DNA of 64,000 nt from Sphaerodactylus townsendi (GCF_021028975.2 NC_059430.1:29884001-29948000); one strand, 5' to 3'; shown: positions 1 to 64,000, numbered from the stretch's first letter. Numbers and translations: made by a program. The notes: generated by a model from the letters alone, not told the origin.

Positions 1-739
1 AATCCAGCCTATCTCTACATAAGGCATTGGACCTTCACTAGGAAGACCACAGTAAGGTCCTTTGTTAACCTTGTGAAATCACTTTCAGTCTATTTTCTGA
101 GCTGCATATAGGAATAATCATAGGGGTGGTAGGATCAAAAGATGATGTGCTTTGAAAGATCTTCCCAGATCTTGCATTCCAAGTACAGCTACTGTCATGT
201 CAGGTTGAGAAAAACTCAGTCATAGCAACTTTGACAAAAGGATGAAGAAATGTAATGTCCATATATAACCCCTGAACTTCTCATTATTTTATTTATATTC
301 CACCCTATCCCTGAAGGATAATCTACAACTGACACCAGTTTTATGCATCCCAGATGTAAGATTGCCACATGCACACATCAGGAAAAGGGGGAATTTTGCT
401 GTCAGGGGAAAACAGTTGTCTTATCCTGCTATCTAAACTATACAGCTCAACTCTTAAGAAATTTGATAGGAAATTTCAACTCTCCAGAATATTCTTTTCA
501 TATGTCCCCACCCCCACTGTATTATGTTCCATATCTTTAATATGACAGAGAAACTATAGTTGCCTGTCACTATAGTTGTCTGGGAAGGTAATACTAAAGT
601 CCCTCATCCAGGGAACTTGACTCCATTAGTACCCAAGAGGAGGTGATATTCCAGATGGACTGAGTGTTTGAAATCCTGAAGAGCATGAAGGTAAGTGAAT
701 ATTACCTTTATATAACACAGCATTTAACACCTCCAAGCA

Positions 740-826
740 ATCATTATATATTTTCTTCATTTTATTTACAATTTGAATTAAAATTTTACATGAAGTGAAG
801 CATCCATTTCCACAGATCTCAGAAAC
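740..826 (-). other. NDUFB2: Probable non-coding last (3'UTR) exon of NDUFB2
   Basis: Donor AGA|gtaggt ~23 nt after the stop (1755/1754), acceptor ttatctgcag| at 827, and AATAAA at 766-761 on the - strand. The 3' end is approximate. Confidence 0.6.
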
Positions 827-1777
827 CTGCAGATAAATCAAATATATTAGTTTGCTTGATTTTCTAAGTGATTTGAATATGATCTGCCAAAGGGAGAGAG
901 GAGAAATATCCCACTTATGTAAATGCTACAGTAAAAAAATACAGAAAAAGGAGTGTAGTGGAGCACACTAAACAGGCCAACTACACTGAGGTTACCAGCT
1001 GTAAAAACGGCAACCAAGAAGGAAATGTCCAGTGCTCAATTTAATGTGATGAATACATAACGTTCCACAGTGCAGCCATAAAGCAAATACATAAAAGAAT
1101 AAACGCAACAAGAACACAATGTAAACGCACACACACAAGTGTGCACTGGCCAGCCAGCCCGCTCTAGGGAATGGATGCTATTAGTCCTGGTACAAAAAGT
1201 GTCACAGCAGGTCAAAAGGAACATTTATATATGCTGGACCTGGACAGTTAAGTGGGGTGGTCACAGCAAACACTGGATAGGAACTTGCCTGGGAGGGGAA
1301 ATCTCATGTTCCTTTGCTAGTCCCTATTTCTTCCTCCTCAACTTCCTATTGCTATGATAACCACCAGCTATCCACCCCCCATACCTTCCCCTTTAGAGCT
1401 TCTTCCAAGCCTCATCACTGCACTTACTGCTAGCCTAAAATTGCTACTGGAGTTTTCAAGTGTATTCCAAAGTGCTGCAATACAGTTCCATCAGTGTGTC
1501 TGTTCCTTTAGTTTCACAGGAAAACACATGCCCTCTGTCCCAAGCCAGTCTGCAACTTAGAACAACTGCAGGGGACCACAGAGGTATGGAAAGAATGTGG
1601 CAAAATTTTATTTAAAACATGGTTACCACTGAGAGTAATGATTAAAAGGTGACAATTTCAGGAAGGGCTGAACTTCGATCAAACAGTAGCTGGATTCTTA
1701 GCTTTAGAAATCTGATACAAAAAAAAAACTATTACATTAATATTTAAAACCTACTCTGAACAAATTATTCAAGTTGA

Positions 1778-4626
1778 CTACTCATCATCAGAGGGGATTC
1801 CCAGTTCTTCATCTGTCCACTTCGAAGCATCTGGATAAGGGAAGTGGCCCTGTAGGAGGAGGGAAAATGAACAATGTTATTAGCCAGAGAACCAACTGAA
1901 AATGCGTTTTAATATTTCACCAGCAATTAATTCAACTTCGGCAAGATAAAAAAAATGCGGTCCACAACTGTAAAACGCTAGTGATTGGCCATCAGGACCA
2001 CTGAGACTTGTCCCAGTGTGCTGATGACCCCCCCCCCCCCCACACACACACACACCTGGCTCAGCCAGGGTCCTGGGGGAAGCTTGGAAAGAGGTGGCTG
2101 CTCAGCAGGCAGACGGCCTCTCCTGTCTGGGAGGTGGGACCAGGGAAGCTCGAAACAGTGCCTTTTTCAGGGCTGTTTTCCCATCACAGTCTGCCCCAGC
2201 AATGACCCAGAACAACTTTAAGCTGATCTAAGAGCTTGCATGTCCCCAACATTTCCATTTTCCTACTAGAGCCCCGTGGCACAGAGGTGTAAACTGCAGA
2301 ACTGCAGTCAAAAACTCTGTCCACGACCTAGGTTCAATAGAAATCAGTTTCAGGTAAGGTGGCTCAAAATTGACCCAGCATTCCATCCAGCCAAGTTTAG
2401 TAAAAAGAGTATCCGCCTTGCTGAGGGTCAAGTGTAACAACTGGGAATGGCAAACAATGCTGTAAAACGCTTAGTAAATGATGTGATGCACCACCAGTAA
2501 TGGTGTGGTGCTTGCACAGGAAACTACCTTTACCTTTTGAACAATGCTTTCACCCACAGCCCAAGCCCTATTCTGTCAAAAGCTGTTTGTCCTCAAAATG
2601 AATGGAAATGCTGTTTGAAAATCATCTAAAATACCACCCCACCCTTGAGCATTCAAAACATAGTTTGTGGGATTCATACCTTTAGAAGGAGCTGGGGTGG
2701 TGGAAAGTGCCACCAACTCACTACCAATGTATGGCAACCTTGTAGAGTTCTCATCTTTTCAATGTAAGAAGAGCTGCCTCAAATACTTGGGTCAGAGTGA
2801 GATATACCATTCTAAATTCCCAAGCCATGTCTAGAAGCTGCCTAGATCTGGTTTTACACAGCTAGGTTAAAAACCAAAGATGTTGATGAATTAGTTTTCT
2901 CACAGCATAACAAAGAGAAAGTTATTTGTTCTCATCACCTTGGTCACACTTTTTAGGATACATTTGTGCTCCTCATGTTAAAATACACAGAGTCTTGCCA
3001 GAGTCAAGACATCTTGCCTCCAAGGATGTGAGTGGCATTCATAAATGCCATGTTACAGTGTGTCAGGGTGGATAAACTTTACAGGATTATTAACAGACTT
3101 AAATCTGGGGGTCCAGTACTTATTCCCAACTCAGCCATGAAGTTTCCTCTGAACGATCATGAAGCACTCCGTCACTTCCAGCAAAGTGCACTTCACAGAG
3201 TTGTTGGGGAATAAAATGGAGGAAGGGAGACCACCTTGTGATTCTTGGAAGAGAAGGGTGGGATAAAAATGTGACAACAGGCCCAGAACACTGAAGCCAT
3301 TATGAAAATGAGCATTTCCTATGAACTCCCCGGCCTGCTTATTAGACATGATTGTTAAGGCCTGACACCTGACACTCAGCATTTTTCCTCATCCTCTAAT
3401 ACTGTTGCTTTATTATCTTCCCCAGACCACTGAACTCACCAGCACAATATCAGGGTCATGCCAAAAGTTCCACAGGATCCAGAACCACATGAAACCACTG
3501 ATCAGTTCAGCCTTTATTATCTGGGACCGTGAAATCACTGGGAATTGACGGTAAAGAAATGGGGCATGCGCCTCTGTGCTTGCACTACAAGACAAAAATT
3601 ACAATGGAGAAGTCACTCAACAAACCACAAGGGCAATATACACACTTCAAACTTATGTGGGAGTACTTTCATTTTTTAAAAGAGCCATTTTGTATCCTTT
3701 GTCAGGTAAAAAAGGCTTGAATAAATCTCTTTCCCTTCTACCTGCAGCTACACAGAAAATCCTCCAGAAGGTCACAGGATGTCTGGGAAGACAGTAGGTT
3801 TCTGTGGGCAGGACTGTCTCATTCAAGGGAAGCAAGAGCTCAAGCAAGGGGCAGGGGAGAACAATTTCCACCCCTTTGTCCTGTGCCACATTCAACTCTG
3901 TTCCTAAGATCTCTGGGAACACTGTCCAGAGGGGGTGGGCAGGGGGAAGGGGAAAGAGATCCACTTATGGTCCTTGTATTCAACCCAGGGCCTCCAACTA
4001 TCAAACTTGAGATCTTAGTGCTCCTTACCTCTTTTACAAGTACAAAAATAAGATTGGATTTAGGGAGGAGCTGTGGCTCAGTACAAGAGTCTTCATCCAC
4101 TCTGCATGAAGACGGTCCCAGGTTAAATTCCCACTATGCCCATAAAAGGACCAGTCAGTAGGTAAGGTTAAAGAACTGGAAGGTTGCTGCCTGTCTGAGC
4201 AGATAACTGATGGGCCAGTGGCGTCATTCAATACCAGTCAGTTTCGTGTGTGCCAAGAGCATGCCAGAAACTCATTTCCTCAACATTTATAACATCTGCA
4301 TGTTGAAGAAATCAGGTCCCCCCATCCACACAATTTCGCCATAGAACTGAAGCACCTTGCTACATTCTTCAAGAGACCGTGTGTGTGTGAGAGAGAGAGA
4401 GAGAGGGGGGGGGGGACCCCACATTTTGAGTCTGACTATCTAACCCTCACACCGCACTGCCTCGCGGGGGAGAGAAACCCACTCCAAGCCTCCCCGTTTC
4501 AGCCACCCTCAGGATCCAGGATCTCTTCTCCCTGCCTCACCTCCGGGCCCCCGAAGCCACTCCTGTCGCACCTCGAGGGCGAAAGAGGTGCGCTACCAAC
4601 CGCAGCCGGCACAAAGGCCCGACCAT
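1778..4626 (-). CDS. NDUFB2: NADH:ubiquinone oxidoreductase subunit B2 (complex I AGGG subunit), 100 aa; coding exons 4626-4541, 3584-3440, 1849-1778
   Basis: Spliced translation [100 protein letters not shown]. It has the NDUFB2 signatures YRQFP, MWFWILW.FWHD and [16 protein letters not shown], an Arg-rich presequence, and GT-AG introns with matching phases (86+145+72=303 nt). Confidence 0.97.
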
Positions 4627-4629
4627 GGC

Positions 4630-5212
4630 AGCAGTAGCAGCTCCCAGAGCCGTCCTTCACCCTCTAGAGTCACTTCCGCCCTCCTACGTCAATTTATGGC
4701 ACCGCCCAATAACCGGTTCTCTTATTGGCTGTTACAAACTCCGGCGCCTACCAATACTAGTCACGGGGAGAACCAAGAGGGGCCAAATGTAATTTTCTCG
4801 CTGGAGGAGATTCGTCACTTCGTTTGCATTGTGAGAATAAAAGAAAGAACACCAGCCTTCCCTCCATTATACCCCTTCGGCTGTCCAAATGTATCTATTC
4901 CCCGACATTTAGGAGTAAAATAGAACCGCCCTGGGACATACTAAAAAAAAATCTGAGGGGGAGACGCGCGAATCCCTGGATATTGTTTGAGTTTTTCTTC
5001 TACATAGTACTGAGATTGGTTCTACCTAGCAGTCTAAATGCAATAATCAGAGGGAGGTTTCTTGTTTCTTAGGAATTCGTGAAAAAAAACAGGCGGTCTT
5101 TCTCGTAGCCTCCCCCCCGACAGGTGTTGAAGATGGTTCTGTCCTCGTTGCCTGGTTGCTAGGCGACGTTCCAAGCCTGCAGTAACTCATCCCAAAAAGG
5201 GAGGGGGATCAG
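4630..5212. promoter_or_regulatory. CpG-rich bidirectional promoter shared by NDUFB2 (-) and the VWA/DUF4537 gene (+)
   Basis: CpG-dense. ETS/GABP site CACTTCCG 4671-4678, TACGTCA 4685-4691, CCAAT boxes at 4706, 4724 (ATTGG) and 4751, RFX X-box GTTGCTAGGCGAC 5155-5167, and a strong donor CAG|gtgagt at 5212/5213 closing a non-coding + strand first exon. Confidence 0.75.
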
Positions 5213-6037
5213 GTGAGTTGGAGGAGGACAAGACGGGGAAGGCGGGGGCAGGTTGCCAACTGATCATTAGAAAAGGGATGCAACCTGTAAGCCTTTAATG
5301 TTCAATCCATATGCAGGAATATGCCATTGAAGGGTTTCAGGAGGGCAATATTGAGACACATAGTATCTCATTTTTGGCAGGGGCAGCTCAGAAGTTGGCC
5401 ACCTGGGTGAATAAGCAATGCAGGAACCCGCACTTGGTAATGGTTGCTGATACGCAATATGCAACTGTGTAAAGCTCTTTTCAGCCCTGCAAATGTGAAA
5501 AGCAGTGCAGTGGTTTTAAATATACTTTCTTGGGGTTTCCCATTGATGTTCATGGAGGAGAGTTGCCGGCCTTCCTGTGCTTTATGAGGAACCTATGATT
5601 TTGGTTGCACGGTGTGAATTGCAGGGTGAGTGTCGCAGATGCCTCTGAACCTGACTTTCGTTTCCAAGAACGCACAATCTTGTTCCCTGTTTCTTCCTTC
5701 ACTTGGCTGTTGAAAGGGTCTGGAGCCCTAGGTTTGTCTGCTGCTTGATATTTCTTTCCTTGTTTATGTGCACGTGCCATATATTATTTCCATAGCACTT
5801 CTAAGCTTACAACATTATTTACTGCTTTTAAAAATAGTAAAATTAGAAGTACTGTATTAACTTCATTGAGAAAGTGCAAGAAATGGGGAAATCTATGATA
5901 ACATGAGTTGGGGGTGGGCCGGGGATGAAAAATCTGAAAATATTATTGGGGTGGGGGGACTCTAATGAGCCAAAGTGGAAACCTTGCCTAAATATGCATT
6001 GGTGGTCAATTTTTCCCCTTTTTACTTCAATACAGAA

Positions 6038-9000
6038 ATGGCCAGGCTTTCCCCTCAAAGTACAACTTTCCCCTTAACGGCTAATATCCATGAACAGAAG
6101 GTTATTTTTGTGATCTGTGCCTCGGAAAGAATGCCCTCCAAAACTACTATCCTAAAAGAACTTCTCATAAAAACTCTCTTCTCGCTGATCAGCAGGCCAA
6201 GAGATTGCATGTTCAGCATCATCTGCTGTGCCACTGCCAACAAGGTAACATAAAACTTAAATGTGCTGTGTAGCATTTAGGGTGCAGGATGAAGGTCTTG
6301 GAGCTCCAGGCTCAAATCTTCACTCAGCAGTGGAATTTACAGGATTAACACAGGCCAGCCGCACACTTTCAACCTAACCACCTACCTTACAAAGTTCTTG
6401 TGAGGATAAAATAAGGAAGGAAGAATGATATATGCCAATCTGAACTCCTTGAACTCAAGGCAAGATAAAAATATACTAGACAGATTGCAATATAATATTA
6501 TAAAAGAACTCTTTTTTTCTCCCAGGGTATTTCCACACAATCAATCTGGCCAGTGACACAGTCTCTGAATGAAAGCAATAATCATCTGCAAGCCAGATTA
6601 TTGGGGTACTCTCCAAAATGTGTAATTGTGATTAGAGTTTATAGGACATAATCCTTAAACTGGCTATTGTGGGTTTGCTGGGCTATATTGGCTGTAGTCT
6701 GGTAATTTTTGCTCCTAATGTTTTGCCTGCATCTATGACTGTCCATAGATGTGGGTGACATGTTAGATGCAAAAGCTACCAGACCACGGCTGTGCAGCTT
6801 GGAAAACCCACAACAGCCAGGTGATGGTGGCTATGGAAGCCTTTGACAATGTGATCCTTAAACTTCCTCCGCAGGTTCTAAAATGGCAAAACACTTTGGG
6901 GAAATGTTCCCTTGCTAGTGTTGCTGAAGCAGCTGCCTGGATTCGAGCCCTGGAGTGTGTGAGCGGGGCCAGTGTTGTGAGTGGTGTGGAAGCAGCTTTG
7001 GAAGACCCCAGTTGTCAGGCTGTGTATCTCTTCACCGGTGGGCTGCCCGAGTGTACTGCAGAGGAAATCTGTCTCCTCCTGAAAAAGACAGGGCGAGTCC
7101 GCCCCCTGCACACAGTATACTTGCTAGGAAATGGAGGGGAAAATAAAAACCGCTTTCAAGAAATATTGGAGAAAATAGCCAAGGAGTCTGGAGGTTCTTT
7201 TCAAAGGATCAGCTTCAGCCCTGAAGAATGTGAAGATCAGGTAACTGAAAAATAAATATTGTAGAACTGAATTTGGTTCACACTTGCAAGCACATCACTT
7301 AGTTTACCCCTCAGGCAAATTTGTGAAAAATGTTGTGTCTGGAGGAGCTTTCAGTGACATGTTGATTCTATCTATGGCAGTAGACTTACAAAGATTTGTT
7401 CATATCTGCAGACCATTGCACGATATGTTATCCCTCAAGCATGCTGTTAGTGTCAGTGTGGTATAAGGGTTAGAGAGCCTGACTAGGATCTAGGACACCC
7501 AAGTTCTAATCCCTACTCTGCCATGGAAGCGTGATGGGTGACCTTGGGTCAGTTTTGCTCTCTTTCTCTCTCTGCTTCATCCTCACAACACCCCTGTGCA
7601 GTTGGTTAGATTGAGAGAGAGATGCCAAACTGAACTCCTTAGAGCAAGGGCAGAATAGAAACGCAATAGATGGAAAGATGGATTTGCATGCGTGAACCTG
7701 CCTTAGTCCAGATGTTGGGAAAGTCTGAAAGGTCATGAGGTCCCAGATTAGATTCTGTAGTCTTCTTTCTAGATTAATCCTGGAGGCATGACGAGCATTC
7801 ACCATCCTGATTGCATTGGCTGGTCCTCTCTGCCGGCAAGTCATCACACAGCCAAGTGGTAAGTTTAAAGCTGTGGATCTTTTAGACATATCAATCATCT
7901 TGCTAATCATGGAGTGGGAACTATGAAAAACCTCTGGGAAAGGGCAGGATAAAAATATAATAAATAAATAAACCTGTCGCTTTTGTGTTTCTTCTCTGTC
8001 TTTGATTCATGTTAATCTGGAGTTGTCTGGAGCAACTAGTCTTGTTTCCCTAGGATGTGTTACTACTTTGTGTCTGCAGTTCTCCTTTGGGTATATGGAG
8101 CCTGGATTCCCCCCACACCCCGCTTTTCAACTCTACAAAGGAGGACTTCATAGCCTGTCACCCAATGATTGACAGCTTGCAAAGAGGGGTTCGAGTGCTA
8201 GCCAGAAAAAAGACAGATGGGTATTTCTATCTAGGTCACATTGCCCAACATGTGAAGGTAGGTTTATTTGAGGAAAGGGGTGAGAACATCTTAGTATTTT
8301 TGACATTTTTTTTGGTATATGTCTCTGAGGGTTCTACACATTCATTGTATCTCCAGTGAGAATCCCTTGGGGAGCTCTAAATGAATGTCACATCGTCCAC
8401 CTCCTGGGTGCCCTCCTTAAGAACACAAGAAGAGCCCCGCTGGATTAGTGATCCAATTAATTCAGCACCCTATTTCCCCCAGCAGCCTGTCAGATACTGC
8501 AAGGAAGCCCACAAGCAAGGCACAGAGGCCAAAGACTTTAATGATTGGGACAAACAGCATTACTTTGCTATGGAAGGTGAACATTTTTGTACAGGTTGTG
8601 GTATCTTGGCTGATGAAGATCTGGCCCTTGGCAAATAATGGTGGAGGCAGGAGAACTTTTGTTACAGGTTCAGAGACTGTTTTGGATGACCTATTTCCAT
8701 AGCCCTCTCTTGACTACTTTTGAACAATTGTGTGAGGAGGGAAACTGATCTGTTTTCCCTGATCTGGTGGTAGGTGCCACCAAGCAACTCCTTTTGTTAC
8801 ATTCAAGCAGATAAGGTTTCTCAAATATCCACATAACTGGAAAGAAAGCTGATATAGCTGGTTTACTTCAGGAGACTTCCCAGATTACTACTGAGTTCAC
8901 CAGTCTGTTGTGCCAGCCATAATGTAGTTTCAAGCACTGTCAAAACATTTGGGTAGCCACTGCATTAAACAATGCAGAGCAACTAACAAAAATGTGAAAT

Positions 9001-12000
9001 GGTACATTTTGCATGTATTTTAGAAAACAGAACACTAATTCAGGTGTAAAACATTTTGGCCTGGTCCAGTGGGAGTCTTTCTGTGAACACGAAGGTTACT
9101 GGTAGATGTCAGGGGATTGAGATGCATTCCTACCTCATTGTGACCACTGAACACTACAAATGAATGCTGCTGAAAGATATATGTTACCACTGCCATCTGG
9201 GACATTCTGTCTTTGATATTTACTTTATGGTTTAGCTCGCTTTGTAGATAACTAGGCTTACCCCTAACTCCCTGGTTCCATGAGCATATCATAGCTCTAC
9301 TTTGAATTGGCTTGTCAACTTAACTTAAGGTGAGATGAGATATTCAAGTTCACCCCAATATTCATAACACAGTAATTAATAGCTTATAGTTGTCTCTGTC
9401 TGACAAGTTCACATGTAGATGGCAATTACACTGTTGATTCATCACAGGCCTGATCTGATCTGCACACAACAGCATTAAGGTGTTGGGTGAACAGCACAGT
9501 CCCATCACAGTGATACCCTCAAAGCCCATTCAGTTCAACTGACTTTGATGGGTGTGACTCTGCTTAGGATCACCCGGCAACACTTGTTCCATCTGAGTGT
9601 TTTGTTGTATCAATTTTAAGGCAAACAACATTTTTATTGGCAAGGTCTGTGACTTCATCCCACAGGGCTCCAAAGGACATGTTCTAATCATGTTCAAGAG
9701 AGCCAGGAAATCTCCTAAAGGTAAGGCTGAGTTTCGCATGCAAGAAACGCCACTTTACGATGTCATCCATCACGAGGACGGCAGGTGGCAGCCAGTGGCT
9801 CCAGGAGACAGAGTCCTGGCTCCGTGGGAGAAGAAAGGCAACCGATACGGCCCAGGCACTGTCCTTCAGATCACAGAGACTGGATTGGCTCATTCAGGTA
9901 TGCTGCTGCTGTTACTTTACAGCTATGCCCCCATCCACTGTCTAAAGGCATAAGGATACAAAACTTGCCTTTTCCATGCACCTTGGGGTACAACTGATCT
10001 AGATCTGCCCCACTTGCAACTGAAGTGCTCCATTGACTGGTGAAAGATATGCACAAGGTAACACGCTCAGAGAGGAACCTTCTTAGTTCAGACTGTCCTT
10101 AAGGTTCCATGGAACATCAGGGGCTCCTGTCATTCTAGATAAGGGGTCAGAGCAAGAGGAAGTGAATCATGCCTACGTCTAAAGGTGATTTCCCCCCCCC
10201 CCCGCCCCCGCAATTTCTCTTTGCAGCTTTTAAAAACAGTGAAGTGCTGGTCAGTTTCTGGAATGGTAAGACTAAGAAAGTGCCTATGGATATCGTTGTA
10301 AGGATCCCTCTTCCTGTGAGCGAACGCATCATCCTTGAACTCCAGATGCCGTTAGCAGCCAGGCAGATGCTGGTGGAGCAGAACCCACATTATCCGTACA
10401 CTGTGCCACCTGGTTATCGAGCGTCAGGACCTTGCAGGCAGAGCCGTTTGGATTGCATTTGTTGGAGGGACGTTTCAAAGGGCCCACATGTCAGCACTAC
10501 CTGCTGTTCTGCCCAGGTGCCCCCTTGGTGTTTCTGCTCCCCAGCGTGGGAACATGTTTGGCCCACAGTCACTTCGATGCAGCCAGAAGATACCTTGATT
10601 CCAGGAACAAATATGACCAAAGAAGAACTGAATAGGAAGATAGAAGAGCAGCTGTCAAGGGGGAAACTGCCAGTGTGGAAAACTAGTGAGAAGAGCGGGA
10701 AGCTGAAAGAAAAAAAGAATGTGGTGGACGTAACAGCCCATAAAGAGTCGGAGAGCGAAGTTACAACACAGGTACAATACTATGCAGACTAGACATATTT
10801 TCAGACTTCTTACAACTGCCACAGGGTATCAGGGCCTCTGGTCAATATGTTTACAGAGGTTATACTTCCATAAACGTACCAAAACCTTGTATATACTCAT
10901 CTGGGCCATACAAGATCTTTCCCACACAACTCAACAGCGCAGGACCAATTACAGTGTACCCATCCCTGTTCCATCTCCATGTTCTCTTGGGGCTCTTTTC
11001 TGATTTTTGCAGACCCGGCAGAAGGAGAGTGCTTCAGAAGATCTGCCAGAGGAAGATCTGAGAGAAGGCACCAGTACCACTGTTGACATAGCTGTCAACA
11101 CAGACAAGTGCGTTCCTTGGCAGGAACAGAAAGGTAGGCAGAAGTTGTGAAGAATATTTTCAGGGCTCCTGGTGACTTTCAGACAGGTATTGTTTGAAAT
11201 TACATACCAGCAGCTGATAAGCAAAAACACAGGCCTGGAAATACCAGAGTAATCACAGAATTGTGAGCCATTGAGGGTCCCGTCCTCTGTGTTTGCATAT
11301 TCCATCTTCGGAGCTCACACTTATTGTGTATCCGCCCTGATGAGCTGTGATGTTGAATCTGAAACGTTTTTAGAGGTAATGTTGGAGTGTCTGTTGGAAC
11401 GGTTTTTAACTGAAATTTAACTGTGTTTTTATTGACCTGTACACCACCCAGAGCCTTAGGGGATGGGGCAGTAAATCAAAACAAACAAACAAACAAATAA
11501 GAATGCACAGATAGTCTAGACTTCTGTGTTCTTGTCCATGAGAGGCCAGATCCACTTCGTCAATCTGTATGGTCCATTTCTTCCCCATCCTTCCTCCAAG
11601 AAACTCAGAGCAGCGTATGTGGTTTTCTCTTCCTCGTTCTGTCGTCACAATAATCCTGACTGGCCCAAGGAGACAGCTTCATAGCAAATGAAGGGTTTGA
11701 ACTTGGGCTCTCTCAGATCCTACTCCGATACTCTCGCGGCTACACCACTCTGGCACCATAGTGGTGTCACTGAGGACCATGCCATGCATCATGCCATGAT
11801 ACCAAATGCTCCCTTTTCTGAAACGTGATTGGACTGTATGTGAAATATTTCTTCCTCTAGGGAAAAGGGTCCTGAGTTATTTCTTATTATGCCCATACCG
11901 TAGTAATTGATAAAAATCCCACCAGAAGGAGGATAAACACAGCAATGTATGGAAAACGCTCCTTTCTTCGTGTTTAACAGAGTGCAAGGCAGTTCTAGAA

Positions 12001-15000
12001 AGGTCTCTTTAGAGATATTCATGGTTCCTGGGGACTGAAGCCTCTTTTTAAAGGTGCACAACCTTATCAGTGCGACAGGTAGCAAGGGGAAAGTTGCTTT
12101 GGCCTCTGCTATCAGTCAGAGGATCAAGGGCCACTGCCTGATTTCACTGAGCCCCTGCAGGAACACCATCGAGGAAGAATCAGCCTGACTCCCACTGAGT
12201 AAAAACACCTTGCAGCTTCTGTGCTGTGAAGATTCTGGTGTTGCTGTCAGGTTCTGTCCAGCTGCTATCACCTAATCCCTCTGATGAGCCTGTTGCTGCC
12301 CTGTTGGGAGTTTGGGACCTGAGGGCATGGTGGCAGTAATACACTTCCCAGGTGCTTGGCTGCTATCAGGCTCACTTTGTTCCCAGTTTCTATTCTCAGC
12401 CTCTCTACCTCCCCCACACACCCCTGCATTCCAGGACTGGGAGTTCTCAGCAGTCAGTAATAATGAAGCTCTTCAGTGTAAATCTACTAACTAACATAAA
12501 CATCCAGAGATGTACGGCCTATAGGGACATGGGGTCACCCATGTCCTCGGGTGCAAGCCTTTTGGTCACAAAACAAAATGGCATGCACCTCAGCCGCATG
12601 CCAACAAGCCCTGCCCTCTGCCAGCCATCTCCTGCCGTCCCCAGGGCCTGGGCACAACAGGAGCCTGTCTGCAGGGAGTGGGGCTCGGTGGCGGGCAGTC
12701 ACCTGGGCCACCCGCTGCCCCAAAGCCTGCCCCCCCCAACCTTCATGGCTGGCTCTTGCTCTTCCCAGGGCTTAGGTATGGCAGGAGCTGGCCTGCGGAG
12801 GTGGGGGTGGGTGGGCGCCCAGAGAAGGTGTTGTCCCCGGGCGCCATTTGCCCCCAGTACGCCTCTGTAAACATCCTAACATTTCTCTTTCCCAGGGGGA
12901 AGGTTGTACTGGCTATACCTCATCCTAGCTTTCCCAAGTTCCTCAGATCTGGCTATGGAGCACTATGGCTATTTGCCTTGCATAGCACTTCAACAAAGAC
13001 TGCTGTTGTCTCGTTAATGTCTGGAGTATTGTTAATGTCTGTTGACAAGCAGCCTTGCAATCGTGTTGATTGCCGCTTCAAATGCAGAGTCAAGTCCATG
13101 CACGGGAGTTTTCTGCACGTTTTCTTCTGTCTCTTTTCCAACTTTTCCACAAATGCTCTGCAGTGGCTCTGCTCTAACTGTTCTGGTAAACTGTGGGTAG
13201 TTAAGTGGCCGTAGATCAATTGGCCATGCCAGCAGGGGCTAATGGGAATTGTAGTCCATGAACATCTAAAGCGCCAGAGTTGGACACCCCTGCCATAGCT
13301 CATTATCTCGCTATAACAGTTACTAGTTTAAAAAAACACTTATCAAGAAGCCTTCTGGTGCCACAGCAGAAAGAAAATGCAAGGAAAATGGTGCCTGCAG
13401 GGGCTGACAGTGGAAAATGGCATTGATGTGGGTGGGACGAATGTGACCGTTCCTTCCAGAAGGTGTGTGCTCTTCCAAAACTGCTCAGAGTAAAACAGTT
13501 TTGGGAAAGTATATTGAGAACAGGAGAAAACTGGAAAGTGGGCAATTGCAGCTCATGGAAACTCTGATCACCACCACCACCCCGAAACAGAAAGTTTGGA
13601 AGCCAAGGGGGCAAAAAACTTTTAGGAGGAAGAAACACTTGTTAGCAACTCCTCTCTTTGCCAAACAGAGCTCCTTCCTCCACCTTTAGTGGCTACTCCC
13701 CTTCCTTGTGTTGCTGTTCTTTTTTTTTTCTTTTATTCCTGAGTCTTATTTTTATTTACATGTATCCCCTGCTATCATCACCATATGCTGCATTTCAATA
13801 GATAGGAGTCACTTTGTGGGACAATTTTATCTCACTTTTGGGGGGGGAAATACCAAAGAATAAAGAAAATTTGCCATTTGGTTTTGCTTTTTACATAACG
13901 TATCATCCTGATAGTTTATTTATTTTGTATAACAGTATATCCTCAACCCAACGTGACTGAAACGTCAGCCCAGCCTTTCTACCAGAGCCCTCGTGTTGCA
14001 CCCCTTCCCCAAGTCCACGCTATAATTGGTTGGGCTGACCAGTCACTAAAGGAAGACAGTTCAGCTATTGAATCAGTTTTGCCCATGAGGAGGAGCCACA
14101 GTGCACCAGCCGTACAGGTAAGGACATCTTGCCTGTAATAATTTGGCTGTGGTTATCCATGCTGTGATCACATCTGGGTTAGATTGCTGCTATGCACTCT
14201 GCATGGGCTGTCCTTGAGGACTCTTCAGAAACTTCCGATGGCATAAAATGCAGCAGCAAGGTTGCTAACTGGTGCAAATTTATGAGAACTGGAATTGAAG
14301 TCTATAAAATTATGCATGAGGTAGAAAATGTTGACAGAGAGAAATTTTTCTCTCTTTCTCACAATACTAGAACCAGGGAGCATTCATTGAAAATGCTGGG
14401 GGGAAGAATTAAGACTAATAAAAGGAAACACTTCTTCACGCAATGTGTGATTGGTGTTTGGAATATGCTGCCACAGGAGGTGGTGATGGCCACTAACCTG
14501 GATAGCTTTAAAAAGGGCTTGGACAGATTTATGGAGGAGAAGTCGATCTATGGCTACCAATCTGGATCCTCCTTGATCTCAGATTGCAAATGCCTTAGCA
14601 AACCAGGTGCTCAGGAGCAGCAGCAGGCCATTGCTTTCACATCCTGCACGTGAGCTCCCAAAGGCACCTGGTGGGCTACTGCGAGTAGCAGAGTGCTGGA
14701 CTAGATGGACTCTGGTCTGATCCAGCAGGCTAGTTCTTATGTTCTTATGAACATCTCTTGCTAGTATTATAAAAGCTATATGGGTTGCTAGTTCACTTCT
14801 GGGCACAATTTCAGACACTGTTTTTCTTTTAAACCCCTAAAAAGTCTGGGACTGAGTATTTGAAGGACTGCCTCCTTCCCCGGAGCCCCCGCTTTGTTTG
14901 TCCCTGCCCTCTGAAGCAGTGTGGGTAGCCACCAAAGACGGGACTTTTGGGTTTTCGTACCTTGACTATGAAATGTCTTTGCCAAAAGTTTTCTCTTTGT

Positions 15001-17867
15001 GCATGTCTACAAGGTTACAGTGCCAAGTATTTTTTTTAACCAGGCCTTTTATCGCTTGCCATTTATGTCTTTTAATTGTCCTGTGTCTGATGGTCTAAAG
15101 TGAATGGTGGAATCTGCTTTGGAAAACAAATGAACAGAGAATCCCCACCTCCCAATGCTTGACTAGTCTCCTTATTGAAAACGAGGGCCAATTTTTTTGG
15201 TGAACACAGTATTCCTTTGATGTAAAAGCCAGTAGGTGGTGAATGATCTTTGCAGAAAGCAGTCCCTTTGCCCCCTCAGAGATTAACAGTGAAAACAGCA
15301 TCTCCAGATAGTGCAAGAGAAGCAGTGAGGATAGAGTTCAGACGTCAGAAGCGGGAGCAGAGACAGCTCAAGGAGGAGCAGGAGCGGCAGGAGGAACGCA
15401 TCCGAAAAGATCTGCTGCGTGATAAGAAAAGGTAATGGAGCCCGTGGTGCTAGTCAAGGACCCATGAGCTCTAGGTTCAAATTCCGACTCAGACATGATT
15501 TTGGGTCATGCATGCTCATCTCCACCTATCTCACAGGGCTGTTCCCAGCTGTCTTAATCTGTGGGCTGGTCCATGTGGACAAAGACACTCTGGTGAGGTT
15601 GCCAGGTCCCCTCTGGCAAGGGATGTGGGGCAGGTAGGGTTGCTAGATCCAAGTCCTGGAGATTTGGGAGCAAAGCTTGGAAAGAACAGGGACCTCAGTG
15701 GGGTATAACACCAACAGAGGCCACCCTCCATTTTCTTCAGGGGAAGTGATCTGGAGATAAGCTGTAATTCAGGTGATCCCCGGGTCTCACCTGGATGCTG
15801 GCATCCCTACACTTTGGCCACTCAGGGTTTTAAGGGCCTAGCACTTTGAACTGGGTCTAGAAGCAAACTGGAAGCCAGTGCAGTCAATATAAAATTAAAA
15901 TACAAAAGCTTTTCCTACATGCTTACAATCTAATCATCCCAGATTGCTGTTTATAACTTCTACCCACAAATTCCAACAAAATTGCTCCATTAACTGCTTT
16001 CTTGGATCGTGTATGGCCAGATCCATGGAGAGTTTGGTGTACCTAAGAGTTAGAATTGCAGATTTCCAACATCACAGAAGCAAATCTTTATATTCCATTT
16101 CCAGGTTCCACACTGCAATCCACCCAAGGTTAAAGGCAGACAGAAGGCAGTGTGTTACTATTTTGTTCAGCTCACTGAAAATGCCCAGAGTAGTTCTTGA
16201 CTGTTTTCCATTGTCTATAACAGACTGAATGTGTCTAAAGGGCTTTTCTTTGTACTGCATTTCCTCTGGTGCTTTTTGGAAACAGGCACAGATCACTCCA
16301 GCAAAGCTTGCAAGGCTCACAAAAGCAGCAGGAGAACAGCGAAAGAGCCTGGCAGCACTTCAGGCAGCTGCAGGTCGCCACAGCAGAGAGAAGGAGGCAA
16401 GAGTCCTGCTTGCGGGAGGAGGAGGAGAACAAAGAGAGTCAAAGGCTGGAGTTCCTAAAGGCGCAGCGCAAGCACAGAGACCAGCAACTGGCAGAACACA
16501 ATCAAAGAGTTGCTGACCAGGAGAGCAAAAGGCTGGTGAGGCCTATTCTCATTGACTTTCCCTCTTCCAGTTTCTCAGAAAGGTCTTTTCATATGAAAAA
16601 CATGCTCAAAGCATAAGTGGGACAGTTTTTCCAGCCTAGCAAGAAAATCCACGTTCAAACTTGCTTTTTTGGCACAGTATGTTCTGAGTTTTTTGGCACA
16701 GTATGTTCTGAGTTTGTCTGTGGAGGGAGAAGTGGTTTCCAGAGTTTAAGGTTAAGAACTACAGTGCATTTGAGCTCTTCGATACCAAAAAGGCTTGTAG
16801 GTGAAATTTCAAAACGTGTAATCTGTAGAGCAGAACTTTTGAACAAAATTCTTCATCGATTGCCCAGATCCCTCAGGTATAAGTATTAAATTCGGCATCC
16901 TGTAAATATTATGTAAACTTTGCATAATTTACCTAATTTGCATAGTTTTTTTGTGCTGCTGCTGGTTGTGGGGATACCCAGCAAAGTATGCCAAGAATGT
17001 AGAATCTGACCTGTTAACCACTGGAATTTCCACTGGTGAGCTTCTTTCCCCAGCCACTGTGCATACACAATTCAAACTTTATGGACTAGCAACTTCCTTT
17101 TAAAAAAAAAACCACCCTGCAGTTATTGGGTAATGCTCAAAACTCCCAATATTGATTTGTGCTAATGCTGGCTTTATATTTTAGAAGAAGAAGAAGAGTT
17201 TGGATTTATATCCCCCCCCCTTCTCTTCTGCAGGAGACTCAAAGAGGCTTACAATCTCCTTGCCCTTCCCCCCTCACAACAAACACCCTGTGAGGTAGGT
17301 GGGGCTGAGAGAGCTCTGAGAAGCTGTGACTAGCCCAAGGTCACCCAGCTGGCGTGTGTGGGAGTGCACAGGCTAATCTGAATTCCCCAGATAAGCCTCC
17401 ACAGCTCAGGCGGCAGAGCTGGGAATCAAACCCAGTTCCTCCAGATTAGATACACGAGCTCTTAACCTCCTACGCCACTGCAAACATTGTGAAGGATCAC
17501 AAAATATTCATCCAGTCGCCCTTGCAATTAAAGACCGTTTGGTGTTTCAGATCCCCATTTACTGCATTTCTGCTGTGTATCATCAGAACCAAGAGCTACA
17601 CACATGCAATATTTTAAATGTCTTTAGCATCCTTTTTCATAGGAGCTGCTCAAGAACAGAATGCAATCCGTGAAAAAGAATTTGGAAGCCGCAGGGCAGG
17701 AAGAGGGCGCCAAGGAGAAGGAGACGGTGACTGCCAAATTGCGAGACCTCCAAAAGCGAGAGTTGATGTCCCAGCGGGTAGAAAAGAAGAGACAGGAAAC
17801 TCAGGATCTCCAACGGTATGTCAGGGAGCAGAGCCTCCTGATGCTGCGGGCCTCTCTGCTATCATAA
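6038..17867 (+). CDS. Uncharacterised VWA + DUF4537 (C11orf16/VWA3B-like) + coiled-coil protein, 855 aa; coding exons 6038-6244, 6875-7240, 7773-7858, 8080-8257, 9666-9897, 10227-10771, 11013-11133, 13936-14117, 15256-15431, 16286-16535, 17643-17867
   Basis: All 10 introns are GT-AG with compatible phases (0,0,2,0,1,0,1,0,2,0), giving a 2568-nt open frame ending in TAA. The N-terminus is VWA-like (KVIFVICAS...VLKWQNTL...AAAWIRAL...AVYLFTGGLP...IAKESGGSF). The middle has C11orf16/DUF4537 motifs (VLARKKTDGYFYLG, PGDRVLAPW...YGPGTV, VSFWNGKTKKVP, AVNTD). The C-terminus is an E/R/Q/K-rich helix. Confidence 0.88.
12505..12867. mobile_element. GC-rich hAT-type MITE
   Basis: TIR CAGAGATGTAC / GTACGCCTCTG; perfect 8-bp TSD TAAACATC. 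Confidence 0.75.
14290..14748 (+). mobile_element. CR1 LINE 3' fragment
   Basis: IEVYKIMH...TRTR.HSLK...RKHFFTQ.VI.VWN.LP.EVV.A...FKKGLDRFM is the CR1 ORF2 C-terminus; (TTCTTATG)n tail. Confidence 0.9.
17184..17481 (-). mobile_element. Squam3-like SINE
   Basis: Reverse-complement copy of 34712-35013 with a (GAA)n start. Confidence 0.85.
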
Positions 17868-18770
17868 AGTCTTCCATTTCAGCAAATGAACCTTTGGAAG
17901 ATGGATCTGGAAATATTCATATGTAACATTCAGCCTCCTGCTGGGGATGGGGAAACAGTCCACTGAGGCTGTGGGTGATCATAGAATCATAAAGTTGGAA
18001 GAGACCTCAAGAGCCATCGAGTCCAACCCCCTGCAAAGCAGGAACACACAATCAAAGCACTCCTGACAGATGGTCATCAAGGACAAAATCTGGTAACCTG
18101 GTAGGAGGGGGGCAGGAGCACAAAATATTTTCCATGACACTGAAGTAGCTCTCATTAAAGAAAAAGATTGTTGACCCCTGCTCTAACCCAATAGTTCCTC
18201 CTGCAACTTACACCATCTCTCCAAGGTTTCTGGCAGACATGGTGCTCCCCAACAGCCTTTCCCTGGAACTTCAGTACATGACCAGAGGAAGCTGCCTCGT
18301 ACTGACTATTGGTCCACCAGGTTTGGTATTGTCTCCTTAGACTGGCAGCACATCTCTGGGATCTCAGATGGTGGTGTTGCACATCACCTCCTACCTACTC
18401 CTTCAATCTGGAGTTTCTGATGCTCGAACCTAGGACTTCTGGATGCAAAGCAGGTGCTTTTCCATTGAGCTGTGCCCCCCACAGGCTTACCATGAGCCAG
18501 CTCACTGATCCATCCAGCCCCATTGTCTACTCTGACTAGCAATGCTTCTCAGGGCAAAGATTTCCCCATTCTGCTACAGAGAGCCTTTCAACGAGATTCC
18601 AGGGATTGATCCTGTGCCTTCCCTGAGCAAAGCATGTGCTCTTCTGTTCATATACCTTCATTTTGCAGTGAACATAGCGTAAGAAGAGCCCTAATGGATC
18701 AGACTAGTGGTTCATCTAGTTCGGCATCCTGTCTTACACAATGGCCAGCTAGTTCTTCTGGCGATCTAAC

Positions 18771-19035
18771 AAGAAGAGGAGGAGTTTGGATTTATACCCC
18801 GCTTTCTCTCCTGAAAGGAGTGGCTTACAAGCTCCTTTCCCTTCCTCTCCCCACAACAGACCCCTTGTGAGGTAGGTGGGGCTGAGAGAGTTCTGAAGAA
18901 CTGTGACTAGCCCAAAGTCACCCAGCAGGAATGTAGTTGTGCAGAAGCATATCTGGTTCACCAGATAAGCCTCCGCTACTTAGGTGGAGGAGTGGGGAAT
19001 CCACCTGCTCTTGACCACTACACCACGCAGGCTCT
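18771..19035 (-). mobile_element. Squam3-like SINE (diverged)
   Basis: Same family. Further copies at 28430-28655 (+) and 32113-32290 (-, partial). Confidence 0.75.
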
Positions 19036-19779
19036 CAACAGGGTATAAAAGCTGCAGCCTTCCCCTGATTCCATCTCCTGGTGCCAGTAATCAGAGATTT
19101 ACTGCCTCTGATTGTGGAGATTCCCTTTAGCCATCAGGGCTAGTAGCCACAGATAAGATGTGTCCTCTAACCTCAACTAGGCATCTGGTCAGTTCCGCCT
19201 CTGTTAAGTCTATGTAGCCAAAGGGGTAGGTGGATGCTCTCAGGGCAATAATGCGTACCCTGCAGTAAGTAGACTCCTGCTGAATTAGGACTAGACTCAT
19301 GATAGCAAGAAAAAGAAGTTACTCCCATTATTCTAGACAACTCTCCATTGGTCGATGTCTGTTCCTTTCTGAGCTTTGTTGCAACAACAAATAAAAGCTT
19401 AGAATGCATTTGATTCACTGCTGTGTTCTGTTGTTACAATGTCACAATTCTTTGTGTTATGTCAGCCTTGCAAGGATGATAATTTGGTAGTGCAAGCCAG
19501 TCTACCTCTGCAAGGGTTCAGGATGCAGATGCTACACTTAGGAAGGAAACCCTAAGCAGGTTTACTCATGAGTACATCCCATCAAGCCTATAATAGACGG
19601 CTGCAGTTAGAAGTACACCCATCAACAGCTTATCATAAAAAACAACAACACATACTTCTGTTCTTTGCCCTATTGTTGGGTAGAAGCAGGTGCTTGATAG
19701 TTGAGGCCAAAAAATGGACACGCTGTTTGGTTGACTTTTTTATAATGCACTTTGCCAGTTGATCCAAGGATTACATCCA

Positions 19780-20670
19780 AACAAGAAATATCTTTTTGAC
19801 AATGGGAAGCCTTATGGACAAAGGGTATAAAATGTACAGCCAGTACAAAAACTGGTACAAGGTGGTACCACTGGGTACATCATTCCAAATGATATCAAGA
19901 AGGTGGATAAGAACTACAAAGGGAATTGTTGGAAACGTGAAGAACGGGATGGTTCTTTTTACCATATGTGGTGAATGTGCAAAACAGTTAAAAAAAATTG
20001 GAAAGAAATTCACGTAGAAATTCAGAAAATTTAAAAAATTCAAATTTGTTATGGAGCCACAATTACATTACTAGGCGTATGGCCAAAAATATTCCAAATG
20101 TCTCCAAAGAACTGTTTTGATATTTGATAATGGCAGCAGAATAGTGTTTGCAACCAAATGGAAAGCAGAAGAATGCCCGTTCCAAGAGAACTGAGAAAAT
20201 AAACTAGTGGAATGTGCATCAATGACAAAATGAACAAACTTTGGAAATATGTAATGAATCAAAAAATTCAAGAGAAAGGCAGTGTGTATTATTTATATTA
20301 TTCAAAAAAAATGCTGAATTATGGATGTCATTGAAATGATGTACATAAATTATCAATAACCTGTGTGACATATACATCATATTGAGAGGGGATTTAAAGG
20401 CAGGTAGACAGATAATTAATCACACTATAAAAATGCCAATTTTTTATTTTGTGAAAAAAATCTAGACATTTATCATCGTAACCATTCATCAATGTTTATT
20501 ATATATTTTAAATTAGTAATTGTTTATAGATGTTTGTATAATATGTATCATTTTGCTTTCTCTCTTAGTCTTTAGAAGCAACTGTAACTATTGATTCGAT
20601 TCTGGGTTTTTTTCGTTCTGCTAATTCATTTCTATAAAAATAAAAAAAAATCTATAAAAATTTAAAAAAG
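19780..20670 (+). mobile_element. L1-clade LINE 3' remnant
   Basis: GNCWKREERDGSFYHMW*MC zinc-knuckle remnant, AT-rich 3'UTR and A-rich tail at ~20635-20670. Confidence 0.65.
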
Positions 20671-20851
20671 GATTACATTCGGGCATTTAGATCCGGTGGG
20701 AAGGTTTTAGCACCAGAACTCTGCCTATCTGGATATGAATAAGCTGAGTAATGGGGCTCAGCAAAGCCGTCCATCTTTAGACCATTTCCAGCTTCTGTAC
20801 CAACCATATATGAAGTTCGTCACTAAAAAGCCCAAGAGGTCAGCTTGGTCG

Positions 20852-23800
20852 CTACTGCAGGAGGGAACTCGGAGATTCCACAAGAAGAGGTTTTGCAGCT
20901 TTCAGGATATCCAGGTCAGGGTCCAGGGAGCGGCCAAGGCCTTCCAGCACCATAATGGCAAAGATGACAGAGGCAAAGTTACTCTCCAGCTTCACCTGGA
21001 AGCACAAAGACAAGTGAAGTAAGGAGGCTTGCTATTGGTTTGGCAATGGGCACATTGTCAACATTCCTACATTTGGGCAGGACAAGGTGCGCACCATATG
21101 AAATGTTTCAGGGTTGCAAACATTAGATGAGAAGGCTAAAACTGATTCAGGTAGAACATGTCTCAAGACTACAGCCTGTGGACAGTTGGCCACACCGGTC
21201 TGAGTCTAGCCATAAGGCAGCTTCATGGGTTGTTCTTTGTTTTTACTGACGCTGCTGTTGCATCTGGTCAGAACCTGGATCCAGACTCTGAGCCCATAAT
21301 TTGGTGTGTGGCCAATAACAAGGCCAGTATCATTCTGACTAGCACCAACTTTCCTGGGTCTCAGGATGCTTTATCATCACCAGCTACCTGGTCCTTTTAA
21401 CCGGAAATGCCAGGGACTGACCCAGGGGCCTGCATGCTAACTAGAAAACTTGCCACTGAGCCACAGCACCTGCCCAAAACATCCCTTCAGTTTCCCTTCT
21501 CCTAGCTACCTGCTGTCATGTTTGAGCCTGTAGGGACAAAAGAAGAAGAAGAATTGGACTTGTATCCCCCCTTTCTCTCCTGTAAGGAGACTCAAAGGGG
21601 CTTACAAACTCCTTTCCCTTCCCCCCTCACAACAAACACCCTGTGAGGTAGGTGGGGCTAAGAGAGCTCTGAAGAACTGTGACTAGCCCAAGGTCACCCA
21701 GCTGGCGTGTGTTGGAGTGCACAGGCTAATCTGAATTCCCCAGATGCCTCCACAGCTCAAGCAGCAGAGCAGGAAATCAAACCCGGTTCCTCCAGATTAG
21801 AGTACACCTGCTCTTAACCACTATGCCACTGCTGCTCCAAGTATCCTTGTAATTAGAGTAGTCTTCAGAATGCTCTTCCTACTCAAACCCAGTAGACTCC
21901 TTCCTTGATATCTTTCCATCATCAATTAACGATTTAGGTCAAGGGTGTCCAACTCTGGCCCTCCAGACGTTCATGAACTACAATTCCCATCAGCCCCTTC
22001 CAACATGGCCACAAACATCTGGAAAGCCAGATTTCGGTTTTGTACATGTATTGTATTGTATTGGGTTTTATTGTTACTGGATTATTATAATATATTGGAT
22101 TTTATTGAAAATGGACTATAGAAAGGTGGATTATAAATTTCATCAATATTCTCTCACCTTGTGGGTCATTAATAACTTGAAGACGCTCGACAGCAGGCTT
22201 GCTACTTGGAACTGGAATGTACAGGGTTAAAAGTTTCATTAGTCAGGAGACCTCGACTGCAACAAACTAAGAAGAGTTAAAGAAAGTTCTAGCCATGGAG
22301 GAGTGGGTGGGGAACATATTAAGAACAAAAAGCATGTCTTGAGTATTTTGATCAACAGCCAAGAACATCGATTGAGTTATTGTTATCTCCCAGTTGGGCA
22401 TCTCCGCCCAATCCCTCTTTTTCCTCCAAAGGCCACAGATATAGCCCTCATTATTTTCATTATGTGTATTTTTAAAAACTACCTCGATTGTAACATTTTT
22501 ATCCCACCCTTCCTCCAAGGAGCTCCGGGCAGCATACTTCATTCTACCCTCCTCACTGTTTTCTCCTCACAACCGCCCTATGAGGTAGAGCAGCTTAAGA
22601 GAATATGACTGGCCCACGGTTACCCGGTGACTTCACTGGAGATTTCAGCTCTAATCATGACACCATATTTTCACTTGAAAATCCTTTTTTTATGCAAAAT
22701 AGGGAGAGATAAAAGTCACACCAGATAAAAACTGGTGAAAAGACATGCATGGTGGGGGCAGGGAACGCTATTTGCAGCAAACTAAGGCATTGCCTTGCTG
22801 GTGTCTATATTCTGGGGTCTAGTCCATGCATTCAAGGTAAAGGAGACACCCTCCACAATTTAGCTAAGACAACTGACCTTTCCGAGGGCTATAGTGTTGT
22901 GCCTGGCGTTCATCACCAGCGCTGCCATTTCAGCTTTGAATCTCTCCACATCCTTGCACTGGTTAGCTCGGGCATGATGAAGGATTAACTCTGCCACTCT
23001 CTCCCCCTGTAGATCGTACCAAAAAGAAGATGTGGCAGGTTTGGGCACTATCTCTTTCTGTGCAAAACTCTGACAGGGTTTTCCCCTGCAAAGGATTCAG
23101 TTTTCCTGTCCCTCTATATACCAGATCAGCCACTCAGATCCATCCTCCACTACATAACCAACAGGCCACAAGATGGAATGAGGCTGAATACAAAAGCAAA
23201 GTGTAGACCAGGGGTGTCCAACTCTGGCACTTCACATGTTCATGGACTACAATTCCCATCAGCCCCTGCTGGCATGGTAAATTGGGGCTGATGGGAATTG
23301 TAGTCCATGAACATCTAAAGCGCCAGAGTTGGACACCTCTGGTGTAGACATTACTCCTGATCTCTTTACCATAGATCACAGATTGGAAGCCAGGTTCAAG
23401 CTGTCCTCCACATCTCTCTCCAGCATGAACCTTCCGTTTCTTTGCCTTTACAATGATTTAATATTATGCTTACCCAGTATTAACTATGGTTAATGCTAAC
23501 CATAATTCTCTCGTAACCAAGGTCTGCAAACATGCTTCAAACTCTATGTTAGAATAAAAACATTGCTTAGCATTAACCATGGTCAGTGCTGGACGACAGT
23601 AATGCTCAGCTGTTTAAGGCAACCAACCAAAAGGGATCAGGGGAATTCCTGCTGGACTAAGAAAGAAGGAAAGCTGATATTGCAAGCCCATGATTAAGAA
23701 ATTGGGAGCTTTACTTTTGCACTGGCCCACACCAGCTTCTCACGTCATTATAGACACCAAGGATGCGGTACTGACATATTCTCATCACTTTACCACTTTG

Positions 23801-26800
23801 ATTACAGATCTGCTCCTGGGCGTTCTTTCTCAGAGTTCCTAAAGCAGTGATGGTGAACCTTTTCGAGACCAAGTGCCCAAATTGCAACCCAAAACCCACT
23901 TCTTTATCACAAAGTGCCAACCCGGCAATTGAACCTGAATACTGAGGTTTTAGTTTAGAAAAAATGGTTGGCTCTGAGGCGTGCGTTACTCGGGAGTAAG
24001 CTTGGTGGTAGTCATTGGCTTTGCTTTGAAGCAACCATACAACTCTTCGAATGGGTGAATCATGACCGTAGGAGGGTTTACTCAGAAGCAAGCCCCATTG
24101 CCAGCAACTGAACTTACTCCCAGGTAAAGGATCGCACTTTATTTCTTTGCATGAAAATCAGTGGGGTTTAACAGGGTTAACTACACTGCCTCCCCAAAAC
24201 TAGGTCTTAGATTTAATGCTAATAATTGAGCCCAGCGGCCCAGGCCAGCCTAGATGTGTGTGTGTGGGGGGGCAGTTTCCCCCCCACATGACAAACTTTG
24301 TTTGCGCGTGCCCACAGAGAGGGCTCTGAGTGCCACCTCTGGCACCCGTGCCATAGGTTCGCCATCACTGTCCTAAAGGAACAGAAACCTAGTTCTGAAT
24401 TTGAAAATGGCAACTTTATATCAGAGCCTGGAAAGGAGGAACGGAAAATGGTGGCAGGGTACAGAAGATGTTCCAGTGGGTAATGGAACACCAATGGGAA
24501 GATCTGAAGGAAGTGAGGTAAAGGGTGGTCCCAAAGAGTCCAAGAGAAGTCAACGATCAAAGGCAAGAGTCCTGAACCCATGGCACTTCAGGGGATGAGC
24601 CGGTGGACCCACCATCCAGGATACATGTGACTATAGTACCGTGCCTTTCTCTCTAAGGTGCCAAAATGTAGAAGGCCTCACCTGTCCTAGTACCACAGCT
24701 GTAAACACCGCCCGGAGGTTCTGAAGGTCACCACTTTGCAACTCTGCTATGATTCCTGCATCCAGAAGTACCAATCGGAGGGGGGAACGTGAAGGCTGAA
24801 CTTCCAAAATTAGTGTGTCAAATAGGTCCACCGTGTTAGTCGAGACTTTAAGGTTATCACTGAAGGACTCTGCTCCCTGGACTAGAATATTCCCAGGGTG
24901 CAGGTCAGCATGGACAAAGTTATCAACAAACACCTGAAGGACAGAGAATCACAGCATGACAAACGCAGTCGCACAGCTTCTGAAGTCAAGCGCTCGTGTG
25001 TTAAGTGGAGTGGCCAACACTGAGGAGAACCTCTTTTGTATGAGAGGCCAGACAAAGCATATGAAACTGACTCACAGCATATTTAGTTCAGAGGTCTAAA
25101 TGCACATTATTTGAAAAAAAGGACATTAAGAGATATTCACTTATTTCCAATTAATGCATACTGTCCAGAGACCAGAGGAAATCTGGACCAATCATCTCAG
25201 TGGCTCAGGGCCTGGAATTCTTGTATCCTGCTGGACCCCATCCAAAGATCCTTTGTGTAAAAACCCAATAACTTGACCCTTCCATACAATATGTCTTCTA
25301 TTAACACACTAAAGTTGGCAACGACTTCAAGATCAGCAATGCCAAAATTCTACAATCAAAATACAATACGTAAGTCAAACATACTGCATCATTCATTCCA
25401 GGCATATAACCAGGCTTTCTGGTTGAAGAAAGTGGAATTACATAATGCAGATTTCCAGCCTTCCAGATGATAAGCTAATTGAGCTGACTGCAGAAACAGG
25501 TCAAGACTCTTACCATCTTTAGCAGCATGTCTATGCCCATCTTGGCTAATGTCTTTCGCAGGGCCATTTTGACCTCGGGGCGCAGAAACTGAGATACTGG
25601 TTCAGCTGCCTTTAAAAGAGACCAAATGGAATCAGGAAGGGCCAGTGGCAATCCTTTCTGATACTTCAGGAACATAGAAAAAGCAACGGGTATGCTGTAA
25701 TCAGCATACCTGTGAAGGGCATCACATGGTCTGCACCGGTTTCAGAAAGAGACATTTCCACTTCTCCATTACTGCCTTTCCTCTGTTGAGAAATCTCTCA
25801 CATCAAAAGCTCACACGTGTTTTTTCAGAAGTAATTCACACTGGATTCCAAGAGGTTTACTAATAAGTAAGTAGGCCTAGCAACATCCATTACCTTCCGC
25901 ACAGCTGGACAAAACATTGTCACTGACATTAACGAAGTTGTGGTTTTACATTCAGGAATTGTAAAAAATGCCCAGCCAGACCATAATACCTTGGATATAA
26001 GCTTGTGGATTTGAAATGAAATAATTGAGAGTGGTCACCCTAGCTCCCCGGCCTAAATGGGAACCCACAAAATCCAATTTAATATAAGTAACTTTATTTA
26101 CAATGGATTATTTGTTTAGGTTTCTGCTGTTAGCAAATTGACTTTTGATAGGGCCCCTGGTATGTGCCCTTATTCCACACATTACAATTTCTGGTTATGG
26201 GCTTGACATAAAGTTTCCTGAAAACCAGCCTGGCTTACCCATCCGGCACAGAATTACTTTGCAGCTAAAAAGAGCAATCTGGTGTGTAACCCGTTTCCCC
26301 AAGACAGCAAAGGAAAGACATACTGGTTGCTGCCTTTGCTAGATGTCCAAAGGCTGTGTAGGCAACCACCACCATCAAAGTAAGAACACAAAGACCTTCC
26401 TGCCCCCAACTGGATGTTAACATTTGATTCTTTTCAACAAGGCCAAACTGATCTCCATTATCTCCCTCTATGCAACTTCCCTTGTAGGGTGTGTCTGTTT
26501 AGTCAGTATACCTGAAGATAAAGGCTTGTGTTTCCTGGTTGATATAAGTCGCTTTGAGACAGTGTTTGAAAGGTGGACTATAAATGTAACCCTAAACTGT
26601 TCCCTGACTTGAATGGTTCAGGCTAGCCCATGGATCTGCAACCTGCGGCTCTCCAGGTGTTCATGAACTACAATTCCCATCAGCTCCTGTCAGCATGGCC
26701 AACCCTAACCCCTGGGCTAGCCTGATCTTGTCAAATAGATCTCAGAAGGTAAGAAGGATCAGCCCTGGTTAGTGCTTGGATGAGGAACCACCAAGAAATT

Positions 26801-29800
26801 CCAGGGCTGCTACCCAGATGCAATGGCAAATCACCTCTGTTCATGTCTTGCCTTGAAAGCCCTATGGGGCCATTGTAAGTTGGTTGTGACTGGGTGGCCC
26901 TTTCCACCACCAAACTGTTCCCTTTTCCTTGGTAGCACCAATTGTATGAGGAAGCTTGACTTCTCATAGGTCCAGCATAATATCAGAACCCACAGGAAAA
27001 AAGGCTACCTTGCAAAAGTTAAGCAGGGCTGGATATGGACAGTGTCTGGATTCTGGGAAGCTATCTGGAAATATTTTTGTTCGCCTGCCTTGGGTTCAGT
27101 AATAAACTTAAGGGAGAAGAAAGGCAGAATCTAAATAGATACGAAATGGTTGGTGTATCCAGCAAGAACCACTCCTTTCACTTTGATCACTGCCTGGAGC
27201 AGGAATCCCCAATGTGGGGCCCATGCGTGCTGTGGGGCCCACTGACACCGTTCCTGGTACCCACCAAGTGATTTTAGAAAGTAGGTGGGAAGCAGGTGGG
27301 GCTTTTGTCAGCAAGGTTTCTGACGGGCTGCTGGAGATTCAATCAACTACACAGATTTTTTAAAAAGGCTGCTTTGGCAGCAACTACCACCACAGCACAA
27401 GGAGCTTCACTGTGTGACTGAAGGTAAGCTGCACCAGTTTTGTGGCTGGCCCTGCTTCCTGCAGCACTCATTTCGTGGCTGTGTCAACCACACCATGTCA
27501 GAATTACAAATGTGCCCGCAGGCTCAAAAAAAGTTTGGAGACTCCTGGCCTGGAGCATAAAAGGCTTCCAGAGAATGCAGAAGTTGGTCTGCTCTACAGC
27601 AACATTCTCACCTCAAAGGTCTCCACTAGGATGCTTCTAGTGACAAAAGGGTGAAGCGGAATGGGGAATTTCACAGAATCCTCATCTCGGAAATTACGGC
27701 GAAAACGCTCAAGGTTCCTCGCTTCGTGGCGCAGATCAATCTGAACAGGAAGAAAAGTAGAAATATAGGCTGAGCGATACACCCGACCAAACTATTTCAC
27801 TATTACCTTTTATGACAATTATCCCCAGACAGCCTTTGAAATGTCAGTGGGTGTGCAGGTCTATGTTCCCATGCAGTTTATTCCTGTTCCCTTCAAAAAC
27901 GTGCTCACATACTGGCTGAACAAAGGATGAGCTTACACGGCATCCACCCACGGTTGGAATATTGCACGATGGTAGTGCTACCGTGCTCATTCAGAATTGG
28001 ATCTCCTGTGTAGGCAATCAAAAAAAGAAGGTACAGGGTGACCTAATTCACAGCAGAGGGCTCAGCACAGCTAGCCTGTCTTTGTGGTGCAGCACACACT
28101 GCACGCATAAAACGCTTCAACAGTCTACTTCCACAAATTCAATTAAAGGGGCAAGGCAGTTTTCTCCAGGTTCCTGGCAACATCATCACCGTTGTTACCA
28201 TTATTTTATGAAATCACAGCCACCAGATCTTCAGCCATTGTTGTAATTTATTGAATTTATTGCAGAAGGGAAGGGGAGCGCCTTGGCTTCTCCCCTCCCA
28301 CAACGGATGCTACCAGAAACCATTCCATTTGCTAGCATCGGAGATAAAGGTGAGGGAGCAAGGCCATCTCTACTGGGCATCATTTGACATAGGGTTGCCA
28401 GCAGGACTGGAGAAAAATGTCCTGTCCAGCATGGTGTAGTGGTTAAGAGCAGGTGGCTCCTAATCTGGAAAACTGGGTTTGATTCTCCACTCCTCCATCT
28501 GAGTGGCGAAGGTTTATCTGGTGGACCAAATGTGTTTCCGCACTCCTACATTCCTGCTGCTTGACCTTGGCCTAGTCACAGTTCCTTGGAACTCTCTCAG
28601 CCCCACCTACCTGACAAGGTGTCCATTGTGGGGAGAGGGAGGGAAAGGAGCTTGTATAAAGGTGGCTTGAGGATAGTGATTTTCAGTCATTCTCCGAATG
28701 AAAAACAAGGTGGAGTGAATGGGACTTGCACAAAATGATCTGCTGCTTCAAACTGTAATACTCACAGCCACCCTCTATTTAAAAAATAAAACCTTTAAGA
28801 AAATAATCATAGACCTACATATCACATGCAACTCTGCCCTTGAATACACTGGCTGAAAGACCGTTCATCGACGCAGTGATCAAATGAAACAATCCCGGCG
28901 ATTCGATAAGCAGAGTGTGGGTATATTGTTGTCTGTCAATAATACTGTTGTCTGTTAATAATACTGTTTTGTCTGTTGAAAAAAAAACTGGGAAAGTCGA
29001 AACTGGGACCCTAAATTTAAGGGATGAAGAATGGCAGGAGGGTTTGAACTTTCTGCTGCTGTCTTGGAGGGCTCTTTGCAGGTTCCAAACATTTTTATTT
29101 GCTTGTCTATCATTGTTTCAGAGGGCAGCCATGTCGGTCTGCAGTAGAACAGGTAGATTGGGATCCAGCAGTAGCTTAGAGACCAACAAGATTTTGGAGG
29201 GTACGAGCTTTTGAGAGTGAAGGTTCCCTTTGTCAGATATCAGGTAGCTGAAGAGTTGAGCTTCGACACGCAGAAATCTTATACCCTGGAAATTATGCTG
29301 GTCTCTAAGGCTGACTTAACTCAACTCCAGCTTCTCTATCTTTATTTCAGAAGGAAGATGGGAGAACAGACTAAGATAACACTCCTCAATCCCTTCTTAA
29401 TACTTCTACCTGCACGCTATCATTTTAAATTTATTTTGGCCTTTTCTTTTAGCCTTCAAACCCATTAGCGTGTACACTCATTGGAGATAAAAATATGCAT
29501 CTCAGGAAAAAGAAACTCTACTGTAACCTCCCATAAACACAAAGGACAGAGCGTCGTACAATGTACAAAGGACAGAGTGTTGTACAATCTCGGCTGCCAT
29601 AAACACAGATAAATTGAAACTTTTTTTTACTCTTTCCTGTAAACTGCACACGTGCACAGCTGCATGGTCACCATATTGTGGTGCCACGCAGATAAGGGGC
29701 TGCCCAGCAGGGGGAGCTCTCCCAGGAGGCTCAGTTCCATGCGTTTTCACTGGACTGCTGCACAGCTCCAGGGGACACTAAGAGGGAGCGTTGCCCAGGC

Positions 29801-32800
29801 CTCTTCCATTTAACCCCCTTCCCCTTTGACTGCTCCATCAGTTTGTTTAGATCAGGGGTCTGCAACCTGCAGTTCTCCAGATGTTCATGGACTACAATTC
29901 CCAATTGGCAATGCTGACAGGGGCTGATGGGATTTGTAGTCCATGAACATCTGGAGAGCCGCAGGTTGCAGACCCCTGGCTTAGATCCAGGATTCAGCCA
30001 TTTAATCTGTGTTGTGTTTTGTGAGCTGTATTTCAGCTCTGCTTTTTATTACTACACAGTTGACTGGAAATGTGTTTAAAGCTCACTGTGGTTCAACACT
30101 TTTTAACTTCTGCTACACCCTTTTCCACCAAAAGATCTAAGTGCAGTCAGTCGTGCTGCAGTGGAAGTGATAGTAGTCTTGAATGTCTATGAGAGTTAAA
30201 GAATTGATTTTACGCGAAGCCTTCGTCAAAACCACCATTCTGTGCACTATTAAACACGGTAGCTTGATTAAAGAGTATTTGTACTGCATCAACGACTATC
30301 AGCAAAACTTGCAGACAATCAAAAGAAAAATAATCCACAGCTCCATACAAAACATCTTCCTACCTGCTGAGTCATGAGTTTCTCAAATTCTTCCACAATC
30401 TCGGTTGGACTGAGCCATTTGAGGCCAGGAAAAAGCTCAATGAATCGGCTAGTGACCTTCATCAGAAACAAATCCATTTCAACCTGATGAACCAATCCAG
30501 GATGTAGCACCTAAGCAAGGAACACATGAAGACAGATCAAGTTTTTGGGCACAGAATATATACTGATATAGCATCCACAAGCCAGTCATTACATGCAATG
30601 TTCCTACATACAGTCAATTGACCATGTATATCTTGCTATTGCTGTGAATGCAGAAAAAAATGCAGGAACAAAAGAGAATCCACACAAGTTTTGCTCGCAC
30701 TTTCCTTAGCTCAGTCCCCATGGCTACCATTTTCACCTCTTCCAGAGGGCTTTTTTACTGATTTTTTTAAAAAGTTAATGACTAATAGCTAGTTAGATAT
30801 AGCATTATAATTATCTATTGCAACAATACACTAGCTCCCAGGTTTCATTTTGTTTTCATTTAGCCCTTTTTGTTGTGGAGTTATATAGAGAGATGTACAG
30901 TCAGTATCTTCCCCTTTGTAACTGCAAAGAAAAAGGCCAGAGACTTACTTTTAAAAAGAAAGCTGGAAACTAGCTGTAACAGATTGTTATAACATTGTAG
31001 TACTATAGCTATTGCCTCCCTCAAAAAAAAATCTGGGGTTTTTTTGGGGGGGCGAGGAGGGGGGAAGACAGATTTTGCAGAGATTGAGTTAAGGAATAGC
31101 CCTTCCTCTCTTTCAGGCACTCTACTATTACTGACAGTCACATTGAAGAAGCAATTCAAAAATGTCTTCAGTTTCCATTTCTATCAATAACTACTCCACA
31201 AAATGGAAGCAAAAAGCACACACACTACTGGAGCAAGTGCCATTATCTGAAGGAACAAAAGCATGCCCCCCCCCCCCCCCCCAAAAAAAAAAGACCTCCA
31301 CATTTTTCGGCCAAATTAGAGCTGTAGAAACACAATTACTTTGGCAGTCTCTTGTCAATTTCCTTCTGCAAAGGTAATCTCCCTGGTCAATTTCACTTGG
31401 CCCTAACTGTGGACACATGGGTAGTTTAGTATATATTGACAAAGCTTAGCCAATGGACCCTGCTTCTTATCTCTGCCTCAATGGCAAAGAGAGATAAAAT
31501 AAATCCTTTTAAAATGGAATATGAGGAGGAGGAGAAAATGGCTGAAGGAGAGGTTGGATGATTACACAGGGACATGGATAAGGGCCAGGTGTTTGATGGG
31601 GCAGGGAATTAAAGACCATTTCAACATGATCACATTCTCAAAGGAAACTGGCTTGGATATGGATTTTAAAAATTGCCATGGAAGTTCTTAAGGAACTAAT
31701 GGAGAAAAAAACATGTGGAAATCAAAGACAAAAATGTAGTAGTGGCAAACTTTTTAAAAACTTGTGCGGAAGAGGCTGTATTCTTACAGTTCATATTCAT
31801 AATAAGGCCGCTTTGAAGTCCTATTACTAATATACAAGACGTAGGAACATATCTCCTAAACAAAAAATGGGTAGGATAATATTTGTATGAGCATCCAACA
31901 GCATTTAAGATCATCTGGGAGAATTCTGCAATTTTTTATGGGGGATGAGGTATTATTTTATTGTAATTTATGGATAATTAAAACTAATTTTAAGTTTTGG
32001 GTTTTTTTAGTTGTATATATTTCAGTGTTTGCTTACTTGACCCTCTTTTTGGCCATTCGATTTGTTTTCAGCATTGAATTTTTTTGCCATTGGTGTATTA
32101 ACTCTGGCAGGGAAGAAGAAGAAGAGTTGGATTTATATCCCCCCTTTCTCTTCTGTAAGGAGACTCAAAGGGGCTTACAAGCTCCTTTCCCAAACACCCT
32201 GTGAGGTAGGTGGGGCTGAGAAAGCTCAGAAGAACTGTGATTAACCTAAGGTCACCCAGCTGGCATGGGTTGGAGTGCACAAGCTAATTTACTTCATTTG
32301 TCCCGTTTTTTCCTCCAATGGGAACTCAAAGCGGCTTACAACATTCACCCCTCCTCCATTTTATCCTCACAACAATCCTGTGAGGTAGGTTGGTCTGAGT
32401 GTATGTGACTGGCCCATGGTTACCCAAAAAGTTGCTATGGCAGAGTAGGGATTCAGACTTGGGCCTTCCATATCCTAGGCCAGCGGTTCTCAACCTTCCT
32501 AATGTCGCTACCCTTTAATACAGTTCCTCATGTTGTGGTGACCCCCAGCCCTAACATTTATCCATTTTACAGATGGAGAACACTGATGCAGAGAGTCTTA
32601 GGCGACCCCTGTGAAAGGGTCGTTCAAACCCCAAAGGGGTCCCGTCCCCCAGGTTGAGAACCACTGTCCTAGACCAACGTTCTAATCACTATACTACACT
32701 GCTTCTTCTAAAAGCATATAAGCATGCCCTGGATTGGAGCCATTACTTACTTTAATGGCTACTGGAACAAGCTGATTCCTTTTGGAAGAGGGCGACAACA

Positions 32801-33710
32801 TGCTGGGATATCTGGACATTTGCTCCTGAGAATGTTTGCTCCCATTATCATTTCCATGCTGACCATTATCTTGCAGTAAATAATGGGCACCATCTGCTGT
32901 TGAAGCTTCCTCATGCTTTTCCTTCCAGAGCCACCTAAAGAGTCCCCTGAGCCCAGACACCTGCCAGGCTTTCAAAGCAGAGTCCCCTGCCAAATCCTTT
33001 GAGAGATCTTTACGCAGCGGCTCTCCAAGGGCAGAGATGTCCACGTAGGCTTTATATACCTGGGCAACACAGCCAGAGCCAATGGGTTCCTGGCTTTCAA
33101 AATGGAAAATTTGATCCCAGTCTTTCCCAAAGGCGCTGCACAAAGAATGGTGGGTGTAAGCCCAGGGATGAGGGGTCACCTTGATGTGGAGTTTGGAAAA
33201 TTTGGTGCAGAACTCCTCCGAGAAGAGGTCTCTCCTCGTGCTTGCCCACTGGCCCAGCTTGATGTATGTGGGGCCAGAGGATTCTGTGGCCTTTAGCAGA
33301 AGATGGAACCAGAAGGATGCAAAACCGGAAGACAGGTAGGTGAGTGGGTACAGCCAAAGCAAAGGGCCAAACTTCAGCAACAGAAGACAGACACGGATGG
33401 TTAATGAAACGGCTGCGGCAATATGCCGGAGGAAAGTACTTAAAGGTCCACCATTATTAATGTGTATGCCTACTTCTACGCAGGCTCCTTTATAGGGTCC
33501 ACCTTCGCATCGCACACCCCCAAACAGCCCTTCAGTTCCCCAGGACACTAAAGTGATCTTTGCCAAGGCTTTGGATCGGACCCAGCCCTGAGGCAGGAAC
33601 CTGGCAGGTTCCAGGTTGCCCCCTTTCCTTCCAAAGTACGGCAGCTTTCTCCAGCGGAGAATTCTGACGTTAGAAAGGAAAATCCGGGCAGTCATCTGTA
33701 TGGGAGACAT
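20852..33710 (-). CDS. ADCK2: aarF/UbiB domain-containing protein kinase 2, ~636 aa; coding exons 33710-32751, 30510-30364, 27740-27612, 25609-25514, 24933-24682, 23006-22878, 22211-22158, 20995-20852
   Basis: ABC1/UbiB motifs GPTYIKLGQWASTRRDLF, IGSGCVAQVYKA, VAIKVLHP, QIDLRHEARNL, FVDNFVHADLHPGNILV, LLDAGI, KLESNFASVIFAIMVLEGLGRSLDP. All introns are phase 0 GT-AG. The start codon could instead be the ATG at 33695. Confidence 0.96.
21541..21836 (-). mobile_element. Squam3-like SINE
   Basis: Same family, full length. Confidence 0.85.
23209..23341. mobile_element. Palindromic hAT MITE
   Basis: Same core; TSD GTGTAGAC. Confidence 0.85.
23845..24370. mobile_element. Non-autonomous hAT (Charlie/Buster-type) element
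   Basis: TIR CAGTGATGGTGAACCT / AGGTTCGCCATCACTG; perfect 8-bp TSD TCCTAAAG. Confidence 0.85.
27200..27547. mobile_element. Non-autonomous hAT element
   Basis: CAGGAATCCCCAA...TTGGAGACTCCTG termini; 8-bp TSD GCCTGGAG. Confidence 0.75.
29125..29335. mobile_element. Penelope-like terminal repeat remnant (inverted pair)
   Basis: cttagagaccaacaagattt... and its inverse ...tgctggtctctaagg, resembling the tail-to-tail ends I recall for squamate Penelope elements. Confidence 0.5.
29853..29978. mobile_element. Palindromic hAT MITE
   Basis: Same core with a small central deletion; TSD GTTTAGAT/GCTTAGAT. Confidence 0.85.
32481..32666. mobile_element. SPIN (Space Invader) hAT non-autonomous element
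   Basis: TIRs CAGCGGTTCTCAACCT / AGGTTGAGAACCACTG; subterminal TTCCTAATG..CCCTTTAATACAGTTCCTCATGTTGTGGTGACCCC and GGCGACCCCTGTGAAAGGGTCG; 8-bp TSD TCCTAGGC/TCCTAGAC. Confidence 0.85.
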
Positions 33711-33849
33711 CAAGAGGGGAAGGAAGGGCCGCTGACTTAAATCTCAGTTCTGTTGGCGAATGAGCTCTCCGGAGCTTAAGAGCCGGCAGTTGATATGGAG
33801 TAAAGAAGGCTGCAACGCTGCAATTAAAGGCAATTCCCACCCACGCTCT

Positions 33850-34450
33850 GAACATGTCACGACTTTACATAACACAAATCAAAACACGACCTCCTAGGTT
33901 GCAACGCACGCTTCTTCTTCCACCAGGTCGCCCTGGATCTGGCAGGCCTGCTCATCAGTCGTCTCCAAACCAACAGAAGTTGCCCGGACCCTTCGCCTGC
34001 CTCCTTGCTAACTGGGACCCCCGTTGCCCTGGCCTCGCCTGACTCCCGCGCATCCCAAGACTGCGTGCTTTTTTGCCTTGATCTCCGTCCGGGTCGCTTT
34101 TCGGAAACCGATTCATTCATTCATCTGCGTCGTACTCGTGGCACGAAGCGCGATTTGGCTCAACCTGACAAAGAGGAATTTCTACTCCGGAGCTGCCCGT
34201 CAAGAACTCCACGTGGTCTTGGATGGTTGCTGTCATCATTCGGCCATAGAACGCGGCGGGAGAACCAAAACAATTGCGTGCGTTCCAATGCCCGCCACTT
34301 CCGCCAACAACGCAGGAGGCGCAGGCGCAGACGCCTCCTCTTAAAGAGACAGAGAAGACAGTTGTTGCGTGTTGGTTGGGCTCGCCGCTTGAGTTTTGCA
34401 GTGGTCCACTGCCAGTGGATGTAGGCAGGTGGGCGGGGTGGCATAGGCCT
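33850..34450 (-). promoter_or_regulatory. CpG island / promoter and 5'UTR of ADCK2
   Basis: High CpG density immediately upstream of the ADCK2 start. ETS site CACTTCCG (~34296), GCGCAGGCGCA NRF1-like repeats (~34318-34330), GC box GGGCGGGG (34431). Confidence 0.7.
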
Positions 34451-34711
34451 AGGGTTTTGAGGGGCTCAACTCCCCCAGGTAGAGGCAAAGGGGGCGCTTT
34501 GGTAAAGAAGACTGATATTGTAAAGAGAGTCAAGGGGGATCCCTTGTATATACCCACTCACTTGTATATATCCATACATAAATCAGAGGTATTTAGCACT
34601 CATTACAAAAATACTTAATGAACAGTTTGAAATGGGACCTACATTTTCCATCTGGCCTAAGCCCATTACACGAGCCTGGATGTAGGATATGTGTCACAGT
34701 CGAGCCAGTCG

Positions 34712-35013
34712 AGCAGCAGTGGCATAGGAGGTAAAGAGCTCGTGTATCTAATCTGGAGGAACCGGGTTTGATTCCCCACTCAGCCGCCTGAGCTGTGGAG
34801 GCTCATCTGGGGAATTCAGATTGGCCTGTGCACTCCCACACACGCCAGCTGGGTGACCTTGGGCTAGTCACAGCTTCTCGGAGCTCTCTCAGCCCCACCC
34901 ACCTCACAGGGTGTTTGTTGTGAGGGGGGAAGGGCAAAGAGATTGTCAGCCCCTTTGAGTCTCCTACAGGAGAGAAAGGGGGGGGGATATAAATCCAAAC
35001 TCTTCTTCTTCTT
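34712..35013 (+). mobile_element. tRNA-derived Squam3-like SINE with (CTT)n tail
   Basis: A/B-box head (GTGGCATAGGAGG...GGTTTGATTCCC), central GGGTGACCTTGGGCTAGTCAC and (CTT)n tail; near-identical copies occur elsewhere in the window. Confidence 0.85.
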
Positions 35014-35507
35014 CAATCCAAAGGTTAGTCAGTTTCAGTGGAGCTGAAACAATGAATAATTTTTTGGCACCTTGAAGATGTTAAAGACACCTTAAAGACA
35101 TTTACAGACATGATTTACATTACACATTTACAGTGACGTGAGCCTAGTACATCATCACAGAAGCTGTATGATGAAAGAGCGATGAAATTCTGAAGTGAGG
35201 GCTACTGCTGTATTTAAATGAGCTCTAGCCTGACCATGGTCGTTTTTGCTCTGAGGGAGGGTCTGCCGGTTTCTGTGGGTCTTGTTCCCAAGTCACTGCA
35301 TATGAAAATGCAGTCAAAATTATTTATTTACTTCATTCATACATCACCTGTCTTCCAAACGGGGAGCCAAAGCATTTTACATCATTCGAGCTCCTTCCAT
35401 TTTATCCTCACAGCCCTGTGAGTAGGGCTGCCAACTTCCAGGCGGTAGCTGCAGATGTCCTCCTGGGATCAGCGATCAGGAGAAAATTTGGAAGATGGAC
35501 TCTATGG

Positions 35508-35655
35508 CAGTGGTGGCGAACCTTTGGCACTCCAGATGTTATGGACTACAATTCCCATCAGCCCCTTGCCAGCATGGCCAATTGGCCATGCTGGCAAGGG
35601 GCTGATGGGAATTGTAGTCCATAACATCTGGAGTGCCAAAGGTTCGCCACCACGG
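35508..35655. mobile_element. Palindromic hAT MITE (full copy)
   Basis: 148-bp near-perfect palindrome centred on GGCCAATTGGCC; 8-bp TSD CTCTATGG. Confidence 0.9.
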
Positions 35656-36110
35656 CTCTATGGCATCATGCTCCACCAAAGCTCCTCCCCAAAGCCTGCC
35701 CTCGTCAGGCTTCATCCCCAAAATCTCCAGGTATTTCCCATTCCGGAGCCAGCAATCCTATCTCTGAGGCAGGGGAGGTTGAACCCACGGCTACCACGGG
35801 GCCAAGGAAATCCAGTGGCCTTCTGTGGCAGAGTCGGGATTCAAACATGAGCCTCCCAGATCCTAGTCCAACACTCTAAGCACTCTTAGCCTTTCATCAC
35901 TAGGAAGTCACAACAATCCCAACCATCTCCCTCTCTGCCCCACACTGGGAAGCATGTAGTAATTAATTATTGCCATTTCAACAACAGCACAATATCCAGT
36001 GGTGTGTAGATGCAGCTCCTGCCTCATGTGCATATTGACCACATCGCAAGCCCTTAAACCTCCCTCCAATGAAATGGTGCAGCATTTGTGTGATGAAGAA
36101 TCAGTTCCTA

Positions 36111-36342
36111 CCGTGTTTCCCCGAATATAAGACAGTGTCTTATATTAATTTTTGCTCCCAAAGATGCGCTATGTCTTATTTTCAGGGGATGTCTTATTTT
36201 TCTGTGTTCTGTTTGTCAGGCATGCTTCCAAACAAAAACTTTGCTATGTCTTACTTTCGGGGGATGCCTTATATTTCGCACTTCAGCAAAACCTCTACTG
36301 TGTCTTATTTTTCGGGGATGTCTTATATTAGGGGAAACAGGG
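36111..36342. mobile_element. Tc1/mariner-superfamily (Tc2-like) MITE
   Basis: TA|CCGTGTTTCCCCGAATATAAGAC ... GTCTTATATTAGGGGAAACAGGG|TA, with internal repeats of TGTCTTATTTT(C)GGGGATG. Confidence 0.8.
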
Positions 36343-36554
36343 TATGACCAGCTACATGTTAACAGGGAAATTAAAGCAATTTCTCTGCCTGGCTCACTAT
36401 CCAGTGTTGTTTTTTTTTCAAACGTATGCAAAGCAAGATTGGTAATTTTTATGACAAATGAGTAGATTCCTAACTTTTTAACTAGTGGTTGTATGTGCTG
36501 CTAACATCAGCTTAATGTGAACTGAAGTAAAAGAAAAGGTGACTTACACAGTTG

Positions 36555-37300
36555 GGGCCAAATGTGGCAATAAGAAGGCCAATCAACGATTTTGGGTTGT
36601 ATCAATGGGAATTATAGGCCTAGGATTTAGAGGCTCAGATAAAGTCAGGGATACTTCATCAAGCTCTACCAGCTGGCCAATTGGCCATGCTGGCCGGGGC
36701 TGATGGGAATTGTAGTTCCTGAACATCTGGAGAGCCGCAGGTTCCCTACCCCTGGTCTAGATCAAGGGATGTAATCATACCTCTCTATTCTGCATTGGTT
36801 AGACCTCACCTGGGAATATTATTGTTATTTTTTTTTTAGTTCTAGGTTACCTCAATTCCAAAGAAGGCTGAAATTGACAAGCTGGAACAGGTTCACAGAA
36901 GAGTGTAGCAAAATGGTAAAGGTCCTGGAGTCAATGCCCTGAGGGAGAGACTTAGGGAGCTGGGTATGTTCAGTTTGGTGAAGAGAAGGTTAAGAGGTGA
37001 CATGATAGCCATGTTTAGATATTTGAAGGGATGTCATGTTGGTGAAGGAACAAGCTTGTTTTCTGCTGCTCCACAGACTAGAACTAGGAGTAATAGGTCA
37101 CCTAAACATGAGGAAGAACTTCCTGACCATCAGGGCTGTTCAACAGTGGAATGCACTACCTCAGAGTGTGGTGGAGTCTCCTTCTTTGGAGGTTTTAAAC
37201 AGAGGCTGGATGGCCATCTGTCAGGAGTGCTTTGTGTGTTTCTGCATTGCAGGGGGTTGAACTTGATGGCTCTTGGGGTGTCTTCCAACTCTATGATTCT
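36555..37300 (+). mobile_element. CR1 LINE 3' fragment interrupted by a half-MITE (36673-36753)
   Basis: [24 protein letters not shown] and [28 protein letters not shown]; TATGATTCTA tail. Confidence 0.88.
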
Positions 37301-40289
37301 ATAAACTTGGACTTTTCCTGTCAACGTAGGATTCATGGGGATTGCATTCAGGTTGTTACTGAAAAGCCTGAATGCAGTGAATGATCTAGTGCTGTTTACT
37401 CAAGGCAACTTGTCACAGCACTGTAGAAGAAGGAAAATTCAAGAAGCTTGACGGACACTTTGCTGTTGCATTCCTTGGATCAACAGCTGCTGGACTCTGA
37501 GCCAAATCTGGCTACGTCAAGAAATAACGCTTTGATGTTGGTATCCTTCAGGAACAAAAATGTTGTGCTCTCATAAAAATAAACAGAAAGACAAAGATTG
37601 CTGGCATTTACATCCCCCCACCCCCACTCCAATCTAGAACCAAAAGTCATTAAATATCTTGTATTAGAACCAACTAAAGTTACACAAAGAAATTTGAAAG
37701 CTTTTTGAGTTCTTCGGTATTCTGGATCAGATTGGAAGTGTCTCCTCCTCCACCCCCACCCCTTCTTTTTGGTATCCAGACTTATGAAAAGTTCTCAAGA
37801 ACTCAAAAGTTAGCCTCATGGTTTGAGCCGAAGACAGACTTTGGCCTTGGGGTTTTAAATGCAGTAGCACAGATTCACCACTGGGTGGCTGTCTTACCCC
37901 TGCTGTTTTTTCTTTCTCAAATTTGGATCATTGTTTTTGCCAAGTATTCAATATTTGGACTGTTCAGATCTTGAGCGTGACTTGGACTCTGTCCCCTGAG
38001 ACCCAAGGGGGCATTCTTTCTACTCATTTACGTCCAATATCCTGATTCTAGTGGTGGCCTCCAATGCCCCAGGCTAATTGGGAAGGAACAGTGAACTTAC
38101 GTTTGAAAACTGAAAGGACCCTTTCGGACTTCTCTGAATCATAACTGAGATGCTAGAATAAAATAGTCCAATGTTATTTTTTCATAATTAGTTATTCCCC
38201 GAGCATCCATTTATCAAATGTTTTGAGGTTCGGCCTTCGTAAAACTACGTATAGAATCATGCTTTTATAAATCAGACGATTTTGGAATAGTTCCACAACA
38301 TATGCACACCAGACTGGAAACGAGGTTGAATTATGGGCTTCCTTGCCTTGATGTCCCAAGTTTCTTGTTACTTTATAGATGGAGCTATTTTTTGGTCCTT
38401 GCTAAATCAGTAGGGACATGGTCCAGCCCTTCCTAATTTACATTAGGACTGAGTTCACAATATTAGTTTCATCGAAGTGGAACTGCTGTCTGCAATGCTT
38501 TATGTGATGTATACATTCATACATCATCAACCGCTGTTATCCTGAAGCTTTAGAGACAAAGTTAAGTGGTAATTAACAGAGAAGCAGGAGAAGAGGGGGA
38601 GGGCTTGGTTCCTCCATGGCTGGCTTTTTCCTTATTCCAGATCCTTTGCTTCTCTCTCTCTGCTTCTCCTCAATTGTATGTTTACATGTTACACACCTAA
38701 AGCACTTCAGCACCTAGACTGAGGCAGGCAATGATCTAGGGTCACACCTGAAAGGCATCGGGAACACACTAATTACTTTTGCACCGCAAATGTAAAAGCG
38801 CTTCTGATCATAAGATTTTTGAAAAGTTTAAAATGTATATTTATGAAAAGTAAAAATGCCTCAAAGAAAAAATGCCTCTGAGCAGGGAGACATTCCCTTG
38901 GCTAGCCTTTCCCCAGGCTGGTTGGCGAGAGCACTGAACTCAGGACAGATGTTCTCCAGCTCTTTTCATACACTACCCACATTTCATCCCCCCCCCCCCC
39001 CCACCTTCCTCCAAGAAGCTGAAGGCAGCTTACAGAGTGCGTGGCTCTCCCCTCATCAATTTTATCCTCTCAACAGCTTTATGTGGCAGGTTAGGCTAAG
39101 AGAATTATTGGCCCAAGGTCACCCAGTGAGTTCGTGGCTCAGTGGAGACTTGATCCCAGATCTCCCAAATAGGGTTGCTAACTCTGGGCTGAATTTCCTG
39201 GAGCTTTGGAGGTGCAGCCTGGAGATAATGGGGTTTGGGGAGAGGAGTGACCTCAACCTACAGTCCACATGCCAAAGAGACTGTATGTCTGTCATCCGGA
39301 GATCAGTTGTAATTCCAGGGGATCACCAGGCCCCTTCCAGAGGTCGGCAACCATATTCCCAAAGCCTAGTCCAACACCTTAACCACAACACTATGAGTGA
39401 TTCCGCACAGCATATTTATAACAAGTTGCTATTGTTATAAATGAACTTGTTTCCCCTTTTTATAAATAGAAAACGAATTCATTTATAATGATTGCACCCT
39501 GTTGTAAATATGCTGTGCCGAATCCACATATATTGTGTTAAGGAGTCATACCTCCAATTTCCTTCCCAGTAGCTGCTCAGAGTGCGGAGGAGCTGCCTTC
39601 ATTCTGTGGGTGAGGGAAAGATGCCTAAGTAAGAATCTTGAGCATCCTCTCCATTTATGCATCATAAATGTATGCATGTGCAATATAAAATATGTGCAAT
39701 ATAATCGTATGCAATATATAATGTGCAATATAATCGTATGAATGTGCAATATAAAACAAAAGGAGGGGGAACACTGTACCTTGCATTGATTAATGCTAAA
39801 GCGTGTCACCTAGAATCTGTTCGAAATAAACAATGTGATTATCTTCCCTGCCAAGTTTGCAAGACTGTGCTTTCCCAAAGAGTTTGTTTCTGTGCTGCAT
39901 TAAAGGCTAGCTTTCTTTTTGTAGGCCAAGATCCTTGGGGTGAATGCTATATTCGCTAGCACAGCGGGGTCTTTGTCTGTGACATTCAGGTCTCTTGGAC
40001 ACTGCTCTATAAAATGAGTCTCAAATATTTCAATACGGAGTTTGAATGTCATAGACATGGCAAAATGCCAATGGGGTCCAACAATTATTTTTTTTTTAAC
40101 CAGACATGTCTCCTGGACAAGAATGAGACTTGGTTCGTAGTTGTTTCTTTTTTAAAAACAACAACGACAACTTCATTTAGAAAAAAAATATCTTACAAAA
40201 GGAATAGCTGGAACTGGCAAGCTTAACTTAATTTGATTAATAATTGAAGTCCGTAAGCAATCAAAAGAAAAAGAACACTTCTCTCTGTG

Positions 40290-40451
40290 TTGTCTGAACT
40301 GAAGTCGAAAGGTGTGTTTTTGAGGGCTCTAGCTCATGTAGGATTTGTGGGCAATTACATAGCTGATGAGATAGCTAAGAAAGCAGCTGCTCATTAATAT
40401 ATAGATGTGGACATCTTTGGGATTTTAGGACATAAAAGATATTGTTACAAG
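40290..40451 (+). mobile_element. Old I-clade (Nimb-like) non-LTR RNase H fragment, continuing at 44704-44790 after the copia insertion
   Basis: Translation AHVGFVGNYIADEIAKKAA fits the LINE RNase H motif AHxGxxGNExADxLAK. The frame across the TSD continues DIKDIVTRRIN*RCQVY*REW. Confidence 0.6.
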
Positions 40452-43400
40452 TGTTGGAAGATCCACACCTGGTGCGTGTGTATCCCTTGAAAAGTAGCAG
40501 AGTGGCACAGAGGCTAAGCTTACAGGAGAAAGCTTACCTGGAGTACAAATGCGTGGTTGAGCTTGCTGAGACTTCAGACACAAAAAAGAAAATCAAGGTG
40601 CATTGTAGTTTCTTATCTAATAAAAAGAGTATTTATTAGTGAACTCCATTCTGGATAGAAAGGTGGAGAGGAATGGGTTCACTATCTAGTCTAATCCTAG
40701 CTGGATGGAGAGGCCCAGGATCAAATGGGAAATTTATCCCTCTCCCTAGGCATGAGTGAAAGTAGAGTATGGAGAGGTCCGAGAAGAAGTGAGGAAGCAA
40801 GGGGAGGAAGTCCCTAGGTATCCAGTCTACATCAAAGGGATAGACACAGCATGATAGAGTAAAGGTGACAAATTCTAAGTCCCTATCAGCACTATTTCGC
40901 TAGTAAAAACCCTCTGTGGGATGAGGCGGAAACGGCATTACAGTCCCTTTCTTTAAACACCCCCCTCTCGATGTTTCTTGACTCAGGTGGTCAGGCTTAT
41001 CTTGCTTCTTAGCTTCTCAAAGCTGGTTTAGGTGGGAATTGAGTGAGAGATCTGCAGAAGCATCTACGCTGGTGTGAGGAAGTAGATCAGTTGAATGGCA
41101 TGCATCCTTTTTGCAGATGTCTCACTATATCGGTACTTTGGATCAATGTGCTTGGTTGGTTTCTTCACATCTTCTTGTTTGGATAGTTTGATGCAGCTTT
41201 GGTGGTCTTCATGCACAATTCCTTTATGGGAAGTGATGGTTTCCTTACCTAAGTCTTTTAATGGATTGACATATCCATTTGTAGTTCATTGACAAGCGTG
41301 GTAGCTGATACATATTCTGCTTCTGTGGTAGATGCTGTTTGGTGCCGGTAACTAATAGGGTTATTTCAAAGAAAATGATCTGACCATTGGTAGGCGTTCT
41401 GTCAGTTAAGTCTCCAGCCAGTCTGCATCAACATAAGCTATTAGTGTAGCATCTTTGGTGGCTGGTAGTTTCAGTTTCAGTTCTGTACTTCCTTTCAAAT
41501 ATCTAGTCACTCTTTGTAGTGCATTCCAGACTTTACTGTTGGTGGAAGCAATCTTTCGCGTGTCCGACTGCTGTACTTATATCTGGTCGGGTTTTGGTAC
41601 TGATGCTCAGAAGTTTGTTTACAACTTCTTTGTATGGTGTTGTCAGAGTTGTTTTGGTGAAATTATCTTCCTTTATAACTGGTTTGCATAGGAATGGGAG
41701 CTGAGTGGCTACTTGTAGATTCAGTAAGTTGATTAGGTCTGTGATCTTTTGATTTGTTGATTCAGAAGCTCCGATCTTTCTCTCTTTCAATTTGGATTCC
41801 CTAGGTAGTTAACCCAACTTTTCTAGTTGTATGATTTCAAGGGGTTGGTTCAGATATTGTATTAATCCTTTGTGGTGATCTGGGTGAGCATAGGCTAAAA
41901 GTAGTTCTTGGTTAAAAGCAAAATATAAGTCCATTTTCCATTTCTGTTCTTGACATAAAAGGCATGAATCAGCCTTACTGTTGAAGTCTGCTTAGTATGT
42001 TGTTCAAAAATGTGGATTTGATCTTTATCTGTTGAATTTTCATCTGCTTGCTAGCTGCAATGCTGAGTAAAGTTCTTATGGTGGTAAAGTTGACAGTTGA
42101 ATAAAAAGTTTCATCAGGGTCTTTCCATTGGTTTGGTTCATCTACAGTCAATCTTGCAAGGTAGGACTGCTTCAATGGAAGCATTTCCTTGTTGAATGTT
42201 CTGGTGGAGTCTCACCTCAATTCTTGGGATTGCATCCCCCCCTCTGTTTATACACTTGTCAGCATTGGGTCAACATCCTGGTCAGGTATTTCATCTGGAT
42301 CATCTAAGCTGTCATCTTTCTGGCAAATCATCACAGGGCAGGGTCTGGTCATGGTGTACTTACTCTCTGAAGGCATGGAGCTGGTAATCACTTGCATAAT
42401 CAAATTCAGTCTCTGATTCAAATCATCTTCTGAATTCTCAAATTACAGTCCTCATTTTCAAAATCCCATTCATCATCATCCACACATCTCTCTGGATTCA
42501 AAATCATCACTGTCACAGTCCACTGAATTCATCAACGTGTAAAGTCCATTTTGTTCATTCATGTCCACCCAGTTTCTCTGGTATTATAATCCTTCAAACA
42601 CAGTCCATCATTCTTGTTATCAAAGCATTTGTTTCTTAAAATCCTTATTCCAAAACTTTTTCAGCTGCATGGCTTTGCTGAATAAATGATCTCTCTCTGT
42701 TGTCTGGTTTTACCTTGGCTGTAAAATTCACCTCATGGACTTTAAAATCAAGATTCATAATAAAATCATTGTTCTCAGATTCATCAAAACAGTCATTGTT
42801 TCCTGTACAGTGTTGCACAGCATACCTCCTTCAATAATATAAGCAGTCATGCATAATTTGTGATCTCTGGTGGCGTGGCATCTTCCTTTTTTTGAAATGT
42901 GATAATAGCCTTTCCTCTCTAGATCAGAAATTGCTATCAGAGATGTATCCATATTTGGTACATATAGCACATTCTCTAGAGTAAATTTTCTGATTGAATT
43001 ATCAGGTAGCTTGCACTCCAATAAGCACATTGCCTTTTTTGTCACAGCTATGAGACTTGAACCATTAAGCCATAAGAAATACGTTGTTTTAGGAATCACA
43101 CTTGAAGTTTTGTGAAATAGTTTAAATCATTATTAAAAATACTTTGGGTAGCTCCACTATCAATATGGTCTGTGTAAATCCTGTGTCTCTTGCCGGACTT
43201 CAAGGACTGATCTCTGGTTACAGACATGTGACCGATCCTTCTGGCTTCCAGTTACCCCTGGCAACCTCATGGAAATGCGACTGCCTCCTCCCGGTGGCTG
43301 TTAGTACCCTTTGTTTGGGGCCTGGTCAAAGCAAGAGTTTCCCTTGCTGGCTGACTTTCTTGAAGTTCAATGTGGAGCTTAAGCTGATCTCAGAGGGATA

Positions 43401-44698
43401 ATCTAGATGCAGCTTGATCCAAATGTCATGAGATCTTATCAGTTCCAACTCAGATATAATCGATTTAAATGAAGATGGCATTGTTAGAAATAAGGCAGAC
43501 GTTTAGCACTCTCAGTTAGAGGTTCGCTGCGTTTGCTAACTTAGTAAAAAAAGTCTTCAACTTTGTCCAAATGGGTGAGAAATCCTCCCCTTCTCTGCCA
43601 TTAGACTATACAGTCCGGCTTGTAATGTGTGAACAGAAGCCCAAGGGCTGTCGCCAAATAGGTCTTGTATTTTTTTCAGCATGGCCTTGGCGTTTAAATG
43701 GCAGATATCTTGATAGCGGTATTACTCACAGACAAAGGAGATCAGGTGTCTAGCCCGCTAGCGTCAATGCGGATCATTTCACCAACACAATGGCGACTTT
43801 CATTGAATTCCCTTCTGGTAGGATCCTGCTTAGAGACACTCCAAACCGTCCTCTGCGTCAGCCAATGTAGCTGATCCCTCCATTTCCAAATAATTGTCCG
43901 TGTCAAAATCAAAAGTGAATACTGCGTTGTAATTTACGTCATCATTGATCAAAGAGTGATGCAAAACAGTGATACAAAAAACCCTCCGGCAAACCCTCCT
44001 CAGAGCTCGGGAAAAAACAAGTAAAAGTTAACTCCTGAGTGTCAAGTTCCTCTCTCATTCAAAAGCTCCAAAACTCCAAAACGTGCTTTCTCAAAGGTGC
44101 TCCTGTTTGCATGTCGTGCACTCCAAAACTTAAAGCAAAACGGTTGAATTGCCCAAAAGGAAACAACTGGGGCAAAAAAATTAACCTATTTAAATGCTGG
44201 GCCCATACCCTGTTGGAGATCCACACCTGAATGTGTGTATCCCACGCTTGAAAAGTAGCAGAGTGGCACAGAGGCTAAACAGGGGAAACACCTGGGTACG
44301 AAACAAGTGGTTGAGCTTGCTAGAGAACTTCGAACCTGAAAATCAGAGTCATTTGTAGTTTCTTATCTAATAAAAGGTATTTATTAGTGAACTCCATTCT
44401 GGATAGAAAGGTGGAGAGATAGGTTCACTATCTAGTCTAATAATCTAGCTGGTGGAAGCCGGATCGTGGGAAGTACATCCTCTCCTAGGCATGCGTAGTA
44501 GGTAATGGGAGGTCGAGAGAAGCGAGGAAGCAAGGGAGGAAGTCCCTAAGAGTATCCAGTCTACATCAAAGGGATAGACCTGGCATGATAGAGTAAAGGT
44601 GACAAATTCCTAAGTCCCTATCTAGCCACTAGCTCGCTAGTAAAAAACCCCTCTGTAGGATGAGGCAGGAAACAGCGTACAGTCCCTTTCTTCCAACA
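40452..44698 (-). mobile_element. Degenerate Ty1/copia LTR retrotransposon; LTRs 40452-40959 and 44211-44698
   Basis: LTRs start TGTTG and end AACA, with a 5-bp TSD ACAAG on both sides. PBS GGGTATGGGCCCAG at 44210-44197 and PPT at 40970-40960. Remnants include protease DSGAT (43161-43147), ENVLYVPN, RT ETFYSTV..TIRTLLSIAA and TRPDISTAVG, and RNase H STTEAEY. Many stops and frameshifts. Confidence 0.93.
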
Positions 44699-46084
44699 AC
44701 AAGGAGGATCAACTAGAGGTGCCAGGTGTACTAGAGAGAATGGGATAACTGCATGGATACTTTATTCCAGATTGCAAATTCTCTGACCTGTAGTAGGTTC
44801 AGACAAGTAATTGAAGTCCAGGCTATGCCAGGTTTTGGTGGGCCCTGGGCAGAGGGTGCCCACTTGTACCCCAAACCTATTTGGATATCTCCAAAATCTC
44901 TGCCGTGGCAACCCCGCAGGGGGGACTTATGTGGGTGGCACATCAGGCAGAGATCAGTGGTGTCATCTGCCACTGCACAAACAAACAAGTGAAGAGAAGG
45001 CAGCCAGCAGTCGTGGTACCAATGAGGAAATGTGGGCCTTGACTGCTCCCCTTCTCTCTGATCCCAGGCAACTTCATCATCACAGTCAAGCACTCTGAGC
45101 ATAGAGCCACACACTTGCTCAGTTTTTTGCCCCTGAGCTTGGAAACTTCTCTGTGGGGTCCCACAGGGAGAAAACGTTCCCCTTTCTTTGAAAACTGCAA
45201 TCCAAACTGAGGCTGCAATCCAAAGGAGGGGGCTGAAGCCACCGTGGAAGTGGCCAGAAGGTTGCGCTGGTGCCACCAGTGCCATGCAGAGTGGCATAGG
45301 CACTTCCCCCAGTGCCAGGGCACCACGCAGTTCTTCGGCACAGTAACCAAGAGGTTTTCCTCCACATTCTTGCTCCTGCGCTGAAGGAGGCTGCACCAAC
45401 ATGGAGGGGGTCATTCTGGGGATGTTCCCTCCCAAAGGACTTTCAGCCCAGGAACGCTCCCCCCTTCAGCAGCACAGATTTATGCCACTAAAAAGCATGG
45501 CATAAATCTTGTGTGCCTATGAGCTTTCTCAGGGGAGAAGGGAGTTTCTCTTTCAAGGCAGTGCAACAGAAGGCTCCAGCTGCCGCTCTACCACCTCCTC
45601 CCCTCTAGATTGGGCTGCCTATCTCTTTCTCCAAAGCTGAGAGCCAGACGTCTACGTCTACTTTCCTACGCTTCCTTGCATCCTTTCTGTGCATCACGGT
45701 TCCAGGGAATACCCTCCTGGAAACGGCTGCCTTGGTCATGGGAGCACTCTTGGATAATCCTCCCAACCTATAGCTGGCAGCCATTTTGTGGGGGGCAGCG
45801 ACCACGGCATTTAATCAAAATCTAAAAGAATCCACAGGCTCAGCAAGGATGCAGAGTAGACCCCTTCCCTGTGGTATATTATAAGGAGCAATGCAGCAAA
45901 TGCATGATGAGTCTTGCTCGCTTTTTGAGGACTGTTGGGCTGAGTGGGAATATTTTATTTATTGTAGAAAATGTATATTTAACCCTTTTTAGTACTGAAA
46001 TGACCTCCAAGGCAGCACAGTTGTTCCCCTCTTCTGCTTTCTTCTCAAGCTCCAGCTCTTCTTCCATAATTAATCTGCTCAGGA

Positions 46085-47260
46085 CCTCTCTAGTCTGAAT
46101 TCAGACTGGGTTGTGGAAAAGAGGCCGGCCCTGGTAGCTTTAGCTGATAACCTCTGTCTGAATGGAGGCAAAGGCCATGCCTCTTTGATGCTCGTTCTGG
46201 ATTTATTTGCAGCCTTTAATACAGTGGGTCGTGCCATCTTGTTGAAGTGTTTGGGAACGGAAATAAGTGTCAGGAAACGTGCTGGTTCAAATCATTCCTC
46301 AAGGACCAGACTCAAAGGATTGCCTATGACTAGTTGTCATCAGTGTGGGACCTACTCTGTGGGATTCCACAGGACGCAAATCTTATCCCCCATCCTATTC
46401 AATTCCAATGTAAAGCCCTCGGGACAAATTATTTGCAGTTCTGGGAATGGTTGTCATTAATATGCTGAGAATACCGATATCTCCTTATCCAAATCTCCTG
46501 GTGATGAAGTAGAGGTCTCTTGAATTGCGGTCTGTCTGCTGTGTTTAAAGGGCTAAGACTGAACAAATTGAAAGTAAATCCTAACAAGACAGAGCTAAGG
46601 CTGGTCAAGAGATCTCAAAGGGCATTGTGGTTCGCACCTTTGATGGGGTTCAGCTGACCCTTTGCTGACTTAGTTAAGAGCTCAGAGATCATATTGGATC
46701 CAACATTTGGAGGCGCAAGTTAATGCACCTCAAAAAAAAGTTTTCTTCCAACTCAGCTTAGCTTAGAAAATGGTCTCCTACCCTGACTTGGCTGATCTGG
46801 CCACCTGGATCCATACTATAGTGACATAAGACTAGACTACTGTAATGCACCCTGCTTAGGTCTCTCCTCAGAGACTCCAGTTGGTACAGAATGCCAAAGC
46901 TTGCCTATTATCAGGAACCAAGTGCAGCATGCTTATTACTCCTATTCTACAGCCACTCCATTGGCTGCCCATCAGTTACTGGGTTCAGTTCAAGGTACTG
47001 ACTGTCACATACAAAGTTCTTCATGGTATTGGACCCTCATATCTATGAGACCATCTCTCCCATTAAGCTCCTCCACAACAGTTTTGCTCATCTGAGCAGG
47101 GCCTTCTGAAGTTGCAACTCTGCAAATGGGCAAGATCAAGAACTAACCTGTATGTGTACACTCTCTGTTGTGGCTTCCACCTTATAGAATAGCCTGACTG
47201 CTGTGATTAGGTACGCTCCCACTCTTCTGGCTTTCTACAAACTAAGCAAAGTTGAATTAC
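46085..47260 (+). mobile_element. L2-type LINE remnant
   Basis: ALVALADNL...LVLDLFAAFNTV..AILL...ILSPILFN (L2 RT), followed by LDYCNA and LHWLP-like 3' remnants. Confidence 0.75.
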
Positions 47261-47464
47261 TTCTGATGACATTCTTTAAAAAGTAATAGAATGGTTCAGA
47301 AAGTTGCTGTAAATATGTTGTATAGTATGTAGGTATATAGTACTTACTATCTTTTGCTCTGCCTATCATCCCACTATGTAATTTCTCATAATTTAACATG
47401 CCATGTTAATGCTTATGTGTTGTTTCAGCTTTGTTTCAGATTTCAGCAATCCAATTTACATTCC

Positions 47465-48225
47465 AATTCTAAAAAAAGGAGATGTCAGTGACTACAGCAA
47501 CTATTTGGCCATTAATTTCTCATGCGAATAAAGGAATTCTCAAAATCTTACAATAGAGACTATTACCACATATGAAACCAGAAATGTCTGATGTTTCAAG
47601 TTGGATTCAGAAAAGGAAGAGTACTAGAGATCATATTGCAATTGGCTCCATCCGCAACTAAAAGAGAGGCTGCAACCAATAAATCAGAAGGAGATTGAGA
47701 CTGGGAAAGGCAGCCATGAAAGAGCTAGAAAAGATTATGAAGTGTAAGGATGTGTCACTGGCAACCAAGATCAAGTTAATTCATGCCATAGTATTCCTCG
47801 TTAATATGTATGGGTGTGAAAGCTGGACGATGAAGAAAGCAGACAGGAAGAAAGCAGATTTCTTTGAAATGTGGTGTTGTAGACGAGTTTTACAGATACT
47901 GTGGACCACCACTAAGGCAAGTCAGTGGGTTCTAGATCCAATCAAGCTTGAATTGTCCCTAGAAGTGAAAATGACTAAACTTAGGTAATCATACTTTGGT
48001 CACATAATAAGAAGAGTATAATGGTAGGAAAAGCTGAAGCCAGCAGAAGAAGAGCAAGACCCAACACGAAATGGATTGTTTCTATGAAGGAAGTCTTGGC
48101 CCTCATTTTGCAACACCTGAGCAAGTCTGCTAACGATAGGATGTTTGGAGGACACTGATTCATAAGGTGGCCATGAGTCAGAGGCAACTTGATTTCACTT
48201 AACACACACACACACACACGCACGC
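47465..48225 (+). mobile_element. RTE/BovB-like LINE remnant with an internal deletion and (CA)n tail
   Basis: KKGD...NY...ISHANK.ILKIL...GFRKGRSTRDHIA joined directly to the C-terminal MYGCESWTMKKADRKK.D.FEMWC.RR.L. Confidence 0.85.
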
Positions 48226-48485
48226 ACACTCCTATTATACTACTTATTAGGTGTTTCATCCTGTTAATTGTATTGACTTACCCTGTGTAATCTTCCTTCA
48301 GTTTCAGTGGACTATAAATAATGTGAATAAAACTAAAAAGTATAAGATATTGCTAGTTCTTGTCTAATAGATAGCAGTTATAGAACCTATTCAGACTCCA
48401 CAGAAGAGCAACAATAATGGAGATGCTTCAGGGGCAGTCTCTCTTCTCTCCCCTCTCAGTTTAGCAGGATCAATTTAGGATACAA

Positions 48486-48500
48486 TGGTGTGTGTGTGTG

Positions 48501-48547
<47 letters not shown>

Positions 48548-48924
48548 TGAGTAGAACAGAAGAGACAGATTCTCAGTTGCTCTTTATATATGAGTTTACT
48601 AACTGTAAAGGGAGGGTTACATGGAGATAAAATCCTTTCGTGTTACACATCTACATAACTGTACATTTGGTTACATCTTGGTCCCTATCTGCTGTCTCAT
48701 GCTCATGGTGGTGGTGGTGGTGGTGTGTCTGCTCTAACAAAGGAACAGAGTTAACGTTATAACTTCAGATATACATGCTCACAACATGTAAGCAGTGGCT
48801 ATCTGGCTGACCAATAGCTAATCAATAGACCAGGTCATAAACAGTGACTTCAGCAACTTGTTTACATCCAAACAGTTAACCCTTTTATGACTGAGTTGTG
48901 ACAGACACTTGCGAAATCCCAACA
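48486..48924. mobile_element. Solo LTR with a (TG)n(TCTG)n microsatellite expanded at one end
   Basis: Ends TG...CAACA flanked by a 5-bp direct repeat TACAA (48481-48485 and 48925-48929). Confidence 0.6.
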
Positions 48925-50199
48925 TACAAGCATCTATCCCCCTAAACAATTAGGATTATGCCAGAAGTCTACATTTAGAGAAATTAATAATAAAATGGAC
49001 ATCATTGTAGGGTGCTCATGCATTGGGCATGATTTTTAGATCCATCAGAGTTCTTTTTCAGTTTTTTAGAAGTGGGAGTGTGTAAATGGGAATTGATTAG
49101 GGCAAAATGAATGTGGTAGGGAATGAATTACTCCCAAATTAGCCGATTAAAAAAGTGAGCAGAAGTGGATGAACTGATAAAACTTGACGACATTAAAGGC
49201 CCTTCGCCTTTCAAGCTTTGCAGAGTAACAGTGGCAGTCCAGATGTTTTTATCCTTGATGTACCACAGTTGCATTATAAGATGATGCACTTCAGAGCATG
49301 TGTAAACACTTGGTAAATCAGTGATAGTAATCTTTGTTGGAGAGAGGAGAATTTCTCAAATTTGCCTCCTCATATTGTATTTCTAACCAGGTGAGGAAAA
49401 GTCGCTTTAACCATTTGGCTCGAAGTTGCAGATAACAATTTAGCTGGTTCTAAACAAATTTCGGAAAACTGTTACTCGATAGGAGCACTTATTTGTCTTG
49501 TGTTATAGAATTCTTCACGTTTCCTAGCTATAAACGGGTACAAGTCCACTGCTGTTGTGTGAGCTTTACTTTCACGTGACGAGGTTTGGTCTGGATCAAT
49601 TGGCCATGCTGGCAGGGGCTGATGGGATTTGTAGTCCATGAACATCTGGAGAGCCGCAGGTTGCAGACCCCTGGATGGTGTTGCAGGTGGGTTCTTGGGT
49701 GAGGCTCCCGTTCTCTGGCTGGATTAATTATTCTGTATGCTTTTAAAAAAAGTGGCAAAAAAGACAATATGGATTCTGCCATCACTCTTAAATTCCACTT
49801 CATGCTCAGGCTGCAATCCTAAAAACAGTCCCTTAGGAGTCAGTCCAGTGGAATAAAATGGGATTTAGACCTGTTTAGGATTGCTGCCTAAATCGTTTTA
49901 AAATAATTGACATGCGTGGATAAATTGGGTCCATGAAAAAAAGAACCTCTTTGTTTTGTTTGCTTAGATAAGTAGATTGAGTAACTTTGAAAAAGTTTTG
50001 GGGGGAGGAGGTTAGCAAGGCAGAATGGGTTAACTCTCTTCATTAATTCCCCACCCCATGTTGTCCAAAAGAAAGTCCTGTTTACTGCAGTTTCCCCAAG
50101 TCCTCAACTATTCTGGGTTTCCATAGCAATGGGGCCGGTTCCTCAGCCAGCTGCAGATTAGCTCACTGGAAAGGAGTCAGGATGGGTCAGGCTAGGGAA

Positions 50200-50714
50200 G
50201 GGTGGGAAGAAAGACACAGGAGAGGGAGGAGGCGGAGAGGAGGAGGAGGAGGAGGAGGAGGAGGAGGGAGAAAAAGAGGGGGTGGGGAAGAAGAGCACAT
50301 TCACATCCTAAACTTTGAAGAGAAGCGAGAGAAAAGGAGCAGCGCAGTTGGGAAAATATCGGAAAGGGCGGGAGCGGAGCAGATAAGGAACTGATGGTTT
50401 GGGGAGGCGAAAGCAGCAGGAGGAAGAGAGTTTGCTAAGCCAGAAACTGGAGACTCCGGAATGGCTTAGCGGGGGAAGCTGATCCTTCGGCAGCGGAGGG
50501 GAGGAGAGAGAAATCCTTAAAAAAAAAAGAAAGAATAAGTGGCTTGCGAGGAACTCTGGTAACAAAGGGGGGGGGGGTTGGGGGGAGCCAGAGGACTATG
50601 CAACCGGAGCCTGCTTTTCGTGTTGCTGCTGCTGCCGCCAGGCTGAAGTTGGACTTACCCAAGATGAGAACGGAAGGCAGACTGGGGGCAGCCCGGCTAC
50701 TGCCATCGAGCAAG
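50200..50714 (+). other. DENND2A: Promoter/first exon of the next gene, probably DENND2A; may encode MQPEPAF...LLPSSK (ATG 50598)
   Basis: Purine-rich (GGA)n tract, local CpG enrichment and donor AAG|gtaggc at 50714/50715. The identity comes only from known synteny (DENND2A is divergent from ADCK2); no DENN domain is inside the window. Confidence 0.5.
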
Positions 50715-51843
50715 GTAGGCGCTGGGGAGCTGAATTCATGTTGCCAGCTGGGATGCTCTGCTGGAGGGTGGACTGAAGGCTGGACCCAGGGCAAGAGTAT
50801 AGCGGCGCCTTTGCCGCGTGCTTAGGTTATCCCAAAGCGTGGCTCTGCACCTAGGAATCTGCACACTCAAACGGCGGTAGCCTTTTTGGCCACCTGGCCT
50901 TTTTAAAAAAAATTGTATCATTTGAACATTACAGTTTATATTAGTACTCTTCTTCATTCATTTTCAAACAATACATTTCCCCTTTTTCCCCCCCCCCCCC
51001 CCCCGTGTTTTCTTCATGATTTTATCAAACAAACAGCAGTAAGTTAATTCTTTGTATTCTCTTCTCCCATATTTCCTCATTGACTCCGGCTTCTTTCATC
51101 CAGTCCACATATATTGTCCATACCTTCAAGATTCCGCTCTGTTTATCTTGCCACAGTTTATTTTTTGTCATCATGTCGAAAGTGTCCAGTGTCACTTGTA
51201 CCTGGCCTCTTCCTATCGGGCAAGAGGGCTAAAAAAGGAAGAGGCCAGGTGGCCAAAAATGCCAGCGTCGTTTGAGTGTGCAAATGCCGAGCCACCTTCT
51301 GGAATAATTTGTGGCATCCATTAGGTTATATGTGTGTGCTTGATGCTTCAAGGGGTGTCTTCTGAATTCCCTTTGGAGTTGCCGGCCCAGGAGCAGTGTT
51401 GAGTTGGGGATAAGACGCCTCGTGGGGAGAACTAATTGTTGGGATGGGTCCCTGGAAGCACGAGTAAATTCTAAGTTGTCTAAACTTGTCTAGCAGCTAG
51501 CTGTTCAAAAACTTTTTTTTCCACTACAGTGAAGCAAGCAAGGAAGATCCTAGGGGAATTTACATGGTGGCAACAGTGGAGAAATCCTCTCCATTTCCCG
51601 TTGCCTGAGAGAGCTTCTAGAAGAATGGAGAAAATATTGAAATATAAGCAACCTCGATGCCAGATTTTTTATTTTAAAAATAAAAAAAGGCTACACAAAG
51701 AGTTTTGAGTGCACTAGGCCTGTTTAATATCACCATGACGCAATACGATCATAACTCTTGCACATATATGTATTTTTACTGGTGATTCTTCATGTCTACA
51801 TAGTTGTTTTAATCCCCTTTTAATCCTTTTGGGCTGAAACATA

Positions 51844-51984
51844 GGCTCATTCCGCAAATGGAGAATAATGCACTTTCAAACTGCTTTCAGTGCTCTTTGA
51901 AGCTGTGCGGAATAGCAAAACCCACTTGCAAACAGTTGTGAAAGTGGTTTGAAAACGCATTGTTTTGCATGTGCGGAAGGGGCC
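51844..51984. mobile_element. PIF/Harbinger-like MITE
   Basis: TIR GGCTCATTCCGCA / TGCGGAAGGGGCC; 3-bp flanking ATA on both sides. Related termini at ~39395-39530 and 63420. Confidence 0.65.
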
Positions 51985-54088
51985 ATAGAGGAGTTAATCC
52001 TTGATGAAGAAATGCCATCTATATTACGAATACAATTGAAAGGTGGTCTTTCTTAAAAGGTCTTGTCAACATTCTTAATTAGTTTGGTGTAAATTACGGG
52101 TCTTGTCTGTGACATCACCTTGACTTTAAGAGAAGAGATGGACAGCATGTGCCGGTGGGGGGAACCCGACTGAAATGTTGAAATAGAATTGCTAGGTGTA
52201 TAAGTTGCATAATCATCAGTTTCTCCATTCACACAGAAAGACAAACAAAAGCTACATCGTCTGGAAATGATGTAGAAATAGATTGTGTAATGCCATTTTT
52301 ACGTCTTGTTGAACAGTTGTACAATTTCTGTGTCCCTCTTTACCCCCATTAATTCCACATGCAACCTTTACTCCTAGTGCACAGTCAACGGCCAGGGTCA
52401 TTCTTTGAGTAAGGACTATTTGGATTCTAGTCGGACATTAGAAGTGAGTTTGGATGACATACCTTGCCCCTTCCACAAATACATCTTTATTCTTTAGCCT
52501 CTGTTTGGACCACCCCAATAATTAGATAAGGCTTTGGGGTGCCTTTCTGAAAGGACATTATTGCAAAAAGTTATCACCCCTGGATTTGAGTTACCTGTTC
52601 CTGGTACCTGCCTTTGGCCTCAATTCCTCATTTGCAATACAGAACTGATAACTGATCAAAATAGAGGCCTGCTATATTGCTGTAAAGAATTGCAATTTTT
52701 TCGTATTGGAAAATACGGTGTGTGTGCCCACAGTAATCAGAAACAAATTTCCATTGTCTGGAAAATTGCAATAATGGTATTTTCATTGCATCACAACAGA
52801 ACCTCTTGGATATAGTAACAAAATGTTCCATAAGTTTTGAAAAGCTTTAAATTTCCAGGACCAGATTCCCAAGTGGAACGAATGACACAGACCCACATTT
52901 TTTATCTGCCTAAATTATAGGGAGGGAAAGACGTAATAAATTTTGAAGTGGGGGGCAGACTCAGAGCTGAGAGTTGTAGTAAAAGTCTCATTTTTATATC
53001 CTCCTGTTAATATAGCTTTCAATCAAACTCAAAGCAGCCTCTATTTTCCCCCCATCTTGTATACATGCCTTGTGCCTTTGGACATGCTAGAAAATCAGCT
53101 TGCTTTTCATTGGTGGCATTAGACAATTGAAGGGTGTAACTGGATCCAGGTTTACTAATTAAAATGACTGTGTGTTCATGCTTGCATTCAGCTTATTGCA
53201 CGAGTTTCTTGGAGAAGGAAAGATCTCCCTCACACAGATTGCTGAACGTTTCAGGTTGCTCTATCACTCCATGGGCAAAAGCCAGTGACCAAAATTGTGG
53301 AATGTTTCTTATTCAGACTGAATTTTTTTTAAACTGTGCATCAGGAAACAGTGTGCAAGCTGTTGAGTTTTTTGGAACACTTTCTCAGGCGGGATTACTT
53401 TTCTTTTCAGGGATCCCCCGGGTTGTTCCATTCTTTTTTCTTCACTCATGTCTTATTTTTCTGTAACCTGCAACTTTGCTTATGAACGACAAAACAGTAA
53501 TTAAAATTCTTGCAAGTTAGGGGACAGATTAGTCATCACTAGGCTTTCTACTACTGCATATTTTATAGCGTTGATTTATTTGAGGGATGGGTTTTATTTA
53601 TTATCTTCATAATTTATATCCCACTGGTCAGCCTCAGGCCCTCTTTCTCTGACTTAGTAGCTTCTGCACATGATGGGAGTGGTGATGTTCATACTGGCCT
53701 GATAAAAGCAATGTAGATTAGGGGTGTGTATCTTTTTTTTTCTGGTATATTCCAGATTCAAGTTTATTGGACCTGAATTTTTTTAAAAAATAGCTGGAGA
53801 AAACAGAATACTCCTACTGGTAAATGAGGTTTTCAGATTTGTTTTGTTTATTGGATATCTGAAATTGTTCAGTTCCATTGAAGTGTAGGGGGAATTTTTT
53901 CAAGGCTTAGAGGGGAGGTGTCTTTTTAAAGATAGACTGATAGAGGGATCAAATTTGCAGCACACCTGCATGTGATTCTCCTTAGAATAACCTCCTAGGG
54001 GGAATAACTTTTAAAAGAGCAAGTTGGATGAAGGTTGGGTCAGGGAGTCAAATTGGGCCTCCAAAGGAGGAACCCCATCTGTCTAGTG

Positions 54089-54236
54089 CAGGGGTCTGCA
54101 ACCTGCAGCTCTCCAGATGTTTATCGACTACAATTCCCATCAGCCCCTGACACCATGGCCAATTGGCCATGCTGGTAGGGGCTGATGGGAATTGTAGTCC
54201 ATGAACATCTGGAGAGCTGCAGGTTGCAGACCCCTG
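54089..54236. mobile_element. Palindromic hAT MITE (full copy)
   Basis: Same core; TSD GTCTAGTG. Confidence 0.9.
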
Positions 54237-57200
54237 GTCTAGTGGAGTTTTCAGTTTTTTCCAATGGAAGATATGGGCCCATAAAATCAGTCCTTGTGAC
54301 CCAAACGTCACCAAATTTGGTTTCTTCTGAGGACAGTCACCTGCAACCATGCTGCAAATTCGATCCCCCTACCTTGAAAAAACACTCCCCCAAGAACCCC
54401 AAAACATATACTTGAATGGGCTAATGTCACATGCAAGCATCCCTTGGAAAAAGTTCCCGCTGTTAACATTGTGGGGAAGGCTGTCTTGCTCCAACTGCAT
54501 TCAATGGGAGATCTTTGCGAGGCTCTGGGGAGTTCTTTTTCAAGGCAGAGGCTCCAAATTTGCAGCACAGCTGCTGGTGACTCTTCTCAGAAGAACCCCC
54601 CAAGTTTGGAGAAGTTTGGGTCAGTGGGTCCAGTTCCATTTGGGTGCTCATATAGCTGGACCTACTCATCCGGGTTGAGCTGGGTCTCTTTCCATAACAC
54701 CTCAGTCTCACAAAAGAAGGTTGCGGGGGCTCCCTTCTGCTCCACTCAATGCTCCAGGATGGCATAGATGGAGTTCCAGTGAGTGCTGACGCTGCCAAAC
54801 ATGTGGTGCTCTGGCATGTCTGTCAGTCCCTGCTTCTCATGCAGCAGATGGGGGTCCTTCACATTGCAAAGTGACCATGAGACCATTTCTGGAAGAGATG
54901 CCAGAAGGCAAGGGTCACACCACCCAGCCTGGGATTCTCTGCAAAACCCAGACCCAAGCCTCCTTAACCATGAGATGGAGATGATGGACCACACAGTAAA
55001 CATGCTTCAGGCCCAGTGCCATGGTTGCTGTTCTGAAGTTTGGGCTGCCATCGGTCACCATGAAGCCCACCTGATAATCTGTTATCAGTCTATATTTACC
55101 TGGGTCCTTCTATCTCATTGCTGAAAAGTTTACGAAAGATCCTTTGGTGAAGCTTTTTGAAGAACAGCTCAATAATGTCTATCAAATTACCCCATCTACC
55201 CTGTCGTTTCTTTATTGCCAGCCTTTAAATAGCTATGAGCATATTTTAAACCGGTAAGTATCTGATGACCACAATCTATGACCTACTCACAAATTTAGAA
55301 AATAAATTTACCGTATATAAAAACAGATGGGAAAAAGATTTATCAAGGAGTATATGCCGAAAACATATGCTAAGGTAGGTATTAGAGAAAATATCTTAAA
55401 AATCATGTATAGGTAGTACCTTACAGCTGTCAAAGTTGCCAAAATAATGACAGGAGTTTCTAATAAATGCTGATTGGCCATGCTGGCAGGGGCTGATGGG
55501 AATTGTAGTCCATGAACATCTGGAGAGCCACAGGTTGCAGACCCCTGCATTAGACTAATGGGGTTGTAATTTTCCTTGCTCTCTTGAAGTCTGTAACAAA
55601 CTTCCATCAGTTTCCAAGATACTAGGAATGGCAACTCATTGATGTGTGTGTGGGGTGGGGTGGGGGGGTTAGGGTGAGGGAGGGCAGGTCTAGGCATTGC
55701 TAAATGAAGCATTACAGACTCTCAAATGGTTTTTGTACTCATTTTGTCACAACATGTGCCTTTTCAAATAAAAATAGGAGCTACTGAAAAACTTTATTTG
55801 GGGTTGGTGCCTGTTCCCCTCCCTTTCCCACCCATTTCAATCTGTGGAGGTGTGACCATGAAATGCATTTTGTGACTTATTAAACAATGCTCCTAGTAAG
55901 CATTGAGATCTCAATAAACCATGCTTTTGGCTCATTTTTAGTCCTCTCTTCTTGCCTTAAATGTTCCTATTATTAAAGCCCCAAGCTAGATGTCATTTTG
56001 GAAAATGTGAGAAGGAATGCATTTTGTGTTTTTTTAGAAATATTGTCATTTGTTCGAAAATATATTCCACTTTTTAATATTTTCCTTTCCATCCATTGGT
56101 CATATAATGACCTAACATATTTGTACATCCAGCCCAAAACAGCAGTTAGATCTATTATACAGGCCCTGATTTTTCCATGTACCTTACTCAAGACAGTCCT
56201 ATGTGCAAATACCAAACAAACTGATATCTGTTCAGCAACAGCTTTCCTCTTGGTGATAAGGGCCAAAATATATGTGTGATGGAGTAGACATTTTGGTCAT
56301 ATGTGTTCCATTTATTTGTAAACTGGGTGGACATTTTTTGTGCAACAAAAACAACTGTGTATGAACAAGGAGAACAAACACATCGTCATTGCCTTGTTAG
56401 CCAGCAATCCACTGCAGGCTCTCTTCTCTTAGCCTGGCTGTCTTTGCATATTAATTATATAAAGGTTCTAAAGTATATGCAATAGTAGTTTGCTGAGCAA
56501 GTCCGTTGCACTCGGCTTTTCAGAGAACACATTCACAGTTCTTTGTAGCCTGCTCCCTTGGTTGGCATGGTCTGTTGAGTCCTTGGCATGACTGAGTAGC
56601 TTGTGGTAATGTAGTGGTTCCCCCTTGCCAATTTACTTTGTGGGTGGCATTTTGCTTTCCACAATGGTGGCTAGACCTCTAATGAACTTGGGCCTGAAAC
56701 TGAAGTTGCAATGAGATTAGAAAGACTTCTAGAGCTCTAGAACTGGTCAACATTTTAGCAGTCTAAAACAGGAAGATTAGCCCCTTTTCTCTGACGATCG
56801 AGATCTCTATTCTCTGGTCCTCCTCCTTGATTCATACTGGAACAACAGCAGTGACGGAAACCAATGTCTGTATATTTTGGTTTAGAACACATTTTGCAAA
56901 TGTGTTGGTGGTTTACACTGCCACGTTTAAGGCTGAACAGCCTTAATTGTTCTGTTGTTCTGTTCTGTTGACTTCAGTGCATGAGATGGACACAAGATGA
57001 TTCTTTCCCGTGTGGATCTTACTTTTGGATCTCTGTAAAGGACGTGTTTTCGGCTAACATTTTTTATTGCTCTCTTTTTGGTTTTGGAATAACTCGGCAC
57101 TGCACACTTCAACTAATTCAGCTGTCATCTTTTCCCCCACCCAAAAAACTCTGCTTCAGTCAGAGGGCTAAAGTCTTGGCACCCTTGCAAATGATATTCT

Positions 57201-57844
57201 TCTCCCTCATCTCAGGATTCTTTAAGAGAAGCTACGAGAATGAAACCCCTTCAGGAAAGCTATGTAGAAGGTGCCTGACGACAGTATTTTCTTCTAGTTT
57301 GATTGATGTGGGGTCAGATCAAAAAAACTCCCTCCTGGTAAACAAAATCTTGAATCCAACCTATCACTGAAGCAGCTACTTAAATTGTTTTTGGGATGTG
57401 TTTTTGCCATTCATGCATTGAATTTAAAAGGGCCTTCCATTTTCTGTTGGTAGCCAAACATTTTTTTTTTAAAGCTCATTTGCTGCTGTGCCAAATTTTC
57501 ATGCAAGCTGATTTTTTAGTGTAAAAAGTAGATTTTTGTGAGATGTAAAAAGTACTTCAAAAATCTTTTGTTTTGTATGTGTTTTCAATTCAAAGCTGAG
57601 ATAATTTTACTGCTTTGGTGCCCCATCTAGTGCTTCCCTGCATAATCCCTCCAAATCTGGAATTCCATCTGCGCATGGCCAATCAAATTTAGTCATGTAA
57701 AAATATCAGCTGGTACAAACGAAGCTTTCCTGTTGTTCTTCCGATGCAGGCCTAAGCAGAGTAAACCCTTCTAAATCAATGAGCACAAAATGATATAACT
57801 CCGCTCAGGAAGGTAGGTTGTCTACCAAAGCTGCATCACAAACC

Positions 57845-59712
57845 TTCTCTGTAAGGGCAGGAGGACATCTTGAGTGGGTGATTCCCAGCCCTTGGATCAG
57901 GGAGGCGGGATAAACTTTCTTGTTCTGCTTCTCCTGCTTAGAGTCACCAGCTCTAGTTTTGTCTCCTGCCTCGGCAAGAGAGAGCAGACTTCAGAGTAGG
58001 CTCTGAGAGCAAGCTTAGATTTTTTGCATAGCTTCCTTTTTCTCTTACTTCTTTCTCTTTCCTTTCTGAACACTCCTGCATCTCTGCCTTTCCCCCTCAC
58101 TTTCTATTCCTTTCAGGATAGGAATCCCTTCTTGCTGGATCCTCCCTTGCAGTTTGAAACAATGGTGGGAAAAGGTTTGGGAGACGGCTTCCTATTGGGA
58201 ACCTAATTAAAAACCCCACTGATGCCAGCTGCAATGGGAACCATGCAGTGAGCTTCCTCCTACCTGGAATTCAAAGGAAGAAAGCAGCTCTGCTCTTCCA
58301 GTCTGGAGGGAGCTGTGGCAGCCATTTTGTCTTACAAGCATCTCCTCTTAAGAACAGATAGCATATTAGCCAATATGTATGTCAGGGGGGTTCAAGATGC
58401 TCCATACTACACAAGAAAGTGCTAGAAATTCTTCAGTGGGCTGAAGACAACCTACTATACTTACAAGCAGAACATGTGAAGGGACTCCTCAACATCACGG
58501 TGGACTGGCTGAGCCAGAAGGATGTGCTAGAGTTGGAATGGGCTCTCCACAAGTCTCTTTCAAGATTATCATGTATCACTTTGGCCAGCCAATCCTGGAC
58601 CTCTTTGCCTCCCTCGTAAATCAAAGAGATGGCCCCGGAACCGCTCCTCAAGCTATCCACGAGACCAGACATGTTGCACTCAGGTCTAATATTCCATCCA
58701 GACCCAAAATGGTTCAGTTGACCTCATGGAAATTGAGAAATCCAAGCTCAGAAAAATGAAGTTTTCCTCGAAAGTGATCGACACCATCTTGGCATCCCGT
58801 TGACTTTCCACAACAGGAAATATAATGCCACCTAGAAAGCTTTCTTACACTGTGAGGATGGCCCTGAGAATCTATCTGAAATGAACACATAGTATTAGGC
58901 AGTCTGATTACTTGTACATTTCTATCAGTCCTCCTAATCTAGGAAAAGCTATGTCCAAGGCAGCCATAAGCTCTACCTTAAAGAACTGTATTGTAGAAGT
59001 TTACAGGGCACAAAGCTTACCAGGTCCCCCAGCACATTCAATACATAGCTCGGCCATCAGTGCCTCAATGTCAAAAGATGCTTTGGTAGAGGAAATATGC
59101 AAGGTGGCTACATGGGCCACTATTTCTACACTTACAAACTTAACACATACGGTTCAGCAGACTCAGCCTTGGCCTCAAGGCACTGCAGCATATACTAGAT
59201 TCTTAACCTGATGCCTCACTCTGTACTGAGAACACTGCTCTGGGTGGTCCCACTCAAGATACACTCCTGCCCTTCAAGGAGGATGATCCATTGGGTACTT
59301 ACCATGAAGGGTTATTCTCCTTGGAGGATAGGAAGACACCTGGTCCCTCCCTTGATCGTCAGTATATTCCTGTGGAAAGTTTACTAACATATGAGTTTCA
59401 ATACTCTATTAAAATTCGGTTACTTGTTCTGTCCTTCTACACTGTTTTCTGGTTCCTTCTTGTAAAAGTTGAAGGTCTCTGTTTTAGTAAAGGATTGTGG
59501 AGAGAGCTTTATTGTTAAAGTTGATGTTCTCAATTTTTGGACAAACGGCTATTGGAAGTATCCAAAGTGGAGCAGCTAACTCCCGGACAGGAAACAGAAA
59601 CTGGAACAAGAAAGTTTATCCTACCTCTCTGATCCAAGATCTGGGAATCAGTCACTCGATATGTCCTCTTGTCCTTCAAAGAAAAGAACCCTTCACAATA
59701 AGTACCAATGGA
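57845..59712 (+). mobile_element. Internally deleted DIRS1-type (tyrosine recombinase) retrotransposon
   Basis: Inverted terminal repeats (57845-57925 vs 59604-59690) and an internal complementary region at 59249-59338. Remnants: RNase H LQAEHVKGLLNITVDWLSQ, FGQPILDLFAS, and YR-like AHSIHSSA...VEEICKVATWAT. Confidence 0.85.
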
Positions 59713-59920
59713 TTGTTTTGCCCTAATTCTGTTCTAGTTATGTTATGACATGGCGGGGCTGTGTATTCCAATGCAAATACCGTTGATAAATAATGACCTC
59801 CCCTTTGAGCACTTTGATTTAGAGCCCCATCTGTGTTCTGCCACAAGTGATCAAGTACCGGTATGTGACAGTACCATGGGAAGGAGCCCCTAGGGGAAAT
59901 GTTACTTGTTCACCTTCCAG

Positions 59921-60016
59921 AATGTTTCCCAAACTAGTGCAAAAGATATGCCAGAAAGTGTGGGTCTGTTCAGCATTAACAACAGCACTTCAGACCTGAT
60001 TGTCTGTGAATATGAG
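59921..60016 (+). CDS. Candidate 96-nt internal exon of the DENND2A-position gene (NVSQTSAKDMPESVGLFSINNSTSDLIVCEYE)
   Basis: Acceptor ttgttcaccttccag| and donor GAG|gtgagg; stop-free, phase 0-0, in frame with the 50598-50714 ORF. Confidence 0.45.
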
Positions 60017-60110
60017 GTGAGGGACTAATCTCTGCTGGGCTTGGAGAGACCATTTTATTGCAGTTGGGATGTTCTGTGGTACTTTCATTGTCATGAACAT
60101 CATCCTAAAG

Positions 60111-60249
60111 CCATGGTGGCAAACCTATGGCACTCCAGATGTTCATGGACTACAATTCCCATCAGCCCCTGCCAATTGGCCATGCTGGCAGGGGCTGATG
60201 CGAATTGTAGTTCATGAACATCTGGAGTGCCATAGGTTTGCCACCACTG
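60111..60249. mobile_element. Palindromic hAT MITE
   Basis: Same core; TSD TCCTAAAG. Confidence 0.85.
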
Positions 60250-61796
60250 TCCTAAAGAATCCTGGGAACTGTAGTTTGCTAAGAATTAGCACTCTGTAGC
60301 TTCCTTCACTGAATTGCTGTTCTGAGGGTTTCCTTGAGAGAGGAAAAGACTTAAACCTTTTTAGCTTCTTCTTTGAGCTAATGATACCACAAACAATGCT
60401 CTACTTGGAACTAGCTGGTGACAGATTAACGTATGTTTATTTACACTCCTGTGGTAACATCTGTGGCTTGTGCTTCTTTGCTTCTTGATGGTTACTAAGT
60501 ATGTTTCTAGTGGCTTTCTTTATTGTCCCAATAAAAAGTGTGTGGGCTACTTTCCCCGAACCACCAGGAATTCAGTAACCGATACAGAGTCAGTTCAGTG
60601 CAAGTTGACCAGGAACCGTCCCATGCTTTTTCTGTGACCACTCACCTTTTACTGGTTATTTATTTTTGCATTAATATCTGTGGCAAGCTCTACGCTTGTG
60701 TCATCAGCTGCACATCTGATAGCAAAAGCTTGCCACAGATATTGCCCCTCCCTCAAGATGGGTTTTTAGGAGGAAGTTGCTTGTCCGGCATTGCGATCAT
60801 AGAACTCTGATGTTATGTGTACTTTTGCCCAAGGAATGCATTGATAAGGAACGCGGCAACAATGGCAAAAAAGAGAACTGCAGAGCTAGTCTCTTTTTTT
60901 CTGCATCCCAAAAGGTTGTGTGTCTCAGAGCTGCCTTTGGGACCTCTAAGGTTTCAGTTCTATGCCTGTTTGGAAATACTTCTGAATAAACAAGTATAGA
61001 CTCAGGGTGTCTGTTGTGGAGCTGACAGTGAGTTGCCTTTTTTTCTGACCAAGTAATGGCCACAAAGTCCTTCCAAACTGTTCCTAGGGGACGTTTAAAG
61101 CCCTTATTTGTTTTTTGTTCCTTGTTCCTGTGTTTTGTAAAGAATTGTGAATAGAAAAAGTCCATGTTTTTAATCTTTTGTTTCTGTGTGTGCGCTCACA
61201 TGAAACACCTCTACTTTTTTTTTTAATACTCTGACTGTGAATCATTATGAAACAGTGTTGGCCAAGATGACCTGAGTTCAAATTCTTGTTCAGCCTGGGT
61301 GGCCGTAATCTTTCCTACTGATCTACAGGAAGCCTGTGTGGATGAAACAGGATAGTCCCATGCACGCCACCCTTAGATGCTTGGAGGAAAGGTATGCATA
61401 TGATATGTGCTGCTAAGCTGCATTGATTACAGGGAGACTGTGCACAAAGTGTCCTTAAACACTCTCATGTTTTCTTGTATTTTTGCTTGCTGTTCATAAC
61501 CCAGAATAAATTGTGTGAAGTTTGACCTCGACACAGTGGTAGGACATTCCATACCTGGCACAAGGTTAACGTTGTAGTGATGCAGTTCTTGGCACAGTCA
61601 ATCTTGCTTTAGTTGTTTAAAACACTTTCATTGTCCATTGCTTGCGGTGGTTCCTGCTGATACTTGTCTGTGTTAAGTTTTTTGCAGATTTCTGTTTTAA
61701 TTGGCTGCTCAGCAGCTTTAACAGATGTGTTTTGTGTTGTGTTGATTTGTATTTTGACTTGAACACTTGAAATAAGCTGGAAAAATGAGTCAGAAG

Positions 61797-61806
61797 GTGT
61801 GTGTGG

Positions 61807-61843
<37 letters not shown>

Positions 61844-61943
61844 CACTACTATATATACTACTATATATACTACTATATGCTACTTTCTATTTTATATAGA
61901 TATAGAAAGTAGATATAGAAATAGAAAGTAAGTAGATATAGAA
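61797..61943. repeat. Compound microsatellite (TG)n(TA)n(CTACTATATATA)n(TAGATATAGAAAG)n
   Basis: Seen directly in the sequence. Confidence 0.85.
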
Positions 61944-62232
61944 CAGGGGTAGGGAACCTTTAACACTCAAAGAGCCATTTGGACCCGTTTTCCACGGGAA
62001 AAGAAAACATTTGGAGCCGCAAATAATTTTTGACATTTAAAATAAAGATAACACTATATATATAGGGGTTTTTTTTACCTTTTACTCCGCTCATTCTGAG
62101 AAGCGCATGGATGCGCCCGCCCTGCTGCCTGCAGGGCGGGCAAGGATGGGGCCGGCGGCTCGGCTCGTGGAGCCACAGTGCAAGGGCAGAAGAGCTGCAT
62201 GCGGCTCTTGAGCCGCAGGTTCCCTACCCCTG
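61944..62232. mobile_element. Non-autonomous hAT element
   Basis: TIR CAGGGGTAGGGAACCT; perfect 8-bp TSD ATATAGAA; inserted into a simple-repeat tract. Confidence 0.85.
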
Positions 62233-63151
62233 ATATAGAAAGTAGATATAGAAATAGAAAGTAGCAGTGTTTTGTAGAAGGCAAGCAAACTATTTCCAAG
62301 CACAATTCAAAGCACTAGTTCTCATTGATAGTGTCCCCAATGGCTTGGGGCCAGGGTACACGAAGGCTTGCCTCCTCCCATATTGTCCAGCCTGCCAATC
62401 AAGATCCTCATGTCAAGCCCTGCTCTCTGTAGTCCCACCTATAAAGGTAAGGTGGGTGGCAACAAGAGACAGAGCATTTTCAGTGGTGGCACCTTGCCTT
62501 GAGGCTTGCCTAGCAGCTACATTTCTTTCCTTTTAGGCATTTCTCTTTACCTAGGCCTTTAACTGTGTTACTTTTTAAAGTTGTTTTGCGGTCTGATCCT
62601 AGTTTAAGGACTATTTTGTCATCCATATGTCTAATTCTCAACATGGCCCCATCAGTGGATACTTAAATCTAGATATTTGAGCCAGGAACCAACAAGAGAG
62701 ATCTTTCTACAAACCTTAGAACAGCCCCAGATTTTTACCCTTTTAAATGTTACCCTTCAAAAGCCCATGGACTTCTATGGAATAAGAAGGTCATAACTCT
62801 TTAGGACAACCTCTGGTTGTGGTTTTGTGTTTGCAGAGGGGAAACTATCAACTAAGCCTTAACTACAGTTTCTGTATTGACTGGGAAATCCCAGTGTTAA
62901 TTACACTTTAAAAATGGTAATGTGGGCACTCCCTCAGTGCATTTAGAAAAACCCTGTCACACAAGAGCTTGGAAATGAAAAAAACGTGTATAGCAAAGTG
63001 GCATTTTTGGCAAAGTGGAAACTGAAGTTTGCAGATAAAATCAGTTTTCAGGTAAAGGGTTGAACTTGTAGATTGTTGCAACCATTAAAAATAGCATGAG
63101 CAAATGAAGGCCCTCCAAAATGACCTTTTTACACACTCATTGTAATCCACG

Positions 63152-63419
63152 TTACCTGTGTTACCATATATGGAACGAGAAATGCCTGATGTTCAAGCTG
63201 GATTCAGAAGAGGAAGAGCCACTAAAGATCATATTGCAAATTCATTTTGGTTACTGGAGCATAGAAGAGAATTTCAGAAAAAAAACAACTTGTGTTTCAT
63301 AGATTACAGCAAAACTTTTGACTGTGTGGATCATGAAAAGTTATGGCTGGTTTTGAAAGAGATGCCACATCTGATTGTTTTGATTCACAACCTGTACTCT
63401 GGCCTGGAGGCTACTGTTA
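63152..63419 (+). mobile_element. RTE LINE RT fragment
   Basis: LPYMEREMPDVQAGFRRGRATKDHIAN...CFIDYSKTFDCVDHEKLWLVL. Confidence 0.85.
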
Positions 63420-63789
63420 GGCCCTTTCCGCAACACCGTAAAACACCGTTTTGGAGGGGAGCCTTCGCATAGGTGCCACTGCCAAATCGATGCAGCGGAG
63501 CTCTCTCACCCCCCCCCCCAAAACGGTGTTTTCAAACCTTACTCGGGGAGCGAGGTTTTTGCAAACACCGGCTTCCATTCAGTGCCAAGCGAACGGCACC
63601 GGGTGGAAGCCGGCGTTTCCCCACCCCCAGCCCTCTCAAACTTCACTTACCTCCTGTCACCTTCTGTCACGTTGTGAAGGCCAGGGGACATGCCTCCTGG
63701 CCTCCGACTCCAGCGTCGTCGCTCTGGCCAGGAGGGCGTGTCCCCTGCCTCCACAACATGATGGCAGACAGGAGGTAAGCGGCATTTGG

Positions 63790-63960
63790 GGTGCACCCAG
63801 CGGGACTGTCCGTGCGAACGGTCCCATGGGGACTGTCCAGCGGGACTGTCCGTGCGAACGGTCCCATGGGGACTGTCCATGCGAATGGTCCCATGGGGTG
63901 CACCCAGTGGGACTGTCCGTGTGAACGGTCCCATGGGGACTGTCCATGCGAACGGTCCCA
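63790..63960. repeat. GC-rich minisatellite (GGGACTGTCCGTGCGAACGGTCCCATGG-type units) inside a probable Harbinger-like element starting at 63420
   Basis: About five tandem ~29-bp units with variant linkers. Confidence 0.8.
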
Positions 63961-64000
63961 TATTCTATGCCAATGCACCCCTGCTAGCTGGCCATGCAGA

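Follow-up and report, generated by a model that had tools for sequence, protein, structure and literature searches.

Between NDUFB2 and ADCK2, where human is not known to have a coding gene, the genome of the gecko Sphaerodactylus townsendi holds a long open reading frame, and the locus raises the question of whether this frame belongs to a functional gene and which family that gene comes from. The window analyzed here is the whole 64,000-nucleotide stretch of NC_059430.1 around the frame. Pfam matches bear out both flanks named in the original prediction: NDUFB2 is marked by NADH_B2 at 3416-3598 and ADCK2 by ABC1 at 24634-24948 and 32697-33743, all on the minus strand. Our best explanation as a whole, which we consider highly probable, is that the frame is intact, the gene functional and its closest family relation a sister paralogy with C11orf16. 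In RefSeq it is LOC125434273, "uncharacterized", which agrees with its description as unnamed ("unannotated" would have been wrong), and well over 100 species have a RefSeq model of the family copy between NDUFB2 and ADCK2.

Open segments combined with splice-site phases gave 11 coding exons on the plus strand, spanning 6038-17867, preceded by a non-coding exon.

5140-5213, plus strand: non-coding first exon (5' UTR), identified from sequence; donor CAG|GTGAGT after 5213, the donor and a flanking block being conserved in Eublepharis; the 5' end is approximate
6038-6244, plus strand: coding exon 1, ATG 6038, VWA strand beta-1 and eroded MIDAS loop, residues 1-69 (100% to P0108)
6875-7240, plus strand: coding exon 2, remainder of the VWA fold, residues 70-191 (P0108 match, AF2, Foldseek; Pfam VWA_3 E 0.12)
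7773-7858, plus strand: coding exon 3, disordered linker, residues 192-220 (P0108 match; 9-base in-frame length difference after 7818)
8080-8257, plus strand: coding exon 4, first part of DUF4537 with Tudor-like barrel 1, residues 220-279 (DUF4537 E 5e-4; 53BP1 Tudor E 0.014; P0108)
9666-9897, plus strand: coding exon 5, core of DUF4537 and beginning of barrel 2, residues 280-357 (DUF4537 E 8e-8; P0108)
10227-10771, plus strand: coding exon 6, last part of DUF4537, followed by two helices and a disordered segment rich in Cys and Pro, residues 357-538 (84 homologues; P0108; AF2)
11013-11133, plus strand: coding exon 7, VD.AVNTD motif, residues 539-579 (P0108 match)
13936-14117, plus strand: coding exon 8, residues 579-639 (P0108 match; present in Eublepharis)
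15280-15431, plus strand: coding exon 9, start of the long Glu/Arg/Lys-rich helix, residues 640-690 (P0108; AF2; alternative acceptor 15256)
16286-16535, plus strand: coding exon 10, long helix, residues 690-773 (P0108; AF2)
17643-17867, plus strand: coding exon 11, end of the helix, stop codon 17865-17867 (P0108 match)

All internal exon borders are AG/GT, and the 847 codons contain no internal stop. The gecko junctions come from genomic sequence, that is, from splice-site phases and the RefSeq model. P0108, the 847-aa isoform X2 of S. townsendi LOC125434273, contains the translations of all 11 exons one directly after another at 100% identity, and the gene model is therefore already public, though without a name. 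The original prediction of 11 coding exons in an uninterrupted frame is thus confirmed, down to the exact borders of its two short exons, 7773-7858 and 11013-11133. Its length of 855 aa is recovered through an in-frame alternative acceptor at 15256 that adds 8 codons, a form that is probably RefSeq isoform X1, while the main derived frame has 847. Its start at 5140 has to be corrected: that position lies in the 5' UTR exon and coding begins at ATG 6038, an ATG at 5133 meeting a stop after 9 codons. The closest poly(A)-type signal 3' of the gene is ATTAAA at 18154.

The protein starts with a VWA fold, followed by DUF4537 as a Tudor-like tandem and lastly by a helix of ~190 residues, with disordered linkers between these parts. 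As predicted, the central motifs are those of DUF4537: Pfam PF15057 matches residues 257-383 of P0108 with 70.5 bits (E 1.6e-19, cut-off 27 bits), the window exons taken singly score 20.6 and 32.7 bits, and AVNTD lies at residue 565 within the VD.AVNTD motif, which is found only in vertebrates and is shared with C11orf16. Pfam VWA_3 stays below threshold on the gecko protein (E 0.12), and orthologues pass it at 27-32 bits. In the AF2 model the VWA and barrel regions reach pLDDT 83-95, with a predicted Rossmann-like alpha/beta domain at 21-185. Among solved structures, this N-terminal domain is best matched by the VWA domains of ITIH1 (Foldseek 2.4e-8) and ITIH4 (family profile 2e-11). Unlike those secreted proteins, which have a working MIDAS, the gecko domain reads CASER for DxSxS, GAS at the GT loop and TGG for TDG. 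None of the 26 aligned tetrapod copies keeps this metal site, whereas it is intact (DTSGSM...GT...TDG) in invertebrates and in five of five fish copies of the gene.

The barrels resemble tandem Tudor readers (53BP1, BAHCC1 TTD, PHF1/PHF19, SHH1 SAWADEE), whose two-barrel fold they share at Foldseek E values of 1e-6 to 1e-5. BAHCC1 and 53BP1 gave 1e-6 to 3e-6, SHH1 and SETDB1 were also matched, indicating that a Tudor fold is present, and the family profile recovered the PHF19 Tudor at 1.6e-5. They differ from these readers in that the position of the cage tryptophan in barrel 1 is Arg or Lys across the family, with Y270 and F289 kept, and in that the protein carries no accompanying chromatin-associated domains. 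Across 51 members, barrel 2 retains W333 in 42, an aromatic residue at Y340 in 51, F367 in 51 and an aromatic residue at W368 in 46, with the fourth aromatic off the canonical spacing in sequence position.

In a DUF4537 phylogeny with C11orf16, the gene forms a clade with support of 99-100 and C11orf16 a clade with support of 100 that includes the marsupial Sarcophilus. The two are joined at 99 (SH-aLRT) and 98 (UFBoot); tunicates are sister to the joint clade (87-90), and amphioxus and ambulacrarians branch outside it. Judged by this tree, the gene is a vertebrate-specific sister paralogue of C11orf16, itself uncharacterized (UniProt mnemonic CK016), and the third DUF4537-bearing gene of vertebrates, as had been predicted. 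Sharks, ray-finned fishes and lobe-finned lineages carry both paralogues; tunicates and amphioxus have a single copy, which branches outside the joint clade, and no sequence from a cyclostome turned up. The duplication thus falls after the tunicate split and before the split of sharks from bony vertebrates, the pattern expected of an ohnologue. The timing of this node fits the suggestion that the gene is a possible ohnologue of C11orf16. The putative home of the pair would be the DENND2A/DENND2B paralogon, as the human map may suggest. DENND2A was not recognized in the window beyond ADCK2, and no DENND2 gene was reached within the 10-kb flanks of the other loci.

Orthologues of the gene were found in snakes, lizards, turtles, crocodilians, birds, salamanders, frogs, lungfish, gar, paddlefish, bichir, sharks and rays. 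The protein collections searched yielded no mammalian member, neither when they were searched exhaustively with HMMER nor when named proteins were searched as far as sharks, in line with the predicted absence from mammals, and no search of these collections returned a teleost member. The synteny survey gave the order NADH_B2 (minus), gene (plus), ABC1 (minus) in alligator, Xenopus, gar and Eublepharis, and in catshark the gene adjoins ABC1. The arrangement NDUFB2(-), gene(+), ADCK2(-) has therefore been kept since before the shark/bony-vertebrate split.

The wider family is pan-metazoan and usually single-copy. Its invertebrate VWA_3+DUF4537 members (amphioxus 'C11orf16', Saccoglossus LOC100372388, Nematostella LOC5513500, mollusc 'CK016-like') have the same domain order and a long charged C-terminal region, and they are placed as pro-orthologues of both vertebrate copies. 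In contrast to the gecko protein they have an intact MIDAS (DTSGSM, GT, TDG) and 900-1430 aa, and lack AVNTD. The VWA+DUF4537 layout is the ancestral architecture, since animals ranging from cnidarians to amphioxus have it and fish C11orf16 does too; the gene has retained it, as the original prediction suggested. Fish C11orf16 also resembles the gene in length (~830-850 aa). Tetrapod C11orf16, which mammals also have, has lost the whole VWA and measures 370-690 aa, whereas the gene keeps the VWA fold with its metal site gone.

Several bird and lizard models of the gene are named 'C11orf16 homolog' or 'C11orf16-like', and both genes share tandem DUF4537 barrels with VD.AVNTD, so that the gecko gene might be taken for the 1:1 orthologue of mammalian C11orf16 at a moved locus. 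We give this reading almost no credence. Besides P0108, S. townsendi has P0302, a 'C11orf16 homolog' with a DUF4537 score of 89 bits, and both genes likewise coexist in Eublepharis, Sceloporus, Pelobates, Protopterus, Polyodon, Chiloscyllium and Heptranchias. Their clades are separate (each 100), with Sarcophilus C11orf16 in the other one, and their loci differ: the gecko gene has NDUFB2 and ADCK2 as neighbors, whereas true C11orf16 lies in the order ASCL3-C11orf16-AKIP1, the Sceloporus copy being between an HLH gene and AKIP1. Coexistence in one genome refutes a translocated C11orf16. Membership in, or orthology with, VWA3B is very improbable in our judgment. VWA3B clusters do combine VWA_3 with DUF4537 in one protein (the Atlas cluster named VWA3B has DUF4537 in 99% of its members), and the sources of some invertebrate members call them VWA3B or VWA3A. 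However, the amphioxus member recovers fish C11orf16 (1.9e-105) and the gene (1e-79) and no vertebrate VWA3B in its 68 matches. The length window of that search, ~755-2400 aa, covers the size of VWA3B, about 1,300-1,560 aa, whose Atlas cluster representative, at 1,561 aa, is much longer than the gecko protein. VWA3B therefore looks like a more distant family, and the original wording 'VWA3B-like' was loose. Atlas feature scores, 0.93-0.96 for C11orf16-type clusters versus 0.90 for the VWA3B cluster, point the same way; this comparison with VWA3B stands outside the tree.

That the gene is a sister paralogue of C11orf16 leaves the status of the gecko copy to be considered, as the frame might be decaying or non-functional: an incipient pseudogene, or a model that Gnomon built without biological meaning. 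The S. townsendi model is known from genomic sequence alone, the VWA metal site is eroded, and exon 7773-7858 contains a 9-base length difference, seen as the insertion GTAAGCCCT after 7818 in three of three DNA runs. Against a sister taxon diverged by ~1%, exons 2-8 show 9 non-synonymous and 4 synonymous differences, a very small sample; the exons diverge at about the rate of the introns, and there is therefore no visible constraint at such depth. Comparison with Eublepharis, where all 11 exons occur in the same order, gives a different picture. NG86 dN/dS calculated exon by exon is 0.39 (dN 0.164, dS 0.419, 827 codons), with every exon below 1 (0.24-0.62; approximate Fisher test p ~1e-18), and the value against alligator is 0.27; neither is close to 1. 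The gene is under moderate purifying selection. Moreover, no frameshift interrupts the 847 codons and no splice site is broken. The 9-base difference keeps the frame and falls in a disordered linker, and the MIDAS erosion, being common to all tetrapod copies, is old and no mark of recent decay. An uninterrupted 694-aa ORF with 89% identity to the orthologue of a parrot is contained in two Logan contigs (2.2-2.6 kb, two runs), which represent spliced mRNAs, and the orthologue is transcribed in a bird. Decay of the gecko copy is accordingly very improbable.

The sequence upstream of this functional gene bears on where it might act. Two features were located there.

4627-5139, no strand assigned: divergent promoter common to NDUFB2 and the gene, separating exon 1 from the start codon of NDUFB2 (minus strand, 4626-4624), with two CCAAT boxes near 4705-4730, one of them inverted
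5155-5167, plus strand: X-box-like site GTTGCTAGGCGAC, found by motif scan, with 2 mismatches to GTNRCC-N-RGYAAC

Over 770 columns, 4530-5273 is 70% identical to the Eublepharis locus, which is unusual for non-coding DNA at a dS of 0.42. We searched close to the transcription start for the X-box consensus GTNRCC N0-3 RGYAAC. The gecko interval 4400-5400 holds no X-box with one mismatch or fewer, and a perfect GTTGCC half-site lies at 5147-5152, beside the X-box-like site. In the DNA separating NDUFB2 from the gene, alligator (L001 8771-8783) and gar (L003 9532-9544) have perfect X-boxes at the corresponding position; by our own arithmetic ~0.02-0.03 perfect sites per region are expected by chance. 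The equivalent region of Xenopus and Eublepharis has none with one mismatch or fewer.

We propose that the protein would be a non-enzymatic scaffold in which the MIDAS-less VWA and the Tudor-like barrels may act as protein-binding modules and the long helix as a spacer or dimerizing rod. Its most likely site of action would be motile-ciliated cells or sperm. The perfect X-boxes of alligator and gar speak for this, as does the lack of any arthropod or nematode among the 68 matches of an amphioxus query; the 2 mismatches in the gecko site speak against it. In a list of differentially expressed genes (PMC8798121), human C11orf16 falls inside a motile-cilia gene block. A ciliary or sperm role for the gene is plausible, if somewhat short of probable. 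The same gene could instead encode a nuclear reader of methylated lysine or arginine on histone or non-histone proteins, in the manner of PHF1/PHF19, 53BP1 or BAHCC1, rather than a ciliary or flagellar scaffold. Chromatin-reading Tudor modules are the best structural and profile matches of DUF4537, and the second barrel keeps W333, Y340, F367 and W368 in 41-51 of 51 members. Fold likeness alone, however, does not establish ligand specificity: the first barrel, aligned to PHF19, has Arg or Lys at the cage tryptophan, the spacing of the fourth aromatic in barrel 2 is not canonical, and the X-boxes in two promoters together with the listing of the human paralogue among cilia genes point elsewhere. 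We regard such a nuclear reader as unlikely, yet a serious competitor to the ciliary or sperm scaffold.

A wider reading of the locus, which we offer as speculation and think rather doubtful, concerns the fate of the gene in other vertebrates. The gene would be a ~450-million-year-old ohnologue of C11orf16, set head-to-head with NDUFB2 and deleted separately in the mammalian and teleost stems. Mammalian NDUFB2-AS1, in human presumably the lncRNA annotated at NDUFB2, would then be leftover activity of the divergent promoter. If this is true, the locus would document how a coding gene was reduced to antisense transcription driven by a promoter, and the parallel loss affecting the VWA in tetrapods, by MIDAS erosion in this gene and by loss of the domain in C11orf16, would mark a lost common metal-dependent partner.

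We built the gene model of LOC125434273 by chaining the plus-strand open segments between 6.0 and 17.9 kb through AG/GT sites with matching phases. The window is free of any N, and the chain comprises 11 coding exons and 847 codons with 0 internal stops, ending in a stop codon at 17865-17867.

Coding exons of LOC125434273, each placed by its open segment and splice phase
6038-6244, plus strand, coding exon 1
6875-7240, plus strand, coding exon 2
7773-7858, plus strand, coding exon 3
8080-8257, plus strand, coding exon 4
9666-9897, plus strand, coding exon 5
10227-10771, plus strand, coding exon 6
11013-11133, plus strand, coding exon 7
13936-14117, plus strand, coding exon 8
15280-15431, plus strand, coding exon 9
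16286-16535, plus strand, coding exon 10
17643-17867, plus strand, coding exon 11

Each of the 11 translations matches P0108, isoform X2 of the LOC125434273 protein, with 100% identity and in contiguous order. An identical gene model is already public in RefSeq, where it carries no name, and no mention of LOC125434273 or of five orthologous LOC identifiers was found in a literature search. The original prediction of an intact gene between NDUFB2 and ADCK2 is correct, and the borders it gave for the two exons it singled out (7773-7858 and 11013-11133) are exact. Its frame of 855 aa is also reproduced and differs from the 847 aa above because of an alternative in-frame acceptor at 15256, which lies 24 bases upstream of the 15280 exon and adds 8 codons (KAVPLPPQ); the Eublepharis model has the short form at this acceptor choice. 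Regarding its gene span of 5140-17867, the downstream end stands while position 5140 is not coding and sits in a non-coding first exon with its donor after 5213. An ATG at 5133 runs into a stop after 9 codons. Searches with gecko sequence were run exon by exon, and full-length work was done on public proteins including P0108.

The introns contain high-copy repeats at 6600-6999, 7400-7599, 7800-7999 and 9000-9399, where summed contig depth reaches thousands to tens of thousands, versus ~20-40 elsewhere, with many chimeric joints. Judged by eye, a 156-codon plus-strand open segment at 14183-14650, within intron 14117-15280 and outside the LOC125434273 coding sequence, resembles the C-terminal part of a CR1/L2-type LINE reverse transcriptase. 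Downstream of coding exon 10, which ends at 16535, the next intron holds a perfect tandem duplication at 16665-16715 (24-base unit, 2.1 copies).

All 11 exons are present in Eublepharis macularius with their order kept. The original prediction had set a dN/dS of ~1 against its own reading; versus Eublepharis we obtained 0.39 (NG86 exon by exon; dN 0.164, dS 0.419, 827 codons), with every exon within 0.24-0.62 and p ~1e-18, and versus alligator 0.27. Judged by these substitutions, LOC125434273 is under purifying selection and fairly fast evolving. The pseudogene reading is rejected given 847 codons without a stop and a dN/dS of 0.39. A search for sequencing runs of the species returned DNA runs and no RNA run. 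We inspected contigs from three DNA runs, which represent two samples under the same species label and one taxon diverged by ~1%. For the latter, exons 2-8 carry 9 non-synonymous and 4 synonymous changes, and 13 changes are too few to judge. Contigs of all three runs have nine extra bases, GTAAGCCCT, after window position 7818; this insertion preserves the reading frame and places Lys-Pro-Cys in a disordered linker encoded by the exon. Furthermore, an uninterrupted 694-aa ORF with 89% identity to the parrot orthologue is carried by two Logan contigs, which are 2.2-2.6 kb long and come from two runs; these contigs are spliced transcripts of the LOC125434273 orthologue in a bird.

An NDUFB2 exon lies at 3416-3598 on the minus strand (Pfam NADH_B2, E 2.8e-16), with the start codon at 4626-4624, and minus-strand ADCK2 (ABC1) exons lie at 24634-24948 and 32697-33743. 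LOC125434273 is therefore head-to-head with NDUFB2 (~0.5 kb) and tail-to-tail with ADCK2. The order NADH_B2 (minus), gene (plus), ABC1 (minus) is also found in alligator, Xenopus tropicalis, gar and Eublepharis, where BRAF lies beyond NDUFB2, and in catshark the orthologue adjoins ABC1 (minus). C11orf16 has other neighbors, as in Sceloporus, where it (P0338) is flanked by an HLH gene on one side and AKIP1 on the other. These distinct conserved neighbors place two paralogues at different, individually conserved loci. Among bird models, P0192 from flycatcher fuses the LOC125434273 orthologue to a RAF-type kinase (Pkinase plus C1), and P0322 and P0342 fuse C11orf16 to a bHLH gene; all three are wrong as proteins and useful as accidental synteny evidence. 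Beyond ADCK2, DENND2A was not recognizable in 34-64 kb of the window. The stretch ~50000-50900 is rich in G+C, its GC skew is strongly positive, and both of its strands have open frames of low complexity; it is possibly a CpG-island promoter belonging to the gene that follows ADCK2.

With exon 10229-10771 as query, exhaustive HMMER returned 84 homologues, whose representatives all fall into three groups: orthologues from outside the mammals, C11orf16 (three proteins), and invertebrate members. Among the matches listed for a full-length snake query, orthologues occur in snakes, lizards, turtles, crocodilians, many birds, salamanders, a frog, sharks and rays, and other look-ups added Xenopus (LOC100498229), Pelobates, lungfish, gar, paddlefish and bichir. 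They go by differing labels in their sources ("uncharacterized", "trichohyalin-like", "C11orf16 homolog", "inner centromere protein-like"). A frog "C11orf16 homolog" query retrieved a second, distinct set from the same species, including P0302 of S. townsendi, together with a marsupial. Tetrapod members of this set have DUF4537 only (370-690 aa), and those of lungfish, paddlefish and shark keep VWA plus DUF4537 (~830-850 aa). An amphioxus query matched fish C11orf16 as well as LOC125434273 orthologues and found the family in cnidarians, molluscs, an annelid, a brachiopod, a nemertean, a rotifer, echinoderms, hemichordates and tunicates. The family is pan-metazoan, with two copies in vertebrates.

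Support in trees of 55 proteins (SH-aLRT, LG+C20 quick search; UFBoot, LG+F+G4 in IQ-TREE)
LOC125434273 clade: SH-aLRT 99, UFBoot 100
C11orf16 clade: SH-aLRT 100, UFBoot 100
LOC125434273 and C11orf16 joint clade: SH-aLRT 99, UFBoot 98
Joint clade with tunicates as sister: SH-aLRT 87, UFBoot 90

The motif VD.AVNTD is common to both vertebrate clades and is not found in the invertebrates. A translocated C11orf16 orthologue is rejected, since both genes coexist in the same species and their clades are separate. A VWA3B orthologue is very unlikely, since VWA3B is absent from the amphioxus-query matches. The proposal of a separate paralogue of C11orf16 thus holds, with both genes in the same species, in two supported clades and at different loci, and its core interpretation, that the ancestral VWA plus DUF4537 layout was kept, is judged correct. 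The predicted absence from mammals is borne out for protein sets: no mammalian copy occurs among the 84 HMMER representatives, and no mammal among the 120 of 127 matches listed for the snake orthologue, a search that reached sharks at 30-36% identity. At the level of protein sets, such negative evidence is good. The human genome annotation does include NDUFB2-AS1, the possible relic of the original prediction, as a lncRNA, and the literature on it consists of prognostic signatures only. The snake-orthologue and frog-C11orf16 match lists contain no teleost for either paralogue, and these two lists and that of amphioxus contain no teleost, cyclostome, arthropod or nematode member of the family. 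Non-teleost ray-finned fishes with a family member are gar, bichir, paddlefish and sturgeon.

In Pfam, P0108 scores 70.5 bits for DUF4537. The gecko sequence is below the VWA_3 threshold (E 0.12), which is cleared by the proteins of snake, monitor, turtle, crane, newt, catshark, amphioxus and acorn worm. An AlphaFold2 model was built on 51 family members.

Predicted architecture of the LOC125434273 protein (AlphaFold2)
Residues 21-185: alpha/beta domain, pLDDT 83-95
Residues 187-249: disorder
Residues 250-420: two beta-barrels and two helices
Residues 425-650: mostly disorder
Residues 652-845: one long helix

The first domain of the predicted model matches the ITIH1 VWA (Foldseek, 2.4e-8), and the family profile matches the ITIH4 VWA (2e-11). 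When the entire snake orthologue was compared with PDB sequences, no useful match emerged. We read the MIDAS in the family alignment at P0108 residues 20-34, 94-104 and 116-127. It is intact (DTSGSM, GT, TDG) in invertebrate members and in the LOC125434273 orthologues of shark, bichir, gar and paddlefish, and it is lost in every aligned tetrapod copy, the gecko having CASER, GAS and TGG. In tetrapod C11orf16 the whole VWA domain is gone, whereas in tetrapod LOC125434273 orthologues the metal site is eroded. This looks like a parallel loss that affected the two paralogues around the transition from fish to tetrapods.

The LOC125434273 protein has no catalytic signature. We propose that it would be a three-module scaffold in which a metal-independent VWA is combined with a tandem Tudor-like module and a long charged helix. 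The barrels of the predicted model match the tandem Tudors of BAHCC1 and 53BP1 and the SAWADEE domain of SHH1 (Foldseek), the family profile matches PHF19/PHF1 Tudor (1.6e-5), and in the second barrel W333, Y340, F367 and W368 are kept in 41-51 of 51 sequences. In the PHF19-aligned barrel, the whole family has Arg or Lys at the position of the cage tryptophan. That the protein is a nuclear methyl-mark reader we consider unlikely. A link of the putative scaffold to motile cilia or sperm is a tentative possibility with indirect support. We raise it because script pattern searches of the NDUFB2-gene intergenic DNA found perfect RFX X-boxes in alligator (GTTGCCAGGCAAC, 8771-8783 of the locus) and gar (GTCACCTGGCAAC, 9532-9544), against ~0.02-0.03 expected per region by our own arithmetic; because an X-box-like gecko site at 5155-5167 is conserved, though with 2 mismatches; because the family as sampled with the amphioxus query lacks arthropods and nematodes; and because human C11orf16 stands amid motile-cilia genes in one list of differentially expressed genes (PMC8798121). 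The same intergenic region has no X-box with <=1 mismatch in Xenopus or either gecko. The promoter common to NDUFB2 and LOC125434273 also has a CCAAT box and an inverted one (ATTGG) at ~4705-4730, both kept in Eublepharis inside a 770-column block at 70% identity.

To our knowledge, neither C11orf16 nor DUF4537 has a known function, and the domain is rarely mentioned in the literature. The gene model is public and the family is known though uncharacterized; what is new is a cleanly defined member, a modest comparative-genomics result and not a new kind of system. This second vertebrate copy is unnamed, mislabeled in many annotations and absent from those mammalian and teleost proteins that were searched. 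The paralogy result gives LOC125434273 a clean orthology definition and accounts for the conflicting automatic names, and Xenopus, chicken and gar offer systems for studying the two paralogues side by side.
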